Source: Patescibacteria group bacterium (GTDB lineage Bacteria; Patescibacteriota; WWE3; UBA101185; UBA10185). Taken from it: a DNA stretch of 64,000 bases. The translations under genes and the position numbers were made by a program. The stretch lies in contig JBMORU010000001.1 in NCBI GenBank assembly GCA_049322215.1, forward strand, positions 772,023 through 836,022, given 5' to 3'. This document shows, piece by piece, positions 1 to 64,000 of the stretch. Within the stretch, counting starts at the first letter, position 1; the number at the start of each line of letters is the position of its first letter. Below the pieces are notes generated by a model. The model saw nothing but the letters and a program-made list of their open reading frames with translations, was not told the DNA's origin and ran no database searches.

Positions 1-42
1 TTAACCGCGAAATCTATTTTGTAAACTAGCAAAAACTCGATG

Positions 43-72
43 TTGATACTATAGGGCATTTAATGCTATAAT
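43..72 (+). promoter_or_regulatory. promoter TTGATA-18-(TG)TATAAT with CTATAGGGCAT box in spacer
   Basis: read directly; about 35 nt upstream of the RBS of ORF 108-530. Confidence 0.45.
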
Positions 73-107
73 TTTCCCACAAATCTTATACATATAAGGA
101 GGACTAA

Positions 108-530
108 ATGTCCAAAAGTCAATATAATAAGGGTGATGATGCTGAATTGGATGCAATCTGGAAAGAATTACAGGTTGTTATCAGGGCAATGGCCAAACTT
201 AACAAAGGCTTAAACATCGAATCCCTTCGTTTTCGCGCTTATTATCCTGGAAACCCGGGTGGTTTGAGCAGAGGTGAATTCAAAAGCTGGGTAACTGCAA
301 ATGTTTCCTATCGAGAAAAACCCGAGCTTCACAACCGTGCCGATGCAGAACTAGAAAAGCACCATAAGGTACTGAAAAAAATCTGGAAACAACTTAAGAA
401 AAGGTTTCCCAAGTTGGATCACGTTCTTGTCGCTCCACGCTACGGAAATGTTTTCGCAGAAGGTTTCCACATCGAGACCCAGGGTCCTTATGCTGCTAAC
501 TTCTATGCCAAGCCTCGTTTGAAGAAATAA
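108..530 (+). CDS. hypothetical protein (140 aa), GC-richer than flank; preceded by AGGAGG RBS and a sigma70-like promoter carrying the CTATAGGGCAT box
   Basis: ORF with RBS aaggagg 6-8 nt upstream; promoter TTGATA-18-TATAAT at 43-72; T-run hairpin downstream at about 560-590. Confidence 0.4.
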   Translation: MSKSQYNKGDDAELDAIWKELQVVIRAMAKLNKGLNIESLRFRAYYPGNPGGLSRGEFKSWVTANVSYREKPELHNRADAELEKHHKVLKKIWKQLKKRFPKLDHVLVAPRYGNVFAEGFHIETQGPYAANFYAKPRLKK

Positions 531-632
531 CTTCTACACGCTGTTAGTTTAAGAAACTCAACCGTCTTAAACTAGCAGCTTTTTTTTTGCAATGCTACAA
601 TTACCTCCCAAATTTTAATAAGGAGACTGCAA

Positions 633-863
633 ATGGAAACGACCAACAAAAGATACACTTTGGTGTACATACCCGTGTTTGATAGTTGGTATATAAAAGA
701 CAATAATGATGTTGATCCTTTAGCGCTGCTAACCTCTATGTGTTCGGTGACTATTTACATTCCAAATGCAAAGGGGTTTAAGTCGCCTGAGGGGGCAATT
801 AAATTTTTGCAACAAAAAGTTGATCCATATGTTGCCTTAAAGCAAAGCCGCGTTTTAGCTTAA
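633..863 (+). CDS. hypothetical small protein (76 aa)
   Basis: RBS taaggagactgcaaATG; no recognisable motif. Confidence 0.3.
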   Translation: METTNKRYTLVYIPVFDSWYIKDNNDVDPLALLTSMCSVTIYIPNAKGFKSPEGAIKFLQQKVDPYVALKQSRVLA

Positions 864-916
864 ACTCTTAGTTTTGCTATAATGACAAACACAAATCCCA
901 CTGTTAGGAGAGTACA

Positions 917-1159
917 ATGAAAAATCAGCAAAAAGATTCTTGGTTTGACGCCGTGAAGTTTTTGGGTCGTACATGGCTACACTGTCGTGGAGATAGGTTT
1001 TATACCCTTGAGGAAATTTCCAAACGCACAGGTTTCTCAAAGGGTGAAACTACCTATCTTGTAAAAATTCGTTTACAGCATTGGTTCCTTGAGAGTCCTT
1101 TAGGTAACGGACAGTATAAACGTATTAAAAAAGGTAAATACGTTAAACCAAATCATTGA
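917..1159 (+). CDS. hypothetical small basic protein (80 aa)
   Basis: RBS aggagagtacaATG; preferred over the overlapping minus-strand ORF 855-1040, which has no RBS; hairpin terminator about 1168-1207. Confidence 0.3.
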   Translation: MKNQQKDSWFDAVKFLGRTWLHCRGDRFYTLEEISKRTGFSKGETTYLVKIRLQHWFLESPLGNGQYKRIKKGKYVKPNH

Positions 1160-1241
1160 GCAAAAAAAGAAATGAGGTTTTTACTTTTAATAAAAGCCTC
1201 ATTTCTCCTTAATTCCAAAGTATAGTAGTATTCTTGTTGTT

Positions 1242-3242
1242 ATGAACTTCAAACGCTTTATTCCGTTGATTGCCTTGTTTGTTTTAGTTGGTGCTTATAT
1301 TGTTTTCAACTTACCTGCAAGTAATCAATCAACACTTAAAAAAATTACAAATAAAAGTACAAATTCTCCTGTGGTTTTAGTGGGTGAAAGTTGGAGTATT
1401 GGCGAAATCAAGTCTGATTATGAGGTAAGTAGTGAACTGTTACCTTTTAGGTCAAGTGCATGGTGGAAGCACCCTGAAATAAACAATTGTAATACTTATG
1501 TTTATCCCTACCCTTATGTTTTAGAATTAAATAGCAATAAAATAGGTGTTGGTATTTTATCACCATTACCATCAAAAGATTTTGTTGTTGGAAAAAAGGC
1601 AGGATTAATAAACTTTACTTTTAATGGTGAATTCACTAAGTGTGGTGTGACAAGTGCGCAACAATTAAGTGCTGACTTCAATTTAAAAAATGACAGCACC
1701 ACTGTAAATATTTTTGCAGCTAAGGGGTTAGGATATATTTATTTTGATACAAATGCTACAACATTATCACTTGAAGCCGCTGAAATTTCTAAATTAGAAA
1801 ATTTTGACAATAGAGTAATTGCCACTACTAACGAAACTACATTTGGTATAGAGTTTAATTCTTCAGTTAATATTGAAGATAAAAATAAAATTACTTCTAC
1901 TAATAGCGATTCCCTAAAATTTTCAGTATTTTTAATGCCAAATGGTTATACAAATGACCTGTTTGCAAATGTTCCGCAAAATAAAGTTGATTTCATAAGC
2001 ACATTCTCACAATCGGAGGACTCATATATGCAGGAATTCAAATTGAGCGAAGCAGTGCCCGTATATTTAATGCCTCATCACTACATCAATAAAGAAAACC
2101 CAAGCGAAGTTTTTGTTTCAACACTTAGAGGAAACATGCGACTTGAAGTTACCGATTTTTTCACAGCAGAAATTCCAAACTATTTGCAACAAGTTCCTAA
2201 ACAAATAAAACTTACAGAACAACAAAAACAAACTTTAGCTACACAGTTAAGAAAAGATATAGGAACCTTTGAAGACTTAAAAAATGCAGATGGAATTTAC
2301 TGGAAAGGTAAAACTTTAGCAAAGTATGTGAATTTACTATACGTGGCAAATTTGGTAGAAGATAAGACTAGCTATGACTTAATTTTTAATGAAATATCTA
2401 CAGAGTTAGACGATTGGTTTTTATTGAGCTCTTTAAGTGATAAAAAATACTTTTCATACGATAACAATTTGGGTGGTTTAGTAAGCAGTTCTGAAGAGTT
2501 TGGTCATCAAGAATACAATGATCATCATTTTCATTATGGATATTGGGTGTACACAATGGGAATGCTTGCCGAGTTAGAACCAAACTATGCGAAAAAATAT
2601 TCTACATTAGTTGATTATTTAATTAGAGATGTTGCAAGCAATGATATGTACGACCCTAGTTTTCCTTATTTAAGACACTTTGATTTATATGAAGGTCATA
2701 GTTATGCCTCTGGTTTAGTATATTTTGCAGATGGAAATAATCAGGAATCCACATCAGAAGCAGTAAACTTTTGGTATGGAGCACACAAATGGTACAACGC
2801 AATGCAAATGGCAGATAAAGCGGATTGGTATTCTGTTGCCTATAATTTAGAGGCCTTTACTTCTAATGTTTATTATCACAATACCTATAATTTGAGCGAT
2901 GTTTTTCCGCCAGAGTACAAACACGAATTAGCCTCTATAGTTTGGGAAGGAAAATATGACTTTGCAACTTGGTTTAGTGCTGATCCAAATGCAATTCATG
3001 GTATTCAAATACTTCCTGTTACATTTGGTTCATACTATTTAAACAACTCTGAGTATGCTAAGCGTAAAATAACTAGTTTAAACAATGAAGCCTTAGAAAA
3101 GTCTTGGGGTGATATAAATTTAGGTTATGAAATAATTAATGGTTTGGCAAAAGAGCAAGATATAGAAAATGTTGTCATTACAGATTCAGGTATTACAAAA
3201 ACATGGCTTTATATGTTACTATACGCAAAGGATATAGGTTAA
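1242..3242 (+). CDS. secreted or membrane-anchored glycoside hydrolase, GH81-like (endo-beta-1,3-glucanase family)
   Basis: N-terminal TM/signal anchor; motifs YNDHHFHYGYW and NNQESTSEAVNFWYG resemble the conserved GH81 catalytic-region motifs (established family knowledge; no search run). Confidence 0.55.
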   Translation: MNFKRFIPLIALFVLVGAYIVFNLPASNQSTLKKITNKSTNSPVVLVGESWSIGEIKSDYEVSSELLPFRSSAWWKHPEINNCNTYVYPYPYVLELNSNKIGVGILSPLPSKDFVVGKKAGLINFTFNGEFTKCGVTSAQQLSADFNLKNDSTTVNIFAAKGLGYIYFDTNATTLSLEAAEISKLENFDNRVIATTNETTFGIEFNSSVNIEDKNKITSTNSDSLKFSVFLMPNGYTNDLFANVPQNKVDFISTFSQSEDSYMQEFKLSEAVPVYLMPHHYINKENPSEVFVSTLRGNMRLEVTDFFTAEIPNYLQQVPKQIKLTEQQKQTLATQLRKDIGTFEDLKNADGIYWKGKTLAKYVNLLYVANLVEDKTSYDLIFNEISTELDDWFLLSSLSDKKYFSYDNNLGGLVSSSEEFGHQEYNDHHFHYGYWVYTMGMLAELEPNYAKKYSTLVDYLIRDVASNDMYDPSFPYLRHFDLYEGHSYASGLVYFADGNNQESTSEAVNFWYGAHKWYNAMQMADKADWYSVAYNLEAFTSNVYYHNTYNLSDVFPPEYKHELASIVWEGKYDFATWFSADPNAIHGIQILPVTFGSYYLNNSEYAKRKITSLNNEALEKSWGDINLGYEIINGLAKEQDIENVVITDSGITKTWLYMLLYAKDIG

Positions 3243-3289
3243 TTTAATAATTATCTCTAAATTACTCCTATTAATTATAATAGGATTTT

Positions 3290-4816
3290 TTGCGCATGAA
3301 GACTATAAACAAGCTTAATCAAAAGAAGGTGATATCTCCGGCTATTACAACAATAGTCGCACTTTCAATTTTTTCAGGACTTTACTACTTAATATTCCTT
3401 TTTAATTCAGACAATATTAGCGACTTTTTATTTTATTCAGTTGCAGTAATTGTTGAACTTTACGTTATTGTTACAGCAATTTTCACTTGGTGGACAATAA
3501 TCTTTCATGATAAAGGTGTAGAAATTGTAAAAGAATTTAAATCCAGTGGTAAGCCTTTTCAAGGGAATGTGGCAGTAATACTTGCTGTTTATACAGAACC
3601 ATTAAGAATTGTTGAAGAAACACTTAATGCATGTAAAAACTTAACTGTTCCACACACTTTGTACGTTGGCGATGATAGTGGTCGTTATGAAGTAAAAGCT
3701 TTAGCTGAAAAATACGGAGCTATTTACATTTCAAGAGAAAAAAACACATATAATAAGTCAGGTAATATAAACAATGTTTTATCTCAGGTTAAAGAAGATT
3801 TTGTGGTTACATTTGATATAGACCATAAACCTTTACCACAATTTTTAGAAAAAACACTTCCATATTTTAATGATGCTGAGGTTGCCTTTGTGCAAACTCC
3901 GCAATATTACACAAATACAAGTTCTACTATAGCTAAAGGAGCCTCTGGTGCGCAAAACATTTTTTACGAATTAATTATGCCAGGCAAAAACGCATTTAAT
4001 TCTGCAATTTGTGTTGGTACAAATGTTATTTACAGAAAAAAAGCACTAGATGAGGTTTTAAATGGAGGCATATATTTATTAGACCACTCAGAAGATATTT
4101 ACACAGGCTTAACGTTGCATGCCGCAGGCTGGAAATCTGCTTATGTACCCGAAGTATTGGCTGAAGGTTTAGCTCCAACCGAAATAGATTCTTATTTTAG
4201 ACAGCAGTTACGTTGGGCAAGAGGCGGTTTTAGTATTTTATTTAATTTCAATAAACTGTTTAGTAAAAAACTAACTATTGAACAAAAAGCTCAGTACGTT
4301 TTTTCTACGCTACATTATTTTAGTGGTTTTGCCATTTTGTTTTATTTACTAATGCCTATAGTTTATTTATTAACTGGAATAAAACCTTTTGCAGTTGCTG
4401 ATTCCACTACATGGATACTACATTTTATGCCGTTTTTCTTATCAAAATTTTTACTAATTTTGTACTTAATGGAACACTTTGATCCTGCACTTTTGTCTAC
4501 TTCTTTGGGTTTGTTTCCTGTGTACATAAAGGCGTTTTTTATAGAACTATTAGGAAAAAAAGACTACAGCTGGGAAGTAACCAATAGCGAAGAGCTAAGT
4601 AATAACGAAAAACGCTCTGTATATGATTATTTAGTTTCACACGTATTTATAATTTTGTTGTCTCTTGTGGCAATATTTACCGGCTTAATAACTCTTCAGG
4701 ATAAAGTAACTGCATTTATGTTTTCATTTTGGGCAGGAGTAAATGTAATTTTACTTATTCACTTTATTTATGCAGCTTTAGAAAAAAAGACCGAGGTAAA
4801 AATATATGACTTTTAA
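3290..4816 (+). CDS. processive family-2 glycosyltransferase, cellulose/curdlan-synthase-like (BcsA/CrdS-type catalytic subunit, no PilZ domain)
   Basis: N-terminal TMs, DDSG and FDIDH (D,D / DxD), VQTPQYY, CVGTNVIYRKKAL, QQLRWARG (QxxRW) motifs, C-terminal TM cluster. Confidence 0.8.
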   Translation: MRMKTINKLNQKKVISPAITTIVALSIFSGLYYLIFLFNSDNISDFLFYSVAVIVELYVIVTAIFTWWTIIFHDKGVEIVKEFKSSGKPFQGNVAVILAVYTEPLRIVEETLNACKNLTVPHTLYVGDDSGRYEVKALAEKYGAIYISREKNTYNKSGNINNVLSQVKEDFVVTFDIDHKPLPQFLEKTLPYFNDAEVAFVQTPQYYTNTSSTIAKGASGAQNIFYELIMPGKNAFNSAICVGTNVIYRKKALDEVLNGGIYLLDHSEDIYTGLTLHAAGWKSAYVPEVLAEGLAPTEIDSYFRQQLRWARGGFSILFNFNKLFSKKLTIEQKAQYVFSTLHYFSGFAILFYLLMPIVYLLTGIKPFAVADSTTWILHFMPFFLSKFLLILYLMEHFDPALLSTSLGLFPVYIKAFFIELLGKKDYSWEVTNSEELSNNEKRSVYDYLVSHVFIILLSLVAIFTGLITLQDKVTAFMFSFWAGVNVILLIHFIYAALEKKTEVKIYDF

Positions 4817-5585
4817 AAACATAAAAATTTTATTTAAATATTTGTTTATATTTGTTGTTGTTATTAGTATTGGGTATTTCAGGCTATCTAAGGCAAACAC
4901 CGCTCGCAATGATTATTATCAAATAGAAGGTCATTTAGAATATGATGAAGTGCTAATTGGTACTTATGTATCGGGAACTGTTAAAGAGGTTTTGGTTGAT
5001 AAAGGTGATTATATAGAAAAAGGAGATTTATTAATGAAACTTGAGAATGATGTTTTGGTAGAAAAAGTTTCTGGTATGGATCCTTCTAGTCCTTATTTTA
5101 ACGAGCCTGAGTTTAGAGAGCTATACAAAAAAATTCAGTATTTAGACGTTTACGCACCTCAGAGTGGTTATATTATTGAATTAAATTACGAGAAAAACTC
5201 TTTTGTACGAGAAAATGAAATTTTAGCTATATTAGCCCCTCAAGATTCGTTTAAGTATGCTGGAAAAATTGATTATGGAACAAAGTATGGTTCTGGGGTT
5301 GAGCTGCGAGATGCTATAGTTAAAGGTACGCCTGTTCAAATTAAATTTGAGGGTTCTACCGATAAAGTTAGTTCAAAAGTTGTAGATGTAACCCCTGTTA
5401 CAGATGATTTGGGCACAAATTTGGGTGCTGATTTAATACTTTTAGAACAAAGTACTAATGGAACTCTAATTTTAGGTAAAAAGTTTGATATTTTGATAGC
5501 TAAGAAAAACCCTACACAAAAACTAACTGATGCCGCAAAAGAATTTTTTGAGCCAGCATACGTAAGCGGATATGTTAAAAATTAA
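4806..5585 (+). CDS. HlyD-like membrane-fusion/periplasmic adaptor protein (single N-terminal TM, biotin-lipoyl-like hairpin)
   Basis: overlaps upstream GT2 stop by 11 nt; N-terminal TM; LIGTYVSGTVKEVLVDKGDYIEKGDLLMKL resembles the MFP lipoyl-like motif. Confidence 0.5.
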   Translation: MTFKNIKILFKYLFIFVVVISIGYFRLSKANTARNDYYQIEGHLEYDEVLIGTYVSGTVKEVLVDKGDYIEKGDLLMKLENDVLVEKVSGMDPSSPYFNEPEFRELYKKIQYLDVYAPQSGYIIELNYEKNSFVRENEILAILAPQDSFKYAGKIDYGTKYGSGVELRDAIVKGTPVQIKFEGSTDKVSSKVVDVTPVTDDLGTNLGADLILLEQSTNGTLILGKKFDILIAKKNPTQKLTDAAKEFFEPAYVSGYVKN

Positions 5586-7584
5586 ACAACTAATTGCAGA
5601 CATTTTATTTTTACTTTTAATAAGCTCATTTATTGTGAGTGTGTTTTCATTTACTTGGGAAGGTAAATACATAAATACAGGTTATAACGATTGGATTAAT
5701 ATGGCCTATCGAATCTCTTTAGTAAGAGAGTTTGGTTTAACTCATTGGACTCACTTAAGCGGTAATGGTCACAACATTTGGCAGGCCTATCAGTTTATTC
5801 CACAAATTTTAGTAGCTGAATATTCAAAGTTTATGAGCATTTCTGTTACATCTGCTATGTTACGTGTTACATTGGTTGGTTTAATTTTTATGTATTCCAC
5901 TATGTACTTTCTTTTAAGAAAATTCAAAGTCCCCGCATTTTTGGCTTTTGTAACTACTTTCGTTGCCATTGGTGTTCCTCAAATGATGATAAGCATTTGG
6001 GACTTCAGCATTTTCATAGGCTTAGTGTTTGTTCCGTTGTTTTTATACTTAATTTTAAAAAGAGATAAAGAATTTGAAATTGACTTTGTACCTTTTGCGA
6101 TTGGCGTTTCACCCTATATTCATCCAATTTTAAGTTTTAGCACCTTAGCTATACTGGTGCTTTACAACATAATGAATAAAAGATTTAAACAGCTAGCAGC
6201 TGATATGTTTTTTATTATGTTACTGTTTGGCTTTTATATTTCAGGGGCCTTTTTTTATTCAGGTACGTTTTATTATGCAGCTTTCCTGGATAATATGTAT
6301 TTTTTACGTCAAATGACTACTTTTGCTAATTATGGTATTTCTTTATCTACCTTTGCGTTTATTGTTATTTTTTCACTATTGGCATTTTTTAATATATTTA
6401 AGCTTAAAAAATCCGGCAAAAACTTTTTAATGCTTTTTTCATTTTTTATTGTAATTTTAGTTTGGTTAACTGCTACTTATTCATATGAACTGCCGACCAT
6501 CCTCAATAGATTTCAAGTACCACGTTGGATTCCTTTTGCTGTATTGCCCTTACTTTTTGGCATAGGCCTATCTTTAAGTGAATTATCTAAATATACTAAG
6601 TCACCTCGAATGCTAAAAGTTATTGCCTTATTTGTTTTTTGCTTCTTTATTGTTGAAAATACTAGTAACAACTTTTTAACTTCAATTTCACGCTACTCTT
6701 CAATTTCTCAAAACAATTATCAAGATCCTTTAACAGTATTCGAGCAGCAAAACAACATAAAGCTTACTAACTGGGAAAGAGTTTATGCTTTGCACCCCAC
6801 AGAAGTAGCGTTTTATCATTTTAATGACGTTCGAGTAGAGGGTTCGTATTATCACTTTTTATCTAGCCCGATAACATATTTAATTGAAGAAGCTACATTA
6901 ACTCCTAATTATGATAAAGCGCTGTTACAAACGGTTTTAAATTATTATAAGAGTAGGGGAATAAACTACATTATTTTGCCTTCAAACTTATCTGTAACAA
7001 CTGGCTTAGTAAATAATATTAAAGAGTTTCCAGAAATAGAGCTGTTAGATACTGTTGAAAAAATAGATGGAACAGAGTACACAGTTTTTAAAAGTAATTG
7101 GAAATTTACTGATGCTCTTGTATACGATACTACCTATGAGTTTCCCGAATTTGACTACAGCGCATTTGAATACCCCTGGGATCGTGAGTATGTAGATTTG
7201 TACGTAAATGAGTTTGCCAATACTTTATCAAGCGGTGTCCCCTTTAAAGTAACTTATCCTAGCCAGGAGTCAATTTATATTTCGGGGATTCCACCTAAGA
7301 AAGAGGTTTTATTACTTTCTCAATATGATTTTAATTGGTCGGCTAGTGATTCTAACAGTGAAAAAGTTGAAATATTACAAACTGGACCTGGTTATATGCT
7401 TATAAGGAATGACACCAATATAAATAAAAACGTTTTACTAACGCATTTAGAACCAAAATCCGACTATTACGGGAAATTAGTAACTAAAGCAGGTTTATTA
7501 GCATGGCTTATTTCTTTTATTGTTTGGCAATGCTATTTTTATATCAAGCAAAAGAGGACTATAATTACCAATACTAATCCCTAA
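5572..7584 (+). CDS. large polytopic membrane protein with C-terminal extracytoplasmic domain, unknown function (last gene of the glucan operon)
   Basis: 14-nt overlap with upstream gene; many hydrophobic helices in the first 350 aa, hydrophilic C-terminal half, final TM. Confidence 0.45.
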   Translation: MLKIKQLIADILFLLLISSFIVSVFSFTWEGKYINTGYNDWINMAYRISLVREFGLTHWTHLSGNGHNIWQAYQFIPQILVAEYSKFMSISVTSAMLRVTLVGLIFMYSTMYFLLRKFKVPAFLAFVTTFVAIGVPQMMISIWDFSIFIGLVFVPLFLYLILKRDKEFEIDFVPFAIGVSPYIHPILSFSTLAILVLYNIMNKRFKQLAADMFFIMLLFGFYISGAFFYSGTFYYAAFLDNMYFLRQMTTFANYGISLSTFAFIVIFSLLAFFNIFKLKKSGKNFLMLFSFFIVILVWLTATYSYELPTILNRFQVPRWIPFAVLPLLFGIGLSLSELSKYTKSPRMLKVIALFVFCFFIVENTSNNFLTSISRYSSISQNNYQDPLTVFEQQNNIKLTNWERVYALHPTEVAFYHFNDVRVEGSYYHFLSSPITYLIEEATLTPNYDKALLQTVLNYYKSRGINYIILPSNLSVTTGLVNNIKEFPEIELLDTVEKIDGTEYTVFKSNWKFTDALVYDTTYEFPEFDYSAFEYPWDREYVDLYVNEFANTLSSGVPFKVTYPSQESIYISGIPPKKEVLLLSQYDFNWSASDSNSEKVEILQTGPGYMLIRNDTNINKNVLLTHLEPKSDYYGKLVTKAGLLAWLISFIVWQCYFYIKQKRTIITNTNP

Positions 7585-7599
7585 GAAAAGGAGCTAAAT

Positions 7600-7956
7600 A
7601 TGGCATTTATAACAAATTGTCCCAACGGTTTGGATACTTATGTTTATTTGTATTGTTCAGAGTGTGGTTCTTGGAATCCTGTCAAAATTGGAGGTCCTGG
7701 TAAAAAACCTGTGTCCCCCTCAATGTTACTCAACGTACTCGCATTGGTTTTTGATTGTTTGATTCCATTTTCGGTACCGTCTTTATTGGCTCAGTATCTT
7801 CAAACAAGCCCAATTAGTTGGTTTAAATGTACTTGTTGTGGGCATGAGTTTTGTTATGACTCACGTGTGTATTTAGATAACCCACTAAACTACACCATTG
7901 AAGATGCTCGAAAAGCTGGTGCCGATTGTGAACGCTCCCTTACTATGTATGCGTAA
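7600..7956 (+). CDS. small Cys-rich protein, putative zinc ribbon (CSECGSW ... CTCCGHEFC)
   Basis: RBS aaaaggagctaaatATG; two Cys clusters; hairpin terminator 7945-7990. Confidence 0.4.
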   Translation: MAFITNCPNGLDTYVYLYCSECGSWNPVKIGGPGKKPVSPSMLLNVLALVFDCLIPFSVPSLLAQYLQTSPISWFKCTCCGHEFCYDSRVYLDNPLNYTIEDARKAGADCERSLTMYA

Positions 7957-8087
7957 TGAGAAAGGTAAACTGTATTTTTCTCATTACGCTTTTTTTATCC
8001 CTTCGCATCCCAGTAACCCATAGCATTGAACAATTGATGTTTATGTAGTAAAATATCTTAACAAATCAACATAAAAAGGAGAGTCGC

Positions 8088-8519
8088 ATGTTTGACTTTA
8101 GTTGGTTAAGGAAACTTTTTGGTAGTGGAAAAGCAAATAAAATAACTTTTCCCGGGTCCGTTAGTGTTTCGACACAGGTTGGCTTAGGTGCAGAAAAAGC
8201 TCAGCAAATTGCTGGAGTACTGCTAGTAAACCTGCAAATGCATTTTAGCTATACATTGCAAAACCAGCGTGTTATCGCCCAATTACGAAAGGCTTTGGAA
8301 AACCAAGAAAACTACGAGTGGTTACCTCAAAGCTGGTCCCAAATTTACACAACAAAAGATGATCTTGTTTTACTTGGATTTCGCTTGCGTTGGCTTGAAA
8401 GTGGACATCCTTACTTTGATATACGCACTGCACCGAAAGATCGTCTTGCCCTGTCGAGTTGGAACATAAGGCTAAGTTCTGAAATCTACGACCGTTGGAT
8501 TAAAGGACAATTCCGTTAA
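8088..8519 (+). CDS. hypothetical protein (143 aa)
   Basis: RBS aaaaggagagtcgcATG; intrinsic terminator about 8526-8575; GC-richer than backbone. Confidence 0.35.
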   Translation: MFDFSWLRKLFGSGKANKITFPGSVSVSTQVGLGAEKAQQIAGVLLVNLQMHFSYTLQNQRVIAQLRKALENQENYEWLPQSWSQIYTTKDDLVLLGFRLRWLESGHPYFDIRTAPKDRLALSSWNIRLSSEIYDRWIKGQFR

Positions 8520-8626
8520 CATTTCGCCGTATTTAGTACCTAAGCTTTTGTACTAAATGCGGCTTTTTTTTATTTTGCTAATTTTTGGTAAAATCTACTC
8601 ATACAAGCAAAGGAGATTCAAATACA

Positions 8627-9481
8627 ATGAAAAACTTTAACTACTTTTTTGAGCAACCTTTATTTAGGGGAATTTACGGACTGCATGTAATAAGTAATCC
8701 CGAACTCAATTTGGCATTACCTACGGTTTTAATTGTGGTTGGACCCTCTGGTGGAGGTAAAGATACTGTTTTAAGAGACTTGTTTGCAGATGGAACATAT
8801 GTTCATGCTATAACTTCAACAACGAGACGTCGCAGATATGAGTTTGCAGATGATGTTTCTGCGGATAAAAGAGTACAAATTCAGCAGCAACTAGAGAACC
8901 TAACTGACGGTGCCTACCTAGATTGTTTGGACGAGCTGGGCAAAGAGTCTGGTTTGTTTAAGTATCTTGAGTCTCGCGATGCGTACCTATGGCTAAGATC
9001 AAGAAAGCCGGAAGAAGAAGACGATGTTGTTTATCTGCAGCACTTAATTGATGAGTACGACTTAATTGAGTCAGATATACATCACGGAAATATTTACGGA
9101 TTGCCTAAAGCTAACTTGTATGCAGCGGCTCAAAAACCAGGTTTAACAGTTATTAGAACAGAACCTACTGGTGCAAAAACTCTTCTACAAAAACTGTCAG
9201 TGGAGTTTAACGTAGTGGTTTTAGGTGTAGTACCTGATTCACCAGAGGTAGTCAAAGCTAGAATTTTTGCAAGAGTAGAGCAATCAGGTAAGGGTGATGA
9301 AAACCCAGAATTACGTTTTAATGAATCTATGGTTTGGGTAGATGGATTTCCTGCTTTGGTTCATTTGGTGTTGCACAATACCGAAAAAAATGTGAATTAT
9401 CCTGGATTAGATGAACCTATAAAAGGTCTAGAAGCCTCTGTTTTAAGTTTAAGAGCCTTGGCACAGCAACTTAAACCTTAA
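8627..9481 (+). CDS. P-loop nucleoside monophosphate kinase-like protein (guanylate-kinase-like)
   Basis: VVGPSGGGKDTVLRDL P-loop plus AITSTTRRRRYEF resemble the guanylate kinase GPSGxGK...STTRxxR motifs; start moved to the ATG that has the aaggag RBS (ORF track begins 8585). Confidence 0.5.
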   Translation: MKNFNYFFEQPLFRGIYGLHVISNPELNLALPTVLIVVGPSGGGKDTVLRDLFADGTYVHAITSTTRRRRYEFADDVSADKRVQIQQQLENLTDGAYLDCLDELGKESGLFKYLESRDAYLWLRSRKPEEEDDVVYLQHLIDEYDLIESDIHHGNIYGLPKANLYAAAQKPGLTVIRTEPTGAKTLLQKLSVEFNVVVLGVVPDSPEVVKARIFARVEQSGKGDENPELRFNESMVWVDGFPALVHLVLHNTEKNVNYPGLDEPIKGLEASVLSLRALAQQLKP

Positions 9482-9512
9482 AACTAAGCTAATGTAAATA
9501 AAGGAGAAAATC

Positions 9513-9857
9513 ATGAGAGATGAAGTGCCCAATTTAGAGGCAGAGTACGCAGTACATACACAATGTGTTATAGAAATGCCTAGCCCTACTCGCCAAGGTA
9601 GGTTTAGATATTTTTTAATTGCCTATGCACCAGATGCCCCTGACGCCTATGATGATCTAATTGTTCGTAAGGGCTTTCGTGGCGGTTTGAACATTTACAC
9701 TTTAGACGAAGCCGAAGAGCATGGATTGCCCTCGGCTGTTATTACCAGATTAGTCTATTTAAGTGATAAAGACTGGGCAGGTGCGGATGCTATGCGTAAA
9801 AAGCAAAATAGGCGACCAGGAAGCGGTAAACGGTTACCTTCTCGTTTGGTTGCTTAA
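9513..9857 (+). CDS. hypothetical protein (114 aa), basic C-terminus
   Basis: RBS aaaggagaaaatcATG; terminator hairpin about 9866-9911. Confidence 0.35.
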   Translation: MRDEVPNLEAEYAVHTQCVIEMPSPTRQGRFRYFLIAYAPDAPDAYDDLIVRKGFRGGLNIYTLDEAEEHGLPSAVITRLVYLSDKDWAGADAMRKKQNRRPGSGKRLPSRLVA

Positions 9858-9936
9858 AATACAAAGACAGTGAAATTCTACAAAGTATCAAGAATTTCGC
9901 TGTCTATTTTTTTTTCAATAAGTTATTATTAGTTCA

Positions 9937-10950
9937 ATGTTACGTGATAGACTGCTCAATTTAATTGGTCCTCTACCAGAAAAGGTAGACTTGGATCCTA
10001 AAATTCTAGAAGAATCGGATTGTAAGACATTCATACGAAAAAAAGTAGAATATAGTGTAGAAGGTGGAGAACGCGTAAAAGCTTATTTATGCCACCCTAG
10101 AGATGTATCGGTACCTAAACCTGCTATATTTTGTCATCATCAACATGATGGTAATTGGGTAATTGGTAAAAGCGAGCCTGCCGGTTTAATTGGTAGTGCC
10201 GATATGTTTTATGCTAAAGAACTTGCCGAACGAGGTTTTGTAACAATAACACCCGATTCACTCGGCTTTGAAGAAAGAAATACAAACCCGTACGCAGGAA
10301 TTGATATATTAAATGCGTATGCCCACGAAGATGAATTTATTCACCGCCTTTTAGTAGGATATACGCTTTTCGCCAAAGCATGGCACGATATTTCGATAGC
10401 TATTGACTATGTTCAATCCTTAGAATTTGTAGAAAAGGAAAAAGTTGGTTTCATTGGGCATTCCTTTGGTGGCTATATGGCCTTATTTATTCCTGCATTT
10501 GAGCAAAGAATAAAAGCGGCTGTTTCAAATTGCGGTAGCTTCACTTTTAGAAATTCTATAGACGGTGGCTACAGCGTAATTAAAGAGCTATGCATTCCCG
10601 GGATTGCAAACACATGTGATGTAGATGAAGTTGTTGGCTTGATTGCACCACGAAGTTTGTTAATATCTACCACTAAAAATGACTCATGGAGTAATAGTGC
10701 TGAGTTAATTTTTGATACAGCAAAAGACGCGTTTCCGGACTCTAATTTAGAATTAAAAGTTCATGATGCCGATGGGCATGTTTTTACTAAAGAAATGCGA
10801 AACTACGCCTACAACTTTTTAGACACGCATTTGAATAAGCCTAGCTCAATAAAAGAGGGCAGTAGCGCTGAAAACGAAATAAAAAGTTTAGCTCCGGGTA
10901 AGCCCAAGCTGGATGTTCCCCCGCCACCTTCAGTAAGCAGCATAAAATAG
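9937..10950 (+). CDS. alpha/beta-fold hydrolase (dienelactone hydrolase / acetyl-xylan-esterase-like)
   Basis: GHSFGG nucleophile elbow, later conserved D and H; Pro-rich C-terminal tail. Confidence 0.6.
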   Translation: MLRDRLLNLIGPLPEKVDLDPKILEESDCKTFIRKKVEYSVEGGERVKAYLCHPRDVSVPKPAIFCHHQHDGNWVIGKSEPAGLIGSADMFYAKELAERGFVTITPDSLGFEERNTNPYAGIDILNAYAHEDEFIHRLLVGYTLFAKAWHDISIAIDYVQSLEFVEKEKVGFIGHSFGGYMALFIPAFEQRIKAAVSNCGSFTFRNSIDGGYSVIKELCIPGIANTCDVDEVVGLIAPRSLLISTTKNDSWSNSAELIFDTAKDAFPDSNLELKVHDADGHVFTKEMRNYAYNFLDTHLNKPSSIKEGSSAENEIKSLAPGKPKLDVPPPPSVSSIK

Positions 10951-10961
10951 TATTGCCTTTA

Positions 10962-12143
10962 TTACTCGTATCTTAATGCTTCAATTGGATTTTTTTTGCT
11001 TGCTTTAATTGCAGGGTATGTTCCAAAAATTATTCCTACAAATACTGCAAACCCAAAAGCTACAAACACTGCAGATAAAGGTAATGCTGTTTCTACGAAT
11101 TGTTTAGCTGCTACAGAAAGTAGATAGCCAAGTATTAACCCAACAATCCCTCCAACAGAACTTAGCAAAATAGATTCAATTAAAAATTGTACTGCAACAT
11201 CATTATTAGTAGCTCCGAGAGCTTTTCGTAAACCTATTTCTCTTGTACGCTCTGTAACAGAAACCAACATAATATTCATAATTCCTATTCCTCCTACTAA
11301 AAGTGAAATTCCGGCAATTGCACCTAAACCTATGGTCAATATTTGCAATATATTTTGTATTGAACCAAGAATTTCTTCTTGTGAAATTACAGTGAAGTCG
11401 TCGTCATCCAGATCACGCAATAAGGCTAACTCAATTTCTCTTTTTGCAATATTAACTTGTTCATTGCTAATCACTTTTGTTCCAATGTTACTAAAATTGT
11501 CTATTTCTAGCGTTTCCATTATAGATGTGTAAGGCGTCATAACAACGTCATCAAAGTCCATTCCCTTTTCTTTAAAAGTACCTATTACTTCATAGCTTTC
11601 TGTTCCTATTTCAATGGTTTCACCAATTGGATTTTTTGAGCCAAAAAGCTCTTGTTTAGCAGTATTACCCAAAATTGCCACTTTTTCTTTTCCGCTAATG
11701 TCGGCTTTAGTAAACTTTCTACCGGTATTTAACTCGAAATTGAACACATTCAAAGCTTGTTCGTTCCCCCCGTTTATAGTTGCATTGTAACTATTTGTTT
11801 TGAATATCACTTTTTGTCCCACTCTAATTTGAGGAGTAATTCCTGCCAAGTGTTGTGCTCCATGAGTTTCTATTAATTCTATGTGTTTTTCTCCCAGTTT
11901 ATTTTTGGTTAAATATTTTGCAGGGTCGTCTCCTAAATCTACCTGACCGGGAGAAACCATTAATAAATTCGACCCTAATGCGTTAAATCGATCAGTTATG
12001 TAATTTTGCATTCCCTGTCCAATTGACACCAAAGAAACAACCGAAAAGACACCAATGATAACTCCCAATGTAGTCAAAAAAGAGCGTACTTTATTTGCAC
12101 GTAGGGCAACTGTTGCAGTTTTGAATGTTTCTTCATATTTCAC
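10962..12143 (-). CDS. ABC transporter permease, MacB/FtsX family (orphan copy, no adjacent ATPase)
   Basis: N-terminal TM, large periplasmic domain, C-terminal 3-TM FtsX region; about 50 percent identical by eye to 36074-37255, including the shared KK(N/D)PIEALRYE C-terminus. Confidence 0.75.
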   Translation of the reverse strand: MKYEETFKTATVALRANKVRSFLTTLGVIIGVFSVVSLVSIGQGMQNYITDRFNALGSNLLMVSPGQVDLGDDPAKYLTKNKLGEKHIELIETHGAQHLAGITPQIRVGQKVIFKTNSYNATINGGNEQALNVFNFELNTGRKFTKADISGKEKVAILGNTAKQELFGSKNPIGETIEIGTESYEVIGTFKEKGMDFDDVVMTPYTSIMETLEIDNFSNIGTKVISNEQVNIAKREIELALLRDLDDDDFTVISQEEILGSIQNILQILTIGLGAIAGISLLVGGIGIMNIMLVSVTERTREIGLRKALGATNNDVAVQFLIESILLSSVGGIVGLILGYLLSVAAKQFVETALPLSAVFVAFGFAVFVGIIFGTYPAIKASKKNPIEALRYE

Positions 12144-12183
12144 GTTTATAGATTACCAAAGTATTGTATTTATGGGAAATAGC

Positions 12184-13419
12184 TTAATTTTTATCTAAAG
12201 TAATATAGTAAGTTAAATAAGAGCCTATTGCGGCCAATGCAAAAATCCATTTCCAGGATTCTAAAGAAAGAATAGTAAGAAACCCTACTAATGCGGTAAT
12301 AGCAAGAGATAAGTGTATTACAATTTCTCTGTAAATCATAAAATTTGAGGTTCCTGATTTTTTTGCTTTCTCGTAAGATAGTGTTGTCAAAGGTATTCCA
12401 AACATGGGTGCGTTTAAACGATCTGCCGTATCAATAACATATAAAGCTAAGGGAGTAGTTAAAAATATTCTTGGTAAGTATAACGTCCCATTTATAAATG
12501 CGCCTATTGCGTGTATAACCTTTGGACCATGTTTGTCTAAATACTTTCCTACAATTAGTGTGGAAATTATTGATATAAGCATTGTTACTGACTTTAATGA
12601 CCCAATTGCTATGAAGTTTTTTAAGACTACAAATAATAAAATTGGCCAAAATACCTCGTAAACTAGTGCGTCCATGCCTTGTCCGAAATAGGCTATGGTA
12701 GTTTTTTTAAATTTGCCGTTAAGCAAGTAGTTTTCGATTATATCCGTAGGATTATGCTCCCCGTGCTTCCATTCGCTTACATTAAACAGTATGGGTAATC
12801 CTCCAAACAAAAGTAAAATAATACTAGTAATAAAAAGTACACTAAAACCAAACTTAGCAATTATTAGCCCGCCCAATATGGGTCCTAGTCCATTTGCTAT
12901 TTTTACATAAAATTCTCTTTTTCCTACATTTGTTCCGTATTGCCCATCGTCTTCTTTTAGTTTGTTAATTGAAAAAATATGGAAGGGAATCCAATAAAAA
13001 ACTATTGTTACTCCTGTAAGACACGAAGCAAGAAATAACCATCTTATATCATTTTCAGCTAATAGCCAGCAAACAATAATTAGTATTAGCGCTATAAAGC
13101 TTATAAAAATTGATCTATGAAAGTTAATCTTTGTAAAAATTAATTTGCTAAACCAAAGTGTTATGGCAAGGGTACTTAGTGATCTAAAAAAGAAATAAAT
13201 AAGAATCCAGGCGATCCCGTTTAGCGTATTGTCAGTGTGAAACCAGGTGTACCCGAATGAAGTTTCATAAATAAATATAGGTAAAAAAACACCAATTAAA
13301 GCTAAAGCAAAGGCTCTTATACCCTCTGTCAAATATAATGCGGCAGCTTCGCTTATTCGCGTTTCTACTGGATTAATTAAATGATGTGAACTTAGTTTTG
13401 TATTGTGATTTAAAGGCAC
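12184..13419 (-). CDS. polytopic membrane transporter (MFS-like, about 12 TM)
   Basis: hydrophobicity pattern only. Confidence 0.4.
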   Translation of the reverse strand: MPLNHNTKLSSHHLINPVETRISEAAALYLTEGIRAFALALIGVFLPIFIYETSFGYTWFHTDNTLNGIAWILIYFFFRSLSTLAITLWFSKLIFTKINFHRSIFISFIALILIIVCWLLAENDIRWLFLASCLTGVTIVFYWIPFHIFSINKLKEDDGQYGTNVGKREFYVKIANGLGPILGGLIIAKFGFSVLFITSIILLLFGGLPILFNVSEWKHGEHNPTDIIENYLLNGKFKKTTIAYFGQGMDALVYEVFWPILLFVVLKNFIAIGSLKSVTMLISIISTLIVGKYLDKHGPKVIHAIGAFINGTLYLPRIFLTTPLALYVIDTADRLNAPMFGIPLTTLSYEKAKKSGTSNFMIYREIVIHLSLAITALVGFLTILSLESWKWIFALAAIGSYLTYYITLDKN

Positions 13420-13499
13420 AGTAATAAAATTATTGCTTTTTTACGCCTGCTAAACAAGTCTTATTACAAAAAAAACTGGACATGATATAATTTTTTCGC

Positions 13500-14417
13500 A
13501 TGAAAAAACATAGACCTGTAACTAAAGCCGTAATTGCTGCCGCTGGGTATGGTACCCGATTTTTACCTGCAACTAAAAATCAGCCAAAAGAAATGCTTCC
13601 AATTATAGATAAGCCTATAATTCATTACGTGGTAGAGGAAGCCGTTAAATCTGGTATTACAGATATAATATTAGTTTCACGAGCAGGGCAACATGTTATG
13701 GAAGATTATTTTGATAATCATTTAGAACTAGAGCACGCGTTAAGAGAAGCTGGAAAAACTGACCGCTTAAAAATGGTGCAAGAAATACCCCAAATGGCAA
13801 ACTTTGTGTACGTAAGGCAAAAGGGAAATTTACCTTATGGAAATGCCTCACCTTTAATAGCTGCAAAAAAATTAATAGATGATGATGAGGCTTTTGTATA
13901 TATGTTTGCAGACGATATAACCTTAGGTAATCCCCCAATAACAAGGCAGTTAATTGAAGTTTACAACGAGTATCATCCTTCGGCTGTTTTGGCCACCCAA
14001 GAAGTTCCATGGAATCAAGTTTACCGCTATGCTACTTTAGAATTTAAAAAAGACGCTAGTTATGCTTATGCTATGGCCAAGGGCTACGAAAAATTAAATG
14101 AAGCTGAAGCCCCTTCAAATATGATTCAGGTGGGACGTTTTGTGTTTACTCACGATGTAATTAAAGCCGTAGAAACATGTCCTACAGGAAAAGACGGTGA
14201 ATTATGGATGATAGACGTTTTAAATCAAGTTGCACATGAGGGTAAAAAGGTATATGCAGCACCATACGATGGAGAGTGGTTAACTACAGGAGATCCCTTA
14301 AACTTTATGAAAGCTATGTTTCGTGTTTCTATGGAAAGAGAAGATTTAAGAGATGACATACTAGACTACTTAAAACGTGAAATTTTGTCTTATTCTGAGT
14401 ACTACAACTCAAACTAG
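13500..14417 (+). CDS. galU: UTP--glucose-1-phosphate uridylyltransferase-like sugar nucleotidyltransferase
   Basis: KAVIAAAGYGTRFLPATKNQPKEMLPIIDKP N-terminal nucleotidyltransferase motif typical of UGPase. Confidence 0.7.
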   Translation: MKKHRPVTKAVIAAAGYGTRFLPATKNQPKEMLPIIDKPIIHYVVEEAVKSGITDIILVSRAGQHVMEDYFDNHLELEHALREAGKTDRLKMVQEIPQMANFVYVRQKGNLPYGNASPLIAAKKLIDDDEAFVYMFADDITLGNPPITRQLIEVYNEYHPSAVLATQEVPWNQVYRYATLEFKKDASYAYAMAKGYEKLNEAEAPSNMIQVGRFVFTHDVIKAVETCPTGKDGELWMIDVLNQVAHEGKKVYAAPYDGEWLTTGDPLNFMKAMFRVSMEREDLRDDILDYLKREILSYSEYYNSN

Positions 14418-14446
14418 ACACAACTCGTGCTAAAATTCAGTGAACT

Positions 14447-15121
14447 ATGCAAAAGCTTACAAGTTTAAAAAAGCTTGGAGTATCAGCTAACTCTAAAATA
14501 TTATTAGTATTTCCTCATCCTGACGATGAGGCAGTATTTACCGGGGGTTTAATACAATTTAGTTTAAAAGCCCGTGCTGATCTTAAATTGATAGTGCTAA
14601 CAAAGGGTGAATCAAGCACCCTAAGACATGGTTTAAAAGAAACCCAAGATCTTGCTATTGAGCGTGAAAAAGAATTAAAAAAAGCATGTACTTTGTTAGG
14701 ACTAAAAAATTGTACACAATGTTCTTATGCTGATGGCTCTTTAGGCAGCACACAGCATGAGGTTACCGAATTTTTGTATGAGCAAATAAAGAGTTATAAT
14801 CCTGATTTTGTAGTTACATACGAACCTCAAGGGGTATATGGGCACGTAGACCATGTTCTTACATCAAAAATCATAACTAGTTTAAAACATGAGCTAAATT
14901 TTAAAATACTTTATGCCACAATTCATTTGGACTCTGAAGTTACTAAAGAAGTTTTTCCGTTAGAACCTAATATTATGTTGGAATTATCATCCTTGGATTT
15001 GGTAAAAAAACTTTTTGCTGTTTTATCGCATAAAAGCCAGTTTAGAGTTCACAAGCTTGATTCCTGGAAATGGATTAAACTCGCTATTTCAAAAAAAGAA
15101 TACTTTCACTTAATGTATTAG
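14447..15121 (+). CDS. PIG-L/LmbE family N-acetylglucosaminyl deacetylase
   Basis: ILLVFPHPDDEAVFTGG signature and HxDH (GHVDHV) motif. Confidence 0.7.
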   Translation: MQKLTSLKKLGVSANSKILLVFPHPDDEAVFTGGLIQFSLKARADLKLIVLTKGESSTLRHGLKETQDLAIEREKELKKACTLLGLKNCTQCSYADGSLGSTQHEVTEFLYEQIKSYNPDFVVTYEPQGVYGHVDHVLTSKIITSLKHELNFKILYATIHLDSEVTKEVFPLEPNIMLELSSLDLVKKLFAVLSHKSQFRVHKLDSWKWIKLAISKKEYFHLMY

Positions 15122-15130
15122 AATTTATTT

Positions 15131-15403
15131 ATGCAATGTCGTATATATTCAATTCAAGGGCGTGTTCAAGGTGTGGGGTTTAGGTGGTCCACGCTGCAAA
15201 AAGCGCGAGAACTAAAAATTTCGGGTACTGTAAAAAACTTATCAAATGGGGAAGTCGAATTATTTGCTTGTGGTGACACATGGCAACTTGAGCAATTAGA
15301 AAACTGGCTAAATAATGGAGGTCCTAAATTTAGCAAAATAGTCAATATTAGTGCTGAAAATGTAAGTATTGAAGTTTTGCCAATTGGTTTTGAAATTATT
15401 TAG
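15131..15403 (+). CDS. acyP: acylphosphatase
   Basis: RVQGVGFRWST ... GTVKNLSNGEVELFACG matches the acylphosphatase signatures. Confidence 0.7.
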   Translation: MQCRIYSIQGRVQGVGFRWSTLQKARELKISGTVKNLSNGEVELFACGDTWQLEQLENWLNNGGPKFSKIVNISAENVSIEVLPIGFEII

Positions 15404-17093
15404 ACTCAATAGGATCAAGTCTTTTAAACAAAGGCACCGGCTTCACCTTCGTATCAATGTTATCCATAATATTTTGAATATCCCTTATTTCTTGACTTAT
15501 TTCAGGCCAAAAGTTTTGATCTTTTATGTTAAGTAAGTTAAATATATTTTTTGATGCATCAGGTAATAATGGTATTAAAAGAGTTGCAAGTGCAACTACA
15601 ATTGAATATAAAGTTGCTATTTCACTTGAAAACTTTTCTGCATTTGTCTTTTTTGACTCCCAAACAGTGTTTTCGTTTACATATTCATTTCCTTTGGAAG
15701 ATAGTTCAAGTACTACCTGTAAGTAGTCTCTAAATTGCGCTTTTTCTAAATAATCTCGCGCATTAGCAAAAGATTCTTCGATTTTTGTTTTTATATTTGA
15801 GTCCATTTTTGTGGAGTCTAACTTGGTATCTATTCCAAGGGATAAGGTTCTTTGTATAAAATTCCCAAGATTATTTACTAAGTCACCATTTACACGTTCT
15901 ACAAAGTCTTCCCATGAAAAGCTTGAATCTTTTGTTTCAGGCATTATTAGTGTTAAATAAAATCTAACAGCGTCATTTCCGTATTCGTTAACAATGTCTT
16001 CTATTTTAATAGAATGTCCTCGACTTTTTGAAAATTGTTTTCCAGCAAAATTTAAATATTGATTAATTGCTTGTACATCTGGTAGGTGTAGGCTTTTATC
16101 AAATACTTTAAGTTTCGCAGGCCAAAATAGAGTATGAAACACTAGATTGTCTTTTCCCATGAAATAGTAGTGCGTAATTTCGTTGTTATTTTTGTTATCG
16201 TACCAAAACTTTTCCCACGCATTTGGTTCTTTTACTATTTCTTTAGCCCACTCTATAGAGGCAGAGTAGTATCCAATTACTGCGTCAAACCACACATAAA
16301 ATCTTTTATTGTTAATGTTTTCTATTTGTTTATCTTTTGGAATTTGGTCTATAGGTAAGGGCACACCCCAATCTAAATCTCTTGTAATAGCTCTTGATTG
16401 CAGTCCTTCCTTTAGCCATCCCTTTGTTTGTTGATAAACCCAGTTTTTCCAATAGTATTTTTTGCTAGTCTCGTCTATGTATTTTTCTAAATTTAAGTTT
16501 TTTTGTGCCTTTTCCCAGTTTACAAAATAGTGTTCGGTGTCTTTTAATATTACCGGATCTCCGGAAATGTTGCTTTTTGGATTTATAACTTCACCCTGGT
16601 TAATTAATTTTCCGCAGTCATCACATTGATCACTTCTAGCTTCTTCAAAGCCACAAAATGGACATTCACCTACTACATATCTATCAGGCAAAAATCTATT
16701 TTCAGTGGGGGAGAAGTATTGTTTTTGAGTTTTGATTTCTATGTAGTCATTCTCAAGTAAGCTTAAAAAAAATGCCTGTGTTATTTCAGCATGATTTTTT
16801 GTATCAGTTTTTGTGTAATTGTCGTAACTAAGTTTTAAAACATTCTTAAATAAATGTACGTCTTTGGCGTGATATTCTTTAACAATGTCTGGAGGAGTTA
16901 GACCTTTTTTATCTGCCTCTACAGTTATAGGTGTTCCATGGCAGTCTGAACCAGAAACCATTAAAACGTTGTTTCCTATTGCCCGGTGAAAACGCGCACA
17001 AATATCTGCAGGCAACAAATAGCCTGCTAGGTGTCCAATGTGAAGTTCTCCATTTACATATGGCCAGGCAATAGCCACTAGTACGTTTTTGCT
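15396..17093 (-). CDS. metG: methionine--tRNA ligase
   Basis: WPYVNGELHIGHLAGY (HIGH), CPFCG...CDDCG zinc knuckles, QFSKSRG (KMSKS-like); start taken at MSKNV rather than ORF-track 17129. Confidence 0.85.
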   Translation of the reverse strand, partial: SKNVLVAIAWPYVNGELHIGHLAGYLLPADICARFHRAIGNNVLMVSGSDCHGTPITVEADKKGLTPPDIVKEYHAKDVHLFKNVLKLSYDNYTKTDTKNHAEITQAFFLSLLENDYIEIKTQKQYFSPTENRFLPDRYVVGECPFCGFEEARSDQCDDCGKLINQGEVINPKSNISGDPVILKDTEHYFVNWEKAQKNLNLEKYIDETSKKYYWKNWVYQQTKGWLKEGLQSRAITRDLDWGVPLPIDQIPKDKQIENINNKRFYVWFDAVIGYYSASIEWAKEIVKEPNAWEKFWYDNKNNNEITHYYFMGKDNLVFHTLFWPAKLKVFDKSLHLPDVQAINQYLNFAGKQFSKSRGHSIKIEDIVNEYGNDAVRFYLTLIMPETKDSSFSWEDFVERVNGDLVNNLGNFIQRTLSLGIDTKLDSTKMDSNIKTKIEESFANARDYLEKAQFRDYLQVVLELSSKGNEYVNENTVWESKKTNAEKFSSEIATLYSIVVALATLLIPLLPDASKNIFNLLNIKDQNFWPEISQEIRDIQNIMDNIDTKVKPVPLFKRLDPIESK

Positions 17094-17117
17094 CATAGCA
17101 ATGGTATTATACATTTT

Positions 17118-18365
17118 ATGAGCAAACATAAAAGAATTGTAATTTTGGGTGGTGGATTTGGTGGAGTTTATACATTTAAAAATTTAGTTCCCTTAGTTAA
17201 AAATGTTGCCGATATAACACTTATCAATGATACAAACTTTTTTTTGTTTACGCCTATGCTTCATGAAGTAGCTACTGGGGGCTTAGGTACTCATCATATT
17301 ACGCAGCCTTTACGTACAATAACTTCAAATGAAAAAGCAAAACTCATAATAGGTAAGGTAACAAAAATAAACTTAAGTGAAAGAAAAGTTTTTGTAGACT
17401 CACAGGTTATAGAGTACGACTATTTAGTTTTGGCTCTTGGTGCAAATAGTAACTTTTTTGGAATAGAAGGAGCTGAAAGTCATTGCTTTCCCCTTAAAAC
17501 CTTAGAAGATGCAGCTAAGCTAAAAAATCATTTTATAGATATGTTTGACACTGCATGTACTGTGAACTCTGCTGAAGTCAGAAAACGTTTACTTTCCTTT
17601 GTAGTTGTAGGTGGAGGTGCCACAGGTGTAGAACTTGCTGCCGAAATGTCTGAGTTTTTTTATGATACACTCTGCGATTTATATCCTGAAATAGATAAAA
17701 AAGAAGTGCATATAACTCTACTTGATAACGGTAATAGGTTGTTAGCACAGTTTCCAGAATCAATGAGCAATCAAGCTGCTAAAGTGCTATTTGAAAAAAA
17801 TATTGAAGTTAAACTAAATGCACAAGTTGTTAGTGTTGATAAAAATAAAGTAACTTTAAAAGATGGGTTAGTCATGCCAACTGCTACCGTTGTATGGACG
17901 GCAGGAGTTAAACCGTATTTGCCTACCTTTGAAGAAAACTACCCAGTATGCACTAAAGACCGTATACATGTTAACGAATACTTGCAACTTGAAAATTACT
18001 CAAACGTTTATGCTCTTGGAGATATAGCTTGTTGTGTTGATAAAGAAACAGGGAAACCCTACCCTATGTTAGCGCAAGTTGCTACAAAACAGGCTTCCGT
18101 AGTTGCGCACAATATTTATCAAAATATTCTTGAGCAAAATGATAATATGCAGGAATTTTATTTTAAAGAGGCTGGTTTGCTAGTGTCTTTAGGACAATGG
18201 GAAGCCTCAGGAATAGTAAAGGGAATGAAAGTATCTGGTGTGTTTGCCTGGTGGCTTTGGAGAACTGTTTACTTAACCAAATTTATTTCTTGGCCCAAAC
18301 GCTTAAAAATTGCCTTAGATTGGACTATTAACATATTTTCTAATAGAGATATTTCAAAACTTTAG
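17118..18365 (+). CDS. ndh: type II NADH dehydrogenase / FAD-dependent pyridine nucleotide-disulfide oxidoreductase
   Basis: KRIVILGGGFGGVYT and VVVGGGATGVELAAE dinucleotide-binding motifs. Confidence 0.7.
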   Translation: MSKHKRIVILGGGFGGVYTFKNLVPLVKNVADITLINDTNFFLFTPMLHEVATGGLGTHHITQPLRTITSNEKAKLIIGKVTKINLSERKVFVDSQVIEYDYLVLALGANSNFFGIEGAESHCFPLKTLEDAAKLKNHFIDMFDTACTVNSAEVRKRLLSFVVVGGGATGVELAAEMSEFFYDTLCDLYPEIDKKEVHITLLDNGNRLLAQFPESMSNQAAKVLFEKNIEVKLNAQVVSVDKNKVTLKDGLVMPTATVVWTAGVKPYLPTFEENYPVCTKDRIHVNEYLQLENYSNVYALGDIACCVDKETGKPYPMLAQVATKQASVVAHNIYQNILEQNDNMQEFYFKEAGLLVSLGQWEASGIVKGMKVSGVFAWWLWRTVYLTKFISWPKRLKIALDWTINIFSNRDISKL

Positions 18366-18433
18366 CTTTTTATTTGTGTGACCTATCTTCTATTTTTCCG
18401 TTAAACTAGTTATCAAACTAAAAGGAGACAAAA

Positions 18434-19192
18434 ATGACGAATTTTTTTGTGCAAAGTTGCGCAGAAAACTACTGGTTTGTTTTACCGCCTGGAATATCGG
18501 GGACTGAGTGGCATGTTCCTGCAAGGCAGTTGCCCCTGCTAGACGCGATTAGTGTGCCTAAAAACACATCTGTGCTTCATTTAGGTGACATTAGAGGCGA
18601 AAAGGTTGGAGTAAGAACATCCTGGCTAGCAGATGTAATGGCACTTCTAGATGATTTTCTTGGCAAACACCCTTTTATTTCAAAGGTAGTTGTTCACTCA
18701 GAAAGTGCATTAGGATGGAAAGATGGCGAGGCTGCCGCTCGTAAAGAATTCTGGGCAAGGCTAGCCTCACTATCAAAGGCATCCGCTGCTGAAATAGTGA
18801 TTGAAAACAGCATTATTCTCAACCCTAGCAATAGGTACGATTTTGTAAGGTATCCTTTTGTTTTGGCTAAAGAAATTAGCCAATTTGGGTTAAGAATGAC
18901 TTTAGATGTAGGTCATGCATTAGTTTTTCATCCACTATCTGAACTTATGCCATTAGTTGCCAACAATCACAAAGTGGGTCACTTACATTTAGGTGATTGG
19001 CAACCCAGCAAAAAACCAAACGGAAATCATTCTTTACCTTTGGGTACTGGTGTTTTACCGTTACCGGAAATTCTTGATAGGTATGCTGGTGATTCGTGTA
19101 CTTTAGAAGTAGGATGGGGAAAACTAAAAACATTACAGTCAGTTTTTGCACTCAATGCAAGTAGGGCAAAAGTTACACTGGGGGTTACTTAA
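18434..19192 (+). CDS. xylose-isomerase-like TIM-barrel protein (sugar phosphate isomerase/epimerase, AP-endonuclease-2 fold)
   Basis: LDVGHA and GHLHLGD metal-site motifs; noticeably GC-richer than neighbours. Confidence 0.45.
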   Translation: MTNFFVQSCAENYWFVLPPGISGTEWHVPARQLPLLDAISVPKNTSVLHLGDIRGEKVGVRTSWLADVMALLDDFLGKHPFISKVVVHSESALGWKDGEAAARKEFWARLASLSKASAAEIVIENSIILNPSNRYDFVRYPFVLAKEISQFGLRMTLDVGHALVFHPLSELMPLVANNHKVGHLHLGDWQPSKKPNGNHSLPLGTGVLPLPEILDRYAGDSCTLEVGWGKLKTLQSVFALNASRAKVTLGVT

Positions 19193-19204
19193 GCTAAATA
19201 GCTT

Positions 19205-19945
19205 TTAAGTAACTTCCAGTATTTTTTTTATTCTCTCCAACCTTTCAGAGGTACCAACATCTTCCCAAAGGGTGTTTTGAGGATAAATAAAGGCTTTTAC
19301 ATCTTCTTTATTTGTTAAAAGAGTAGTATATAAATCATCATCCCCAAAAAGTCCCCAAAATACATTTTCTGGAATTAACTTTAAATGTGCTTTGTTTATT
19401 ATATGTTGAGACGCAAACACAAGTTTTGTTTTGGTATTTCCGTACTTGTTTCGGGCGGCTTCTGTAATATTGAAGTTATCATCTATACCTATGCTCTTTG
19501 CATAGGCGTCTTCGTTTTTATTAACTAATGCTAGCGTAGCTACTTGGGTGCCGTTTTTATGAAAATTAAGTAGTTTACTAAAATCTAAATTGGTTACTAT
19601 ATCAGCGTTGCAAACTAAAATGTCTTCGTTTTCATGTATAAAGTTTTCAGTTTTTTTTAAATCGCCTCCTGTTCCTAAAAGGTTATTTTCGGGTAGTTCT
19701 ATAAATTTTACTTTTAAGTGTTTGTAGTTATTTTTATATCTATCATAAAATTTTTCTGGGAAGTATCTTACTGTAATGATAACGTCACTTATTTTAGTGA
19801 GCGATATTCTATCAAGCGTGTATTCAATTAAAGGTTTCCCATTAACTTCTACAAGAGGTTTTGGAAGAGAATATGTAAGAGGACGTAGTCTAGTACCCAA
19901 GCCGCTCGCTAAAATTACTGCTGTTTTTACGTGTTTTTTTATCAT
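19205..19945 (-). CDS. sugar-phosphate nucleotidyltransferase (NDP-sugar pyrophosphorylase)
   Basis: AVILASGLGTRLRPLTYSLPKPLVEVNGKPLIEY; ORF track starts 19981, the internal Met (MIKKH) is more likely. Confidence 0.65.
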   Translation of the reverse strand: MIKKHVKTAVILASGLGTRLRPLTYSLPKPLVEVNGKPLIEYTLDRISLTKISDVIITVRYFPEKFYDRYKNNYKHLKVKFIELPENNLLGTGGDLKKTENFIHENEDILVCNADIVTNLDFSKLLNFHKNGTQVATLALVNKNEDAYAKSIGIDDNFNITEAARNKYGNTKTKLVFASQHIINKAHLKLIPENVFWGLFGDDDLYTTLLTNKEDVKAFIYPQNTLWEDVGTSERLERIKKILEVT

Positions 19946-20066
19946 AGTGCTGTTATAACGAAATTTTACTATATTAATCACTCCTTGACTTATTTATATA
20001 AATATTTTATAAACTTAAGTTATAGTTTGTATACTATAAGTTTCTGCCCAATCTAAAGGAAAAATA

Positions 20067-22478
20067 ATGTCAACAACCAACCGAATTACTACTTTTATTG
20101 TATTTTTTATAAGTCTTTTTTTAGCATCCTCACAAATAAACACTTTAAATGCACAAACAACCTTAAAAATAAATGCTTATAAAGTAGTTTGTGATAGTGA
20201 AAGTGCTTTGCCAAACTGGGGAGATGGTGGAAAACCATCTGTAATTAATGAAACTACAGCTAAAGACTTTATAAACACCCATGAAAATTGCTATTTTGTT
20301 GAGAATTGGGCATTTCAATGGGGTTTTCACGATAAAGATCAAGGAATAACTCAAGGAGTAGACAAGTTAGTTGGTACTCACTTGGGTACAGCAAGCGGTA
20401 CTCCCTCAGTTTGTGACTACAACTGTGGCGTTAACACTAATAGTGGTAATGCATTTAATGAATGGAAACTTTTTGATACTACAACTGGCCCTTTAGGAAC
20501 ACCTGCAACAGTTGAAATAACTAATTTAGAGAATTCTCCTGGTATTTGGGTTAGAGAGGTATTAACGGCAGATTACATTCCTTATACATACCCAAATCAA
20601 GGAAGCACAGAAAATGATGTTACTGCCGAGTTATATTGTCACCAAGACATAGCTAACTTTGATAATTACGATTTAGTAAGTCCTATTTTCCTAGGTTCTA
20701 CATATAACTGTATTGCCTTTAATGTAATAAATGAACAACCTGTAGATTTGTGTCTAAATATTGAGGGTGTGCAAGAAGAAATACCTGAGAGTTTTTATTT
20801 TGACTCTGAGGTCGAAGCTTGTTTGCCTATTGAAGACGAAAAAGAAGAAGCTGTTTTAACAATATCAAAAGTCAATAATGCCAGTGAAAATAACAAAGAA
20901 ACGGGTGATAACGTAACTTATACAATAATTGTTTCTCTAAACGAAGATTCCCAGGAAGTAAAAAATGTAGAAGTAATTGACTTGCCACCTGAGGGTTTCT
21001 CATATGTTTTAGGGTCTTGGACATCCTCATCAGATGTAAGAGGTGACTTAAAAGACGAAGGCATTACAACTGAGCCTACTTATTCTTCTCCTGGTGTGTG
21101 GCAATTAGGCACTATGACTCCAGGTGAAACAGTTACTTTAACTTATGTAGCTAATATTTCAAGTTCTATAGATCCTGGGCTTTACAAAGATGCCGCATGG
21201 TCAAAAGGTATTGTAGGGTTAAATAATGTGTTTGCAAATGCAGACTCTGGGATTTTTGTAGGTACAACGGTAAACGTAGTAAAACCAGTATCTTATTCTG
21301 AAAACGTTGAAGTAGAAAAAGAAGTAAAAGAAGTTGTAGAAGAAGTTTTAGGTGCCTCTTCTCAACGCCTGTTACCTGCAACTGGTGCTAACACAATTTG
21401 GTTAGCCTCTGCAATTTTAGTGTTTGTATTTGGAGTTATCATGATTGGTTATTCTTTAGTTTTAAAAAGTAAAAAACTTAGAGCTTACTTAAGACTGTTT
21501 TCAGTTTTAATTGTTGCTGGATTAATATTTGTTAGTGGTTTTAGTTCAAATGTTTATGCAGCAGAATTGATTGTACGAATAGAAGAACCGAAGTCACCAA
21601 CAAATGATTCTACATTTGATATTAACTTTGTTGCGCTAGATATTAACAATAGACCAGTAACAATTAAATGCTATGGTAGAAATGTTTCTAATTCATTTGT
21701 GCAGCTAGGTTCTGATCAAAACCTTCAAGCAGGCGGAGATTCAGGAAACTGTAGTGTTGGAAACGACTTAATTACGAGAACAGGAGACTACGAATTTTAC
21801 GTTAAAGCTTTTGCCGAAAGTGACGAGGTTTCCTCCTCTATAGTTAAAGTAGTTTATGACGATACCCGCCCTGGGCAACCAAGAAGCTTTTCTAAATCTA
21901 AATTAGACTCTTGTAAGTACGAAATATCTTTTAAAACAGCAAAAGACGGTGGTGATACAACTAGAGTTGAAGTGTATCGTTCTTCTGAAAAGGACTTTGA
22001 CGCAGATTCAGAATCTTCAATAAAAAATATCGATATTGGTTCTGATAAAAAGGTAAAACTTGAAGTTGAACGCCCTGAATGTGGTAAAAAGTATTATTTC
22101 GCTGTTAGGGCATTTGATGCTGCAGGAAACGTGTCTAAGGTATTAGTAGAAACTGTTGAAGAAACAGAGACCACCATAGTAACTATTGAATCAAGTGTTA
22201 ATGCAGGACAGGGTCCAATTCCAGTTTCCGGTGATGTTGGTTTTGTACTATCTTCTTCAACTGGAAGCACTAACAATGGCTTAGAACTTGAAAATGGTGA
22301 TTTGTTAGGAGATAGCGTAGAGTCTACAGAAGCAGTAAGCGACATAGTAACTAACATACCTACTAACCCTGACTCAGACAGCGATGATACAACAAATAGA
22401 TTATTGTTTTGGGTACTAGTTATACTTGTGGCATTAGGAGTACTGTATGATATATACAGGAAAGTGGCTAAAAAGTAA
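20067..22478 (+). CDS. large surface protein with signal peptide and an internal LPATG sorting signal (LPATG 21372-21386 + TM + KSKK) followed in-frame by a second signal-peptide-like segment, an Ig/FN3-like domain and a C-terminal TM anchor
   Basis: N-terminal signal peptide; LPATGAN + hydrophobic stretch + basic tail = classic sortase sorting signal but at aa about 436 of 803; then FSVLIVAGLIFVSGFSSNVYA|AE and final LLFWVLVILVALGVLY TM. Confidence 0.6.
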   Translation: MSTTNRITTFIVFFISLFLASSQINTLNAQTTLKINAYKVVCDSESALPNWGDGGKPSVINETTAKDFINTHENCYFVENWAFQWGFHDKDQGITQGVDKLVGTHLGTASGTPSVCDYNCGVNTNSGNAFNEWKLFDTTTGPLGTPATVEITNLENSPGIWVREVLTADYIPYTYPNQGSTENDVTAELYCHQDIANFDNYDLVSPIFLGSTYNCIAFNVINEQPVDLCLNIEGVQEEIPESFYFDSEVEACLPIEDEKEEAVLTISKVNNASENNKETGDNVTYTIIVSLNEDSQEVKNVEVIDLPPEGFSYVLGSWTSSSDVRGDLKDEGITTEPTYSSPGVWQLGTMTPGETVTLTYVANISSSIDPGLYKDAAWSKGIVGLNNVFANADSGIFVGTTVNVVKPVSYSENVEVEKEVKEVVEEVLGASSQRLLPATGANTIWLASAILVFVFGVIMIGYSLVLKSKKLRAYLRLFSVLIVAGLIFVSGFSSNVYAAELIVRIEEPKSPTNDSTFDINFVALDINNRPVTIKCYGRNVSNSFVQLGSDQNLQAGGDSGNCSVGNDLITRTGDYEFYVKAFAESDEVSSSIVKVVYDDTRPGQPRSFSKSKLDSCKYEISFKTAKDGGDTTRVEVYRSSEKDFDADSESSIKNIDIGSDKKVKLEVERPECGKKYYFAVRAFDAAGNVSKVLVETVEETETTIVTIESSVNAGQGPIPVSGDVGFVLSSSTGSTNNGLELENGDLLGDSVESTEAVSDIVTNIPTNPDSDSDDTTNRLLFWVLVILVALGVLYDIYRKVAKK

Positions 22479-23112
22479 GATTACCCGCTTATCGAAGTCT
22501 GATCTAGCTTTGTTATTTGGTTTAATACTAGTGGGCGTATCTATAGCTTGTATCTTTGTAGTTTTTTATCCAGTATTAAAAGAAGAGTTTAGATATAACT
22601 TTGAAAAACGATACGTAGACCCCAAAGTTTTACTTACTAACCCCAGCATAAAAGTTCCAGGATATATTGTACCTGTTGACACATCGTTTAGCGTTGTTAT
22701 TCCTAAAATTGGAGCTAATTCAAAAGTTGTGGCAAATGTGGATCCCTACAATTCTAATGAATATCAGGTTCAGCTAACAAAAGGGGTAGCACATGCTTTA
22801 GGTACAAGTTTTCCCGGAATGCCCGGGAACACCTTTTTGTTTGCACACTCATCAGGAAATATTTTTGAAGCAAATAAATACAATTCTATCTTTTATCTTT
22901 TAAATAAGTTGGAATACGGCGATGAAATTTTTGTAGCTTATTTTGGGGAGTTATATACATATAAAGTACATACAATTAAAGTTGTTGAAGCAGCAGATGT
23001 AGAATACCTTAAAGATGAAAACTCTGATAAATCAATGCTAACGCTAATGACCTGTTGGCCAGCAGGTACAACATTAAAAAGGTTAATTGTTCAGGCAGAC
23101 GTTATAAATTAA
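22447..23112 (+). CDS. sortase (transpeptidase)
   Basis: N-terminal TM, LFAHSSG (catalytic His), TLMTCWP (TLxTC catalytic Cys), KRLIV (Arg); overlaps the LPXTG gene 3' end. Confidence 0.7.
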   Translation: MIYTGKWLKSKITRLSKSDLALLFGLILVGVSIACIFVVFYPVLKEEFRYNFEKRYVDPKVLLTNPSIKVPGYIVPVDTSFSVVIPKIGANSKVVANVDPYNSNEYQVQLTKGVAHALGTSFPGMPGNTFLFAHSSGNIFEANKYNSIFYLLNKLEYGDEIFVAYFGELYTYKVHTIKVVEAADVEYLKDENSDKSMLTLMTCWPAGTTLKRLIVQADVIN

Positions 23113-24602
23113 AGATATTCTGCTTGGTAAACGTGTACCCATAAGTATTTAGAAAACTGCTTTTTCTCAAGTTTTGTGAAGTGATTATCAAAATAGTTTC
23201 TCACTAATGCTGCATTTTCTAAATCTTCCGAAATTAAAAGGTACATTTTTTGATGTCCTTGTCTCAAAAATTCTGTATCTTTTTCAATAGTTTCTGCAGT
23301 TGCTGCTGGTATACCAGATTTTCTTCTATCCCAAAAAGGAATAGTTACCATACGCGCTTTTGAAGAGTAATAATACTGAACAGGATATATGTTGTAAGGT
23401 GGACTTAACAGTACTAAATCTCTAGGAGATGCGTTTTCATTTATATATTGAGTAGCAGCTCTATAATCTTCTACCTTAGGGTTATAACTGCTGGTTCTTT
23501 GGTTGTGGAGGGATATTAACATTAGCCCAAACAATAACACTAAAACACCATACTTCAATTTCCCTCTTATTTCATCGATATACCAGGCAATTAAAATGAA
23601 ATATAACGGTGTAGCAGATACCAAGTATCTTGTTAAATATACAGGCTTAGCTAAAACACTTACACCAAAGGTTAAAACTACAGGTAGTACAGTACCTAGT
23701 AAAAGAAAATATATCCAATAAGTAAAGGGGTCCTGTCTTTTGGTTAAAAATATAAAACCAAGTAGTATTATTAGTGGCCATAAACCAATAATAAATGCGG
23801 CATATTCTTCGGGTTGATACCCAAAAGTGAATTCGAAGAAGCTTAAAAACATATTAAAGCTATTTGGGGTGGTTAACGATGGTGCATATGTTCCGGCATT
23901 TGTAGCAGTGGCAAGCATACGTAGCCATGGAATAAAAGCTAAAATCAACGCTAGTGCAGAAATAACAAGTCCCCATAATATATAAATCTTCTTTGTTTCC
24001 TTGTTAATTTGTGTTTTCCATGCAGCTATAAAGAAAATTACTTGAACAAGTAAGACTAAACCAAAATAGTAATGGGTATAAATACCAAGAATGTTAAATA
24101 AAATATAACCTAAGTAATAACCAGGTTTGTGTGTTTTTATGATTTTTACAAAAAAGTAGTATGACATTATTGAGGCAAAGGTAAGTAGGGTATACATTCT
24201 AATTTCTCTGCTATACCAAACCCAAAAAGGGGATACTGCAGCTATTGTTGTAGCTATTAATGCTCGTTCTTTATCTAATACTTCTTTTGCAAGCAAGTAT
24301 ATTGCGGGTAAGCATAGTAGCCCAGGTATTAAGGCTAATGTTCTTACTGCGGTTTCAGAAGTACCAAATGTTTCCATCCAATAGTGTAGTAAGGTGTTAT
24401 GTAAGGGCAAGTGCACATTTTTAGCCATGTAAAAACGTATGTATTCAATAGTATGTGACGCTTGCCATACACTTTGAGCTTCGTCTAAACGTAATCCGCT
24501 ATAACCCAGCTTCCAAATGCGTAATAAAGATCCTATTAGAATAACTGTCACTAATAGTATTTGGTGAGCATATTTTTTATGTAATATACCTTGTTTATTC
24601 AA
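23109..24602 (-). CDS. GT-C fold glycosyltransferase, family 39/ArnT-PMT-like (polytopic membrane)
   Basis: LLRIWKLGYSGLRLDEAQSVW N-terminal loop motif typical of PMT_2/ArnT; about 11 TM. Confidence 0.6.
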   Translation of the reverse strand: MNKQGILHKKYAHQILLVTVILIGSLLRIWKLGYSGLRLDEAQSVWQASHTIEYIRFYMAKNVHLPLHNTLLHYWMETFGTSETAVRTLALIPGLLCLPAIYLLAKEVLDKERALIATTIAAVSPFWVWYSREIRMYTLLTFASIMSYYFFVKIIKTHKPGYYLGYILFNILGIYTHYYFGLVLLVQVIFFIAAWKTQINKETKKIYILWGLVISALALILAFIPWLRMLATATNAGTYAPSLTTPNSFNMFLSFFEFTFGYQPEEYAAFIIGLWPLIILLGFIFLTKRQDPFTYWIYFLLLGTVLPVVLTFGVSVLAKPVYLTRYLVSATPLYFILIAWYIDEIRGKLKYGVLVLLFGLMLISLHNQRTSSYNPKVEDYRAATQYINENASPRDLVLLSPPYNIYPVQYYYSSKARMVTIPFWDRRKSGIPAATAETIEKDTEFLRQGHQKMYLLISEDLENAALVRNYFDNHFTKLEKKQFSKYLWVHVYQAEYL

Positions 24603-26235
24603 TTTCTAATTCTCCTGTAGTTTCTTCATTAGACGCAAAAATTAATGCTTTATTAGATTCTTTTTGAGTAGCATGTTTTTCTTTAACTCTGAATAAAAAC
24701 TTTGATTTAGAATAGCTATATACTGGGTTTAAAAGTTTATTCCAATTGTAGCCAGCACGAATAAATCCAAAAAAGAATATGCTATTAAAAATAATCCATG
24801 CAATATTTGTTACAACCGATGGAATTAGTCCTTCCCTGGCAATTCCAATTCCAATTGCTATAACCCCCACAGTTATATAAGTTATATGGGGTATTGCAAG
24901 CTTTAAGAAATTACCTTCCTGAGCATCTTTTGGTGTTACATCAAAGGAGTCTTTTTTATTAAACAACACAGCTACCACGGCTTTTATCATTATGTAAAAG
25001 CTACTCATAGACATTTGAATTGCTCTAAAAGTTATTGTGTTATGAGTAGACATCATTAAAAGGTAAAGTGTAGAAAACATGAAAGGGAAGAAGTAAATCA
25101 TAAAATTGGTAGAGTTTTGATTTACAGGCATTAGTCCAGTACTTAAGGCAATTACTGGTATAAGTGCGTCTATTAAAATTACAATACCGTTTAGCCAGTA
25201 ACCAGATGAATACAAATACTGCACTTTTTGCCCCCAAGTTAGTTTTCTGTTAAGTAACGGATTATGTTTTAGTATTATTTCGAGTGAACCTCTTGCCCAT
25301 CTATATTGTTGTTTTGCGTAATCTTGCAGGTTATGAGGTGCCATACCTTCGGCTAATACTTCAGGCCAGTAAATAGACTTCCATCCATTTGAATGCAGGT
25401 AGTAAGACATTATAAAGTCTTCTGCAATATTGTCTTCTGGAAATCCTCCAACCTCTTCAACTGCAGACTTTCTTGCAACAAAATTTGTACCACAACAAAA
25501 TGTGGCATTCATTCTTACTTTTCCTCTACAAATTGGTCCAAAAAACAATTCCTGTTGTTCCCAGGCAGCTGTAGTTAAAAAGCTATTGTCTTTGTTTTGG
25601 TAATATTGAGGAGTTTGAACAAATGCTACTTTTTCATCTTTAAAAAAGCCCATTGTTTTTGTTAAAAAGTCTGCTCTAGGTACATGATCGGTATCAAATA
25701 AGGCTATAAAAGGTGCATCCACAAGATTTAATGCATTATTTACATTACCTGATTTTGCCCCTCCAGGTTCCTGTCTTGTAACTGCGGTAACGCCATATTT
25801 TTTTGCTACTTCATTATTTTCTTGCCATGGTGTTTTTATTTTTTTTGTCTTTTCAAAAACATATCCATCATTTAAAAAGTAAACCTCATAATTGGGGTAA
25901 TCTAGCTCAGTTGCAGCCTTTAAAATATTTTCTACAACCTCAGGGGGTTCTATACTTCCTACAATCATTATGGCAACTTTTGGGAATTCTTTTAGTTTAG
26001 CCAAACGTGGCTTTTTCTGATCCCAGATTGTATATGCGTAACCCAATGCTAAAAGCACATGATAAACCTCGCCAATAAATAATAACGAGTATAAAAGTAT
26101 GTTTCCTGCATTATTAAAATCAAGCCACCAGGTAAAGTAAATAAGTGTAAATACTACTGATAAAGAAATAATAAACTTTGGTACTTCAGTTGGTTTAGAA
26201 ATTATTTCATGCGGTGTTCTATTATCAATCTTCAT
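24595..26235 (-). CDS. processive family-2 glycosyltransferase, cellulose-synthase-like (paralog of 3290-4816)
   Basis: FDTDH (DxD), VQTPQYYQNKD, FCCGTNFVARKSAV, QQYRWARG (QxxRW). Confidence 0.8.
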   Translation of the reverse strand: MKIDNRTPHEIISKPTEVPKFIISLSVVFTLIYFTWWLDFNNAGNILLYSLLFIGEVYHVLLALGYAYTIWDQKKPRLAKLKEFPKVAIMIVGSIEPPEVVENILKAATELDYPNYEVYFLNDGYVFEKTKKIKTPWQENNEVAKKYGVTAVTRQEPGGAKSGNVNNALNLVDAPFIALFDTDHVPRADFLTKTMGFFKDEKVAFVQTPQYYQNKDNSFLTTAAWEQQELFFGPICRGKVRMNATFCCGTNFVARKSAVEEVGGFPEDNIAEDFIMSYYLHSNGWKSIYWPEVLAEGMAPHNLQDYAKQQYRWARGSLEIILKHNPLLNRKLTWGQKVQYLYSSGYWLNGIVILIDALIPVIALSTGLMPVNQNSTNFMIYFFPFMFSTLYLLMMSTHNTITFRAIQMSMSSFYIMIKAVVAVLFNKKDSFDVTPKDAQEGNFLKLAIPHITYITVGVIAIGIGIAREGLIPSVVTNIAWIIFNSIFFFGFIRAGYNWNKLLNPVYSYSKSKFLFRVKEKHATQKESNKALIFASNEETTGELEIE

Positions 26236-27448
26236 AGTCAGTTATCCCTTCTATATTATTTAAGTTAAGTAATTTATTTTCATATAAGGCCATTCCAAAC
26301 CACACCCAATTTTGTGAGTAATAACCTAAGTCTTTATTTTCATGGAATTTTTCTAAATCTTTATCATATAAAGAAGCAATTTTTGTTACGTAAATTTCTT
26401 TGGCTAGGTCTTCGTTTACTATTTGCATAGCAGGCAATATTGCTCCATATAAACTATTACTTTGATACGTAACCAAAGGGGTTCCGTTTTCAGCATAGCG
26501 GGCTAGTATTTTTCCTTCTTTAGTCCATTCATTTTGCAAAAAGGTTAATGATTCAAGATATTCTTTAGCTTGGGGATTGCGGTGCCATTTCCAATCAAGG
26601 GCAACTCGCCAGGGTACCCGTATTGCATCGTCAGAAAAGGCAACTGTTTTATCAAAATGCGAGGCCTTTAAAATTTCACCAGATGTTGGGTCAATACTTA
26701 CCCAGTCAGGAGGTAGTCCAACAGTGTTTTCTTTTTCCAACGGGTTTTCTTGTATTGTTTTTAAAACTTTGTATGAAGTGTCTCTTAACGCTAACCAATC
26801 GTGTTCTGGATCAACTTCTGCAAAAATTGGATATGCAGCAAAAGAGAAGTATGAAGGGTTTATTGTAGGAAAAGCTTCGCTTTTTGCCCAATTACCTGCA
26901 AGTAAGTATGGTTCGCCTTGTATCTCAATTACTTCTATTTCCCATATATCCGCAAGTATTTCCCGAGCTTGTTTTATATACCTTTCTTCGTTCCATCTTT
27001 TAGAAGCAAAAATTAAAGCTAGTGCTATGTCTTGATCTGCATCAGTAGCTGTGTTTAAGCCTCCTTCATCAAAAATTATTCCCCAGCTTCCATTTTTACT
27101 TTGTCCCCACATCCACGCGAATAGTTTATCTGTTTCTCTTTTTCTTAAGTTATTATTTGTCCAGGTTAATACTTTATCAAAGGTTGCTTTGTCGTCCATC
27201 CAAACAGCCCTAAGTAAAGAATAGGATTGTCCTTCAGAGGTAGTTAAATAATTTCTTTCTCTATCAATTGTTCTACCATCTTTTTGTATTTTATCTCTGT
27301 ATTCAAACCACAAGTTTTCTATTACTACATTGGGGTAAGTTTCTATAAAAATGTTTCTTTCAGGTGCTACAGGACTAATCATTGTTTGAGTTCCTATTAA
27401 GAAAGTTGTTATTAAATATTTAATTGTATTAACAATAGACTCGATCAT
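26225..27448 (-). CDS. glycoside hydrolase family 8 (endoglucanase, BcsZ-like), secreted
   Basis: TSEGQSYSLLRA and ATDADQDIALALIFASKRW match the GH8 signature A-[ST]-D-[AG]-D-x2-[IM]-A-x-[SA]-[LIVM]-[LIVMG]-x-A-x3-[FW]. Confidence 0.75.
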   Translation of the reverse strand: MIESIVNTIKYLITTFLIGTQTMISPVAPERNIFIETYPNVVIENLWFEYRDKIQKDGRTIDRERNYLTTSEGQSYSLLRAVWMDDKATFDKVLTWTNNNLRKRETDKLFAWMWGQSKNGSWGIIFDEGGLNTATDADQDIALALIFASKRWNEERYIKQAREILADIWEIEVIEIQGEPYLLAGNWAKSEAFPTINPSYFSFAAYPIFAEVDPEHDWLALRDTSYKVLKTIQENPLEKENTVGLPPDWVSIDPTSGEILKASHFDKTVAFSDDAIRVPWRVALDWKWHRNPQAKEYLESLTFLQNEWTKEGKILARYAENGTPLVTYQSNSLYGAILPAMQIVNEDLAKEIYVTKIASLYDKDLEKFHENKDLGYYSQNWVWFGMALYENKLLNLNNIEGITDYED

Positions 27449-27700
27449 TTTACCTTTTTAACGCAAAAAAAAGCACAGCAAGTAGCGTTAGTACATGTTA
27501 TGGGTTTAAAAAATCGTAAGTTTGTAACTGTCTAGAAAAACCCATAAATAAATAAAAATACATGGGGATTCCATGTATTTGAGTGGTAGCTATTACCTTA
27601 TAACTTCAACTTTATTGAAATTAACGATACGACAGTTCCATGCAGTGATAAATTATACAGAAAATAACACAAAATTCAAATATATATAGGATTAATTTTT

Positions 27701-28753
27701 TTGAAGAAGACTAGTGTTTACCTTGATTTACTTTTGCACTCTTATATACTTACAAATATGCAATTCATTTCAAATACAACCTATGATGATACTGCAACAG
27801 TTCAAAGATTCATAAGAACACTTGCCGGTGCTGTTTCACTTATATTGTTAATATTTATTCTTGTTTTGCCTGCTAGTGCTTTATCTACCGCTACTTTTGA
27901 TAATCCCTTTATATTTGGTTTACCTGCATTACTTTTAGGTTTTTGGGTAGCAAGTGTTGTTTCAAAAATGTTTTATATTTTACCTGAATGGCAAAAACTT
28001 GTTTTGTTGCGTTTAGGTAAATTTGTTGGCGTACGTGGTGCAGGGTTTTTTATAATTCCTCCCTTTATTTTTTCTGTTGCTTCTATAGTTGATATGCGCA
28101 TAGTTACGCAGCAGGTGGAAGCTACTGCCACATTAACTAAAGACAATGTACCTATCAAGGTAACAGCTGCGATAGAATATAAAGTAGAAGATCCGCGAAA
28201 AGCAGTTATTGACGTGCAAAATTATAGAACATCTGTAACCTGGCTCTCAACAGAAGCCCTTAAAAATACAATTGGTAGTTTAGACTTAAAAGAATTGCTA
28301 AGCGAACGTGAACAAATAGCTGAATCTTTAAGAAAACAAATAGATGAAGGCGCCGCAAGTTATGGAGTTGATGTTAAGGCGGTTCGAATTACCGATGTTG
28401 ATACTCCTCAATCGTTAATTGAAGAACTTGCAGTTATAGCTAGAGCTAGACGTGCATCTGAAGCTAAACAAATTCAGGCTGCAGCAGAAGTTCAAGTTGC
28501 TCAAAAAATGGTAGAAGCTAGTCGCTTGCTTAATACTTCCTCAAGTGGCATGAAGTTACGCGAGTTACAAGTATTAAGTGAAATGAGTAAGGAAGAAAGT
28601 TCTATGATAATAGTGTATCCTTACGGAGATGTAGATGGAAAAAGTTTAGCTCAAGCATCTGCAGGCAATATAAGCATGACAAAGCACAAAGACACACAGG
28701 AAAAAATTGAGGAATCAAGTGGAGAAATCTCAATCCCAACACAATACAACTAA
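27701..28753 (+). CDS. SPFH/band-7 (stomatin/prohibitin-like) membrane protein
   Basis: TM then the SPFH core (VDMRIVTQQVEA...KDNVPIKVTAAIEYKVEDPRKAV) and coiled-coil; the ORF-track start is TTG, the true start may be the ATG at 27760. Confidence 0.7.
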   Translation: MKKTSVYLDLLLHSYILTNMQFISNTTYDDTATVQRFIRTLAGAVSLILLIFILVLPASALSTATFDNPFIFGLPALLLGFWVASVVSKMFYILPEWQKLVLLRLGKFVGVRGAGFFIIPPFIFSVASIVDMRIVTQQVEATATLTKDNVPIKVTAAIEYKVEDPRKAVIDVQNYRTSVTWLSTEALKNTIGSLDLKELLSEREQIAESLRKQIDEGAASYGVDVKAVRITDVDTPQSLIEELAVIARARRASEAKQIQAAAEVQVAQKMVEASRLLNTSSSGMKLRELQVLSEMSKEESSMIIVYPYGDVDGKSLAQASAGNISMTKHKDTQEKIEESSGEISIPTQYN

Positions 28754-29486
28754 AAAAGAACTAAAGGGAACTAATTTAGTGATAATTATAACAGTGATAG
28801 TTTCTTTGCTTGGAGCTTATTTTGTTGGCTCTAAAATAAGTTCTTTTAAATTCTCGTCAAAGTTTACATCTTCTTTAAACTCTGAAGAGTCTGTAGTAGT
28901 ACCCGACTTTGAACCTACTCAATCTGTAACTTTAGCTGTTGTTACTGGAGAAGATCATATTTATGGTGATGAATTCGCACCAATAGCAATTGTGGAATAT
29001 TCTGATTTAGAATGTTCTTTTTGTGGGACGTACAACAATACTATAAAGGAGTTTGTTGATAAAAATGAAGGCAAAGTTATGTGGGTATATAGGCATTTTC
29101 CTATAGAGAATTTGCACCAAAATGCACGACTTGCCGCTGAGGCTACTGAATGTGCCTACTCTATAGGTGGAGAAGATGTTTTTTGGAAAATGCTAGCTTC
29201 AATTCATGAAAGCGCCGATGAAGAAGGTAATATAGAAAAAGAAAAGCTTCCAGAGATAGCAAAAAATTTAAATATACATATAGGTGACTTTGAGGAATGT
29301 TTAGACACCAAAAAATTTGAACTTAAAGTAGAGAGTATATTTAATACAGGTCTTGTAGCTGGCGTAGAAAGCGTACCTACAACTTTTGTAATGCATATGG
29401 AAACAGGAGCACTAATTCCAATTGAAGGCTCAATTAGTGATAAAGTATTGCAGGCAGCAGTAAACGAAATGATGTCATACAAGTAA
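28707..29486 (+). CDS. DsbA-like thioredoxin-fold thiol:disulfide oxidoreductase, membrane anchored
   Basis: TM + CSFC (CxxC) active site in a thioredoxin-like context; start uncertain (TTG 28707, GTG 28719 or GTG about 28776 after RBS aaggga). Confidence 0.6.
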   Translation: MRNQVEKSQSQHNTTKKELKGTNLVIIITVIVSLLGAYFVGSKISSFKFSSKFTSSLNSEESVVVPDFEPTQSVTLAVVTGEDHIYGDEFAPIAIVEYSDLECSFCGTYNNTIKEFVDKNEGKVMWVYRHFPIENLHQNARLAAEATECAYSIGGEDVFWKMLASIHESADEEGNIEKEKLPEIAKNLNIHIGDFEECLDTKKFELKVESIFNTGLVAGVESVPTTFVMHMETGALIPIEGSISDKVLQAAVNEMMSYK

Positions 29487-29533
29487 TTTTGTAACTATTC
29501 TACTTTTTCCTCTAGGCATGCTAAAATGCTCGA

Positions 29534-30223
29534 ATGGACTGCGGAAAGCTATTTATCGTGCCTACACCAATAGGCAATTTGGGAGATATTTCTCAAAGAG
29601 CACTTAAAGTTTTGTCCGAAGTATCTGTTATTCTTTCTGAAGATACAAGGGAAACGAAGAAATTACTAGATAAATACAACATAAATACCTCTCAAATATC
29701 ATATAGGGATCAAAACCATTCTAAAGTTTTAAATCAAATACTTACACTACTTAGTAGTGGACAAGATGCGGCCTTAGTTTCAGATAGTGGTGCACCTTTA
29801 GTATCAGATCCTGGATTTAAACTTATATCTCACTTGAGAACAGAAAACTACGAAATTATTTCGATACCAGGACCGTCTGCAGCTATATCTGCGCTTATTG
29901 CTTCGGGGTTGCCCACAGATAAATTTAGTTTTTTAGGTTTTTTGCCCAAGAGTAAAGGCAAGAAAAAAGAAATTTTAACCTCTTTTGGTTCTTTAGATTC
30001 TACATTGATAATATATGAATCACCCTATAGAATAGGAAGGTTATTGCTGGATGTTGAAGAAATTTTAGGAAATCGCTTTGTTTGTATTGCGTCAGAAATT
30101 AGTAAAATTCATGAGCAATATTTGTACGGTTCAATTAGTGATGTAACTAAGGAGCTAAGCAACACAAAAGTAAAAGGTGAATATGTTTTATTAATAGCAA
30201 AAAAAGGATTTAAACATGCTTGA
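29534..30223 (+). CDS. rsmI: 16S rRNA (cytidine1402-2'-O)-methyltransferase, tetrapyrrole-methylase fold
   Basis: LFIVPTPIGNLGDISQRALKVL...ILSEDTRETKKLL N-terminal signature of RsmI. Confidence 0.8.
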   Translation: MDCGKLFIVPTPIGNLGDISQRALKVLSEVSVILSEDTRETKKLLDKYNINTSQISYRDQNHSKVLNQILTLLSSGQDAALVSDSGAPLVSDPGFKLISHLRTENYEIISIPGPSAAISALIASGLPTDKFSFLGFLPKSKGKKKEILTSFGSLDSTLIIYESPYRIGRLLLDVEEILGNRFVCIASEISKIHEQYLYGSISDVTKELSNTKVKGEYVLLIAKKGFKHA

Positions 30224-32261
30224 TTTTATAAAAAAAGAAGAAGAAATACACTTAAATAATACAATAAACGAATTAATTGATGGGAAACGTGCCTTGGATC
30301 AGTCTCTTAAAGAAATGGGTGCCGGGAATTTAAGTAAGCTTGAAAAAATGAGAAAAGATGTTGATACAGATCCTCATGATTTGCTTATTTTTATGGAACA
30401 AATGCATCATCAAAACGTAGCATTTAATTTTAAAGATAAATTTGCTCGACTAGAAGAATTAGAATCTTTATTGAAAGAACCTTACTTTGCAAGAATTGAT
30501 TTACAAAATACGTCAGAAAAAACAAAAAAAGTTTATATTGGTAAATTTGGCTACAATGACGGACAAAACAGCATAGTAACAGATTGGCGAGCTAAAATAG
30601 CTTCTGTTTTTTACAGATACAGATATCCTCAAAAAAACGTTGAATATAATACTCCAGACGGAACTGTTGTAGAAAACTTAAAACTTAAGCGTACCTTTGA
30701 AATAGACGAAGGTAAGCTTATAAAATACTATAACAATGATTTGCAGCTCGACGAAAACGAAATAATTCAAAAAAAGATAGAAGAACGATCTGGGGGAGTT
30801 TTAGAAGATATTATAGAAACAATTCAAGAATCGCAGCTCGACATTATAGAGGCTGATCCACGTCAAATTTGCATAGTTCAGGGGTGTGTAGGCAGCGGAA
30901 AAAGCACTGTAGCTATTCACAAGCTTTCTCACATATTTTTTAATTACCCCGAACTTATTCATGCAGAAAGATCTATTTTAATTGCTAAAAACCAAATACT
31001 TGTAGGCTATTTATCTACATTATTTCCCAAACTTGGAATTTTTAACTTAGGTTACGGTACCGTTAGAGATTTACTTGTACGATTGTTATTTCAAGAAGAA
31101 CTTCCTATAAACGTTGATTTAGGAGTTAATTTAGACACCTCTGACTTTTCTTTAGCACGTGTTAAGGCTCTTGATAGCGTTTTGCATGAAGTTCACTCAG
31201 AATTTGAGCAAAAAATAGACGAGTTGTTTAGTAAAGAAGAATATGTAAGTTTTGGCGGTTTTGTATACGATTCATCAGTTTCAGTTTACGAAAACTTAAC
31301 AGAGTTAATAGACGAATTAGAGGAAGAAGCAACCTACCAGCAAGAATCTGCCGAAACTACTACAAATCCTTCAAGAAGGCTACTTTTTAAAGCAAATGCC
31401 ATAAGTATAAAAAAAATATTAAGACAACTGCGTAAACTTAGAACATCTGTTAAAACTACTTACCTACCTAGTTATGTTAAAAAATTAATTGGCCAAAATA
31501 TAAATGAGTACGGCTATTTAGAAACTATTTTATATGTGCTAATTGTTAAGCAATTACTTGGATTTTCAAAGTTTAGAAAATTTGAGTACTGTGTTATAGA
31601 TGAAGGTCAGGATTTTAGTCCTTTAGAATACTGTCTTTTAGGCAAATTAGTTATTAACGGAAGATTTTGTATTTTAGGTGATTTGAACCAATCTTACACA
31701 AAAGACGGTTTAACAAATTGGGAAGTTATTGCAGAAGTAATTGATGCTGCTAAAAGTGCCGCTACTTTTGAATTAGACACTAACTATAGAAGCACAAAAC
31801 CTATAATTGATTTGGCAAACAGTGTTATAGGATCATATACTGATCAGTATTTACCAAAGTCTATCGACAGAGCCGGAGAGCCTCCAAAAATATTAACTAC
31901 AACAAACACTAATGAACTTTTATCTACATTTAAAACTAGCCTTGAAGAAGACATAAAAGATTTAAATAAGAGTATAGGTGTTATTTGTATGACTTCAAAC
32001 CTTATGCATGACGCAGAAAATATAATAAACTCACTAAATCTTCCTGAAGGAAAGTTTATAAAACTTGATAGCTCTAAAAGGGTCCACTACATTCCTCAGG
32101 GTGTTTACTTAACTGATTTTTCTAATTGCAAGGGCTTAGAGTTTGCTAAGGTTTACGTTTTAGGGTTATCGCTTGAGGATGATGTTAAATCTTTTGTTGA
32201 TGCAAAACGCGCTTTTGTTGCAATTACGCGTGCAATGAATGAATTAACTTTGTTGTGCTAA
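30216..32261 (+). CDS. UvrD/HelD-like superfamily-1 DNA helicase
   Basis: VQGCVGSGKSTVAIH (Walker A), CVIDEGQDFSPLEY (motif II), C-terminal helicase motifs; 8-nt overlap with rsmI. Confidence 0.65.
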   Translation: MLDFIKKEEEIHLNNTINELIDGKRALDQSLKEMGAGNLSKLEKMRKDVDTDPHDLLIFMEQMHHQNVAFNFKDKFARLEELESLLKEPYFARIDLQNTSEKTKKVYIGKFGYNDGQNSIVTDWRAKIASVFYRYRYPQKNVEYNTPDGTVVENLKLKRTFEIDEGKLIKYYNNDLQLDENEIIQKKIEERSGGVLEDIIETIQESQLDIIEADPRQICIVQGCVGSGKSTVAIHKLSHIFFNYPELIHAERSILIAKNQILVGYLSTLFPKLGIFNLGYGTVRDLLVRLLFQEELPINVDLGVNLDTSDFSLARVKALDSVLHEVHSEFEQKIDELFSKEEYVSFGGFVYDSSVSVYENLTELIDELEEEATYQQESAETTTNPSRRLLFKANAISIKKILRQLRKLRTSVKTTYLPSYVKKLIGQNINEYGYLETILYVLIVKQLLGFSKFRKFEYCVIDEGQDFSPLEYCLLGKLVINGRFCILGDLNQSYTKDGLTNWEVIAEVIDAAKSAATFELDTNYRSTKPIIDLANSVIGSYTDQYLPKSIDRAGEPPKILTTTNTNELLSTFKTSLEEDIKDLNKSIGVICMTSNLMHDAENIINSLNLPEGKFIKLDSSKRVHYIPQGVYLTDFSNCKGLEFAKVYVLGLSLEDDVKSFVDAKRAFVAITRAMNELTLLC

Positions 32262-32311
32262 AGCAAACAGCACTTATCTGCAGAATACTGTAGAATCAAC
32301 ACTAACAGGTA

Positions 32312-33913
32312 TTGCCTACCAAAATTTCCTGCTATACTTTTTTTATGTTACGAAAATGGAACATATTTGCATACATATCGTTGGCCGTTGTAGCTACCTG
32401 GCTTAGGTTAATGAATTTAGGCTATTCTGATTATCAAGGTGATGAAATAAAAGCTTTGTTTTTAATAGATCCCAATGAGTCTGTATCTGAATTTTTGCTT
32501 TCTCAAAGAAAAGGTCCTATTCAATTTTTAATTACATTTTTACTAAAGTTTTTAGACCCAGAATACATGAATAGGTTTTTAATTAGACTTCCTTTTGCTT
32601 TTGCAGGTATTTTTGCTGTCTACTTTTTTTATAAGTTTTTACAACTTCATTTCAACAAAAAAGTATCATTTTATGCCACCTTCTTTTTTGCTACAAATGG
32701 GTTTTTAATTGCTTTTGCACGTATAGTTCAATATCAATCTTTTGTAATACTTTTTATGGTACTTGCGCTTTATACATTTAGTTTGGCTGCAAAAAAAGAA
32801 AATTGGAGTAAGAAAGGTATTTACTTAGGCTTTATTTTTTGGGCGTTATCTATTTTGTCACATTATGATGGTGTATTCATTTTTCCTTTTGTTGTATACA
32901 TTCTTGTTGAGTGGGGAAAAAAGTATGTATTTGATGTAGATGAAAAGTTTGAGCATTTAAAACATTTATTCCTTTCCCTTTTTATTAGTGGTGTACTTAT
33001 GGCTCTATTTTATATTCCATTTATTTTTGCAATTACCGATGCAACTGCAAGTTATTGGCAGGGGAGAATAGTAGGTACAGGGGGCAAAATTGCAAGTTCC
33101 ATAGTTTTGTTTAGGGTATATCAACCTATATATGTTTTTCATATTTATACTTTACTTTCAGTATTTGGTTTAGGTGTTTTGATAAAAGATTATTTAAACC
33201 TAAAAGAGTATAAATCTATAGCGCTGATTACCTGGGCTTTGTTGCCTTTTTTGTTTCTTGAAGTTTTTGTAAGTATTCCGGGAACACATATATATACATA
33301 TTTAATTCCTTTAATGGTACTAATGGGAATAGGTGTAAAGGGCATAGAACGTTTTATGTACTATGTTTCTGGACGACTTGCTCCTATTGCGAAACCTATT
33401 GTGCGCTATATTAATATTGCAGGAATTTTAGTTATTTTTACTTTTATATTTTTACAGGTAAATGCCATATTTGTTGACCATACAGCAGAGTATCCCTGGG
33501 AGCCTGAAAAGTTTTTACTTTGGGAGTTTCACCAACCATCTCCAGCTTTTCATTTAAGTATGTTTGGGTTTCCATATTACAGGCATTGGGATGAAATTGG
33601 CCAATATGTTACCTCTACCGAAAACAATGGCTATTACTCAACTAATGAGCGGAGTTCTATTTCTAGATATCATATTCCATTTAACAAAGATACTGATAGT
33701 GCTGGGCACTTTGTTCACATAATTAACCCGCAAAGCTTCACGCCGAATCCTACACAGGAAAAGGCACAATATTGGGAAGAAAATTACGACCCTGTTAAGG
33801 TTTTTTATAGTGAAGATCCTAATACTCCAGGTAGATTAAGAGAAATTGTGAAGATATATTATATGAAGGTAGGTTCTTTAGATGATTTATTGAAGCAAAA
33901 CCAAATAGAGTAG
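32312..33913 (+). CDS. polytopic membrane protein, GT-C/GT39-like glycosyltransferase candidate
   Basis: WLRLMNLGYSDYQGDEIKALF N-terminal loop similar to 23109-24602; multiple TMs. Confidence 0.45.
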   Translation: MPTKISCYTFFMLRKWNIFAYISLAVVATWLRLMNLGYSDYQGDEIKALFLIDPNESVSEFLLSQRKGPIQFLITFLLKFLDPEYMNRFLIRLPFAFAGIFAVYFFYKFLQLHFNKKVSFYATFFFATNGFLIAFARIVQYQSFVILFMVLALYTFSLAAKKENWSKKGIYLGFIFWALSILSHYDGVFIFPFVVYILVEWGKKYVFDVDEKFEHLKHLFLSLFISGVLMALFYIPFIFAITDATASYWQGRIVGTGGKIASSIVLFRVYQPIYVFHIYTLLSVFGLGVLIKDYLNLKEYKSIALITWALLPFLFLEVFVSIPGTHIYTYLIPLMVLMGIGVKGIERFMYYVSGRLAPIAKPIVRYINIAGILVIFTFIFLQVNAIFVDHTAEYPWEPEKFLLWEFHQPSPAFHLSMFGFPYYRHWDEIGQYVTSTENNGYYSTNERSSISRYHIPFNKDTDSAGHFVHIINPQSFTPNPTQEKAQYWEENYDPVKVFYSEDPNTPGRLREIVKIYYMKVGSLDDLLKQNQIE

Positions 33914-33917
33914 TTTT

Positions 33918-34301
33918 TTATAGTAAGGCCATTATTTTAGGTGCAAAAATTAAAAGAGAAATTGCTAGTGTAGTAAAAGCTGCAGTTAAAACAAATCCTG
34001 CTGAAACGTCTTTTATAATTCTTGCCCCTTCGTGATATTCTTTAATTAAGTGATCAATTAACTCTTCTACCACAGTGTTTACCATTTCTGCCGATAATAA
34101 AAACCCCAGTGAAAGTATTAGGAGTCCCCATTCTATTGGTGATATTTGTAAAGAAAATCCAATTACAACTACTAAAACCGAATATGCAACTTGAATTCTA
34201 AAGTTTGCTTCGTTTAAAAGAGCATGAAACAAGCCTTGAAAAGCATGTTTAAAACTTTTTGCGTGTCGAGCAGGATGATGACTGTTAAAAATCCTCAACA
34301 T
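33918..34301 (-). CDS. dgkA: diacylglycerol/undecaprenol kinase
   Basis: 127 aa, 3 TM, FKHAFQGL...NFRIQ motif typical of prokaryotic DgkA. Confidence 0.7.
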   Translation of the reverse strand: MLRIFNSHHPARHAKSFKHAFQGLFHALLNEANFRIQVAYSVLVVVIGFSLQISPIEWGLLILSLGFLLSAEMVNTVVEELIDHLIKEYHEGARIIKDVSAGFVLTAAFTTLAISLLIFAPKIMALL

Positions 34302-34345
34302 ATCTTTGATAATACCTTTTTTGAAATGTATAATCTACCGGTAAT

Positions 34346-35395
34346 ATGCGCAAAAGAAAAAAACTAATTATAATTATAATAATTATTGTTCTCGGGGTTG
34401 GTGGGTTTTTTTATTCAAAAAGAAATTCCGGGAATGCCGTAAATGTACGTGAAGCTGAGGTTTATACCGATGAAGTAACAAAAACAGTATCTGCTAGTGG
34501 TGTTATTAAATCAATTAATCAGGCTAATTTGGCTACTATAACTCCAGGAACGTTAGAAAAATTAAATGTAAAAGAAACGGAAGAGGTAAAAAAAGGTCAA
34601 ATTTTAGGAAATGTCTCTAATTACGATTTGTATAAAGGGTCGGAAGCAAAAAAGCAGGCTCGAGATATTGCATTAATTGATAGAGATTTGTATGTAGAAA
34701 ACTACAGCACAAATTTAAGTGCTATTGGCGGTGAAGATGAGTATAACATTGGGTTGCGACGCCATAACGAGCTTGTTGCACAGGCAGAAGATGCTTACCA
34801 AGCATCTTTAGGTTCGTTGACTGATTCGTACTTAATTGCGCCTTTTGATGGAACTGTAGTAGACGTTTTAATTGATCAAGGCGAACTTGTAACAGCAGGC
34901 GCAAGTGTTTTAACTGTAGCTGATTTAAACCAAATAGTTTTTGAGGCTTCAATAGACCAAGAAGACTTTGGCTTAGTTAAACTAAATCAGGAAGTAGAAG
35001 TTCAACTTGATTCTTTCTCTAACAAAACTTTTACTGGAACTGTTTACAAGCTGCCTTTAGTTGTAGATTCTGCATCTAATGAGCTTACTGTTTTAATAAA
35101 AATCAACGATGTCTCAGATAACCCCGTTTTAATTGGCATGGAAGGCGATGCAGATATAGTTATAGAAAAAAACACCGTTGGTGGAACTGCACTTACTTTT
35201 GATGCAGTATTTGGTGAAGATAGCACACACTACGTATGGTTAAACGAAGAAGGAAAACTTGTGAAACAACCCGTAGAAATTGGACTAGAAGGTGATTTAT
35301 ATACAATTATTTTATCAGATATTGATTTTGATAAGGTTGTAGTTCCATTAGATGATGAATTTGAAGAGGGTGCTTCGGTTAAGTTAGAGGAGTAA
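34346..35395 (+). CDS. efflux/ABC periplasmic adaptor (MacA/HlyD family)
   Basis: N-terminal TM, lipoyl-hairpin motifs, first gene of the MFP-ATPase-permease operon. Confidence 0.6.
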   Translation: MRKRKKLIIIIIIIVLGVGGFFYSKRNSGNAVNVREAEVYTDEVTKTVSASGVIKSINQANLATITPGTLEKLNVKETEEVKKGQILGNVSNYDLYKGSEAKKQARDIALIDRDLYVENYSTNLSAIGGEDEYNIGLRRHNELVAQAEDAYQASLGSLTDSYLIAPFDGTVVDVLIDQGELVTAGASVLTVADLNQIVFEASIDQEDFGLVKLNQEVEVQLDSFSNKTFTGTVYKLPLVVDSASNELTVLIKINDVSDNPVLIGMEGDADIVIEKNTVGGTALTFDAVFGEDSTHYVWLNEEGKLVKQPVEIGLEGDLYTIILSDIDFDKVVVPLDDEFEEGASVKLEE

Positions 35396-35399
35396 CCTC

Positions 35400-36077
35400 A
35401 TGTCTTCTGAAAAAGTTTTAGTTGCAGAAAATTTAGTAAAAACATACACACTTGGCAATACCACTATAAATGCAGTAAATGATGTTTCCCTTTATATAAA
35501 CAGAGGCGAGTTTGTATCTATATTAGGGAAATCAGGGTCAGGTAAATCAACCTTAATGCATATTTTAGGTCTTTTAGATACGCCAACATCTGGAAAAATA
35601 TACTTAAACGGCAAAGACACAACAGATTTAAGCGAAAATCAACTAGCACAAATTAGAAATCAGGAAATAGGCTTTGTATTTCAGTCATTTAACTTACTAG
35701 CACGTACATCTGCTTTAGATAACGTTATTTTACCCTTAAAATATAGTAAAGTTCCAAAAAATGAATGGGAATCACGTGCTCGAGAAATGCTTGAACTCGT
35801 TCAACTTGGAGATCGCTTAAATAATAAGTCGAATGAGCTATCTGGTGGTCAGAAACAACGTGTAGCTATTGCACGTGCGTTAGTCACTAGACCTGCAGTT
35901 ATTTTTGCAGATGAGCCTACCGGAAATTTAGATTCAAAAACCGGAGACGAAATAACAGCTCTATTTAAAAACTTAAATGAACAAGGAAGAACAATAGTAC
36001 TGGTAACTCATGATGATGACCTTGCAAAAATTACTGAAAGAAAAATAGTACTTAAAGACGGCAAAGTTGTGTCATGA
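35400..36077 (+). CDS. ABC transporter ATP-binding protein (MacB/LolD-type)
   Basis: GKSGSGKSTLMHILG Walker A, LSGGQKQRVAIARAL signature, IFADEPTGNLD Walker B. Confidence 0.85.
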   Translation: MSSEKVLVAENLVKTYTLGNTTINAVNDVSLYINRGEFVSILGKSGSGKSTLMHILGLLDTPTSGKIYLNGKDTTDLSENQLAQIRNQEIGFVFQSFNLLARTSALDNVILPLKYSKVPKNEWESRAREMLELVQLGDRLNNKSNELSGGQKQRVAIARALVTRPAVIFADEPTGNLDSKTGDEITALFKNLNEQGRTIVLVTHDDDLAKITERKIVLKDGKVVS

Positions 36078-37255
36078 ACATAAACGAATTATTTCACTCA
36101 GCTATAAAATCTTTAAGCTCTAATAAAGCACGTTCTATTTTAACCATGCTTGGCGTAATAATTGGCGTGTTTTCAGTTGTTACACTTGTTTCTTTAGGAC
36201 GCGGAATTCAAAACTATATAACAGACGAATTTGATCAAATTGGAACTAATTTACTATTTATATCTCCAGGGGAATCTGACATTGGAGATGATCCCGGGAA
36301 AGCATTTACTGCAAACAAGTTAAACCAAAAGCACATAGACTTAATAAATACATATGCGCGCGAATATGTTACTGCAGTTACTCCATTTTTACTTGTTGGA
36401 GAAAATGTTTCATATAAAAACAAAACTTACGCAGGAGAACTAATTGGAATTAATGCCGATTCTTTAGATATATTCAATTACCAAATACATGACGGTAGAA
36501 ACTTCACTCAGTCAGAAGAGTCTTCTAAGGCTAAAGTTGCAATAATTGGGCCATTAATTATTAATGAGCTATTTGGAGCTAAACCTGCGGTAGGTGAAAG
36601 AATTAAAATGGGAGATGAATCTTATTTAGTTATAGGAACTTTTAAAGAAAAAGGGGCAAACTATGATGATCAAATTATTATTCCATATACTTCATTGTTA
36701 GAATCGTTTGATATAGAAAATTACTCAAGCATAATTGCTAAAATAAAAAACCCTGACGAAATAAATTTGGCAACAAGGCAAATTGAAATTGCATTACTTC
36801 GTGACCTAAAAGAAGATGAGTTTACAGTACTTTCACAAAAAGATTTGCTTGAATCGATTCAAGAAATATTAGGTATGCTAACTTTAGGCTTAGGGGCAAT
36901 TGCAGGAATTTCACTTATAGTTGGCGGAATAGGAATTATGAATATTATGTTGGTTTCTGTAACTGAGCGTATTCGTGAAATTGGACTACGAAAGGCTGTA
37001 GGCGCAACGTCAGGGGCAATAGGAATTCAATTTATGTTAGAAGCAGTTTTAATTAGTGTTTTTGGGGGGGCAGTTGGCCTTGGTTTGGGCTATTTAGCTA
37101 CATTGGTAGCACAACAATTTATTAGGGCTGAAATACCGCTGTCTGCAGTTTTCTTGGCTTTTGGCTTCTCATTACTTGTGGGTGTTTTATTTGGTACTTA
37201 TCCGGCTGTAAGTGCAAGTAAAAAAGATCCAATTGAGGCTTTAAGGTACGAGTAG
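36074..37255 (+). CDS. ABC transporter permease, MacB/FtsX family
   Basis: 4-nt overlap with ATPase; same architecture as 10962-12143. Confidence 0.8.
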   Translation: MNINELFHSAIKSLSSNKARSILTMLGVIIGVFSVVTLVSLGRGIQNYITDEFDQIGTNLLFISPGESDIGDDPGKAFTANKLNQKHIDLINTYAREYVTAVTPFLLVGENVSYKNKTYAGELIGINADSLDIFNYQIHDGRNFTQSEESSKAKVAIIGPLIINELFGAKPAVGERIKMGDESYLVIGTFKEKGANYDDQIIIPYTSLLESFDIENYSSIIAKIKNPDEINLATRQIEIALLRDLKEDEFTVLSQKDLLESIQEILGMLTLGLGAIAGISLIVGGIGIMNIMLVSVTERIREIGLRKAVGATSGAIGIQFMLEAVLISVFGGAVGLGLGYLATLVAQQFIRAEIPLSAVFLAFGFSLLVGVLFGTYPAVSASKKDPIEALRYE

Positions 37256-37711
37256 CTATTCTTCAGTATCTTTTTCTAAAACTACTTTAACATTTAATTC
37301 GTCTGTGCCTTCTTGTGGAATTAAGTTGAGTTGAGAAATGTTTGCTTGTTCTTTTTTATTTTCTATATAGAGTGACCAAACGTATCCTTCTGCAGGGACT
37401 TCGCCGTTTATGCTTTGAAGTTCAGTTCCATAGGTGTAGTGTGTTGTTTCAAAAGAAAAACCCTCTTCTTTATTCAAGTATTCAAACAAATCTTCAATGC
37501 TATCTTTAGTTTCTAGCCTAACTCTGTAACTTTTAACGCTTTTTCCATTATCTACTTCTAAAAATGCAACCACGGGTTTAACTTCTTCTACAAGTTCTGT
37601 TTGTTCCTCTACAACATCTATTGTTGCCCCTTGTTTTAATGCAGACGTAATAAAAAAATAGCCAAAGCTAAGTATAAGTAATGTTACTAATAATAATTTT
37701 TTGTCGCTCAT
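37256..37711 (-). CDS. secreted hypothetical protein (151 aa)
   Basis: signal anchor then acidic domain; no motif. Confidence 0.35.
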   Translation of the reverse strand: MSDKKLLLVTLLILSFGYFFITSALKQGATIDVVEEQTELVEEVKPVVAFLEVDNGKSVKSYRVRLETKDSIEDLFEYLNKEEGFSFETTHYTYGTELQSINGEVPAEGYVWSLYIENKKEQANISQLNLIPQEGTDELNVKVVLEKDTEE

Positions 37712-37760
37712 ACTAAATTAGTTTAGCACATAAGCATGTAGTATAATTACATGAAATTAT

Positions 37761-37837
37761 GCCTCCATAGCTCAGTGGATCAGAGCGCTCGGCTTCGGAC
37801 CGAGAGGACGGGGGTTCGAATCCCTCTGGGGGCTCCA
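37761..37837 (+). tRNA. tRNA-Arg (anticodon UCG)
   Basis: cloverleaf folded by hand: acceptor GCCTCCA/TGGGGGC, anticodon loop CUUCGGA, T-loop GGTTCGAATCC, encoded CCA. Confidence 0.85.
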
Positions 37838-37893
37838 GTAAAAAATAAGGGCGTTCCCAAGTAAAATTAAATACTTAAGAACACCCAGTTAGG

Positions 37894-38304
37894 TTAAGCT
37901 GGTTCAATTAAAGTAGCAAAAGGTAGTTCAATTGGTTGAGCATTTTTACCTTTTGGTATTACTGTTGCCAGTGTACCGTTTTCCCCAGATTTAACTGCAC
38001 GAATTGTTACAGTAAAGGTATTAGGTTGTAACCCTCTTCCCGGAATAAACTTTCGATACACAATTTTTACTCTTCTTCCAACCACTAAGGCTTTTTTGGC
38101 ACTTTGTGGGCAAAAAAGAATGTTTATTGCTCCACTTGTCACCTTCGCAATAAAATCACCGCACTGTTGAGGTGACCCACGAAAAAGAGGTATTTGCTTG
38201 CGATTAGTAGGGGCAAAGGAAAGTACCGTTTTTAGCTTCCACTTACCTTTGGCTGCTTCTTCTGGACTCTCACTTAATAGAATTACCTTGTGTGTAAAAC
38301 CCAT
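37894..38304 (-). CDS. hypothetical protein (136 aa)
   Basis: strong RBS aaggagacaaacaATG on the minus strand. Confidence 0.4.
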   Translation of the reverse strand: MGFTHKVILLSESPEEAAKGKWKLKTVLSFAPTNRKQIPLFRGSPQQCGDFIAKVTSGAINILFCPQSAKKALVVGRRVKIVYRKFIPGRGLQPNTFTVTIRAVKSGENGTLATVIPKGKNAQPIELPFATLIEPA

Positions 38305-38395
38305 TGTTTGTCTCCTTACTTCAATGTTTTTGGATCGTAATTATACCTATAGTGTTGGTAAAAATAAAGTAACCAAAAGTGTTACACTATTAAGT

Positions 38396-38785
38396 ATGGA
38401 AATGAGTGAACTAGTAAGTAAATTAAAAAATTTTAATACAGAACGAAATTGGGATGCTGACTTGCAGCCTCAAGACGTTGCTAAATCAATAATTATAGAG
38501 GCAGCCGAACTTTTAGAGCACTTTCAGTGGACTGCAACACGAAAAGAAAGAAATCAAGTAGAAATGCTTGAAATTAATAAAACCGAAATTGGTGAAGAAA
38601 TAGCTGATGTTTTTATTTACCTTGCTCGTTTGGCGTACATTTTGAATATAAATATTGAGGAAGCTGTTTTAGATAAAATTGTTAAAAACGCAAAAAAGTA
38701 CCCTGTTGAGGTTTTTAAAAGTAACAAAACTGGGATTGCTAAAAAAATTCATGAAGAACATCGAAAAACAAGGAAGAATAAATAA
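38396..38785 (+). CDS. MazG-like nucleoside triphosphate pyrophosphohydrolase
   Basis: EAAELLEHFQW ... EIGEEIADVFIYLARLA (EExxE...D motifs of MazG/dCTPase); start moved to the ATG at 38396 to avoid overlapping the minus-strand gene. Confidence 0.6.
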   Translation: MEMSELVSKLKNFNTERNWDADLQPQDVAKSIIIEAAELLEHFQWTATRKERNQVEMLEINKTEIGEEIADVFIYLARLAYILNINIEEAVLDKIVKNAKKYPVEVFKSNKTGIAKKIHEEHRKTRKNK

Positions 38786-38825
38786 TTTTATGCTAAAATC
38801 CTTATGCCTTTAACCTTTTTTATGT

Positions 38826-38900
38826 GGGGACGTAGCTCAGTGGTAGAGCACTCGGCTCTTAACCGATTTGTCGTGGGTTCGAATCCCACCGTCCTCACCA
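38826..38900 (+). tRNA. tRNA-Lys (anticodon CUU)
   Basis: acceptor GGGGACG/CGTCCTC, anticodon loop CUCUUAA, T-loop GGTTCGAATCC, encoded CCA. Confidence 0.85.
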
Positions 38901-38996
38901 TCTAAACTTATGTTAGTCCCATAGTTTACAGCACACGAACTTAACATTATAATGCTACATACCTGAAAAACACGTTTTATATAAAAGGAGATAGTA

Positions 38997-39275
38997 ATGT
39001 TATTTCAAGTACCAAATGCTGTTGAGTTACAAGAACCGCTTAAAAAGGTTTTTCCTGTCGGTAACGGCTATCTAAGCTTAGCTTACACTTTAGGTAAGCA
39101 AGCTGGTCAAGAATTGGAACCTGAAGGAGTGCTTCGATGGCTTCTTTTAGGCATAGAGACAGAAGGCATGGGTTTTGGTTTACGATTTACTATACCCAAA
39201 ATCATAAAATATCTGATTTCCAATGAAGAGATGTACGTTGCGGTATTGACCTTATTTAACCAACAAACAAAGTAA
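38997..39275 (+). CDS. hypothetical protein (92 aa)
   Basis: RBS aaaaggagatagtaATG. Confidence 0.35.
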   Translation: MLFQVPNAVELQEPLKKVFPVGNGYLSLAYTLGKQAGQELEPEGVLRWLLLGIETEGMGFGLRFTIPKIIKYLISNEEMYVAVLTLFNQQTK

Positions 39276-39416
39276 TATTCAAAAAGCATAAAAAAAGCAC
39301 CTTAAGGTTTTTTGTGAGTCTTAAGGTGCTTAATACTACCGGCTTTACATCTTTACAAAACTATAGGTCATAGGTTATAATTTTAAAAATCCAATATCAC
39401 AAATAAGGAGTGTGAA

Positions 39417-39818
39417 ATGACCACAAAAAAAGGCCCATTTTACGATGATTATATGCTTAAAGCTGCACACGAATCGGCAACCGGCAATAACTCGTTTTTC
39501 GGCATGCTAGGTAGTATCGGTTTTGCCGGAATGCTTATTGTTTCAGTGCGCAGTATTGGTAGCGAATTGGAAGACATGCTCCCGCACCCAGATAGCATTT
39601 CTGCAGCACAGCTTGTAGACTACTTGCTATTTGAGGGGTTGGAAAATGGCTTTGGGAACGAGCGCTTTGCTGCCTGGTTAGCACATTCAAAGGAGTGTGA
39701 AGCCTGCGAAGTAATGCGCAAAGCTTACGAACGGCATGTTCCAAAACATTATCGCCCCAGCCCGTACATGAATTTCATGGACGCAGTGGACGATATTCGA
39801 GATTACCTCGACGAATAG
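39417..39818 (+). CDS. small HxxxCxxC (ZAS/zf-HC2-like) protein, paralog A of a 7-member family
   Basis: LVDYLLFEGLENG...WLAHSKECEAC; RBS aaataaggag; hairpin terminator 39825-39872. Confidence 0.5.
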   Translation: MTTKKGPFYDDYMLKAAHESATGNNSFFGMLGSIGFAGMLIVSVRSIGSELEDMLPHPDSISAAQLVDYLLFEGLENGFGNERFAAWLAHSKECEACEVMRKAYERHVPKHYRPSPYMNFMDAVDDIRDYLDE

Positions 39819-39824
39819 CACTTA

Positions 39825-39872
39825 GGGTATTTACTGTAGATCAAAAAATCCGCAGTAAATACCCCTTTTTTT
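39825..39872 (+). terminator. intrinsic terminator after paralog A (GGGTATTTACTG ... CAGTAAATACCC + T7); stem begins with the same GGTATTT as the repeat terminators
   Basis: 12-bp perfect stem + T-run. Confidence 0.65.
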
Positions 39873-40197
39873 ATTTTGCTATCATTAGCGAAACATCTTT
39901 CATTCTTTCAAGAAGTATCACTTCAAGTTTAAAGTCATTTGGTTGCTGGTGATTAGGGTAAACTCGTAGAAAAATTATCTGATATGTTCCAAGATCCAGT
40001 TGCTCAAGTCTTTCAATTTCTTGCTGTAATATTGCTGAAACCACAGGAAGCATTTCAATACCTGATTTTTTACCGCAAGTATGTATTGAAAGCCAATCGG
40101 CTAAACGCGCCTGCATTTTAAGCTTTTTTCTTTTTAAATCTCCAATACCAAATGCCATATACCATGTGACATTATTTTTTAGTATGTCTTCTCTCAT
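39871..40197 (-). CDS. hypothetical protein (108 aa)
   Basis: minus-strand RBS aaggagaaacaaATG. Confidence 0.4.
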   Translation of the reverse strand: MREDILKNNVTWYMAFGIGDLKRKKLKMQARLADWLSIHTCGKKSGIEMLPVVSAILQQEIERLEQLDLGTYQIIFLRVYPNHQQPNDFKLEVILLERMKDVSLMIAK

Positions 40198-40291
40198 GTT
40201 GTTTCTCCTTATTTTATTTGAATTGGGACACCATTTTAATACAAAAATGCTTTTTTTTCTTTCCTAAACCTAATAAATTTGAAATAATAAA

Positions 40292-41947
40292 TTGGTGATG
40301 GATAAGTGCCCAAACACAAAATATGTTTTTGTTACCGGAGGAGTAATTTCTGGTTTAGGAAAAGGTACTGCAACTTCCTCCATAGCACTTCTTTTAAAGT
40401 CCGCAGGATATAACGTTTCAGCCCTAAAAGCTGATATGTATTTAAATATTGATGCAGGAACAATGAACCCGGTAGAACACGGAGAAGTTTTTGTAACTGA
40501 TGATGGAATGGAAACCGACCAAGACATAGGTAACTACGAAAGATTTTTAAATAGAGATTTGTCTAAACATAACTACATGACCATGGGACAAATTTACTAC
40601 GATTTAATTACTCGAGAGCGTGCTTTTGAATTTGAAGGAAAAACAGTACAAGGTCATGTGCACGTTCCTGAAGAAATTATAAATAGATTAGAGTTGGCAG
40701 CCAACAAAGATAGGGCAGATATTATGATGGTAGAAGTTGGAGGCACTGTAGGAGAATATCAGAATATTTTATTTTTTGAAGCTGTAAGGCGTTTAAAGCA
40801 AAAGTGTCCAAACAATGTTTACATAATACATTTAGTTTACTTATTAACTCCAAATCATATAGGTGAAATGAAAAGTAAGCCAGCACAAGCTTCAATTTAT
40901 GATTTATACAAGTTGGGCTTAAGCCCGGATATTGTTTTATGCCGAAGTGGTGAATCTATAGATGAAAAAAGAAAAAATACCCTTTCATTTAATACCGGGG
41001 TTCCCCAACATCATATATTTGCGGCTCCAAACATTTCTAGCATATACAAAATACCACAAGTTTATGCTGCACAAGGGCTAGATGACACTTTACTAGACAT
41101 AATGAAACTTGAAAGAAAATCAAATGATTTAATAAAATGGGATGCACAAGTAAAAAAAATGGAAGAGTCTACGAAAAAAGTAAAAATAGGAATTTTGGGT
41201 AAATATTTTGCATCTGGCAGTTTTTCATTAGCGGATGCCTATTTATGCGTTATCGAGGCTTTAAAACATGCGGGGGCTGAGTTGGGGGTAATACCGGAAA
41301 TAGAAGCAATTAATGTAGAAGAATATACAGACGAAGAATTGTCACAACTCGATGGAGTAATAGTTCCTCAAGGGTGGGGAAGCAGAGGCGTAGAAGACAA
41401 AGTTAGGGCAATTAAATATGTTAGAGAAAACAAAGTTCCATTTTTAGGTTTATGCTTTGGCATGCAAATGGCAGTAATTGAATACGCACGTGATATTTTA
41501 GGTTTATCAGAAGCAAACACCCTAGAGGCTAATCCAGATACTCCTGACCCAGTTATTTATATAATGCCCGACCAAGAAAAATACTTAAAAGAAAAAAATT
41601 ATGGCGGAACTATAAGACTAGGTGCCTGGCCATGTAAATTAAGTGAAAATTCTACAATATTAGAGTCTTACAAAAAATATGCCCCAAATATGTTAGAAGA
41701 AAATATAGTTAACGAAAGACACCGCCATAGATACGAAGTTAACAATGATTACAAAGAGAAACTACAAGCAGCCGGGCTGATTATTAGTGGAACTTCTCCC
41801 GATGATAAGCTAGCAGAAGCTATTGAATTGCCAAAAGATAAGCACCCATTTTTTGTAGCTACTCAATTTCACCCTGAGTATAAATCAAGACCCTTGCGTC
41901 CACATCCTTTGTTTTGCTCATTTTTAGAAGCCTGTACAAGTAAATAA
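40292..41947 (+). CDS. pyrG: CTP synthase
   Basis: KYVFVTGGVISGLGKG N-terminus, glutamine amidotransferase GLCFGMQ (catalytic Cys) and HPEY...R C-terminal motifs. Confidence 0.9.
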   Translation: MVMDKCPNTKYVFVTGGVISGLGKGTATSSIALLLKSAGYNVSALKADMYLNIDAGTMNPVEHGEVFVTDDGMETDQDIGNYERFLNRDLSKHNYMTMGQIYYDLITRERAFEFEGKTVQGHVHVPEEIINRLELAANKDRADIMMVEVGGTVGEYQNILFFEAVRRLKQKCPNNVYIIHLVYLLTPNHIGEMKSKPAQASIYDLYKLGLSPDIVLCRSGESIDEKRKNTLSFNTGVPQHHIFAAPNISSIYKIPQVYAAQGLDDTLLDIMKLERKSNDLIKWDAQVKKMEESTKKVKIGILGKYFASGSFSLADAYLCVIEALKHAGAELGVIPEIEAINVEEYTDEELSQLDGVIVPQGWGSRGVEDKVRAIKYVRENKVPFLGLCFGMQMAVIEYARDILGLSEANTLEANPDTPDPVIYIMPDQEKYLKEKNYGGTIRLGAWPCKLSENSTILESYKKYAPNMLEENIVNERHRHRYEVNNDYKEKLQAAGLIISGTSPDDKLAEAIELPKDKHPFFVATQFHPEYKSRPLRPHPLFCSFLEACTSK

Positions 41948-42024
41948 CTACAAGTCTTCAGTTTGGCCTTTAAAAATGTTATTATTCCTTACTTAAACAA
42001 ATAACCTATAAGGAGAGAAACAAA

Positions 42025-42390
42025 ATGTCACTTACCATTAAAGTTATTGTTCCGAAGCAGTTAGTAATGTCACTGCTAGAAAGTCAGGGGCCTTTAAGCC
42101 CATTAGCTGAGTTTATTGTATTCGAGCTTTTTCCTCAGTCTGTTTTAAACGAATTTGCCGAAGGGTTTACTGGGGAAGAGCTTTTGATGTACCTTAAGCT
42201 CGATCATGATTTGGAAGGCCACCGCGATGACACTTGGGATGATTGGTTAAAACACACTGAAGATTGCAAGGTGTGTAAAGCAGTACTGCATGCAATTGAA
42301 GTTAAAGTTGCAGCAAAAAACATGCCTAAAAAGACCATGACTATTGATGAGGCAATTGCTAGATTACGCCCTTTTTTGGAAAATAATTAG
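42025..42390 (+). CDS. small HxxxCxxC protein, paralog B
   Basis: LLMYLKLDHDLEG...WLKHTEDCKVC. Confidence 0.5.
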   Translation: MSLTIKVIVPKQLVMSLLESQGPLSPLAEFIVFELFPQSVLNEFAEGFTGEELLMYLKLDHDLEGHRDDTWDDWLKHTEDCKVCKAVLHAIEVKVAAKNMPKKTMTIDEAIARLRPFLENN

Positions 42391-42415
42391 CAGAAATTTA
42401 GGCGAAGTTATTTTA

Positions 42416-42444
42416 TTGACACACTATAGGGTATGTTATATAAT
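42416..42444 (+). promoter_or_regulatory. consensus sigma70 promoter TTGACA-17-TATAAT for paralog C; spacer contains CACTATAGGGTATG box
   Basis: exact hexamers with 17-nt spacer read directly from sequence. Confidence 0.6.
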
Positions 42445-42495
42445 TCTCGCACCTAAATTGGTAAATCAAATAAACACACAAATAAGGAGATAACC

Positions 42496-42834
42496 ATGTT
42501 TATGCAACTTGGTGGAAACGACGATGAAGGTGGTTTTTTTGAAGAGCTTATGAGAATGGTTACTTTGCGGCGTTTGATGTCCCTGGTATCCCAGACTGAT
42601 CCCAGTTCGATTGAACCAGAAAGAATCGCCCGGCATCTTGCTGTCGAGAAAGAGCTGTTTGGTGATGAAACTTTTGGTGACTGGGTTGCTCACGCAACGG
42701 TCAGAGGCTGCCCCGGCTGTGCTCCCATGTACAAAGCACTGTTGTTGCACATCCCTGCTGAAAAGTTGCCCAAAAATAATATGCCGTACAGCCAGGCTGC
42801 CGACCAGCTCATTGCTCAGTTGAATAAGCTGTAA
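42496..42834 (+). CDS. small H-x5-C-x2-C protein, paralog C
   Basis: WVAHATVRGCPGC; perfect TTGACA-17-TATAAT promoter upstream; repeat terminator downstream. Confidence 0.5.
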   Translation: MFMQLGGNDDEGGFFEELMRMVTLRRLMSLVSQTDPSSIEPERIARHLAVEKELFGDETFGDWVAHATVRGCPGCAPMYKALLLHIPAEKLPKNNMPYSQAADQLIAQLNKL

Positions 42835-42845
42835 TTTCGGACCCA

Positions 42846-42896
42846 GGTATTTGTTATTAGTCACTAAACTATACTAATAGCAAATACCTTTTTTTT
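42846..42896 (+). terminator. intrinsic terminator, repeat copy 1: GGTATTTGTTATTAGT-loop-ACTAATAGCAAATACC + T8
   Basis: 16-bp stem (one G.U) then T-run; 41/43 identical to copy 2. Confidence 0.7.
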
Positions 42897-42986
42897 GTTT
42901 TAAAAGCTTTACTTACCGCTATAGGGCATGGTATTATCCAACAACAAATTCCGCTTTTCAAATAAAAAAATAAGGAGTAGACACAA

Positions 42987-43370
42987 ATGTCAATTTTTAA
43001 ATCACTTCTTGGTGATGATGACGACGAAGAAATTGGTGGTATGACCGTGCATATTATTGGTTTTGGTGAGTCAGATGATGACGCTCCAGGCGGGTTGTTT
43101 GGGCTACTATCGCTGTTAGCCGGAGCCATTGGCCCAAATCCAGAAAACCTTCCAAATCAAAAAATCATTGACCACCTCAATGGCAAGCGCGAAGACTTTG
43201 CTGATAAAAAGGTTGGACATTGGTATTCTCATGCGCTACTTTGCCCCATGTGTCACAGCATGATGGAAGCTTTGGTCGAGCGTCTTGATAGTGAGCAAAT
43301 GCCCGAAGGAGATGAACCTTTTGGCGTTGGTGCTGACATGATCATTAAGGCCCTTAAAGCCCTCAAGTAG
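42987..43370 (+). CDS. small HxxxCxxC protein, paralog D
   Basis: HWYSHALLCPMC; own promoter/RBS; repeat terminator downstream. Confidence 0.5.
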   Translation: MSIFKSLLGDDDDEEIGGMTVHIIGFGESDDDAPGGLFGLLSLLAGAIGPNPENLPNQKIIDHLNGKREDFADKKVGHWYSHALLCPMCHSMMEALVERLDSEQMPEGDEPFGVGADMIIKALKALK

Positions 43371-43384
43371 CTTTCGCCCATAAA

Positions 43385-43434
43385 GGTATTTGTTATTAGT
43401 CACTAAACTATACTAATAGCAAGTACCTTTTTTT
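43385..43434 (+). terminator. intrinsic terminator, repeat copy 2 (GGTATTTGTTATTAGTCACTAAACTATACTAATAGCAAGTACC + T7)
   Basis: near-identical to 42846-42888. Confidence 0.65.
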
Positions 43435-43509
43435 ATCTCAATTTACAGAATGCTATGGGGCATGTTAAAATGTTGAAACAAATACAGATCTAAAAAGGAG
43501 TAGTAAATT

Positions 43510-43911
43510 ATGTGGCGGAAAATTTTGAAGCTACTGAAGATAGAAGCAATACTAGAGCGAAATAATGCAAAAAAAGCAACGTTTCGCGCAGAAGTTACGG
43601 TGCCCGCTAACATGAGTTCTCAGGATTTAGCCTTACTAAAATACATTATGGAAGCTTTGGCGCCAAAACCTGACGACATTACCATTGACGAAATCATTGA
43701 GCACCTTAACGATAAACGAAAATTGTTTAAAGGACAGCAAATGCGCCATTGGTATAGCCATGCAATTGCATGCCCTGTGTGCCGTGCTATGGGAGAAGCG
43801 ATGAGTCGTTTTGTACCTGAAAGCAGTAGACCTGCTGGCCGTATGACGTTTGATGCTGGGGCTGATTTGCTTATTGCACAATTAGAATTGGCAAAAGCTA
43901 AAAACAGCTAA
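43510..43911 (+). CDS. small HxxxCxxC protein, paralog E
   Basis: HWYSHAIACPVC; long hairpin terminator 43920-43969. Confidence 0.5.
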   Translation: MWRKILKLLKIEAILERNNAKKATFRAEVTVPANMSSQDLALLKYIMEALAPKPDDITIDEIIEHLNDKRKLFKGQQMRHWYSHAIACPVCRAMGEAMSRFVPESSRPAGRMTFDAGADLLIAQLELAKAKNS

Positions 43912-43919
43912 TTTAGTAA

Positions 43920-43969
43920 TAAGCATTTACTGTTAATTTCTTAGGCAATTAATAGTAGATGCTTTTTTT
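43920..43969 (+). terminator. intrinsic terminator after paralog E (19-bp imperfect stem + T7)
   Basis: TAAGCATTTACTGTTAATT / AATTAATAGTAGATGCTT then TTTTTTT. Confidence 0.6.
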
Positions 43970-44034
43970 ATATTTGCGTTACTCAGTACCCTATAGTATA
44001 ATAAGCGTAATTTACAACTAAATAAGGAGTTGGT

Positions 44035-44343
44035 ATGAGAGAGTTAATAGACAAACTTGACTCCCCGGTGGTAAGAATAATAACAACATTAAGGACAGAG
44101 CTGTTTGGTTCCCCATCACTTGAAAAAATTATAGCTAACATGGAACCAAACGAAGAGCACTATGGCTCTATGCCTTTATTGTTTTGGCTTATTCACTCCT
44201 TGGGGTGTGTAAACTGCAACTATTACGCAAATTTTGTTTTAAGTCATTTCGAAAAAACCAGTCACAAAGAAATCATGTCAACTAACTTTAGTGTGGTTTT
44301 AGAAATGCTAAGACAAAAAGCTAAAAAAACAAAGGTGAGGTAA
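44035..44343 (+). CDS. small HxxxCxxC protein, paralog F
   Basis: FWLIHSLGCVNC. Confidence 0.45.
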   Translation: MRELIDKLDSPVVRIITTLRTELFGSPSLEKIIANMEPNEEHYGSMPLLFWLIHSLGCVNCNYYANFVLSHFEKTSHKEIMSTNFSVVLEMLRQKAKKTKVR

Positions 44344-44345
44344 AA

Positions 44346-44639
44346 ATGGACGAATCCCGGTTAGAAGCAGTTAAGTTTCGAGTAGCAAATTTTGCTATCG
44401 AAACATTGGCAAAATTGTTTCCCCCAACGTTAGAACGAATTATTAAGCACATGGAAACGTTGCGTGAAAAATACAACGACCGCTTTGTGTTACTTTGGGA
44501 AACAGAAGCCCGAGGCCTTAGTATGTTTTATGCCCGCGCCTTAGAAAACTACCTTGATGCTCATGGGCTCGTAGAACTAGAGGTTGAAGACTTCAACGTA
44601 GCAATAGCCCAGTTAAAAAAGCGAAACAAAACCAGCTAA
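44346..44639 (+). CDS. divergent family member G (motif Cys/His lost), translationally coupled to F
   Basis: similar length and helix pattern, retains the W but lacks the H/C; RBS ggtgaggtaaaaATG; hairpin terminator about 44650-44700. Confidence 0.35.
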   Translation: MDESRLEAVKFRVANFAIETLAKLFPPTLERIIKHMETLREKYNDRFVLLWETEARGLSMFYARALENYLDAHGLVELEVEDFNVAIAQLKKRNKTS

Positions 44640-44726
44640 GTGCCAAGGACACCTGTAATTTGATTTAAACCAAATTGCATGTGTCCTTTTTTTTTGCACT
44701 TATTTGTTATAATCAAACAGTTATTT

Positions 44727-44816
44727 GGGCGGGTGGCGGAAATGGTATACGCGCAACGTTGAGGACGTTGTGGGCTGTTAAAGCCCTTGCAGGTTCAAGT
44801 CCTGTTCCGCCCACCA
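44727..44816 (+). tRNA. tRNA-Leu (anticodon GAG), type II long variable arm
   Basis: acceptor GGGCGGG/TCCGCCC, anticodon stem CAACG/CGTTG, loop UUGAGGA, variable-arm stem GGGC/GCCC, encoded CCA. Confidence 0.8.
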
Positions 44817-44944
44817 AGCTGTTGCTTTGTTTGCAAAGCTTACAGATTGGGGTGCATTAAGAGCGCTAACGATGAATTGCCACCAACGTTATATTCCAAA
44901 CTTTACACATACAAACCCATAACATATAATCATCACATTCCGCT

Positions 44945-46021
44945 ATGAAGCTAATAATATTCGCAGGGGGAACCGGCACAAGATTTTGGCCATTTTCCCG
45001 AAAAAATTATCCGAAGCAGTTTAAAAAAATATTTAATGGTGAATCTACGCTTCAGCTTGCTGTTTCACGTTTAGAAAAAACTTTTGGTACAGACAATATT
45101 TATATAAGTACAAATGAAAACTATGTTTCTATAGTTAAAGAACAGTTGCCTCAAATTTCTTTAGCAAATGTTTTTGCAGAGCCAGAAAAGCGCAATGTAG
45201 GCCCTGCTGTGGGATACTGTTTAACTAGACTTAAAAAGGTTGGCTACAAAGGACCCGTTGCAATTTTGTGGGCAGATCACTTAATAGAAAACGTAGCTGA
45301 ATTTATTCATGCGTTAAAAAAGGGCAAAGATTTAATATACGAAAATCCAAAACGACTTGTGTTTATAAGCGAAGAACCTCGCTACGCTGAAAACAATTTA
45401 GGTTGGATTCACATTGGTAAAAAAATTCAAAAAGGCGTGTATGAGTTTAAAGAGTGGCACTATAAACCACCTTTAGAAAAGTGCAAAGAAATGTTTGACT
45501 CCGGAGAGTGGAAGTGGAACCCTGGGTATTTTATTGTCGACCTTGAATTTACGTTAAGTTTATATGAAAAGCATGTTCCTGAAATATTTAAGGGTCTTCA
45601 AAAAATTGAAAAAGCATTAGGAACTGTTGAAGAAAATAAGGCGATAAAAAGGATTTATCCAAAATTTGAAGCAATTCATTTTGATAGGGCAATTGCAGAA
45701 AGAATTCCTAATAACATGGCTGTTGTGGTAACTGTAAATATGGGCTGGGCTGACCCGGGAACCTTATATGCCTTAAAGGAAGCCAAGGTAAAAAGCAAAG
45801 AGGAAAACTTACAGGAGGGGCTAGTTGTACTACATGAAACCAAAGATTCAGTAGTAATAAATGAAGACAAACACAAATTAGTTGCCGCAGTAAAGTTAAA
45901 CGGAATGGTAGTAGTAAACACGCAAGACGCATTGATAGTTGTGCATAAAGATAATGTTTTAGAAACAACAGACTTGCTGAAAAAGCTGGAAAAAAATAAA
46001 AAGTTTGCAAAGTTTGTTTAG
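44945..46021 (+). CDS. manC: mannose-1-phosphate guanylyltransferase-like nucleotidyltransferase
   Basis: MKLIIFAGGTGTRFWPFSRKNYPKQF N-terminus typical of GDP-mannose pyrophosphorylase. Confidence 0.65.
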   Translation: MKLIIFAGGTGTRFWPFSRKNYPKQFKKIFNGESTLQLAVSRLEKTFGTDNIYISTNENYVSIVKEQLPQISLANVFAEPEKRNVGPAVGYCLTRLKKVGYKGPVAILWADHLIENVAEFIHALKKGKDLIYENPKRLVFISEEPRYAENNLGWIHIGKKIQKGVYEFKEWHYKPPLEKCKEMFDSGEWKWNPGYFIVDLEFTLSLYEKHVPEIFKGLQKIEKALGTVEENKAIKRIYPKFEAIHFDRAIAERIPNNMAVVVTVNMGWADPGTLYALKEAKVKSKEENLQEGLVVLHETKDSVVINEDKHKLVAAVKLNGMVVVNTQDALIVVHKDNVLETTDLLKKLEKNKKFAKFV

Positions 46022-46119
46022 GTTGAATTAAAAGAAACGACTGCTATAATAGCTTTGCTGTTTGTATATAGCACGCGAGAGTGACGCAACTGCGTTGCTA
46101 CCTCTCGCTCACTACGTTT

Positions 46120-46194
46120 GCGAGAGTAGCTCAGTGGTAGAGCGCCTCCTTGCCAAGGAGGAGGCCGCGGGTTCAAATCCCGTCTCTCGCTCCA
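46120..46194 (+). tRNA. tRNA-Gly (anticodon GCC)
   Basis: acceptor GCGAGAG/CTCTCGC, anticodon stem CCTCC/GGAGG, loop UUGCCAA, encoded CCA. Confidence 0.85.
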
Positions 46195-46197
46195 ATA

Positions 46198-46650
46198 CTA
46201 TTGCTTAAAGCTTTTAATAAAATTTTTAAAAAACTTCGCTACTGGAATAGGTCTTATCACTAAATTTTCAACCAAATCTAACGAAACCCATTGCGGTTTA
46301 TAAATATTGCTTGGATTATTAGCCATTTTCTTCATTTCTACAGAATTACCTAGGGTAACTTCACCACTAATATATTCACATAAAAATAGGTTTTGTTCTT
46401 TTCCACTGGTGTGTGTAAATGTGCCTAAAAGTTTTAAGGGTTTAACTTTAATGCAGGTTTCTTCTAAAAGTTCTCTAATTACTGTGTTTTCAAGCGTTTC
46501 GTTTGGTTCAACTTTCCCGCCTGGTATCGAATAGTACTTAGCGCCCTTTTTTTCTCTATACATTAATAAAACTGCATTATCTTTAATAACTATTCCTCGT
46601 GCTGATATTTTTTTCATTGGTAGATTATAACTTAAAGGGAGAGCAACCAC
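46198..46650 (-). CDS. NUDIX hydrolase
   Basis: [24 protein letters not shown] Nudix box. Confidence 0.7.
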
Positions 46651-47327
46651 ACATTATTGTCTTTATCCTCTATAGCGTAGTCTGTAATGCCAACTTTTTT
46701 GAAACCGTTTTTTTCTAAAACTTTTTCCGATGCAATATTACCCCTTTCTGTGTATGCAGTTATACAAATTGGCATAGAAGCCGATATATTTAAAGCTTTG
46801 AAGTAAGCTATTGATTCTCTTAATCCATGGTAAGCAACACCTAGGTTTTCTTTTTGTAAAAAATGTGTACGCGCGTCTATAAAGGAATTACTATCAGACC
46901 AGGCTTTAAAAAGCTTGCAGTAACTTGTTTCAAGTATAAGTGCATGTTTAGGTATGCTTAATTCATTTTTAATACTTTCAGGTAATATTTCATCTTCATA
47001 AAACTGAATCCAACCAACTAATTTATTTTCGGTATCAACAATTGCCCAAATTAATCTAGGATCTTCTTCATGAAAAGGCTTTACATTTAATAAGTAGTCA
47101 ATATCTTCTGCAGAAGAGGGGTCACCTCCCATAAACTTAAGCACGTTTGGGTTTTTGTCCATATCAGTTAGTCTTTGAGTATCTTCTGAGTTAGAGGGAT
47201 TAAACTGTCTTAAAGAATATGGGGAACTAGGGTCACTCTTCCACGGTGTATCTAAATTACCAAAAACTGCATAATTATTGGCAAAATCGTGGAGATTTTG
47301 TTCACTTTGGTTATTGTTAATTTGCAT
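46632..47327 (-). CDS. GNAT-family N-acetyltransferase (C-terminal domain)
   Basis: C-terminal ASEKVLEKNGFKKVG motif typical of GNAT/RimJ-like enzymes; 19-nt overlap with nudix gene. Confidence 0.5.
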   Translation of the reverse strand: MQINNNQSEQNLHDFANNYAVFGNLDTPWKSDPSSPYSLRQFNPSNSEDTQRLTDMDKNPNVLKFMGGDPSSAEDIDYLLNVKPFHEEDPRLIWAIVDTENKLVGWIQFYEDEILPESIKNELSIPKHALILETSYCKLFKAWSDSNSFIDARTHFLQKENLGVAYHGLRESIAYFKALNISASMPICITAYTERGNIASEKVLEKNGFKKVGITDYAIEDKDNNVWLLSL

Positions 47328-47344
47328 ACTACTGTAATAAACCC

Positions 47345-47420
47345 TGGTGGGGAGGGAGGGACTCGAACCCTCATAGCCGGTTTTTCAGACCGGTGCCGTG
47401 ACCATCTTGGCTACCGCCCC
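47345..47420 (-). tRNA. tRNA-Phe (anticodon GAA)
   Basis: reverse complement folds as GGGGCGG...anticodon stem CCGGT/ACCGG, loop CUGAAAA, T-loop GGTTCGAGTCC...CCA; one acceptor-stem mismatch in my hand fold. Confidence 0.75.
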
Positions 47421-47554
47421 TTAGCGAAAACATTTTATCAAGAACCAAAGTATAATACCACACTAAGTAAGTTTAAGACCTATAGCACTAGGAGGAATAA
47501 GACATTTGGTGTATAATTACAAAAGTCAATTTTGATATATCACAAAAGGAGTAC

Positions 47555-47809
47555 GTGATGAAAGATTCTAGAAAAAAACTACTTAGTCAGGTAGTTGGCA
47601 CCACTGGGTTTGAAAAAATCACTCTCAGAGGAAATGCAACTACGGATGAAAGTCGTGAAGCTCAGCTGCAAGAACTTGATAGGCGCGTTCTCAATTGGGC
47701 GGCAGTATTAGGTATGTTTAGGCAACCAAAACCTGCACCCAAACAGAAAGGCGTTAAACCCGGCCCCAATGCACAAAAGCTAGCGCAAGAATTCATGAAT
47801 AGCGTCTAG
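47555..47809 (+). CDS. hypothetical small protein (84 aa), GC-richer
   Basis: RBS aaaaggagtacgtgATG; CCTATAGCACTAGG box and TGTATAAT -10 upstream. Confidence 0.35.
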   Translation: MMKDSRKKLLSQVVGTTGFEKITLRGNATTDESREAQLQELDRRVLNWAAVLGMFRQPKPAPKQKGVKPGPNAQKLAQEFMNSV

Positions 47810-47894
47810 CAACAAAAAGATAGAGGGTAGAAGTACGCAAATCCTCAAATAAAAGCAAGGTGTAACTGCTTTTATCCTCTATCTTTATCTTTTT

Positions 47895-48236
47895 TTACAA
47901 ACTTAACGCAATAGTAAAAAGAATTACTACAAACAAAGCTAAAAATCCAACAGTATGAAAAACAAGCTTAATAGCTTCCTCTACTTTTTTATCAAGGTAT
48001 AACTTGAAAGGATTATAAAACATAATTAGTCCACAAATCATGGCTGAGGTAGAAAATAATGTTAAAAACATAACTGGACCCAAATAACGTGGTGGTTCTG
48101 CCATAACTTCGTTTCCCTTCCAAAATAGCAAACTTATAAATGATATATAAGCTAAAATTCCTAGGGCTTGCATTAAGGCTAGTTTAGTTATTTCAGTTTT
48201 ATTTTTCTTTTTAAAAAACATGGAGATTGAACACAT
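47895..48236 (-). CDS. small membrane protein (3 TM)
   Basis: hydrophobicity only. Confidence 0.35.
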   Translation of the reverse strand: MCSISMFFKKKNKTEITKLALMQALGILAYISFISLLFWKGNEVMAEPPRYLGPVMFLTLFSTSAMICGLIMFYNPFKLYLDKKVEEAIKLVFHTVGFLALFVVILFTIALSL

Positions 48237-48273
48237 TATATATTTTTAAAGGTAAATTGTATACTTAGCATGT

Positions 48274-49041
48274 ATGTACAGCTTTAATTCTTTGCAAGTA
48301 GATTTAAAAAATGAAGTAAGTAAAATTAATGGTCAGGTAGCATTAAAGGTTAAATTTCTCAATAGTGATGAAACGTTTGAATATAATGCATACGCGCAAG
48401 TTTGGGCGGCAAGTGTTATTAAAATTCCTTTGGTTTGCACAGTTTACAAACAAATAAACGAAAAGCAAATATATGACCAAGAACGCCATATTATAAAGCA
48501 AGAAAACAGAGTAGATGGGTCAGGAATTGCAAAATTGTTTTCTACAAGTACCGAATTTACTATACATGACTTAATTGTGATGACACTAACCATATCTGAT
48601 AATTCTGCTACCAACGAATTAATAGATATAGTAGGGGTTGGCGCGACAGAAACTTACATGCATAAGTTAGGTCTAGTTAATACAACTTTAAGACATAAAA
48701 TGATGGTTAAGGCAGGAAAAGGTCCAAACTTAACAACTGCAACAGACATTACGACATTGCTTGAGAAGCTTTATAAAAAAGTAATTCCAGGTAAAGATGA
48801 AGTATTAAATTTTATGAAACATACCCGTTTACGAGACAGATTGCCAAGAAAAATTCCTAACACGGTTGAAGTTGCAAATAAGCCAGGATCTTTACCTGAA
48901 GCAATGCATGATGTAGGCGTAGTTTTTTCAGCAAATCCTTTTATATTTTCATTTTTATCGGATGATCAAAAAGACAAAGAAATTACAAGAGAAGTTATTT
49001 CTAACTGTGCGAAAAGTTGTTTTGATTACTCAAACCAATAA
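48274..49041 (+). CDS. class-A beta-lactamase-like serine hydrolase
   Basis: SVIK (SxxK), ISDNSATN (SDN), NKPGS (KxG) in the canonical order. Confidence 0.6.
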   Translation: MYSFNSLQVDLKNEVSKINGQVALKVKFLNSDETFEYNAYAQVWAASVIKIPLVCTVYKQINEKQIYDQERHIIKQENRVDGSGIAKLFSTSTEFTIHDLIVMTLTISDNSATNELIDIVGVGATETYMHKLGLVNTTLRHKMMVKAGKGPNLTTATDITTLLEKLYKKVIPGKDEVLNFMKHTRLRDRLPRKIPNTVEVANKPGSLPEAMHDVGVVFSANPFIFSFLSDDQKDKEITREVISNCAKSCFDYSNQ

Positions 49042-49047
49042 AATATA

Positions 49048-49255
49048 TTTATTGACATGACATATCAAATTTGCTATAAGTTTACTGTATAGAAATATGC
49101 AATGACAAAAACGCCTTGACTCTGTTGGAGCAATGCTTAGATGGTCAACTTAGGTTGCTAAGCTAGCTGTGATGATGGGGTACTTACAACCGGCCAGTCA
49201 ACCGGTTGGCGTAAAATTAATGTTATACCGGTTTTGTAGCCGGATTTTTTTTGCA
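49048..49255 (+). ncRNA. candidate small RNA or cis-regulatory leader: consensus promoter TTGACA-17-TATAAG about 49051-49079, structured region, intrinsic terminator about 49218-49250
   Basis: hairpins GCTTAG...CTAAGC, AACCGG...CCGGTT, and CCGGTTTTGTAGCCGG followed by a T8 run immediately before the RBS of 49270. Confidence 0.3.
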
Positions 49256-49269
49256 TATTTTTATGCAAC

Positions 49270-49596
49270 TTGAAAACTAAACCTAATCACAAATATGGAG
49301 GTAATATGTTGAAAAAACTTGAAGCCGTAAGAATGCAACGTAAAAAAGCTGTGTTTTGGACTATTGTTACAACTACCTTATACTTTCTGTTTCGCTTTGT
49401 TCACGACTCACAAACGGTTATTGACAAAGCACAAGCGGCAGTATCGCAAGTACAAAACAGCAATGAAGCTTTTGTTCAAGCTCAGCAAGTAATGCAAGAC
49501 CCATTATTGATAATTGTAACTGCTGTGTATGCAGTAGTTTTGATCGCATTGTGGTTACCAATTTTGGTGCATGCAATTGACCAACTAGACATTTAA
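49270..49596 (+). CDS. small 2-TM membrane protein
   Basis: RBS atatggaggtaatATG. Confidence 0.35.
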   Translation: MKTKPNHKYGGNMLKKLEAVRMQRKKAVFWTIVTTTLYFLFRFVHDSQTVIDKAQAAVSQVQNSNEAFVQAQQVMQDPLLIIVTAVYAVVLIALWLPILVHAIDQLDI

Positions 49597-49627
49597 CAAA
49601 AACAAAAAATAGGAGATAACACAAAAA

Positions 49628-50776
49628 ATGAAAAAAAATAAAACATCAAAGCTATTCACGCTAGGTCTACTTCTACTGTTAGCAACTTTAATTGCAGCAT
49701 GCAGGCCCTACCCGGTAAAACAAATTATTGAAATCGAGCCGCATCAAACTGCGTTTGTGGTTCCGTTGGAAGGAGATTCAACCGAGCAAGCTCAGTTTCA
49801 AAGCGTTGCGTTTTTAAAGGAATCTCAGGTAGCCACCAAGCGCATTGTTGTTGACGTTGTAGAGCATAAAATTGGGCGCGGTTGGTGGAATATTGAGTGG
49901 ATTCCTGTTGCCCGGGTTATTGTTGTTGACCGAACTCCTGTTACCCGACAATGGACAGAAGAAGAAGGAACCGGTACGTCAAATTCTAATGAAGCATTTC
50001 AGGTAGAAACAGTAGAAACCATTGGGTTTGCTATTGGTGGTGTTGTATCGGCACTTGTAACAGAAGAAAATGCAGCTAACTTTTTGTACTACTACCACGG
50101 AAAGCCACTCTCTGAGGTGATGGACACTGTTATTCGCGGGTACCTTCAGGCAAATCTGTTTAGTAGGTTTGGTACACTAACTCTTGAAGAGGCTCGTAAT
50201 CAAAAGGCTGAAATATTTACAGCAGTTTGTGACGCGGCGGTGACCGAATTTAAAACGCAGGGAATTACCATTCAAGCCTGTGGTGGTAGTGACGGTATGA
50301 TTTACGAAGACCGTGAGGTGCAAATTGTTGTAAACCAAGCGATTGAAGCCCAACAACAAAGGATTATTGCAGAAGCAGAGGCTACCTCGCAGGCAATTGT
50401 CAACAATACCGACATTGGCATTGCAAACGCGCAAGCTACTGTTGAAGTTATTCAGGCAGAAGCTGAGGCTGACGCATTGCGCGTAGTTGGTGAAGTGTTG
50501 GAACAAAACCCCGAAATTATTGGGTATACCTATGCCGAAGCATACAATGGTACAGTACCAAACACTTTGGTAGTGACTACGTCAACCAATGGATCTAACT
50601 CGCCGTTTATGTTTTTAATTGACGGTGTAGCAGTAACTCCAGCACCATATGCAGCCGGAGGTACCATGGCAACAGCAACCCCAAATGCGCCGGCAACTGA
50701 AACGCCACAGCCCACACAAACACCAACGCCAATGACCATTCCTACGGTAACGGCAACCGCTGAATCAGGTGGGTAA
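49628..50776 (+). CDS. lipoprotein with SPFH/band-7-like domain and Thr/Pro-rich C-terminal tail
   Basis: lipobox LIAAC; middle region resembles the SPFH core and AEAEA coiled-coil. Confidence 0.45.
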   Translation: MKKNKTSKLFTLGLLLLLATLIAACRPYPVKQIIEIEPHQTAFVVPLEGDSTEQAQFQSVAFLKESQVATKRIVVDVVEHKIGRGWWNIEWIPVARVIVVDRTPVTRQWTEEEGTGTSNSNEAFQVETVETIGFAIGGVVSALVTEENAANFLYYYHGKPLSEVMDTVIRGYLQANLFSRFGTLTLEEARNQKAEIFTAVCDAAVTEFKTQGITIQACGGSDGMIYEDREVQIVVNQAIEAQQQRIIAEAEATSQAIVNNTDIGIANAQATVEVIQAEAEADALRVVGEVLEQNPEIIGYTYAEAYNGTVPNTLVVTTSTNGSNSPFMFLIDGVAVTPAPYAAGGTMATATPNAPATETPQPTQTPTPMTIPTVTATAESGG

Positions 50777-50892
50777 TAAAACAAACAAAGATTAGGTTAG
50801 TTAATTAGTTAACTGGGTGTGCAAATTTCTTATGAAATCTGTACACCCTTTTTTTTCGGATTTTTTATAAACCTAAATGCTATACTTTTTTT

Positions 50893-51312
50893 ATGGCTAA
50901 AGCTGAAAACTGTGTAATTTGCTGTATAGATTTTAGATTTCAAGAAAAAACATACAATTGGTTATCCCAAAAACACATGTTAGGAAATACTGATGTAATA
51001 AGCATAGCTGGAACCATTAGAGATTTAGTGTTACCAATTGCAGAAAACGATAGAGAAGCACTAATTAAAGAAATTGATATATCAATTAATTTGCACAATC
51101 CTAACAATATATTTGTACTCGACCACCAAGATTGCGGAGGTTATGCACAAGACGACACAATCCCCACAGGCTTAACTTTTAAACAAGATATAGAACAGCA
51201 TAAAAAATTTGCAGTAGAAGGTAAAAAAATATTACAACAACGCTATCCTGACAAAAATATTGAATTTTATTACGAGCCTTTAAATGGAGAAATTATAAAA
51301 CTGGATTTGTAG
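50893..51312 (+). CDS. beta-carbonic-anhydrase-like mini-protein
   Basis: CIDFRF (CxDxR) and DHQDCGGY (HxxCG) zinc-ligand motifs in the beta-CA order; unusually short (139 aa). Confidence 0.4.
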   Translation: MAKAENCVICCIDFRFQEKTYNWLSQKHMLGNTDVISIAGTIRDLVLPIAENDREALIKEIDISINLHNPNNIFVLDHQDCGGYAQDDTIPTGLTFKQDIEQHKKFAVEGKKILQQRYPDKNIEFYYEPLNGEIIKLDL

Positions 51313-52258
51313 GTTGCTGCAACAATTTTTTTGCTTGTGTAATAGATTTTGTTTCCATTAACTTATCTTTTAGTTCTTTACTGCCATCAAAATCTTTTAT
51401 GTAAATTTTGAAGTACTTTTTCATTACATTGTAGTTTCTATTTTTGTAAAGTTCTGCGTATAAGTCTAAATGCTTAACTAAAAGATTTTTCAAAATATTT
51501 AGCTTGTCACCAGGTGCTACATTACTTTCTCTTGCAAACGCCCACATATCTAAAAATATACCTCTACCAATCATTACTCCGTCAGTTTTATACTTTTTAC
51601 AGTATTCCTCTGCCTGTGTTCTATTTAAAACGTCTCCGTTTCCTAAAATTACAGTTTCTTTTTTCATTGAGTTGCGTAATTCAACTGCTTTTTTAATTTC
51701 GCCCCAGTTTGCCAAAACTTTAGACATGTCTTTTACAGTTCTACCGTGAATAGTTAGCGCATTTAAATTATGCTCAAGTAAAAACCCTATCCAATCTTTT
51801 GTTTGATATTCATTAATACCTAAACGTGTTTTCACACTAACAGGCATATTTTTTGCACCTTCTTTAGTTGCTGAAATTATTTCGTGTGCCAATGTTCTGT
51901 CATTAATTAATCCTGCACATAAGCCTAATTTCATAACACTTTTTTGAGGACAACCCATATTTAAATCAACACCGGCAAAACCCATTTCATTTAGCTCGGC
52001 TGCAGCTTTTTCAAAGTTTTCAGGCTTAGTTCCCCAAACCTGAGCTATAACAGGGCTTTGTTTAGCACTGAATTTGAGTTTTTTAAGCACAACTTCACGC
52101 CCTTTTGAATAAAGAGCTTCTACGTTAACAAACTCTGTAAAAAGCACATCTGGTTTTGCTGTTTCGCAAACAATTTCTCTAAAAGCGAAATCTGTTACGT
52201 CGTACATAGGTGCTAATACAACTATTGGTTTTTTTAATTCTGACCATACATTTTTCAT
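51293..52258 (-). CDS. dus: tRNA-dihydrouridine synthase
   Basis: VLAPMYDVTDFAFREI, catalytic C in NMGCPQ, TIHGRT motifs. Confidence 0.8.
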   Translation of the reverse strand: MKNVWSELKKPIVVLAPMYDVTDFAFREIVCETAKPDVLFTEFVNVEALYSKGREVVLKKLKFSAKQSPVIAQVWGTKPENFEKAAAELNEMGFAGVDLNMGCPQKSVMKLGLCAGLINDRTLAHEIISATKEGAKNMPVSVKTRLGINEYQTKDWIGFLLEHNLNALTIHGRTVKDMSKVLANWGEIKKAVELRNSMKKETVILGNGDVLNRTQAEEYCKKYKTDGVMIGRGIFLDMWAFARESNVAPGDKLNILKNLLVKHLDLYAELYKNRNYNVMKKYFKIYIKDFDGSKELKDKLMETKSITQAKKLLQQPTNPVL

Positions 52259-52403
52259 GTCAAGCTATCATAACAATGTATTTTGAAATTTGTAAGACCT
52301 CTAGCAAAACAGCTTGTTGGTGATATGAAAAAATCTAGTAGAATGAAGAGGAACGAACCCAAAGGCGACTGAAAAGTCGCCTTCTTTAACGTATAATAAC
52401 CCA

Positions 52404-53027
52404 ATGTTTAGAGGATCTAAAACCCTAATTGCAATTACCACCCTTTTTGCTTTTATAGTAGTTTATGTGTTAACTTACTTTCCTTTTTTGTTTACTCCAG
52501 AAAATTTAGTTACTTTTTTAGTTTTGCTATTTGTTGTAACAATTTTTTCTATTTGGTTTAGTTTTTTCTTTCACAAAAAAATTATTAAGGGAGCGCCTTA
52601 TTTACCAAGTACAGATAAATGTATAGAAAACATGCTGTCGGTACTAAACCTAAACAAAAACATGATTGGTGCAGATTTAGGCTTTGGTGATGGTAGGGTA
52701 CTAAGTTTAGTATCTTCAAGAGTAAAAAATTTAGATGGTTACGAAATTAATCCTTTATTGTTTGTTATTGCAAAGTTTAAGCTTTTTATTGCAGACAAAA
52801 AAAATGTTAGTTTGTTTTTAAAAAGTTACTGGAGTGTTGATTTATCAAAATACGATTTTATTATTGTTTTTGGAATTCCACACATTATGGGTGATTTAGA
52901 AGAAAAACTAAAAAAAGAAGCAAAACCTAACTTGCAGGTTGTTTCAAACAGATTCGAATTTCCAAATACCAAAGAAGTAAAAAAAGTAGAGGACATTTAT
53001 TACTACGTTTTTAATTCGCAACATTAA
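52404..53027 (+). CDS. membrane-anchored class-I SAM-dependent methyltransferase (putative)
   Basis: 2 N-terminal TMs then GADLGFGDGRVL (GxGxG) motif. Confidence 0.45.
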   Translation: MFRGSKTLIAITTLFAFIVVYVLTYFPFLFTPENLVTFLVLLFVVTIFSIWFSFFFHKKIIKGAPYLPSTDKCIENMLSVLNLNKNMIGADLGFGDGRVLSLVSSRVKNLDGYEINPLLFVIAKFKLFIADKKNVSLFLKSYWSVDLSKYDFIIVFGIPHIMGDLEEKLKKEAKPNLQVVSNRFEFPNTKEVKKVEDIYYYVFNSQH

Positions 53028-53031
53028 CATA

Positions 53032-53958
53032 CTAAAGCATAAATGCTTTAATAAATTTACCGGTTTCTTCAGAAACTTCTACAAAATCTTCGTAAGTAGT
53101 GCCACTAGACATTACGCATACTAATACAATTTTTTCGTTTAAAACTATTCCACAGTCGTGCCAACTGCCTTCATTACCCCAGTTGCCTATTTTGTGACTA
53201 AAAGTAACGTCTTCACCTAAACCTACATTTATTCTGTCGTCAAACGAGGTTTGAGAAAGCATATTTATAATTAAGTTAGAATTTTCAGCAGCCAAATATG
53301 AATAAGTGGCTAACTTTTCTAAAAGTTCTATCATTTCACTGGGTGTTATATTAAGCGTGTTAGGAAAACGTGTTACAGAAGCATATGGAAAGTAATTGCC
53401 CACAGGCATTGATATTGAACGAGTAAGCATGTTTTGCGCGGTATTATCAGATTCTTTTAGTAATTTTTCTAAGGTTTGCTTAACAGTTAGCTTTGACCCT
53501 GTTTTGTAACCCTGCAAAGACCCAGAACCCGACTCTTTGTCAAATAGTGTTAGTGTAAGCTCATTTTCTAAAGATATTTTGTTTGCCTCTACATCACGCA
53601 GTACTGCAATTGCAACCGGTACCTTATACAATGAGGCGCTGTAATAGTTTGTATCTTTGTTTAAAGTTTTTTCTACCCCTGTTTTTAGATCTTTAATATA
53701 TATTGAGTAAGTACCAGGTTTTGAATTAGCAAAGTCTTGCAAAATACTAAATTGGTAATCAACTTGAGAGTTAAATTTATAATCTAGGCCAAGTTGTATG
53801 TTTAAAGGCAAATCAATAGATGAAGATGCAAGAGACGTTGTAGCTTTTGCGATATTTGTAGATTTAGAATCAAGATCGGCAAGCACAAAAGTGCCAATAA
53901 TTAACATGCCTAGTAGTATTCCCGCCAATGTTGGATATGCTTTTTCCTTCATAAACAT
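53032..53958 (-). CDS. secreted class-A beta-lactamase-like serine hydrolase (paralog of 48274-49041)
   Basis: signal peptide, SLYK (SxxK), ESDNTAQN (SDN), HKIGNWG (KxG). Confidence 0.55.
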   Translation of the reverse strand: MFMKEKAYPTLAGILLGMLIIGTFVLADLDSKSTNIAKATTSLASSSIDLPLNIQLGLDYKFNSQVDYQFSILQDFANSKPGTYSIYIKDLKTGVEKTLNKDTNYYSASLYKVPVAIAVLRDVEANKISLENELTLTLFDKESGSGSLQGYKTGSKLTVKQTLEKLLKESDNTAQNMLTRSISMPVGNYFPYASVTRFPNTLNITPSEMIELLEKLATYSYLAAENSNLIINMLSQTSFDDRINVGLGEDVTFSHKIGNWGNEGSWHDCGIVLNEKIVLVCVMSSGTTYEDFVEVSEETGKFIKAFML

Positions 53959-54016
53959 AATATTTCAAATTCTATTGTAATTAACAACCTTTTCTTGGTA
54001 AAATGCTCATACTAAT

Positions 54017-54093
54017 GGGTCCTTAGCTCAGCTGGTTAGAGCATCCGGCTTACATCCGGAAGGTCCGGGGTTCGAATCCCTGAGGGCCCACCA
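54017..54093 (+). tRNA. tRNA-Val (anticodon UAC)
   Basis: acceptor GGGTCCT/AGGGCCC, anticodon stem TCCGG/CCGGA, loop CUUACAU, encoded CCA. Confidence 0.85.
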
Positions 54094-54115
54094 CTAATAA
54101 TTAACTTTTTAAATT

Positions 54116-54835
54116 TCAATTGGCAGAAAAGGTAAATCTTTCAAAAAATAAGTTTTCAGCAGATAAACCCTGCTTTATTAAACTTTCGGTTATTTCAGTA
54201 ATCATTTTTGGGTTACCACATAAATAAACATCAGTTTTTTTAGTGTCAGGTATTTGTACGTGCTGTGTAACTCTACCAGAAACACTTTTTGGTAAACGCC
54301 CATTTTTTGATATACATATTTGATAATCAAAGTTAGGAATATTATTTACGCATTCGTTTAGGTAATCTAAATATAAAGCTTCATCGGCATTTCTTATTCC
54401 AAAGTATAAAAATACATTTGCGTTTGGTTTTTGGTGTTCTAGCGCATGAAACATTGAAATAAAAGGAGCAATGCCTGTTCCGGTGGCTATAAAAACCAAA
54501 TTTTTATTAAAAGGTTCTACAAGTAAAAACCTGCCCGAGGGGCCAATAAAAGTAACTTCATCACTAAGTTTTAAACTACGTGCATAATTTGATCCTAAAC
54601 CTTCGTGTGCAATGTCTATTGCTAGTTTAATGGTGCGATGTTCGTGAGGGTTTGATGCAATTGAATACGACCTGTACTTTGAATCATTTACCTTTAAGTT
54701 AACAAACTGGCCTGGAATAAAAGCAATTTCCCACGGTTGTACCAAAGCTAAAACTAATTCTATAGTTTTTGGACTAAGTTGTATTTTATCTTTTACTTGT
54801 GCCTTAAATAACTGAGGCTTTATAAACATGAGCAA
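54116..54835 (-). CDS. ferredoxin-NADP reductase-family FAD/NAD(P)-binding oxidoreductase
   Basis: RSYSIAS (RxYS FAD-binding) and FIATGTGIAPF (NAD-binding) motifs. Confidence 0.65.
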   Translation of the reverse strand: MLMFIKPQLFKAQVKDKIQLSPKTIELVLALVQPWEIAFIPGQFVNLKVNDSKYRSYSIASNPHEHRTIKLAIDIAHEGLGSNYARSLKLSDEVTFIGPSGRFLLVEPFNKNLVFIATGTGIAPFISMFHALEHQKPNANVFLYFGIRNADEALYLDYLNECVNNIPNFDYQICISKNGRLPKSVSGRVTQHVQIPDTKKTDVYLCGNPKMITEITESLIKQGLSAENLFFERFTFSAN

Positions 54836-55005
54836 ATTGTATTGGGTTATTGTGGTTTAGGCAAATGTGTATAATTTGTTACTATAGTTTTTAAATTGTT
54901 TAGGTTTTATAGTTGTATTTGTTGCAAGTGTAATAAATACTAAGCTCAACAAAAAACAACTAAACTGATATAATGCATTGGCTTACATTTGTAAGCTGGT
55001 TTTAA

Positions 55006-55079
55006 TGGGGGATGGTGTAAGGGTAGCACACTGGGTTTTGGTCCCAGGAATTGGGGTTCGAATCCCTGTCCCCCAGCCA
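55006..55079 (+). tRNA. tRNA-Gln (anticodon UUG)
   Basis: U1:A72 acceptor TGGGGGA/TCCCCCA, anticodon stem CTGGG/CCCAG, loop UUUUGGU, discriminator G + CCA, as in bacterial tRNA-Gln. Confidence 0.8.
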
Positions 55080-55174
55080 AAAGGAGCACCCCTAGTGACC
55101 CACTTCTCTCGATTATCCTTTAAGGGCTTGATAAATTCCTAGTTAAAATTCAATAGATTCGAACTAAAGCAAAA

Positions 55175-55558
55175 CTAGAGCTCTAAAACTTCATATTCTC
55201 TATATCCGCGTTGTATTATGGCTTTATCTTTACCTAACTCAATACTCTTTTTTAACAAATACAGCGTATTATCTAATTCTTCTTTACATGTAACATTGGC
55301 AGTATCAAAATTTACACGGTCTTCAGTGTTATAGAAGTAATAAACTTCTCCAGTAGAATTCTCATCAATACATTTTTTATAATCAATATAGGCACCATCG
55401 AGGTGTTCATAAAAAACAGACCAATCTTTAGCAGTGAAACTTTTGTAGTTTGAGTAATACTTACCTGAATAAAATGAACCCAATCCTGTAATAAGTAATA
55501 AAATGGCAAATAGAATAATAGTTTGTTTATTTAGCTTTAATTCCTTTTCGAAAGTCAC
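55175..55558 (-). CDS. membrane-anchored hypothetical protein
   Basis: N-terminal TM; no motif. Confidence 0.3.
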   Translation of the reverse strand: MTFEKELKLNKQTIILFAILLLITGLGSFYSGKYYSNYKSFTAKDWSVFYEHLDGAYIDYKKCIDENSTGEVYYFYNTEDRVNFDTANVTCKEELDNTLYLLKKSIELGKDKAIIQRGYREYEVLEL

Positions 55559-55580
55559 TAGCTAACATGTTACATTAAAT

Positions 55581-56027
55581 ATGCGAAATGTTTATGGGTA
55601 TATTAAACGTATGAACAAAAAAATTTTAAACAAGCTAATCATTGGAATAGTAATTACACTGCTAGTTTTACACACATTAAATGTAGATCTTGTAGTTATT
55701 GATACTACAAGTATATGGTTACTTATAATACTTATTTTCACATTAGTGTTAGATAGAGTTAAAACGATAAATTATAAAGAGCTTGGTATTGAGTTTTTTG
55801 AAGCAAAAGAGGAATTAAACAAACGCAGCGAAAAACTTACAGCAGACATTGAAAATAAAGACTTAAAAATGGATAAAGAAAAAAGAATACAAGAGGAAAT
55901 TGACTTTGCATTTAAAACAGGGCTCAGAATAGGAGGTTATTTTGAAGGCAAACCAATTTATGATATTAGTAACTTTACAAAATACAAAGCTGCCGATAGG
56001 GAAACCGTGCAGTGGGATGAATCATAA
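55581..56027 (+). CDS. membrane hypothetical protein with coiled-coil
   Basis: 2 TM; intrinsic terminator 56047-56071. Confidence 0.3.
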   Translation: MRNVYGYIKRMNKKILNKLIIGIVITLLVLHTLNVDLVVIDTTSIWLLIILIFTLVLDRVKTINYKELGIEFFEAKEELNKRSEKLTADIENKDLKMDKEKRIQEEIDFAFKTGLRIGGYFEGKPIYDISNFTKYKAADRETVQWDES

Positions 56028-56046
56028 AAAAACAACGTTGCAAAGA

Positions 56047-56071
56047 AAAAGCCACCCGAAGGTGGCTTTTT
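56047..56071 (+). terminator. intrinsic terminator AAAAGCCACC-CGAA-GGTGGCTTTTT upstream of the RM operon leader
   Basis: perfect 10-bp GC-rich stem, tetraloop, T-run. Confidence 0.75.
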
Positions 56072-56326
56072 CAAGTACCCTGATGAGATAAATCTCATTA
56101 GGGTATGAGTGAATATACATAAACTTTTAAAATACGTCAACTATTTTAGATGTCTTTAATAAAGGAAACTTGCTTTTTGTTTTTGGATCTAAGTATCTTG
56201 CCTAATAAATGGCGCTATGAAATGCTTCTAACATTTTGTTACAGTAACACACTATAAATGATTTAATGTGTCCTAATATGATGTAAAATACAACTATAGT
56301 ACTTATGCAAAAATGAGGATAAAAAT

Positions 56327-58195
56327 ATGAATGAAGATAATAAGGTTGATGGGTTTTCGTTTAATCCACAACACGATTTAGTAGAGTTCTTAAAAGAAAA
56401 AGCACCTGAGGTATTTACCGAAGGAAAAATAGATGCAGATAAGTTAAACGCAACACTTGGAAATGTTGTATCTGTAGGTAGTGAGAAATATGGGCTAAAT
56501 TGGGCGGGAAAAAGCGACTGCTTTGCAGAAATTCAAAAAACTACAACAAATACTTTAAAGCCATTAAAAGATAAATCAATACGCTTTGACGAAACAGAAA
56601 ACATTTTTATTGAGGGTGAAAACCTAGAAGTTCTTAAAATATTGCAACGCTCTTATTTTAATAAAGTGAAAATGATTTATATTGACCCGCCTTATAACAC
56701 TGGGAGCGACAGCTTTATTTATGATGACAAGTTTAAGTCGAGCAAAGAATATTATGAGAAAGAGGCTGGTGTAAGGGATGGGAATGGAGATTTGAACAAA
56801 GACTCGCTATTTAGAAAAAATACAGCAGATTCTGGACGCTACCACTCTAATTGGTTGAATATGATGTATCCCCGCCTATTCCTGGCAAGAAACTTACTCC
56901 GCGAAGATGGGGTTATTTTTGTAAGTATAGATGGGTATGAGATGCACAATCTACGACTATTATTAGATGAAATTTTCGGAGAAGAGAACAAAGTAGGAGA
57001 ATTCATTTGGAAAAGCAAACACGGTGGAGGGGGTGACAACCCCTTTATGGTGCAAGAACATGAGTACATTCTTTTCTATGCCAAAAACATTAATGCACTT
57101 GAGCCTCTTTTTGTTACTCCTCCAGACAAGTATTTTGATATGTTCAGATACGAGGATTCTAAAGGTAAATATTATCTGGATAGACTAGATAAGAAGGGTA
57201 TAGACCAGAATCGACCCAACCTTATTTATCCAATTAAATGTCCAGATGGGACAACAAAAGATATCAGTCCCCAAATATGGCGATTGTCTGAAGAGGAATT
57301 TAATAAAAGGAAATCTGAGGGATTAGTAGAATTCAAGAAAGATAAAAACGGAGAATGGCAAATATATACAAAGACATATCTTAGGGACGAGGATGGAAAC
57401 AAGCGAAGAGTGAAACCTAGAAGTGTTCTAAAACAAGAAATTGTTGGATTTACACAAAATGGTAATAAGGAGATGGTAGAAATTTTCGGTACTAAGTTAT
57501 TTGATAATCCGAAGCCTGTATCACTAATTAAATTCTTTTCAGACATTGCACTTTATGACCATAAGGATGCCTTAACTTTAGATTTTTTTGCGGGTTCTGG
57601 TACTACCGCCCAAGCTGTAATGGAACTAAACAAAGAGGATGGGGGTAATAGAAAATTCATATTAGTACAGCTTCCTGAGTTAACAGAGGAAAAATCCGAA
57701 GCATACAAAGCAGGTTACAAAAACATTGCAGATATAACACTAGCCCGTATACAAAAAGTCTCAGAAAAGTTATCCAGGGAAGGTACAAAGACAGATTTGG
57801 GCGTTAAAACCTACAAACTGGACAAATCTAATTTCAAAATATGGCAGTCTGATAAAATCAAAGATGCAAAAGACCTGCAGCAGCAGATGCTTTCATTTAC
57901 TGATATCATCCAGCCTCACTCCACCAAAGAATCAATGCTCTACGAGATAATGTTGAAGTCAGGATACCCATTGACCTCAAAAGTTGAAAACAAAGGGAAA
58001 TACTACTCTATTGATAGTAATGCCGCTGTTATTTGTCTGGAAGAAAAGACTAATGGCGATATTGTAGAGGATGTTTTGAACCTACAACCCCAACTATTTA
58101 TCTGCTTAGATAGCGGATTTTCCAGAAACGACCAACTAAAAACAAATGCAAAGTTGCAATTTAAGGACAAAGGAATTGAATTTAAGGTTATATGA
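56327..58195 (+). CDS. mod: Type III restriction-modification DNA N6-adenine methyltransferase (Mod)
   Basis: IYIDPPYNTGSD (motif IV, DPPY) preceding FFAGSGTTAQA (motif I) = beta-class order typical of Type III Mod. Confidence 0.85.
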   Translation: MNEDNKVDGFSFNPQHDLVEFLKEKAPEVFTEGKIDADKLNATLGNVVSVGSEKYGLNWAGKSDCFAEIQKTTTNTLKPLKDKSIRFDETENIFIEGENLEVLKILQRSYFNKVKMIYIDPPYNTGSDSFIYDDKFKSSKEYYEKEAGVRDGNGDLNKDSLFRKNTADSGRYHSNWLNMMYPRLFLARNLLREDGVIFVSIDGYEMHNLRLLLDEIFGEENKVGEFIWKSKHGGGGDNPFMVQEHEYILFYAKNINALEPLFVTPPDKYFDMFRYEDSKGKYYLDRLDKKGIDQNRPNLIYPIKCPDGTTKDISPQIWRLSEEEFNKRKSEGLVEFKKDKNGEWQIYTKTYLRDEDGNKRRVKPRSVLKQEIVGFTQNGNKEMVEIFGTKLFDNPKPVSLIKFFSDIALYDHKDALTLDFFAGSGTTAQAVMELNKEDGGNRKFILVQLPELTEEKSEAYKAGYKNIADITLARIQKVSEKLSREGTKTDLGVKTYKLDKSNFKIWQSDKIKDAKDLQQQMLSFTDIIQPHSTKESMLYEIMLKSGYPLTSKVENKGKYYSIDSNAAVICLEEKTNGDIVEDVLNLQPQLFICLDSGFSRNDQLKTNAKLQFKDKGIEFKVI

Positions 58196-59793
58196 AAATA
58201 GAAAAGGTAACTATCAAGAATTTCAAATCAATCCAATACCAAGAAATTGATTTATATAACTACAATGTCTTTGTTGGCGAAAATAATTCTGGCAAATCCA
58301 ATTTTATTGCCGCCTTGAGAGCTTTCTATGACGAATACAAGCCCACTACAGAAGACTTTTGTATACATGCAACAGATAACGAGATGTATATAGAACTCAA
58401 ATTTGATTTGATTGGAGACGATATCACTAAAGCATTTTTTGAGGAAAAGAAAGGTAGCAAATACCTTTTAGAAGATGACAAGCTAGTGGTAAGAAGGGAT
58501 TATGTAAAAGATTCCTCAGGTTTGTTACAAGACAACAGTTATCATGGGTTTTTGCAGGAAGAACAGGCTTTTGATACCGACAACCAATTTTTTGGTACTA
58601 GAAGAGTCTCCAAGAGCATGCTCGGAGAAATTATATATATCCCCCCATTAACAGAAATTGGGGAGGCGTTAAAGACCTCAAGTAAATACAGTACCATAAT
58701 GAAACTTGTTAATAAGATTGTACAGCCTAAGTTAAAAGACAATAAAAATCTCCAAATAATAAACAATGAGATACAGCAGCTAAATGAAACATCTCCCTTT
58801 GAAGAAATAGAACAAAACATCAACACCTACATGCTAAGCTATTCCTGTGAAGTACAAATGTCCTTTGACAGTTTGAGTGTAGACAACATCTTTTCTAATA
58901 TATTTATGTCTGTAAAGGACTCAGAAACGGATTTCTTGCCTGTTGCCAACAAGGGAATGGGATTGCAAAGAGCATTGCTCATGAGCTTGTTGAAATATTG
59001 GGCTGCTGTAGAGAAAGAATCTAAACCCGACACTCCCACACAACCCCCGTCACTTTTAATAGTTGAAGAACCTGAAGTGCATCAACACCCGCAAAAGCAG
59101 TCCATGTTGTTCGACGAGTTGAAGAACATCGCCAAAGACTCCAACCAGGTTTTTATAACAACCCATTCTTCAAATTTTGTTAGCGAAGCGGACGATGACC
59201 TAAGATATGTTTTTAGAACAATGAAAAATGTCAACGATTGTACGGAATATTTACAAGTAAAAGAAGAGACAATAGATAAGTCGAAAGAAGCTGACAGGTT
59301 TAAGTTTTGGAAATATCTAGATGCTGAAAAGAATAAAATCTTTTTCTCAAATAAGACTGTGCTTTGTGAAGGTAATACAGAAAGATTACTTGCTAACTAC
59401 ATAATAAAGTCTGATGCCTATGTAGATGATTTTGGCACACAATCCGCAGTTACACTGATAGATTGTTGTGGAAAATACAATTTAGTGCATTTTATTCGCA
59501 TATGTGAGGATTTACATATCAATTACTCAATATTTTATGACCTTGATACCAACAAAAAAGATAAGAAACAACTAAATGAGGATGTTAATGAAGCTATTAA
59601 GAATTTATTAGATTCTGCTCAGTATCTAGTATCGAAACATGTGTGTGACGATAACCTAGATATATCTTTGTTCCAGGAAAACATAAGCAACGACCAAAAG
59701 ATGAATATCATAGAGAGAATTGAGGAAGGCAATTATGATACTGAAGTTTACGATAAATTGAAGTCATGCATAAAGGAGCTAGTGGAAGCATGA
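58192..59793 (+). CDS. OLD-family ATP-dependent nuclease (N-terminal ABC-type ATPase + C-terminal Toprim)
   Basis: MKIEKVTIKNFKSI...VFVGENNSGKSNFIAAL (Walker A), GMGLQRAL (signature-like), LLIVEEPEVHQHPQ (Walker B/D-loop), VFITTHS (H-loop), then TVLCEGNTE and DLD Toprim-like acidic motifs; ATGA overlaps at both ends. Confidence 0.7.
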   Translation: MKIEKVTIKNFKSIQYQEIDLYNYNVFVGENNSGKSNFIAALRAFYDEYKPTTEDFCIHATDNEMYIELKFDLIGDDITKAFFEEKKGSKYLLEDDKLVVRRDYVKDSSGLLQDNSYHGFLQEEQAFDTDNQFFGTRRVSKSMLGEIIYIPPLTEIGEALKTSSKYSTIMKLVNKIVQPKLKDNKNLQIINNEIQQLNETSPFEEIEQNINTYMLSYSCEVQMSFDSLSVDNIFSNIFMSVKDSETDFLPVANKGMGLQRALLMSLLKYWAAVEKESKPDTPTQPPSLLIVEEPEVHQHPQKQSMLFDELKNIAKDSNQVFITTHSSNFVSEADDDLRYVFRTMKNVNDCTEYLQVKEETIDKSKEADRFKFWKYLDAEKNKIFFSNKTVLCEGNTERLLANYIIKSDAYVDDFGTQSAVTLIDCCGKYNLVHFIRICEDLHINYSIFYDLDTNKKDKKQLNEDVNEAIKNLLDSAQYLVSKHVCDDNLDISLFQENISNDQKMNIIERIEEGNYDTEVYDKLKSCIKELVEA

Positions 59794-62507
59794 AACTAAA
59801 ATTTGACGCGAATCAAGAATACCAACTAAAAGCCATAGAATCTGTAGTTAACATATTCGAAGGACAACCATTAGCACAATCAGATTTTGAATTTTCAATT
59901 TCCACAGCTGCAGGAAGCTTGAGATTAACTGAAAATGGCATTGGTAATCAGTTATTACTTCCCCAAGATAAACTAATAGAGAATTTGCACCGCATACAAG
60001 AACTAAATAATTTACCAAAATCCGAAACAGAGCTTGTTGGTGGGGTTGGTCATGATTTAGTGGGAAGTGCCTTGGTTGGAGACACACACCACACAAAGGT
60101 ATTAAAAGAAGGCAGTAACTTTGCTATTGAAATGGAAACAGGAACAGGAAAAACCTATGTTTATCTACGAACAATTTATGAACTTAATCAAAAATATGGC
60201 TTTAAGAAATTCATAATAGTTGTGCCAAGCGTAGCAATCCGACAAGGTGTAATAAAAAACATTGAAATAACAAAGGAGCATTTCGATTCAATTTATGGCA
60301 AAGTTCCCGTTACAGCATCGGTTTATAACTCTAAAGATTTAGGAAAAATCCGTAGCTTTGCAACTAATAACAACTTGCAAATTTTGATACTAAATATAGA
60401 TTCATTTAATAAAGACATAAACAAAATTAACAACCCTCAAGATAAACTTTCAGGTAAACGCCCAATGGAATTTATCGCATCTACAAAACCAATTGTGATT
60501 GTTGATGAACCGCAAAACATGGAAACAAAGACTGCAAAGGATGCTATATCGATGCTAAACCCATTGTGTACGCTGAGATATTCGGCAACACATAGAAACA
60601 CTTATAACCTTGTATATAAACTCACCCCAGTCGATGCCTACGAGATGAACTTGGTTAAAAAGATAGAAGTAGATTCCGTTTTAACAGAAAATAACTTTAA
60701 TCAAGCCTATGTTGAACTTATATCTATAGATAACACTTCTAAAAATAAAATTGAGGCAAAAATAAAAATACTTGTGCAGGAAAAATCTGGCACCGCTACA
60801 AAACAGATTAAGGTAACAAGAGGTGACGATTTGTTTGAAAAGTCTGGTGGTGTTGAGGTATATCGTGAGGGCTATGTTGTGGACTCTCTTGACCGTCTAA
60901 ACCAGGAAATCGAATTTACAGGAGGTACAATTTTATCTGTGGGTAAAAGTATAGGAGACTTTTCCGAAGACATAATGAAAGTTCAGGTGCGGGAAACCAT
61001 CAAAGAACATTTAGAAAAGGAATTGATACTTAAAGAAAAGGGCATCAAAGTTCTATCTCTGTTTTTTATTGACCGTGTTGATAATTACCGAAAGTATGAA
61101 GACGGGATCTCCGTGAAAGGCAAACTAGCCATATGGTTTGAGGAAATATACGAGGAGTTGATTAAAATGCCTAAATACAATGTAATGGAACACCCCACCG
61201 CTGAAAAAGTACATAATGGCTACTTCTCTAAAGACAGAAAGGGCTTGTGGACTGATACACAGGGAGAAAGCCTTAAGGATATAGACACATACAAACTAAT
61301 CATGAGGGACAAAGAACGGTTACTGTCTATAGATGAGCCTCTTAAATTCATATTTTCACATTCAGCTTTAAGAGAAGGTTGGGATAATCCCAATGTTTTT
61401 CAAATCTGCACACTAAATGAGACTAGGTCGGAACTTAAAAAACGCCAAGAGATAGGGAGGGGTTTAAGAATTCCTGTAAACCAAAATGGAGAACGAGTTT
61501 TTGAAAATAATCTTAATATATTAACAGTTGTTGCAAATGAAAGTTACGAATCTTTTGCAAAATCTTTGCAGACAGAGATTGAACAAGACTTTGGTGTTGA
61601 ATTTAAAAATAAAATAAAAAACAAGAAAGAAAGAACAAGAGTAAAACTCAGAAAAGAATACAAACTTGATGAAAATTTTCTTGCTCTTTGGGAGAGAATT
61701 AAACACAGAACAAGGTATCAGGTAAATTTTGATACCGAGAAACTTATTCAAGATGCTGCAGCTGCAATTAACCAGATGGGAAAAACTCAAGAGGCAAAGA
61801 TTTTAACCAGCAAAGCTAAGGTTAAAATTGATGAAGAAGGAGTATCTTCACTTGTTCTAAGAGAAAAATCAGATGTAGTTTATTCTGCAATTTCTTATGT
61901 ACCAGATATTCTTGGGTATGTTCAGAGCCGCACGGGTTTAACACGTAGTACAATTGCGACTATTTTGGAGAAGTCTGAAAGACTGGATGACTTTTTAATA
62001 AACCCCCAGCTGTTCTTGGATGATGTCACCAAAATAATAAATAAAGTACTTGGTAAGCTTTCCGTTGATGGAATTAAATACGAAAAAATCTCCGGCGAGG
62101 AATACAAAATGGTGCTATTTGAATCTGAAGAGATTGAGTCATACTTGAAGAATATGTATAAAGTTCAAAATGAAGGAAAAACTTTATACGACCATGTCAT
62201 CTGGGACTCTGAAGTAGAAAATAAGTTTGCCCAAGAGTTGGATAGCAGAGAAGACATATCTTTTTACATTAAACTTCCTGCGTGGTTTAAAATAGATACG
62301 CCTGTAGGTACATATAACCCCGATTGGGCATTAGTATTTGAAGGTGATAAAAAGCTGTATTTTGTAGCAGAAACTAAGTCCGAAAATGAGGAATTGCGCG
62401 AAACCGAACAACTAAAGATTGAGTGCGGAAAACGCCATTTTGACAACTTTGATGGGATTGTTTTCAAAGCGCCTGTAAGTAAAGTTAGAGATGTAGTAGA
62501 AGAATAA
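59790..62507 (+). CDS. res: Type III restriction enzyme Res subunit (SF2 helicase + PD-ExK nuclease)
   Basis: AIEMETGTGKTYV (motif I), VIVDEPQNM (motif II), SALREGWDNPNVF and QEIGRGLRIP (motif VI), C-terminal NPDW...VAETK nuclease motif; start set to the ATG overlapping the OLD stop (ATGA). Confidence 0.85.
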   Translation: MKLKFDANQEYQLKAIESVVNIFEGQPLAQSDFEFSISTAAGSLRLTENGIGNQLLLPQDKLIENLHRIQELNNLPKSETELVGGVGHDLVGSALVGDTHHTKVLKEGSNFAIEMETGTGKTYVYLRTIYELNQKYGFKKFIIVVPSVAIRQGVIKNIEITKEHFDSIYGKVPVTASVYNSKDLGKIRSFATNNNLQILILNIDSFNKDINKINNPQDKLSGKRPMEFIASTKPIVIVDEPQNMETKTAKDAISMLNPLCTLRYSATHRNTYNLVYKLTPVDAYEMNLVKKIEVDSVLTENNFNQAYVELISIDNTSKNKIEAKIKILVQEKSGTATKQIKVTRGDDLFEKSGGVEVYREGYVVDSLDRLNQEIEFTGGTILSVGKSIGDFSEDIMKVQVRETIKEHLEKELILKEKGIKVLSLFFIDRVDNYRKYEDGISVKGKLAIWFEEIYEELIKMPKYNVMEHPTAEKVHNGYFSKDRKGLWTDTQGESLKDIDTYKLIMRDKERLLSIDEPLKFIFSHSALREGWDNPNVFQICTLNETRSELKKRQEIGRGLRIPVNQNGERVFENNLNILTVVANESYESFAKSLQTEIEQDFGVEFKNKIKNKKERTRVKLRKEYKLDENFLALWERIKHRTRYQVNFDTEKLIQDAAAAINQMGKTQEAKILTSKAKVKIDEEGVSSLVLREKSDVVYSAISYVPDILGYVQSRTGLTRSTIATILEKSERLDDFLINPQLFLDDVTKIINKVLGKLSVDGIKYEKISGEEYKMVLFESEEIESYLKNMYKVQNEGKTLYDHVIWDSEVENKFAQELDSREDISFYIKLPAWFKIDTPVGTYNPDWALVFEGDKKLYFVAETKSENEELRETEQLKIECGKRHFDNFDGIVFKAPVSKVRDVVEE

Positions 62508-62649
62508 TTAGAACTGTTATGTAAACTCTATATGAAGGTTTTAATCTCTACACTATGCGCAACCCCCTGAAGACCACACATATAGAATAATATCCAAAAC
62601 ATTAGCTTTCCCCAAAATACGTCAACTACTTTTGATACAATAAATATAT

Positions 62650-62814
62650 GCATAAAACAGCAAAAATTACTTTAATTATCATAGGAGTTCTATTATTTAT
62701 GAATGGAATTCTAAACATTATCGATGATACAAAAATATTAACCTACGATATCGCTTCTATTTTGTCAGGAATCGGATTTATCATTGTAAGTTTTTCAAAA
62801 AAAAATAACTAGCA
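62650..62814 (+). CDS. possible small 2-TM membrane peptide (54 aa), below the ORF-track cutoff
   Basis: ATG...TAG frame read by eye (MHKTAKITLIIIGVLLFMNG...); no clear RBS. Confidence 0.2.
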
Positions 62815-63321
62815 TCACGTATTCCAATGAATCCCAACCCTAGTTAGCAAGTACTTAAACAATGCCCATGGGTGTAGTAATCCTTTTAGCCAAAATGACA
62901 CTGCATAACCATACATCTCCTTTTTAATAATACTTTCCTCGTTATTCAACGCATCTTTTATATAAATCGAAATATGCGGTGAAATCATATTAGGTAAATT
63001 TTTCACTTCAAACTGTTCAATAGCTTTACTTTCGTTTGATAAAGTTTTCTCACCACTTATAATCTCGCAAATGAAAGTGTGGTTAATTTTACTTTTCTGT
63101 GAATAAAAATACTCACCAACTTTTTTTACTAATAAAACATTAAACCCTGTTTCTTCAAACACTTCGCGCACCACTGCCTGCTCAGGTGTTTCACCAGTTT
63201 CAATACGACCGCCGGGTAATACCCATATAGGAATATCCCGTCTTTTTACTAATAAAACCTTTTTGCTTTTTTCAAAAAATATAATCCCAAAGCTTCCATC
63301 CATATATAAATTATATCTCAA
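62815..63321 (-). CDS. NUDIX hydrolase
   Basis: GGRIETGETPEQAVVREVFEETGF Nudix box. Confidence 0.7.
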   Translation of the reverse strand: MRYNLYMDGSFGIIFFEKSKKVLLVKRRDIPIWVLPGGRIETGETPEQAVVREVFEETGFNVLLVKKVGEYFYSQKSKINHTFICEIISGEKTLSNESKAIEQFEVKNLPNMISPHISIYIKDALNNEESIIKKEMYGYAVSFWLKGLLHPWALFKYLLTRVGIHWNT

Positions 63322-63371
63322 TGACTAACACTGTTGTGCACCCACATACTCGCCAAAGCATCTTTTATAAA

Positions 63372-63956
63372 TTAACTCCTTGGTAACAACTTAGAATCTT
63401 CGATAATAGGTTTAAACTCTTCCCAAATTTCAGCGGGTAACTTAGATAATGATATTTTTTTGTCCTTATTAGGAACTAAAACTTCCCAAGTCATACCTTC
63501 TTCGCGCCAAGTTATACCGTTATCGAGGTAAATATTTATAACTGGGATAAGTTTTTCTGTAGCATTAACAAACCTGGCTTCAGCGTCAGCCTTTTCATTA
63601 TAGTCATGCAACAAAGTTACTAATTCTTTAAAGTTTGGAAATTGCTCACTAATTTGAGTAATTGCTTTTTTTTCAGCTTCATCCTTTTCTTTTTTTATTT
63701 TTTCGTTTATTTCAAAGTAATAGTCTCCCGTGATTGCCTCTGGTAAATCATGAACAATAGCGTATTTCAAAACTTTAGTTAAATCTAAATTTAAATTGTA
63801 TTCTGAAACTAAAAACCAACAGGTTAAAGCAACTTGAAAACTGTGTTCGGCGTCGTTTTCTTTGCGATTTTCACCTACGACACGAATCATTCTTTTTGTT
63901 TGCTGAAACTGATTACAAAATTTTGTAAATTCTAAAAGGGTTTCAATTTTACTCAT
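63372..63956 (-). CDS. HD-domain phosphohydrolase (YfbR-like 5'-deoxynucleotidase family)
   Basis: NDAEHSFQVA ... AIVHDLPEAITGD (H...HD...D metal motifs). Confidence 0.65.
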   Translation of the reverse strand: MSKIETLLEFTKFCNQFQQTKRMIRVVGENRKENDAEHSFQVALTCWFLVSEYNLNLDLTKVLKYAIVHDLPEAITGDYYFEINEKIKKEKDEAEKKAITQISEQFPNFKELVTLLHDYNEKADAEARFVNATEKLIPVINIYLDNGITWREEGMTWEVLVPNKDKKISLSKLPAEIWEEFKPIIEDSKLLPRS

Positions 63957-64000
63957 GAGTATAGTTTAACAGAACTGCCACCTTAAGTAACCATTGCATA

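Follow-up and report, generated by a model that had tools for sequence, protein, structure and literature searches.

We consider it somewhat probable that the four genes at positions 1242-7584 (+ strand) of the window, the whole 64-kb stretch of DNA that was analysed, from a Patescibacteria bacterium with a very small genome, form a synthase-dependent secretion system for a mainly or wholly beta-1,3-linked (curdlan-like) beta-glucan, adapted to a single-membrane envelope. Their products are a GH81 hydrolase, a GT2, an adaptor of the HlyD type and a polytopic protein of 670 aa. The core cassette is found widely among related uncultured bacteria and also among actinomycetes, and a literature search found no published description of it.

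Gene layout, hydrolase and adaptor

All four genes appear in the ORF list as co-directional, as an earlier sequence-only reading had claimed. The same reading called them overlapping. This holds for the GT2 and the adaptor (11 nt, with the adaptor start inside the GT2 end) and for the adaptor and the 670-aa gene (14 nt), but not for GH81 and the GT2, which lie about 50 nt apart with a small hairpin and U-run within the gap. In the NCBI annotation, the GT2 start codon is the ATG at 3296. The features of the unit are as follows.

1168-1206, no strand assigned: 16-bp hairpin between the upstream gene (end 1159) and the GH81 start, folding energy -18.7 kcal/mol
1242-3242, + strand: GH81 ORF, 666 aa
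3290/3296-4816, + strand: GT2 ORF, 508 aa from TTG 3290 or 506 aa from ATG 3296
4806-5585, + strand: adaptor ORF, 259 aa
5572-7584, + strand: polytopic protein ORF, 670 aa
7600-7956, + strand: small Cys-rich ORF, 118 aa, with CxxC, a TM helix and CxCC in this order
7951-7989, + strand: strong intrinsic-terminator-like hairpin from the terminator scan, 17-bp stem then T7, folding energy -21.7 kcal/mol

The last hairpin is likely the 3' end of the transcription unit. The first is likely its 5' boundary; its U-run is on the minus-strand side and it was unflagged in the terminator scan. The small Cys-rich ORF has a good RBS (AAGGAG) and is probably co-transcribed with the cassette. A tblastn search over 94 related loci gave no match to it, and, being unconserved in related cassettes, it probably plays no part in the system.

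The 666-aa protein is, judging by its sequence, GH81 endo-beta-1,3-glucanase-like, as first proposed. Its match to Pfam Glyco_hydro81C (PF17652) is far above threshold (E=2.1e-60, 205 bits, cut-off 25.6). The closest solved relative is the C. thermocellum GH81 (6FOP, E=4e-51), and other PDB matches are BH0236 (3e-35) and R. miehei 4K35 (5e-24). The expected motifs NDHHFHYGY and QESTSEAVN are at residues 426 and 501, and with D427, E502 and E506 present the catalytic Asp and the Glu pair are intact. In the alignment, E502 corresponds to the Glu that is replaced by Gln in the ligand complexes of BhGH81. Residues 6-24 form a hydrophobic membrane anchor or signal segment, and the C-terminal (alpha/alpha)6 catalytic domain spans 324-655. 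Full-length cassette GH81s all retain the GNNQE-S-x-S-E motif (44/44), mostly with a hydrophobic N-terminal segment (37/44), and are predicted to be extracytoplasmic. Specificity of GH81 for beta-1,3-glucan is a generalisation at the family level (CAZy).

The adaptor agrees with the single-TM, HlyD-like protein described before. Besides a single TM helix at the N-terminus, it contains lipoyl-like and beta-barrel domains, and its Pfam scores exceed the cut-offs for both Biotin_lipoyl_2 (32.9 against 29.8 bits) and HlyD_3 (29.3 against 22.2 bits). The alpha-helical hairpin that docks TolC is missing, and the two lipoyl halves are contiguous in the family HMM; an adaptor of this kind fits a single-membrane envelope. 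Elsewhere the window encodes monoderm-like traits, namely a sortase together with a DUF11 surface protein (20067-23112). Cassette adaptors carry a hydrophobic N-terminal segment in 59/60 cases and are likewise predicted to be extracytoplasmic.

Conservation, synthase type and alternative readings

Metagenome loci were counted where a related GT2 had at least 3.5 kb downstream of it (n=33). The adaptor is present in 32 of them and GH81 in 31, and the linkage of these genes with the GT2 is kept through at least 5 gene orders, including GH81 on the opposite strand. This conservation lends support to the idea of a synthase-adaptor-hydrolase export system. All four genes also occur together in L001, L002 and L004, which are genomes of Saccharibacteria and Patescibacteria, and loci of the Levybacteria type have them rearranged; the cassette recurs in Patescibacteria and is not, as had been suggested, unusual for a small-genome bacterium. 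Actinoplanes has GT2-adaptor-GH81. In L005, a Levybacteria locus, three synthases stand side by side, each with its own hydrolase (GH5, GH81 or GH26), which shows that the pairing is modular.

The 670-aa protein had been labelled only a large membrane protein. It is polytopic and of that length, but the label is incomplete, as the protein is predicted to have a GT-C glycosyltransferase fold, of a new family. It has about 11 TM segments, arranged as a TM core (1-365), an extracytoplasmic domain of ~260 aa (about 366-628) and a C-terminal TM helix (629-666). All of the top 10 Foldseek PDB matches of its AF2 model (pLDDT 94.5, pTM 0.94) are GT-C enzymes, among them AftD (1.4e-7), STT3, AglB and AftA, with moderate TM-scores of 0.40-0.47. 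The protein has no match in Pfam or NCBIfam, a few family members match YfhO (just 2/70) or PTPS_related weakly, and sequence profiles gave no significant link between the family and PMT_2 proteins. This small, unannotated family has about 113 relatives (clusters) among 1.84e9 representatives and is confined to low-GC (Patescibacteria-type) cassettes. Near-invariant positions are D40/W41 in the first outside loop, R47, W59, G66, H184/P185, Q315/R318 and W589. P0184, one of the members, carries a fused GT2 domain of Dpm1/CsbB type (PF00535, 1.6e-28).

A possible, if doubtful, alternative is a covalently anchored wall glycopolymer instead of a free exopolysaccharide. The GT2 would extend a lipid or some other primer with a glucan chain, the GT-C protein would transfer this chain or sugars to a cell-wall polymer, lipid or surface protein, and GH81 would remodel the product during growth. 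The best structural matches of the GT-C fold are users of lipid-linked donors, and both the conserved D40 and the fusion in P0184 speak for such a role. GT-C partners also recur in Patescibacteria synthase cassettes: a PMT_2 protein gene adjoins the GH8-linked GT2 in the same window, and a PMT_2-like domain is fused to GH5 in L005. The logic of GT-A, flippase and GT-C in three components, which we count in favour, has been described (PMC13390465). However, the operon contains neither a flippase nor a polyprenyl-phosphate sugar synthase gene (none of the latter was found in the 64-kb window), and no acceptor can be named. Actinomycete cassettes carry no GT-C gene, so this protein is accessory.

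The 506-aa GT2 is a putative processive, membrane-embedded synthase without PilZ, as claimed. It matches Glyco_tranf_2_3, Glyco_trans_2_3 and Cellulose_synt above the Pfam cut-offs, and the BcsA structures 4HG6/5EJ1 at about 2e-44. The D,D,D,QxxRW residues are present as DDS, DID, SED and QQLRW, with 2 TM helices predicted at the N-terminus and about 5-6 at the C-terminus. The protein ends ~15 residues past the last of these, and the Pfam search found no PilZ or other C-terminal regulatory domain. Profiles, structures and a simple NJ tree, built without CrdS, place it with processive BcsA/BgsA-type synthases and not with the non-processive Dpm1-like transferases. GH81-linked GT2s share FCVGTN, SEDIWT, QQxRW and W-x-[VA]-T without Lys. 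In this tree they form one clade with just 58% bootstrap, which includes a GH26-linked GT2 on a long branch. Linkage specificity is unreadable from the GT2 sequence.

Both loci without GH81 (L008, L056) have GH16 in its place, and one of them has a UTP-glucose-1-phosphate uridylyltransferase (UDP-glucose pyrophosphorylase) gene directly downstream. GH16 holds lichenases as well as laminarinases and includes beta-1,3-1,4-glucanases, so a mixed linkage is possible. A glucan of the BgsA kind, with mixed (1,3;1,4)-beta or otherwise heteroglycosidic beta linkages, would suit enzymes of GH81 and GH16 that cut at or beside 1,3 linkages. BgsBA is the closest annotated match in the plasmid collection and likewise a GT2 and MFP pair, and MLG synthesis by a Gram-positive GT2 has been described (PMC10374906). 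We nevertheless hold this product to be unlikely. The GT2 clade lies apart from the BgsA/BcsA clade (97% support), identity to BgsA is about 25%, and BgsA's C-terminal c-di-GMP domain is absent. GH81 prevails among the counted loci, and characterised GH81s act on beta-1,3-glucans, as PDB titles indicate.

The window also contains a second synthase cassette and the sugar supply genes that the sequence-only reading had listed.

13500-14417, + strand: galU-like UTP-glucose-1-phosphate uridylyltransferase (TIGR01099 galU 4.1e-71, 240 bits, below the cut-off of 327; Pfam NTP_transferase)
14447-15121: PIG-L family gene
19205-19981, - strand: nucleotidyltransferase
23109-27448, - strand: second synthase cassette, BcsZ-like GH8 and a more cellulose-synthase-like GT2
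44945-46021: manC-like gene

The supply genes all exist but are not part of the unit. The galU-like gene, a probable source of UDP-glucose, is 6 kb from the cassette and outside the operon, and the manC-like gene is 37 kb away. In the second cassette, the GH8 is BcsZ-like (6.7e-45), and its GT2 keeps the canonical FxVTxK gating loop and reaches 278 bits against NCBIfam CelA, compared with 217 for the GH81-linked GT2. The hydrolase partner thus tracks the synthase type.

We regard as very unlikely the reading that takes the GH81-linked genes for a plain cellulose (beta-1,4) synthase operon with GH81 as a neighbour of unrelated role. The best named profile and structure matches of the GT2 are indeed cellulose synthases (CelA, 3.8e-64), and its relatives are labelled 'cellulose synthase (UDP-forming)' by JGI. 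However, the CelA score is less than one third of the curated cut-off of 699, PilZ and the canonical gating loop are absent, GH81 stays linked through rearrangements, and a separate, more CelA-like synthase goes with the BcsZ-like GH8. Least probable of all is an offensive or nutritional GH81 that degrades host, prey or fungal beta-1,3-glucan, with an unrelated envelope function for the other three genes. In its favour, PMC10633639 describes Patescibacteria as episymbionts with reduced metabolism, and bacterial GH81s characterised so far (PDB entries) are catabolic. Against it, the hosts known for Saccharibacteria belong to the Actinobacteria, whose walls are not known to contain beta-1,3-glucan, and free-living actinomycetes have the same linkage. 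In addition, sharing an operon with a synthase in several phyla is what marks a BcsZ-type partner, and the GH81 is predicted to be membrane-anchored, not freely secreted.

The original hint of a beta-1,3-glucan, the product that we favour, has strong backing from comparative genomics. It is strengthened by the GH16 substitution, the UDP-glucose pyrophosphorylase gene in one cassette and the separate, more cellulose-like synthase, while the linkage of the polymer is still something we infer.

Proposed mechanism

UDP-glucose, probably from the nearby GalU-like enzyme, would be polymerised by the GT2 at the cytoplasmic face. Homology and the conserved catalytic motifs suggest that the GT2, like BcsA, has a transmembrane channel of its own through which the growing chain is extruded. 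The synthase would be free of c-di-GMP gating, because it has no PilZ or other c-di-GMP module and its gating-loop motif differs.

The adaptor, held in the membrane by its single TM helix and coupled in translation to the synthase, may act as a collar or conduit on the outer face. By analogy with BgsB and XcsB, it would take the chain and steer it through the wall zone, dispensing with the TolC-docking hairpin because there is no outer membrane. Synthase and MFP precedents are BgsBA with TolC (PMC13438883) and cyanobacterial XcsAB (PMC8892547).

Outside the cell, the membrane-anchored GH81 would trim, release or unjam the nascent beta-1,3-glucan. Its conserved linkage and intact catalytic residues suggest a counterpart of BcsZ (GH8) for cellulose. 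The least certain step, present in Patescibacteria versions only, is that of the GT-C-fold protein. It may use a polyprenyl-phosphate sugar for decoration of the glucan (e.g. side branches) or for its link to an envelope acceptor, as suggested by the predicted fold, the conserved Asp and the Dpm1/CsbB-type fusion.

Comparison with known systems

To our knowledge, CrdS of Agrobacterium is the only bacterial synthase proven to make a linear beta-1,3-glucan, and we know of no HlyD-type adaptor, GH81 or GT-C in crdASC. It resembles our cassette in the linear beta-1,3-glucan predicted here and in a PilZ-less GT2 of the BcsA superfamily, and differs in being proteobacterial and diderm. CrdS is named as a bacterial GT2 synthase in PMC10374906.

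BgsBA(-TolC) of Sinorhizobium meliloti also has a BcsA-like processive GT2 encoded beside, and dependent on, an HlyD-type MFP (PMC13438883), and its product is a beta-glucan with 1,3 linkages (mixed-linkage). BgsA has 664 aa with a C-terminal c-di-GMP-binding domain, whereas the cassette GT2 has 506 aa and none. BgsB has 410 aa, with about 170 aa between the lipoyl halves, and works with TolC, in contrast to the hairpin-less adaptor of 259 aa in a host with no outer-membrane sign. Genes for a hydrolase and a GT-C, both present in the cassette, are missing from BgsBA.

Three-component extracytoplasmic glycosylation (CsbB/GtrB-type GT2, GtrA flippase and YfhO/GT-C) shares the predicted GT-C fold. 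Here, however, the GT2 is of the processive type and not a polyprenyl-phosphate sugar synthase, no flippase gene is present, and the 670-aa family is outside all Pfam and NCBIfam models.

The same logic of synthase, adaptor and hydrolase is seen in the cyanobacterial cellulose system Xcs (XcsA synthase, HlyD-like XcsB, XcsC endoglucanase and TolC; PMC8892547) and in a Sulfitobacter GH8-HlyD-GT2 cassette (L093). Both have cellulase-type (GH8-like) hydrolases, a cellulose product and long TolC-docking adaptors in a diderm envelope, with no GT-C partner. Finally, Bcs operons (BcsA-BcsB-BcsZ-BcsC), clostridial Ccs and Streptomyces CslA-GlxA-CslZ share the synthase fold, the catalytic motifs and an in-operon extracytoplasmic endoglucanase. 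The cassette differs from them in having no BcsB, PilZ or canonical FxVTxK gating loop, in its low CelA equivalog score, and in its hydrolase, which is GH81 here and GH8, GH5 or GH6 in those operons.

Gene layout and conservation of the cassette

The sequence-only reading had described four overlapping genes here, and all four ORFs were found at the positions claimed. The overlap stands for ORF2/ORF3 (11 nt) and ORF3/ORF4 (14 nt); it does not for ORF1 and ORF2, which lie about 50 nt apart.

Features of the cassette and its transcription unit
1242-3242, forward strand: GH81 gene (ORF1), matching Pfam Glyco_hydro81C
3266-3291: weak hairpin UCCUAUUA...UAAUAGGA followed by U6, between the GH81 stop and the GT2 start (-7.4 kcal/mol)
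3296-4816, forward strand: BcsA-like GT2 gene (ORF2), with all catalytic motifs
4806-5585, forward strand: gene of a short HlyD-type adaptor with one TM helix (ORF3)
5572-7584, forward strand: gene of the 670-aa protein (ORF4), with no Pfam or NCBIfam match
7600-7956, forward strand: orf118 (118 aa), with a good RBS and the Cys pairs CSEC and CTCC on either side of a predicted TM helix
7951-7989: strong terminator, after orf118

The weak hairpin could be a leaky terminator that tunes the ratio of hydrolase to synthase expression. Since the strong terminator comes only after orf118, which lies just before it, the cassette transcript probably extends from about 1210 to 7990. A promoter scan returned fewer matches than shuffled controls. 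In terms of composition, the whole window has a low GC content (0.32-0.40), and that of the cassette (0.32-0.35) matches the rest; the idea of a horizontal-transfer island was rejected on this ground. The nearest genomic relatives of the locus are one Saccharibacteria MAG and one other Patescibacteria MAG.

A metagenome scan with an alignment of 30 clade members gave 80 loci, which were scored by HMMs built from the cassette proteins. Where the locus runs on for 3.5 kb or more past the GT2 (33 loci), the adaptor is present in 32 and GH81 in 31. Three related loci (L001, L002 and L004) have the same four genes in identical order. Levybacteria-type loci are instead arranged as membrane protein, GT2, adaptor and GH81, and Actinoplanes has GT2, adaptor and GH81 without the large membrane protein.

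Gene orders found in the cassette loci (MFP, adaptor; MP, large membrane protein)
GT2 > MFP > GH81: 24 loci, mostly with GC about 0.7
MP > GT2 > MFP > GH81: 16 loci
GH81 > GT2 > MFP > MP: 4 loci, the window among them
MP > GT2 > MFP, with GH81 next on the opposite strand: 2 loci
GH81 > MP > GT2 > MFP: 1 locus

Genes that stay linked in spite of such rearrangement in several phyla bear the mark of a functional unit and, as judged from gene neighbourhoods, the GT2-MFP-GH81 association is a meaningful one. A search of the full-text literature found no account of this cassette, nor of GH81 in Patescibacteria. orf118 matches no family. Since none of 94 related loci contains a homologue of it, it was rejected as a fifth component.

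Elsewhere in the window, at 56327-62507, a 622-aa N6/N4 DNA methylase, a 533-aa OLD-family AAA_15/TOPRIM nuclease and a ResIII helicase of 913 aa that carries a restriction endonuclease domain at its C-terminus make up a defence-type cluster. Two Beta-lactamase2 (class A-like) genes, at 48274-49041 and 53032-53958 (-), were matched at 2.4e-48 and 1.3e-41 and are unexpected in a reduced genome.

Hydrolase, synthase and the likely polymer

The hydrolase had been assigned to GH81 from its motifs, and the profile search agrees. The protein matches PF17652 (Glyco_hydro81C) with 205 bits against a cut-off of 25.6 (E=2.1e-60, profile positions 2-347 of 349), and PDB GH81 chains match it at 4e-51 to 5e-24. 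Its solved relatives are endo-beta-1,3-glucanases from C. thermocellum, B. halodurans and R. miehei. The catalytic region is the C-terminal (alpha/alpha)6 domain, which scores above the family threshold. The catalytic Glu pair, E-x-x-x-E, is intact (E502/E506 within GNNQESTSE), with E502 aligned to the Glu changed to Gln in BhGH81 mutant ligand complexes, and the conserved Asp is also in place (D427 in NDHHFHYGY). This Glu motif is kept in all 44 full-length cassette GH81s. The single hydrophobic segment at the N-terminus has a counterpart in 37 of the 44. Read at the sequence level, this is a putative endo-beta-1,3-glucanase with its catalytic residues intact.

As for the GT2, a processive enzyme lacking PilZ had been proposed, and both points were confirmed. 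DDS, DID, SED and QQLRW align with the D, DxD, (T/S)ED and QxxRW motifs of BcsA and BgsA; there is no PilZ match, and the protein stops after the last TM helix. With 5-6 TM segments C-terminal to the GT domain, forming the channel domain, and an alignment to BcsA (4HG6/5EJ1) that covers residues 131-500, it belongs to the BcsA-type processive membrane GT2 superfamily. It scores well below the NCBIfam equivalog cut-offs for cellulose synthase BcsA/CelA (TIGR03030, 216.9 bits vs 699.1; NF008558, 165.7 vs 992), and no curdlan-specific model was among its NCBIfam matches. Its gating-loop region reads SWEVTNS instead of FxVTxK, and throughout the clade the motif is W-x-[VA]-T, with the Lys missing. 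Every GH81/GH16-linked GT2 combines this feature with FCVGTN, SEDIWT and QQxRW, a set that offers a way into the question of what determines linkage and regulation in GT2 synthases.

The GT2 tree (neighbour joining, 491 columns, 200 bootstraps) had BcsA and BgsA as references. The GH81/GH16-linked GT2s form three subclades, namely the window type (100%), other Patescibacteria (88%) and high-GC (94%). All three fall outside the proteobacterial BcsA and BgsA clade (97% support), with whose members the cassette GT2 is about 25% identical; the union of the three has a bootstrap of only 58%. In the Pfam/NCBIfam profile scan of the unit's other genes, GH81 and the adaptor match only the GH81 and HlyD/MFP families while the 670-aa protein and orf118 match none, so no BcsB partner is found there.

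In terms of product, the sequence-only reading had hinted at a beta-1,3-glucan. Three independent observations, all at the level of sequence, point to beta-1,3 linkages and glucose, and support this hint: GH81 is the near-universal partner, with GH16 as its replacement; the hydrolase family follows the synthase type; and a Levybacteria locus has three synthase/hydrolase pairs, each with its own hydrolase family. GH81 is missing in two related loci (L008 and L056), and in both it is replaced by a GH16 with SKN1/KRE6-like features; in L056 a UTP-glucose-1-phosphate uridylyltransferase gene comes directly after the GH16. One further locus (L060) has neither hydrolase.

That the hydrolase partner follows the synthase type is suggested by a second set of overlapping co-directional genes in the window itself.

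Second synthase cassette
23109-27448, reverse strand: whole cassette (GH8, GT2 and PMT_2-type GT-C)
26225-27448, reverse strand: BcsZ-like GH8 (PF01270 3.6e-48, NF008305 6.7e-45)
24595-26235, reverse strand: cellulose-synthase-like GT2 (CelA 1.5e-82) with a canonical FDVTPK gating loop
23109-24602, reverse strand: PMT_2-type GT-C membrane protein

This GH8-linked GT2 has the canonical F-x-V-T-x-K loop and an FCCGT motif, as in BcsA and BgsA, and its CelA score is 278 bits, against 217 for the GH81-linked GT2. This second cassette, in which no adaptor gene was found, probably makes up a system of the cellulose type. In a Levybacteria MAG (L005, JACDET010000007.1), three synthase/hydrolase modules are adjacent at 1775-15530, and it is striking that each synthase there has a hydrolase family of its own. 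The first contains a GT2 and a protein of 861 aa in which a PMT_2-like membrane N-terminus is joined to a GH5 domain, the second is a GT-C/GT2/adaptor/GH81 cassette, and the third pairs a GT2 with GH26. Locus L006 has the same layout.

On balance, we favour with some confidence a synthase-exporter of a beta-1,3-containing glucan, in which GH81 would play a BcsZ-like part. The rival reading, in which the cassette makes a mixed-linkage glucan, seems to us the less probable one. Two synthase cassettes take up about 1% of the 1.1-Mb genome, so surface glucans likely matter to these episymbionts.

The adaptor and the GT-C-fold membrane protein

The third protein is the HlyD-like adaptor with a single TM helix that had been expected. 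HlyD_3 and Biotin_lipoyl_2 both match above cut-off, and the N-terminal TM helix spans residues 6-24. An N-terminal hydrophobic segment is present in 59 of 60 cassette adaptors. MFPs that dock an outer-membrane factor do so through an alpha-helical hairpin set into their lipoyl domain. Profile alignment places about 20-30 residues between the lipoyl halves of the cassette adaptor, compared with about 170 in BgsB and about 70 in a MacA-like protein of this genome. The halves are contiguous in the cassette adaptors, so the adaptor lacks the hairpin that docks TolC.

At 20067-23112, the gene of a DUF11-repeat surface protein (803 aa) is directly followed by a sortase gene. This pair fits a Gram-positive-type envelope with covalent wall anchoring in this Patescibacteria genome, and the export path of the cassette presumably stops at the wall. 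The adaptor might then act as a collar, a conduit, or an assembly or activation factor. Hairpin-less HlyD-type adaptors that accompany glucan synthases in single-membrane bacteria bear on the role of adaptors in polymer export.

The MacA-like adaptor (349 aa, 34346-35395) has a hairpin-sized insert and belongs to a MacAB-like set at 34346-37255, together with an ABC ATPase and a MacB/FtsX permease (393 aa). Near the cassette, at 10962-12143 (-), another MacB/FtsX permease gene encoding 393 aa stands alone.

The 670-aa protein has 113 relatives, nearly all of 650-700 aa, in an exhaustive profile search of 1.84 billion representatives; a word-indexed search with the single sequence or a 7-sequence profile had returned only one. 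An AlphaFold2 model from a 75-sequence alignment reached pLDDT 94.5 and pTM 0.94, compared with pLDDT 38 from a 2-sequence alignment. In Foldseek against the PDB, the top 10 hits are all GT-C (AftD at 1.4e-7, STT3, AglB, AftA), followed by EmbA/B and Pmt4, with TM-scores of just 0.40-0.47. The model thus predicts a polytopic membrane protein of GT-C fold whose C-terminal domain is extracytoplasmic. D40/W41, which open helix 40-54 in the first outside loop, come straight after TM1. Across 70-75 family members they show at least 90% conservation, as do R47, W59, G66, H184/P185, Q315/R318 and W589. In the model, D40 would be the conserved acidic residue expected in the first extracytoplasmic loop of GT-C enzymes.

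Having no Pfam match, the window protein is not placed in the described GT-C families PMT, YfhO and PTPS_related. A few family members weakly match YfhO or PTPS_related (YfhO in 2 of 70, best 2.4e-7), among them the giant relatives P0171 (1518 aa) and P0229 (2159 aa). Profile comparison by hhalign gave no significant link to PMT_2, either with the PMT_2 protein of this genome or with the PMT_2-GH5 fusion of L005. N-terminal additions are seen in P0164 and P0229 (response-regulator receiver domains), P0142 (TPR repeats) and P0184 (a PF00535 GT2).

The role of this protein is the weakest part of our model. It could branch or decorate the glucan with a polyprenyl-phosphate sugar, anchor the glucan, or serve as a scaffold that is not catalytic. 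The PF00535 fusion in P0184 is an indirect indication that a polyprenyl-phosphate-linked donor may be used; a scan of almost every window ORF of 150 aa or more found no Dpm1/GtrB-type polyprenyl-phosphate sugar synthase. The GT-C gene is confined to cassettes of GC 0.33-0.53 and absent at GC about 0.7, which makes it an accessory specific to Patescibacteria-type cassettes. With a PMT_2 GT-C beside the GH8-linked synthase and the PMT_2-like/GH5 fusion in L005, the pairing of a synthase with a GT-C looks like a lineage-wide theme. This unannotated membrane-protein family is assigned a predicted fold as well as a genomic context. With a third GT-C gene at 32312-33913 (PMT/PMT_2, 533 aa), the 1.1-Mb genome encodes three proteins of this fold in a stretch of 30 kb.

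Relation to known beta-glucan systems

To our knowledge, bacterial synthesis of linear beta-1,3-glucan is understood genetically only for proteobacterial crd, with CrdS as the one proven curdlan synthase, and we know of no machinery assigned to the curdlan-type polymers of Gram-positive bacteria such as Cellulomonas. The cassette, present in both actinomycetes and Patescibacteria, is a concrete, testable candidate for such synthesis. According to a Cellulomonas genome paper, three species, one of them the curdlan producer C. flavigena, each have exactly two CrdS-like GT2s and exactly two GH81s (PMC3544764). Its authors left GH81 out of their curdlanases; they described the curdlan machinery and its turnover as unclear, and the re-use of curdlan by C. 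flavigena as unexplained. These genes may form GT2-GH81 cassettes like the one in the window.

A broader and tentative proposal, which we hold to be rather doubtful, is that the cassette represents widespread, unrecognised monoderm beta-1,3-glucan machinery, the missing "Gram-positive curdlan synthase" of Cellulomonas and others, and that the Patescibacteria GT-C is an obligatory partner of the GT2, branching the glucan or anchoring it to the surface. If true, this coupling of synthase and GT-C would be undescribed for any exopolysaccharide system, and a surface glucan could help ultrasmall episymbionts build their envelope or attach to hosts.

On plasmids, the searches found genes for BgsA, for BcsA and for "cellulose synthase" linked to HlyD, and no recognisable crdASC. 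Two such cases are Sulfitobacter indolifex plasmid pDSM14862_b (L093; GH8-HlyD-"cellulose synthase") and Agrobacterium fabrum pAt (L092; HlyD-"cellulose synthase"). The GT2s of both fall with BgsA and not with BcsA, and their annotation as cellulose synthase may therefore be wrong.

Going by its proteins, the cassette is a member of neither the Bcs nor the Bgs system, and it is probably distinct from Xcs and Crd as well. It differs from Bcs in its score below the BcsA equivalog level and in lacking PilZ, the canonical gating loop and BcsB. When compared to BgsBA, its GT2 falls outside the BgsA clade, is shorter (506 aa vs 664 aa) and is without the C-terminal c-di-GMP-binding extension of BgsA. 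Both BgsBA (PMC13438883) and the cyanobacterial Xcs (PMC8892547) are synthase-MFP systems that depend on TolC; the hairpin-less adaptor of the cassette presumably does not. As in BgsBA, the GT2 gene adjoins the MFP gene and, by analogy, the cassette would work in the manner of Bcs, Xcs, Bgs and Crd, which export beta-glucans in a synthase-dependent way.

Follow-up and report, generated by a model that had tools for sequence, protein, structure and literature searches.

The locus described here raises the question of how an LPXTG sorting signal can lie in the middle of an ORF that runs on, past the signal and in frame, into a second secretory part. The window, i.e. the whole 64-kb stretch of DNA that was analysed, contains an 803-aa ORF of this kind (20067..22478) which has no in-frame stop when the DNA is translated and whose product is identical to the NCBI MAG protein ACOZAO_04200, carried by a 1.11-Mb contig of a Patescibacteria group bacterium. 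A first reading made from the letters alone (hereafter the sequence-only reading) had proposed that either two surface-protein genes have fused or a single precursor is cut in two. Our analysis indicates that the ORF is likely to encode a naturally occurring polyprotein, part of a conserved cassette for surface display in Patescibacteria, and that this polyprotein would be cut by its own sortase and by signal peptidase I. The cassette, which is widespread in CPR/Patescibacteria, combines an adhesin with a tandem-FN3 protein anchored in the membrane and with a dedicated sortase, the first two being made, in the usual case, as one precursor that is probably cut in two. The features of the locus are given below, with TM segments and AXA sites called by hydropathy and the -3/-1 rule.

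20067..22478, + strand: whole precursor ORF, 803 aa, with an adhesin-like passenger, an internal sorting signal and an FN3 membrane module (ORF list, translation)
20067..20153, + strand: N-terminal signal peptide, aa 1-29, with a hydrophobic segment at aa 6-27 and a cleavage site ..TLNA↓QT predicted by the -3/-1 rule
20154..20852, + strand: Cys-rich N-terminal passenger domain, beta-sandwich, aa 30-262 (alignment A2, AF2, Foldseek)
20856..21326, + strand: CLIPPER/DUF11 stalk domain, CnaA-like and isopeptide-type (Pfam DUF11, BLAST coverage)
21345..21356, + strand: V-L-G-A motif, aa 427-430, extended part of the CPR sorting signal (conservation)
21372..21386, + strand: internal LPATG sortase motif, aa 436-440 (translation, family conservation)
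21387..21464, + strand: TM1 (N-out, C-in), the hydrophobic stretch within the sorting signal, aa 441-466 (hydropathy; AF2 helix at model residues 23-45)
21465..21476, + strand: KSKK cytoplasmic loop, aa 467-470 (translation, loop statistics)
21477..21560, + strand: TM2, internal signal peptide, aa 471-498, with V-Y-A↓A-E as predicted signal peptidase I site (AXA-type motif)
21561..22151, + strand: tandem FN3-like ectodomain, aa 499-695 (conservation, AF2, Foldseek)
22161..22400, + strand: disordered acidic/Ser-Thr linker, aa ~699-778 (pLDDT <50 at model residues 279-355)
22296-22310, + strand: second G-x-(V/L)-L-G motif, GDLLG, inside the linker (sequence)
22401..22475, + strand: C-terminal stop-transfer TM3 (aa ~779-797) and RKVAKK tail (hydropathy, AF2)
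22447..23112, + strand: dedicated sortase (221 aa), anchored by an N-terminal TM, its gene overlapping the 3' end of the precursor ORF by 32 nt (Pfam, NCBIfam, alignment)

In the region 19800-23400, a scan for promoters and terminators detected sites no more numerous than in shuffled sequence, and an Rfam scan of the window returned tRNAs and nothing else.

The LPATG motif occurs exactly where the sequence-only reading had placed it, in mid-ORF and ahead of a hydrophobic helix and KSKK. The pentapeptide, the hydrophobic segment and the K/R tail of an LPXTG sorting signal are thus all present in the window protein; the extreme C-terminal position of such a signal is found solely in split relatives (see below), 333 residues being located here beyond KSKK. 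This motif is the sole LPxTG followed by a hydrophobic stretch in the six frames of the window and, since an LPxTG is also kept at the equivalent internal position in 164 of the 175 module-bearing proteins that were fetched, its occurrence is far beyond chance. This also answers the concern, raised from the start, that the internal LPATG might be unconserved in homologs. The L, P, T and G residues are each 93-95% conserved (177 sequences), and the V, L and G of the upstream V-L-G-A motif, which is also found before ordinary C-terminal LPATG signals, are conserved at 92-94% (again n = 177). The short KSKK loop appears to play two parts, that of charged tail for the sorting signal and that of n-region for an internal signal peptide; in 164 fused proteins, the corresponding TM1-TM2 loop has a median length of 6 aa with 3 K/R and 0 D/E, and its net charge is positive in 97.6%. 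The signal-peptide-like segment previously recognized after this loop, in frame and without a stop, and ending in NVYA↓AE, corresponds to aa 471-498 with the cut falling after A498 upon recount, and in split relatives its counterpart forms the N-terminal signal peptide encoded by a gene of its own. An AXA-type site is located 7-16 aa upstream of the invariant P508 in 172 of 173 sequences.

The ca. 370 C-terminal residues correspond to a conserved module that invariably occupies the very C-terminal end of the surface proteins of Patescibacteria in which it occurs, these ranging from 400 to 3090 aa. A search with its profile retrieved 2586 cluster representatives at E<1e-3, of which 562 at E<1e-30. 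The ectodomain displays two invariant Cys pairs (C535/C562 and C616/C672) and a YYxAVRAFDxAGNxS motif. The Ig/FN3-like region first suggested by the sequence agrees with the AF2 model, in which pLDDT exceeds 90 across both FN3 domains (aa ~500-690), and with the Foldseek matches of this model to the FN3 pair of integrin beta4 (6e-8), the FN3 of Tie2 (4.5e-7) and RbmA (3e-6), all of which are generic tandem FN3/Ig types and nothing more specific. The GxVLG motif seen in the linker occurs within the last 110 aa in 147 of the 177 module sequences, and the C-terminal TM anchor that had been anticipated was located as a hydrophobic segment at aa ~779-797, followed by RKVAKK. That the module itself would be a sortase substrate by means of a second LPXTG in its tail was rejected, a motif-like match being present in only 1 of 177 sequences. 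The module appears to be an unannotated conserved unit with no family in Pfam, NCBIfam or PDB sequences: a PDB sequence search with its profile gave nothing at E<=1, Pfam at E<=1 returned Filamin alone and NCBIfam returned MXAN_2561 alone, both sub-threshold.

The passenger starts, after the signal peptide, with a Cys-rich domain in which C, W, R-E and N columns are invariant (alignment A2). The AF2 model of this domain has a pLDDT of 76.8 and its top Foldseek matches, of which none falls below 1e-3, are RrgB D1 (2e-3) and SpaE, suggesting a weak resemblance to Gram-positive pilin domains; a Pfam search with the domain gave no match. The stalk domain, CLIPPER/DUF11 (PF01345; described in PMC12617251), was detected by Pfam at aa 271-366 with an E-value of 1e-08 and 35.9 bits for a gathering cut-off of 24.6. 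It adjoins the sorting signal in fused and split relatives alike, and BLAST coverage of relatives begins at query positions ~257-264 of the precursor. No YPKN motif was seen on reading the sequences; the conserved Lys residues, K39 in the N-domain and K610 in the module, are candidates for structural or isopeptide roles.

The sortase gene indeed overlaps the 3' end of the precursor ORF and encodes TLMTCWP, as had been noted. Its product matches the Pfam Sortase family (PF04203) with 86.4 bits against a cut-off of 26.6 (1.7e-24) and also reaches the cut-off of TIGR01076 (58.5 against 39.35). Residues His134, Cys203 (in TLMTCWP) and Arg212 are invariant in eight module-linked sortases, which share the signature LMTCWP(A/P)G, and are taken as the putative catalytic triad. 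The top PDB match is the class C sortase 8t28 (2.9e-12), with an alignment that spans the TLxTC segment, and reading of the translation indicates that a C-terminal TM is absent. None of the class models listed by NCBIfam was reached at its cut-off (class C, 70.7 bits against 160; class D, 51.7 against 165; class E, 46.1 against 160; class F, 22.4 against 166; class A unlisted) and the enzyme was therefore assigned to an unclassified 'LMTCWP' clade, which, as judged from its sequences, seems to be distinct among sortases. The proposal that substrate and sortase form a dedicated pair gains support from the location of 71 of 74 sortases of this subtype directly downstream of a module, the FN3 module being apparently the obligate partner of the subtype.

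The following route can be proposed for the precursor. The N-terminal signal peptide would carry the adhesin-like passenger, with its Cys-rich and CLIPPER domains, across the membrane until TM1 halts the transfer, leaving LPATG just outside the membrane and the KSKK loop in the cytoplasm. TM2, functioning as an internal signal peptide, would then restart export, with translocation of the tandem FN3 ectodomain, and TM3 would act as membrane anchor. The co-transcribed 'LMTCWP' sortase, for which the predicted substrate peptide is ...EVLGASSQRLLPATGAN..., would cleave LPAT↓G and pass the passenger to an acceptor, most likely a peptidoglycan precursor, and signal peptidase I would cleave VYA↓AE to produce a type-I membrane protein composed of the tandem FN3 domains, a long acidic tether and the TM. 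The residual TM hairpin of ~58 aa would be degraded. The end products would match the pair of proteins for which relatives have individual genes coupled in translation.

As to the part played by the module, it might, as a guess, serve the sortase and the conserved CLIPPER-LPXTG stalk end as an adaptor or docking partner. A broader reading, of rather low probability, is that the LMTCWP enzymes represent a new Patescibacteria-wide sortase class in need of an obligate tandem-FN3 membrane co-factor, either an acceptor, with ligation of protein to protein on a membrane-tethered stalk, or an essential substrate-presenting adaptor. If so, surface display in CPR would rely on three components, by a mechanism for which Firmicutes and Actinobacteria offer no known parallel, and the polyprotein arrangement would ensure 1:1 stoichiometry and co-localisation. 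It is rather unlikely that the sortase ligates LPAT to a Lys of the FN3 module itself instead of to peptidoglycan, yielding a covalent membrane-tethered two-part fibre in the manner of a basal pilin that accepts the pilus shaft. The candidate residue, K610 at the start of FN3-2, is the sole strongly conserved Lys of the ectodomain (92%), the sortase is weakly closest to the pilin-polymerising class C and has the module as its seemingly obligate neighbour, the passenger domains look like those of pilins or adhesins, and the tether, being long and disordered, might reach across the wall. K610 is however replaced by Arg in 10 and by Val in 4 of the 177 sequences, which would suit a structural role better than that of an essential nucleophile; no YPKN-type pilin motif was seen on reading, a class C score at the cut-off and a C-terminal TM are both missing in the sortase, and cutting and re-ligating a single chain offers no evident gain over a plain TM anchor. 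The new N-terminus generated by signal peptidase was also rejected as the sortase nucleophile, the +1 residues being variable (A, D, E, G, T and others).

The fusion state was surveyed in 74 usable loci from reference genomes, anchored on the sortase alignment so that the survey was unbiased in this respect. These loci comprise 46 fused and 24 split cassettes (counting the second copy found in L066), 1 masked locus and 3 orphan sortases. In the split loci, the LPXTG protein is followed by the module gene and then by the sortase, the genes being separate but overlapping, and the module gene encodes a product of ~320 aa that starts with a separate signal peptide and also has the tandem FN3 domains and a TM anchor. 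At the DNA level, the upstream gene of L007 ends in ...LPSTG-TM-KLRRKHD* and is overlapped by 8 nt by the ATG of the module gene; L008 and L009 likewise encode an LPXTG protein, a module of 323 and 326 aa (7.6e-84 and 8.9e-96, respectively) and a sortase. The codons of the R/K tail (AGG AGG AAG) act in split forms as a Shine-Dalgarno sequence. The comparison with homologs called for by the sequence-only reading has thus revealed the two halves as separate genes, and since the nearest neighbours of split modules are fused modules with 55-66% identity, the two states interconvert. Fusion of two surface-protein genes is borne out in the evolutionary sense by these overlapping pairs, present in L007, L008, L009 and 23 of the 74 survey loci, and cutting of a single precursor is supported by the invariant LPxTG, the positive loop, the AXA site and the dedicated sortase, with both cleavages predicted from these signals; the two alternatives initially opposed turn out to describe one thing.

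The split loci also bear on the possibility that the module is translated, additionally or mainly, from an in-frame internal codon, here M459, which would give a free module with no cleavage. A GGAG sequence lies 5 nt upstream of the M459 codon (ATG 21441), a Met is kept in the loop of 44% of fused relatives, and the tail codons of split forms provide a Shine-Dalgarno sequence as described above. The Met in TM1 is nevertheless unconserved in the alignment, the remaining 56% of fused proteins, including that of the window, lack a loop Met, and a full-length product would still be translated and require processing, which makes this explanation improbable. Still less probable is that the protein is left unprocessed in the membrane, with LPATG as a relic and two ectodomains joined by a TM hairpin. 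TM1 would by itself be sufficient to anchor the passenger, but each of L, P, T and G is conserved as indicated above, the sortase is kept beside nearly all cassettes surveyed, the AXA site is preserved in fused forms, and fused forms interconvert with split forms whose signal is of the canonical C-terminal type. Finally, the suspicion that an assembly or sequencing indel in the A-runs at 21465-21476 (AAAAAGTAAAAAA) masks the stop between two ordinary genes is hardly credible: homopolymer runs do occur exactly at the junction, one-base shifts there create TAA or TAG stops and genuine split versions exist in other genomes, but after such a shift reading of the sequence reveals no in-frame ATG, GTG or TTG upstream of TM2, the sole in-frame candidates (V452 and M459) being inside TM1 and upstream of the A-runs, and the fused layout recurs both in the two closest homologs (46% and 43% identity) and across 46 independent genomes, one of which, the WWE3 genome CP006914.1, is complete.

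The closest precedent for a sortase-cut polyprotein appears to be the streptococcal IgA1 protease and the ZmpA, ZmpB, ZmpC and ZmpD proteins, in which an LPXTG is accompanied by two TM segments and by a second signal-peptidase site, and for which double processing by sortase and signal peptidase has been proposed, the atypical LPXTG being required for localisation (PMC3518915). As predicted here, the window protein likewise unites in a single chain a signal peptide, an LPXTG, a pair of TM segments and a further signal-peptidase site, with a large extracellular part located after the anchor. The arrangement differs in that the LPXTG of Zmp lies near the N-terminus with a large M26 protease downstream, whereas here a large passenger lies upstream and an FN3 module with a C-terminal TM downstream. 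No homology was apparent, neither M26 nor G5 being matched in Pfam, with DUF11/CLIPPER and weak FN3-like similarities as the only Pfam/NCBIfam results. Zmp proteins use the housekeeping SrtA, in contrast to the dedicated and adjacent sortase of the CPR cassette, and split-gene versions exist in the CPR family as a further difference.

Canonical Gram-positive LPXTG signals and sortase anchoring (Pfam PF00746 / TIGR01167), reportedly described by Mazmanian, Ton-That and Schneewind, share with the window protein the motif, the hydrophobic helix, the positive tail and a sortase with His, Cys and Arg columns. The signal is however internal here (aa 436-470 of 803) with a conserved upstream extension, G-E-V-L-G-A-S, and the enzyme fits no curated class A-F model. 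The presence of a dedicated sortase beside Ig-like surface proteins of the isopeptide type (CLIPPER, SpaA, SdrD_B) is reminiscent of sortase-assembled pilus loci, as are the similarity of this sortase to class C, its best in both PDB and NCBIfam, and the weak N-domain matches to RrgB D1 and SpaE. No pilin motif was identified in the cassette, though, and its sortase stays below the class C cut-off with no C-terminal TM; the partner protein is TM-anchored instead of LPXTG-anchored, and passengers of up to 3000 aa would be in keeping with fibrillar adhesins, not with pilins that polymerise. The class GN 'marine' sortase (TIGR03784, single target) is also encoded beside its own substrate, but belongs to a different clade (the window sortase scores 30 bits for a cut-off of 158) and has a different motif. 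We know of no FN3 membrane partner in dedicated one-sortase/one-target systems of this type. Finally, the Pam pilus of CPR resembles the cassette in being a CPR-specific surface fibre with Ig-like subunits and membrane-anchored two-domain accessory proteins, and the module matches by Foldseek RbmA, the fold assigned to PamR, module and PamR being compared by description. Identity with the Pam pilus was rejected because the latter is a donor-strand exchange system with no sortase or LPXTG, in which PamC/D are membrane-anchored two-domain proteins and PamR has tandem FnIII and a C-terminal TM (bioRxiv 10.64898/2026.03.03.709456).

Literature on internal LPXTG, on LPXTG in Patescibacteria, Microgenomates or Saccharibacteria, and on sortase polyproteins yielded no published description of this architecture, and the three-part cassette is apparently undescribed. 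For sortase biology, it would add to the streptococcal Zmp proteases a second natural case of internal LPXTG, and a much larger one, and its FN3 module is a testable candidate for a sortase accessory protein. The natural pair of fused and split forms suggests that one charged loop can be common to a sorting signal and a signal peptide. In genome annotation, such ORFs should not be 'repaired' as frameshifts, and the module and the extended GEVLGAS-LPATG signal may be used as profile models. Much of the diversity of bacteria is made up of Patescibacteria, whose mode of life, so far as is known, is one of attachment to other cells; to our knowledge, the way in which their surface is built is barely understood. 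The cassette carries the largest adhesin-like proteins of Patescibacteria and is therefore probably a main display route for their host-contact proteins. It was found, by means of its sortase, in at least 440 reference genomes, and several cassettes, each with its own sortase, may occur in a single genome, as observed for L008 and L001.

The long ORF described in the sequence-only reading (20067-22478, forward strand) translates into 803 aa with no internal stop, and all the segments attributed to it were recovered. Its LPATG falls exactly at 21372-21386 (aa 436-440) and is followed by the remainder of the claimed sorting signal, a hydrophobic helix (TM1, aa 441-466) and then KSKK. The second secretory segment is a hydrophobic helix (TM2) ending in SSNVYA/AE (slash, putative cleavage site), with A498 as the -1 Ala by codon recount. 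The Ig/FN3-like region corresponds to ca. 200 aa of beta-structure having fold matches to tandem FN3 pairs, while the C-terminal anchor is a hydrophobic helix at ca. aa 779-797 (TM3) followed by RKVAKK; the two are separated by an acidic/Ser-Thr low-complexity stretch of ca. 80 aa. The N-terminal signal peptide has its hydrophobic core at aa 6-27, and the adjoining sortase gene (22447-23112, forward strand) overlaps the 3' end of the precursor gene by 32 nt. This precursor, which is the NCBI MAG protein ACOZAO_04200 located on a 1.11-Mb contig, carries around its LPATG the candidate sortase substrate ...GEVLGASSQRLLPATGANT..., and a six-frame scan of the whole 64-kb window found no other LPxTG followed by a hydrophobic stretch.

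A whole-protein search returned 74 relatives, all in Patescibacteria/CPR assemblies where the source is named, of which ca. 48 have an LPxTG 340-430 aa ahead of the C-terminus, with two hydrophobic segments behind it and another at the C-terminal end. Length and domain content of their N-terminal regions vary, and alignment of the C-terminal ca. 380 aa revealed a strongly conserved module with the following elements:
V-L-G-(A/S) motif, conserved in the aligned C-terminal region
LPxTG, conserved in the aligned C-terminal region
Gly in TM1, conserved in the aligned C-terminal region
Two beta-sandwich domains of the module with one invariant Cys pair each (C535/C562 and C616/C672)
YYxAVRAFDxAGNxS, an FN3-like motif of the module
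Second G-x-V-L-G motif of the module, upstream of the last helix

Out of 1.84 billion cluster representatives searched, the module profile matched 2586 at E<1e-3, of which 562 pass E<1e-30; in every one of the 150 matches listed the module forms the extreme C-terminus, with host proteins of ca. 400-3090 aa. No family from Pfam, NCBIfam or PDB sequences covers it. Lack of conservation of the internal LPATG had been named as a possible refutation, yet an LPxTG occupies this position in 164 of the 175 module proteins inspected (LPATG in 112, LPSTG in 18, LPGTG in 14, and others), the rest including two with MPSTG, one that has lost the motif and seven stand-alone modules. The L, P, T and G are each 93-95% conserved among 177 sequences, stand-alone forms included.

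These stand-alone modules (7 of the best 150 representatives, ca. 315-328 aa) start with a Met of their own, and an ordinary signal peptide leads directly into the ectodomain. The two halves thus also exist as separate genes, in which an LPXTG gene, a module gene and a sortase gene form a split cassette. At one such locus, L007, the gene preceding the module ends in ...GEVLGASISLPSTGAATIWLVLAGGLAGFGVTSLIYGIKLRRKHD and a stop, a textbook C-terminal sorting signal, and the module ATG overlaps this gene by 8 nt (181-204; AAG CAT GAC TAA). The AGG AGG AAG that codes for the Arg-Arg-Lys tail of the sorting signal doubles as the Shine-Dalgarno of the module gene; this double use, together with the overlap, explains why LPXTG proteins of split cassettes recurrently end in RR(K)(Y/H)(A/E/D/V) before the stop. 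Likewise, two relatives of the window protein (P0059 and P0060) have an ordinary C-terminal LPATG and are followed first by a module gene (323 and 326 aa; matching the module profile at 7.6e-84 and 8.9e-96) and next by a sortase gene.

Because the module profile includes the LPXTG and TM1, its match list favours fused forms, and the survey was therefore anchored on the sortase, with an alignment of eight module-linked sortases searched against GTDB species genomes. At least 440 relatives were found and 80 loci were fetched, giving 74 sortases with enough sequence upstream. A fused precursor precedes 46 of these 74 sortases and a split pair 23, giving a fused to split ratio of ca. 2:1; a further one is the second of two sortases in a split cassette (L066), one locus is masked by Ns and three have no module, so that ca. 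96% of the 74 lie within a cassette. All WWE3-labelled loci are fused, including that of the complete genome CP006914.1 (L023; LPATG 359 aa from the end), and Gottesmanbacteria-labelled loci are split in most cases. The nearest neighbours of split modules include fused ones (55-66% identity), indicating that the fusion state has changed more than once. Many of the contigs with this CPR-type cassette (L013, L020, L024, L028 and others) come from binchicken MAGs labelled uncultured Gammaproteobacteria, Bdellovibrionales or Pseudomonadales bacterium, labels that are probably wrong.

Fused proteins retain the signals by which both products could be released. In 164 fused proteins, TM1 and TM2 are separated by a median of 6 residues (3 K/R, 0 D/E), and this segment is net positive in 97.6%; such a composition fits a cytoplasmic loop that would at once supply the sorting signal with its charged tail and a signal peptide with its n-region. 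A small-x-small (-3/-1) site occurs 7-16 residues upstream of the invariant Pro508 in 172 of 173 sequences (typical predicted sites are AFA/A, AYA/A and VQA/A, with VYA/A in the window protein), and hence the signal-peptidase site on which split forms depend has been retained in fused forms. The AF2 model displays a helical hairpin and two beta-sandwiches modelled with confidence (pLDDT >90), then ca. 75 disordered residues forming a tether, and a terminal helix. A self-consistent topology would place the passenger outside, TM1 out-to-in, the loop inside, TM2 in-to-out, the FN3 pair outside and TM3 out-to-in.

A G-x-V-L-G motif occurs twice in the precursor, at 21345-21356 and 22296-22310. The first copy lies 6-9 aa ahead of the LPXTG and recurs in CPR sorting signals of the ordinary C-terminal kind; the second, ca. 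47 aa from the C-terminus of the module, is present in 147 of 177 sequences. Among the possible roles are those of a linker spanning the wall, a site for a protease and a cue for glycosylation.

The best-supported interpretation is that the 803-aa precursor is a polyprotein which would be cut by its dedicated sortase and by signal peptidase I. Sec export would begin at the N-terminal signal peptide, be halted by TM1 and be restarted by TM2; the sortase would then cleave LPAT/G and transfer the passenger, most likely to peptidoglycan by analogy with other LPXTG systems, and signal peptidase I would cleave VYA/AE. The FN3 protein would be kept in the membrane on its long tether, leaving a TM hairpin of ca. 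58 aa, and the end products would be the same as those of split loci. The sequence-only reading had proposed either two fused genes or a single precursor cut in two, and the split loci together with the retained processing signals support this view. Anatomy, conservation, fused/split equivalence and sortase linkage are what the data show, and both cleavages, the acceptor and the module role are what we infer. The main rival to peptidoglycan as acceptor is that the sortase ligates the passenger to the module itself. The candidate residue, K610, is 92% conserved among 177 sequences, but 10 of these carry Arg and 4 Val in its place, arguing against an indispensable nucleophile. An obligate role of the FN3 module, as co-factor or acceptor, seems unlikely; if real, it would mean that CPR bacteria have a new sortase mechanism with three components. 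Some free module could also arise by internal initiation in the 44% of fused proteins whose loop keeps a Met, but the loop of the window protein has none and its only candidate starts, V452 and M459, both fall within TM1 and lack conservation. Finally, the suspected missed stop or frameshift at the junction is rejected, since any frameshift concealed in the A-runs would deprive the second gene of an ATG, GTG or TTG ahead of TM2, and the closest homologues are fused as well (46% and 43% identity).

The polyprotein interpretation has a precedent in streptococcal IgA1 protease as well as ZmpB, ZmpC and ZmpD, which possess a signal peptide and a non-terminal LPXTG along with two TM segments and a second site for signal peptidase, and in which the atypical LPXTG is needed for localisation (PMC3518915). 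The window precursor has the same device, and the combination of internal LPXTG and double processing is therefore a known arrangement. Several features are new, namely a conserved FN3 membrane module that is almost obligately linked to a distinct clade of sortases, fused forms that coexist with split ones, a sorting signal extended to GEVLGAS-LPATG and the scale, which spans Microgenomates, WWE3, Parcubacteria-type and Saccharibacteria-labelled genomes. That sortases are common in CPR, and nearly ubiquitous in Microgenomates, had been established before (PMC6744442); a literature search found no description of this cassette, and the recently described CPR Pam pilus differs in being sortase-free.

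The sortase of the window matches Pfam PF04203 (1.7e-24) and TIGR01076 (above cut-off) but reaches no cut-off of the class models, the best being class C with 70.7 bits versus 160; its best PDB match is also a class C sortase (8t28, 2.9e-12). Its translation reads as having an N-terminal TM only. In module-linked sortases (alignment of eight), H134, C203 and R212 are invariant and the signature is LMTCWP(P/A/I)G throughout. At locus L008 (2-1244), a protein ending in LAFTG-TM-KKRSV is followed by a TLYTCTG sortase of a different type with no FN3 module; since L008 holds both systems, CPR genomes can carry at least two sortase types. Two tandem sortase genes (L066, 5374-5958 and 6001-6579) lie behind the module of one split cassette, and the first, in which the catalytic Cys is replaced (TLMTTYPPGT versus TLMTCWPPGT), looks like a catalytically dead paralogue.

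In the passenger, aa 30-262 form a Cys-rich beta domain common to other CPR surface proteins, some with PG_binding_1 or DUF5011. Foldseek returned nothing below 1e-3 for its AF2 model (pLDDT 76.8), with weak matches to RrgB D1 (2e-3) and the SpaE basal pilin (0.03), so that "pilin-like" is a lead only. Three residues stand out in the alignment of this domain:
20181-20183, forward strand: codon of K39 (alignment position K13), near-invariant, on the first strand
20556-20558, forward strand: codon of E164 (E138), invariant, in WVRE
20721-20723, forward strand: codon of N219 (N193), invariant, on the last long strand, in CVAFN

They display the pattern of a putative intramolecular isopeptide triad, in a domain without a Pfam family. 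A CLIPPER/DUF11 domain, known as a CnaA-like isopeptide stalk domain (PMC12617251), follows at aa ca. 264-420 and is conserved beside the sorting signal in fused and split relatives alike. For the module ectodomain, Foldseek retrieved tandem FN3 pairs (integrin beta4, 6e-8; Tie2; RbmA, 3e-6), a modelled likeness at the fold level only.

A DsbA/thioredoxin-like protein (Pfam Thioredoxin_4, 4.8e-19) is encoded 5.6 kb downstream (28707-29486, forward strand) and could plausibly oxidise the invariant Cys pairs in the module as well as the Cys-rich domain of the passenger. A CPR protein family whose conserved CxxC motif forms disulfides has been likened to MdbA of Actinomyces oris, itself linked to sortase-mediated pilus assembly (PMC6744442). 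Directly downstream of the sortase gene and convergent with it (23109-27448, reverse strand) are genes for a PMT_2 glycosyltransferase, a cellulose-synthase-like GT2 and a GH8 hydrolase, which look like an exopolysaccharide or protein-O-mannosylation locus beside the surface-protein cassette; another PMT-family gene lies at 32312-33913. Elsewhere, some cassettes (L001, L006) adjoin Peptidase_M73 (TasA/camelysin-like), S24 signal-peptidase-like and LTD-domain genes, which suggests larger surface-fibre loci. The window also encodes a 666-aa protein (1242-3242, forward strand) with a C-terminal GH81 domain (2.1e-60); GH81 enzymes are endo-beta-1,3-glucanases and are unusual for a small-genome Patescibacterium. 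Finally, a type III restriction-modification-like gene set occurs at 56327-62507 (forward strand):
56327-58195, forward strand: N6_N4 DNA methylase
58192-59793, forward strand: ORF between methylase and helicase
59766-62507, forward strand: ResIII/DEAD helicase with a C-terminal endonuclease domain

Follow-up and report, generated by a model that had tools for sequence, protein, structure and literature searches.

The window, by which we mean the whole 64,000-nucleotide stretch of DNA analysed here, from an uncultured Patescibacteria bacterium, contains an array of seven small genes, A to G, all of which lie on the forward strand at the positions originally given and encode proteins of 97–133 amino acids (Table 1). 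The array is interrupted by pyrG, and its borders are formed by tRNA-Lys and tRNA-Leu. BLASTP lends statistical backing to the predicted paralogy of the seven proteins: the closest pairs are D–E (E = 6e-23), C–D (2e-14) and C–E (7e-12), A is connected to E (2e-10), C (3e-10) and B (8e-8), and the remaining pairs are F–G (3e-7), B–C (4e-7) and D–G (4e-4). The tandem paralogues share 20–38% identity, and a family HMM run against the six-frame ORFs of the window recovers exactly A–G.

Table 1. Genes, promoters and terminators of the array (positions in the window; ΔG in kcal/mol)
Feature	Position	Strand	Properties
Promoter of A	39352..39381	+	TTTACA, 18 nt, TATAAT; 11/12 hexamer matches; CTATAGG box at 39361-39367 in spacer, then -10 element
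Paralogue A	39417..39818	+	133 aa, ACOZAO_04300; core ~50-133; W87, H90, C94, C97
Terminator of A	39825..39873	+	hairpin and U-run; ΔG -21.3, z -7.2
pyrG (CTP synthase)	40292..41947	+	inside array, not a family member
Paralogue B	42025..42390	+	121 aa, ACOZAO_04315; H-x3-C-x2-C; orthologue of P0008
Promoter of C	42416..42444	+	TTGACA, 17 nt, TATAAT (12/12); box CTATAGGGTATGTTA at 42424-42438
Paralogue C	42496..42834	+	112 aa, ACOZAO_04320; H-x5-C-P-G-C; hypervariable between strains
Terminator of C	42845..42895	+	51-nt element, 98% identity with D terminator; ΔG -19.4, z -5.5
Promoter of D	42908..42937	+	TTTACT, 18 nt, TATTAT; TG extended -10; box CTATAGGGCATGGTA at 42919-42933
Paralogue D	42987..43370	+	127 aa, ACOZAO_04325; H-x3-H-x3-C-P-M-C; acidic N-terminal extension
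Terminator of D	43384..43434	+	second copy of the 51-nt element; ΔG -21.1, z -7.1
Promoter of E	43442..43471	+	TTTACA, 18 nt, TAAAAT; TG extended -10; box CTATGGGGCATGTTA at 43453-43467
Paralogue E	43510..43911	+	133 aa, ACOZAO_04330; H-x3-H-x3-C-P-V-C
Terminator of E	43921..43971	+	ΔG -20.3, z -5.8
Putative weak F–G promoter	43974..44002	+	TTGCGT, 17 nt, TATAAT; CCTATAG abuts -10; read from sequence
Paralogue F	44035..44343	+	102 aa, ACOZAO_04335; H-x3-C-x2-C; short N-terminus; basic pI
Paralogue G	44346..44639	+	97 aa, ACOZAO_04340; fold-defining Trp kept, His and both Cys lost
Terminator of F–G unit	44645..44697	+	ΔG -24.4, z -6.5

The original prediction rested on a shared His-Cys-Cys motif, and our alignment check shows that the His and Cys positions are homologous columns. 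In the alignment, A, B, D, E and F carry an invariant Trp followed by His at +3 and Cys at +9 and +12; C has a two-residue insert that yields H-x5-C-x2-C, and G lacks all three residues, just as described. G has been retained despite the loss of all ligands, and the site is therefore not essential for every member. The pattern H-x3-C-x2-C occurs in 5 of the 475 six-frame ORFs of the window, all five being family members, and none of 20,000 residue shuffles placed it in at least two paralogues; taken together, these counts indicate that the motif did not arise by chance. None of the proteins contains a cysteine besides the CxxC pair. Three ligands are conserved and the candidate fourth-ligand columns vary; five of eight members have His or Asp four residues before the motif His, and this residue, one helical turn ahead, could on sequence grounds be a candidate fourth ligand. 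The His-Cys-Cys site is probably metal- or redox-sensitive.

AlphaFold2 models the core of E (residues 42–133) with very high confidence as a five-helix domain (pLDDT 94.1, pTM 0.83), in which the His ends helix 3, one Cys lies in the linker and the other is at the N-terminus of helix 4. The model of full-length A has the same helix order; its core reaches pLDDT values of 84–98, and its first 44 residues stay below 50. Each protein consists of a variable, probably disordered N-terminal extension of 15–50 aa with the conserved domain of ~85 aa behind it. The fold of the E core has no significant structural neighbour among solved and viral structures. No signal peptides were found in the paralogues. 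The claim that the family has no TM segments needs amending for A, which alone has a hydrophobic stretch (residues 26–44, 19-residue Kyte-Doolittle mean 1.84), located in a low-confidence part of the AlphaFold model. The pI of the members spans 4.5 to 9.4, the cores of A–D being acidic; given this span, different members may act on different kinds of target.

The genes had been described as autonomous cassettes with individual promoters and terminators; this holds true for A, C, D and E but not for B, F and G. The promoters of A, C, D and E have sigma-70-type hexamers matching at 9–12 of 12 positions, and the terminators of the array are hairpins with a U-run (ΔG -19 to -24 kcal/mol, z -5.5 to -7.2). 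B starts 77 nt past pyrG, with no recognisable promoter and no terminator on either side, and is probably co-transcribed with pyrG. F and G are a bicistron: the stop codon of F ends at 44343, G begins 2 nt on at 44346, and the two have in common one terminator and one weak promoter, the putative element scoring under the threshold of our promoter scan. The AAGGAG ribosome-binding site is found upstream of A–F. The proposed conserved promoter box, CTATRGGNNATGNTA, is exact before C, D and E only, with partial versions in A and F. The same box is also present in promoters of unrelated small ORFs. The non-coding modules of the array are 80% identical overall and 98% identical over one 51-nt stretch, as compared to only 55–65% for the coding DNA.

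Our population evidence comes from two near-identical strains and concerns a divergent allele in one gene, with D and E of the second strain falling outside the comparison. The C protein and its counterpart in the second strain, C', differ at 37 of 112 residues (33%), with dS of 1.03 and dN/dS of 0.21. Between the same strains dS is ~0.12 for both pyrG and B (dN/dS of B 0.18), so that the synonymous divergence of C is in roughly ten-fold excess. At residues 14–33, 16 of 20 positions differ, whereas the motif region, gene ends, promoter hexamers and terminator are conserved; no conversion tracts from the other paralogues were detected in the comparison. The high dS, combined with conserved ends, promoter and terminator, marks C' as an ancient mosaic allele. 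In strains that are otherwise almost the same, this one copy of the array is present in two old and strongly divergent allelic forms, which is a new finding. Together with the paralogy, this divergent allele upholds the view of a genuine family that has undergone duplication and is diversifying.

Among 1.84 billion representative proteins searched, one outside relative emerged, P0008, which is 30% identical to B and is encoded directly downstream of the pyrG 3' end in another organism (L001). The family shows extreme taxonomic restriction. Both the dN/dS values of B and C and the presence of a B orthologue after pyrG elsewhere show that the family genes are real and under purifying selection. 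As predicted, a composition check found the genes to be GC-richer than the backbone, with GC3 of 0.37–0.50 against a window median of 0.25; at third codon positions the frequency of cytosine is 0.21 as compared to 0.12, and that of guanine likewise 0.21 as compared to 0.12. The C' allele and P0008 have high GC3 as well, which identifies it as an old, maintained family trait.

We read the array as a family of small cytoplasmic proteins that is restricted to one lineage and has expanded in tandem, and assign this explanation as a whole a probability of about 0.4. The invariant Trp would pack the five-helix domain, and W-x2-H-x3-C-x2-C (often C-P-x-C), with the His closing helix 3, one Cys in the linker and the other in the opening turn of helix 4, would provide a three-ligand site that may bind Zn(II) or serve as a thiol-redox switch and so hold the helix 3/helix 4 junction. 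The proteins may act as modules that bind partner proteins, sequestering or modulating them, with specificity set by the variable N-terminal segment together with the flanking surface; the neighbourhood of the array contains no evident partner gene. Diversification would proceed by duplication of cassettes, with promoter, RBS, CDS and terminator copied together, and, as a second route, through divergent alleles that either replace others by recombination or are kept over long periods. Such a protein would work like a ZAS anti-sigma factor while not demonstrably being one.

The assignment to the ZAS/zf-HC2 anti-sigma factors themselves finds no support beyond motif likeness, be it from Pfam, HMM, hhalign, ligand or sigma context. 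That the proteins are genuine, extremely diverged ZAS-type anti-sigma factors, which would bind, and on oxidation or zinc loss release, either the housekeeping sigma or one whose gene lies in another part of the 1.1-Mb genome, strikes us as quite improbable. The H-x3-C-x2-C triad does sit at a helix-end/helix-start junction and is often C-P-x-C followed by R/H, as it is in RsrA, RshA and RslA (PMC2877774); the helix order fits helices I–IV of the anti-sigma domain (ASD), hhalign places I-I-E-H-L...H-x3-C-x2-C in register with RsrA and RsiW (41 columns, P=0.005), and true ZAS proteins hardly detect one another (RsrA versus RsiW, E=0.044). However, the paralogues match neither zf-HC2 nor any other Pfam or NCBIfam entry even at E≤10. 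Against a ZAS profile derived from anti-sigma domains verified in the PDB, which recovers every solved ASD at E≤1e-13, they reach at most 4.9 bits, and the hhalign probability against ZAS is 6.8–7.1%, the alignment shrinking to 20 columns with a better profile. Furthermore, there is no structural match between the family fold and an ASD, no conserved distal fourth zinc ligand ~25 residues upstream and, as originally noted, no sigma factor gene at 27.7–62.5 kb of the window (-12/+18 kb around the array), and seven anti-sigma factors would be a large number in a genome reduced to ~1.1 Mb. Since the helices follow an order that fits an ASD, a ZAS-like, though unproven, way of working could nevertheless apply. 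A role in inter-organism conflict, with the array encoding diversified 'orphan' protectors (immunity, antitoxin-like, anti-phage or anti-defence specificity proteins) and the His-Cys-Cys site being merely structural, has a fairly low probability. In its favour, divergent tandem paralogues, an ancient allele with conserved flanks and strong individual promoters form a typical pattern, to which the small helical domains with acidic A–D cores, the atypical composition, the episymbiotic-type CPR host and an R-M/OLD defence cluster 12 kb away can be added. It is weakened by the lack of an adjacent toxin, nuclease or secretion gene and of any PADLOC, PHROG or Pfam immunity-family match, and by dN/dS below 1 throughout the strain comparison.

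The suggestion of horizontal acquisition has lost ground, and we regard it as very improbable that the array is recently acquired phage or mobile-element cargo that was inserted between tRNA genes and has no function integrated into the host. While the general G+C shift at third codon positions, the bordering tRNA genes, the adjoining small orphan ORFs and an SNP cluster next to tRNA-Lys would fit such an origin, the scanned neighbours include no integrase or transposase, no tRNA 3' end has an att-like duplicate, and searches of IMG/VR, INPHARED phages, PLSDB plasmids, PHROGs and BFVD gave no match; moreover, pyrG lies inside the array, the pyrG–B synteny is kept in a distant relative, and high GC3 is common to C' and P0008. 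The same linkage could mean that at least B assists or regulates CTP synthase, a role that the rest of the family would have by descent, in line with the promoterless B, the terminator-free pyrG–B gap and the position of P0008. We give this little credence: in the closest pyrG-bearing GTDB genomes (65% and 61% identity) pyrG is not followed by such a gene, the remaining six paralogues are transcribed independently of it, and no precedent is known.

As a lineage-restricted family of putative binding modules, the array invites comparison with three known systems. Like the ZAS factors (RsrA, RshA, RslA, ChrR, RsiW; zf-HC2, PF13490), its proteins are small and all-helical, cytoplasmic as RsrA is, with an H-x3-C-x2-C in which His ends one helix and C-x-x-C (often C-P-x-C) begins the next, and with a preceding helix, h-x-x-[HY]-L, in register with I-L-D-H-L of RsrA; by analogy, these likenesses make a Zn or thiol switch plausible. 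Unlike the ZAS factors, the family lacks detectable sequence or profile homology, an ASD structural match, the distal ligand and a nearby partner sigma gene, it comes in seven tandem copies of which one has no ligands, and its motif lies in the C-terminal half after a variable N-terminal extension, whereas the ZAS motif is N-terminal. With immunity arrays, such as those of the colicin DNases (Im2/7/8/9) and the orphan clusters of polymorphic toxin systems, it shares helical ~85-aa domains, acidic A–D cores, tandem copies with their own promoters, strong divergence among paralogues and strains, and a conserved scaffold with variable specificity segments. The immunity arrays known so far tend to combine unrelated families and to adjoin a toxin gene, and their proteins are not known to have a conserved His-Cys-Cys site; here all copies belong to one family, with no toxin or secretion gene nearby and no immunity-family match. 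Lineage-specific expanded orphan families are a general phenomenon in CPR/Patescibacteria, and ours resembles them in being small, unannotated and confined to one lineage, in a window with many other unannotated small ORFs. The array differs from them in being unusually well defined: its fold is modelled with confidence, the putative metal site is conserved, the autonomous cassettes have a promoter box in common, the GC3 shift has been sustained, and an ancient allelic dimorphism is documented.

The seven paralogous genes of the array, A to G, have the coordinates, strand and lengths originally predicted (Table) and are annotated as hypothetical proteins ACOZAO_04300-04340 on a 1,112,869-bp contig of a 'Patescibacteria group bacterium' MAG; proteins MFZ5424996-MFZ5425004 belong to this 1.11-Mb genome. 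Their paralogy is borne out both by BLASTP (D-E 6e-23, C-D 2e-14, C-E 7e-12, A-E 2e-10, A-C 3e-10, A-B 8e-8, B-C 4e-7, F-G 3e-7 and D-G 4e-4) and by a family HMM, which, run over every six-frame ORF of the window, picks these seven alone, the next match having an E-value of 0.27; the orphan ORFs 108-530 and 38997-39275, checked as extra members with the same HMM, do not belong. The sole invariant alignment column across A-G is a Trp (W), and in A, B, D, E and F it is accompanied by His at W+3 and Cys at W+9 and W+12. This H-x3-C-x2-C triad is also present in P0008, a relative of B from outside the window; C has a two-residue insert, yielding H-x5-C-x2-C, and G is devoid of all three residues. 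Each member other than G contains exactly two cysteines, the CxxC pair; G contains none. Since the motif occurs in 5 of 475 six-frame window ORFs, all five being family members, since none of 20,000 residue shuffles gave it to more than one paralogue, and since it occupies aligned columns, the His and Cys positions are homologous and not due to chance, the opposite of the outcome named in the original prediction as its refutation.

AlphaFold2, supplied with the seven-sequence core alignment, predicts the core of E with pLDDT 94.1 and pTM 0.83 as five helices (residues 2-9, 18-31, 37-46, 48-57 and 73-90), with His43 at the end of helix 3, Cys50 in the opening turn of helix 4 and Cys47 as the single linker residue between the two helices. 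The model of full-length A has the same core (pLDDT 84-98), and its N-terminal 44 residues, including a hydrophobic stretch (26-44), have pLDDT below 50.

Coordinates of the features discussed (A-G, 97-133 aa; strain 2, strain of sample ERR15087771; nt divergence relative to the window)
Feature	Position	Strand	Remark
Gene A, start	39417	+	
Gene B, start	42025	+	strain 2: 3.6% nt divergence, dS 0.11, 5 aa changes, dN/dS 0.18
Gene C, start	42496	+	C vs C': 91/339 nt, 37/112 aa differ; dS 1.03, dN 0.22, dN/dS 0.21
Gene D, start	42987	+	
Gene E, start	43510	+	
Gene F, start	44035	+	
Gene G, start	44346	+	
pyrG			strain 2: 2.8% nt divergence, dS 0.12, dN/dS 0.05
B-C spacer			strain 2: 12% nt divergence
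C terminator			strain 2: 2.5% nt divergence
Segment including A	37342-40156		strain 2: 99.3% identical; A protein identical, no SNP in gene
Segment	44119-45057		strain 2: 99.7% identical
51-nt near-identical terminator repeat	42845-42895 and 43384-43434		
Orphan ORF, 140 aa (window 1-640)	108-530	+	
Orphan ORF, 136 aa (window 37894-38350)	37894-38304	-	no Pfam match
SNP cluster	38902-38942		10 SNPs within 41 bp, just 3' of tRNA-Lys
Orphan ORF, 92 aa	38997-39275		
Small ORFs, 118, 143 and 114 aa	7600-9857		raised GC, 0.39-0.44; no Pfam match
First small ORF	7600-7956		two CxxC motifs; may be a zinc ribbon
SPFH/Band-7 gene	27701-28753		clear, E 3.6e-31
SPFH/Band-7 candidate	49628-50776		sub-threshold, E 6e-4, 20.3 bits vs cutoff 23.6; GC-rich, 0.45
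MacB-type tripartite ABC exporter operon	34346-37255		HlyD-like adaptor, ABC ATPase, MacB_PCD/FtsX permease
Beta-lactamase2-family genes	48274-49041 and 53032-53958		
Defence-type cluster	56327-62507		N6_N4_Mtase methylase; OLD-family AAA ATPase with TOPRIM; ResIII/DEAD helicase with C-terminal restriction endonuclease domain; raised GC3, 0.30-0.37

The motif had suggested membership of the zinc-binding anti-sigma (ZAS; RsrA/ChrR-type) or zf-HC2 proteins, and this assignment found no support beyond the motif: the triad, conserved in A, B, D, E, F and P0008, is the only testable ZAS hallmark that the family displays, and profile, fold, distal ligand and sigma gene all speak against it. None of the seven proteins matched zf-HC2 (PF13490) in Pfam, even at E≤10, and NCBIfam was negative as well. 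The ZAS HMM, which finds every solved anti-sigma domain (ASD) at E≤1e-13 (reference set RsrA, RsiW, DdvA, ChrR and RslA, each checked against its PDB entry), scores the paralogues at 4.9 bits or less, and the family profile yielded no match among PDB sequences. With a two-sequence template hhalign returned a probability of 7.1% (P 0.005) over 41 columns in register, with I-I-E-H-L aligned over I-L-D-H-L in addition to the triad; with a five-sequence template the probability was 6.8%, over only 20 columns around the triad. The zinc site of ZAS proteins combines the triad with a distal fourth ligand about 25 residues upstream, a Cys or His on helix I (RslA H25/H50/C54/C57; distal RsrA C11 and ChrR H6), and the ASD fold is well conserved despite poor sequence similarity (PMC2877774). 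In our family no upstream column holds His or Cys in at least 5 of the 8 members, the column 23 residues before the motif His reading Y,Y,Y,H,H,H,N,H and that 4 residues before it D,D,A,D,H,H,F,L, and the ASD fold was not found. ZAS anti-sigma factors have their cognate sigma gene, usually ECF, adjacent or co-transcribed; Pfam scans of the genes at 27.7-62.5 kb detected no sigma-70 family domain, in line with the earlier remark that no sigma factor gene is nearby. The likeness to ZAS factors is thus one of motif and helix order, and does not demonstrate membership. As true ZAS proteins barely detect one another (RsrA vs RsiW, E=0.044), a remote homology is still conceivable.

Each gene was expected to carry its own promoter and terminator, which holds for A, C, D and E but neither for B, which has none of its own, nor for F and G, which share a pair. 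The promoters of A, C, D and E are of sigma-70 type, matching at 9-12 of 12 positions (C has a perfect TTGACA-17-TATAAT), and these cassettes contain an AAGGAG ribosome-binding site and a 3' hairpin followed by a U-run (dG -19 to -24 kcal/mol, z -5.5 to -7.2). B starts 77 nt after the end of pyrG; no promoter was detected for it, a terminator was found neither between pyrG and B nor after B, and the two genes are probably co-transcribed. F and G abut, with one weak promoter and one terminator common to both. The predicted conserved box likewise stands in part: CTATRGGNNATGNTA is exact upstream of C, D and E only (3 matches vs 0.5 expected, a count reached in 0 of 100 shuffles), and partial at A and F. 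As its core, CTATAGG, also occupies the promoter position of two unrelated orphan ORFs, 108-530 and 37894-38304, and, on the foreign contig L001, comes after the family member's stop codon, it is a lineage-wide promoter element and not a family-specific one; it is possibly an operator. The ORF at 108-530, a non-member, has the same cassette style as the array genes, with a TTGATA-CTATAGGGCAT...TATAAT promoter, an AAGGAGG ribosome-binding site, a GC3 of 0.41 and an apparent downstream hairpin and T-run (read from the sequence), and in the other ORF CTATAGG abuts TATAAT directly, as in the F promoter. CTATAGG may be the hallmark of a larger group of small genes with an atypical composition.

The non-coding modules are far better conserved than the genes themselves: while coding DNA is 55-65% identical between paralogues, identity reaches 80% between the C-D and D-E intergenic regions and 98% in the 51-nt terminator that they include. 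No Rfam family matches these modules. Two independent Logan assemblies (contigs L002 and L085) break exactly at the 51-nt repeat, which leaves D and E thinly covered where short reads are assembled, and such breaks probably hide allelic diversity at both genes. We rejected an integron gene-cassette array, in which promoterless cassettes, each ending in attC, lie beside an intI integrase: the cassettes have their own promoters, their 3' hairpins with U-runs are of the intrinsic-terminator type, and no integrase domain was found among the neighbour genes scanned.

Per-gene GC and codon usage confirm that the genes are GC-richer than the backbone, with a GC3 of 0.37-0.50 as compared to a window median of 0.25. 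Third-position C and third-position G each stand at 0.21 vs 0.12 in the background, and the codons CAG, CGG, CGC and ACG are all raised. Translational selection, for which a pyrimidine-only third-position pattern is expected, was not supported as the cause: G- and C-ending codons rise together, and the window is devoid of ribosomal or EF-Tu reference genes. As the high GC3 is common to C', a divergent allele of C (0.42), and P0008 (0.41, with 0.31 GC in its non-coding DNA), it is old and maintained, not the scar of a recent transfer. If the locus is prone to recombination, GC-biased gene conversion could have produced such a shift.

Part of the locus is also represented in contigs of a second sample (Logan ERR15087771), whose identity to the window changes strongly from region to region (Table). 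They support the prediction of a diversifying family: the second-strain C (C') differs at 37 of 112 residues, with a dS of 1.03 vs 0.12 in pyrG. C and C' are identical at residues 1-13 and 101-112 and almost so in the motif region, and both retain the -35 and -10 hexamers; in the N-terminal extension (residues 14-33) 16 of 20 residues differ. C and C' are about 10 times older than the genomic background and both are under purifying selection. In the two strains compared, this is the pattern that recombinational allele replacement or a long-term balanced polymorphism leaves behind, and the dimorphism supports diversification; the sequence comparison points to the N-terminal segment as a candidate specificity determinant. 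Gene conversion from a paralogue was rejected as the source of C', no tracts common to C' and any other paralogue being found. Public data yielded only these two C alleles. Comparison of the window with contig L003 of the same sample also revealed the SNP cluster downstream of tRNA-Lys, which overlaps the promoter region of the 92-aa orphan ORF; the rest of L003 diverges by about 0.3%.

HMMER, run exhaustively against 1.84 billion representative proteins, returned the seven family proteins themselves (E 1e-19 to 1e-29) and a sole credible relative, P0008 (116 aa, E 2e-4); P0009-P0011, the three remaining matches, are spurious repeat proteins. P0008 is about 30% identical to B and is encoded on a 504-bp ENA contig that opens with 40 bases encoding a pyrG C-terminus (PIFCSFIEACLK* vs PLFCSFLEACTSK*); the pyrG-B linkage is therefore conserved in a second organism. 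The search for the family and its context in metagenomes and CPR genomes, as originally proposed, produced only this relative after pyrG. No family member lies beside pyrG in any of 80 GTDB species genomes, the closest pyrG genes being 65% and 61% identical. Four loci with pyrG relatives of 52-56% identity among the CPR matches (L006, L007, L011 and L012) are labelled Bathyarchaeia or Gammaproteobacteria, and may be mis-binned or mislabelled MAG contigs. JGI metagenomes scanned with two sub-alignments contained no member: the first returned nothing and the second only L084, a spurious match of 20 residues that lies out of frame in a high-GC gut contig. No member was found among IMG/VR viral contigs, INPHARED phages or PLSDB plasmids (the only plasmid matches were Streptomyces at E=0.9), and PHROGs, PADLOC, Pfam, NCBIfam and BFVD gave no family match. 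A word-indexed search with the seven- and eight-member alignments and C' returned only the family itself, P0008 and the C allele; it is lossy, missing C and E despite their being cluster representatives there and finding B in one search only, and negatives from it alone are not trustworthy. The family occurs in none of the libraries, and among solved and viral structures no neighbour of its fold could be detected.

The exporter operon lies 2 kb upstream of A, and no link between it and the family was established. The other genes in the Table are recorded as further features of the surroundings.

Our preferred reading, to which we assign a probability of roughly 40%, is that A-G are a lineage-restricted family of cytoplasmic protein-binding modules, probably Zn-stabilised or thiol-switchable, that diversify by cassette duplication and allele turnover. 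By analogy, the modules would act on their partners in a ZAS-like manner; their metal and partner binding, as well as the role of the N-terminus, are putative. It is doubtful that A-G are specificity proteins of the immunity or defence type whose site is merely structural: Pfam, PADLOC and PHROG gave no match, and toxin domains are absent from the scanned neighbours. Somewhat less plausible still is a wider proposal, that of an undescribed fold family of small Zn/thiol-switch proteins which in one Patescibacteria lineage would be diversified modules for recognition or neutralisation. Their deeply divergent alleles would be maintained by balancing or frequency-dependent selection, or exchanged by recombination, which would suggest a role in host-epibiont, phage or inter-strain conflict through a mechanism analogous to that of ZAS anti-sigma factors but of independent evolutionary origin. 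RiPP precursors, which combine a conserved leader with a variable core, were rejected: what is conserved here is a C-terminal domain with a confidently predicted fold, and modifying enzymes are absent from the vicinity.

The suggestion of horizontal acquisition found no backing in phage, plasmid or PHROG matches. The composition of the array might recall foreign cargo, but the high GC3 extends to C' and P0008 and neither integrase nor att site was found; we consider cargo very unlikely, and an integrative island was rejected with no integrase and no att-like tRNA duplication. That A-G are PyrG accessory proteins, B lying next to pyrG, is least credible of all.

CPR/Patescibacteria genomes are small, with a large share of genes unannotated, and orphan expanded families are common in them. 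Here seven genes in a compact locus of about 5 kb, each with signals for strong expression, are devoted to a single protein family, which is all but missing from the 1.84 billion representative proteins and has no neighbour among solved structures. If the C dimorphism reflects balancing selection, the family would mark a recognition or conflict interface in a not-yet-cultured organism. In either case A-G are a tangible and inexpensive object of study: they are small and soluble, their predicted fold is confident and the point mutants of interest are evident.

Should the His-Cys-Cys site prove to be a zinc or redox switch, the ZAS-type helix-junction site would have a second, independent use, outside sigma-factor control. 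It is unlikely that A-G are true but very diverged ZAS anti-sigma factors: most of them share with these the triad, and the helix order is compatible, but they differ in having no conserved distal ligand, no ASD profile match and no sigma gene at 27.7-62.5 kb.
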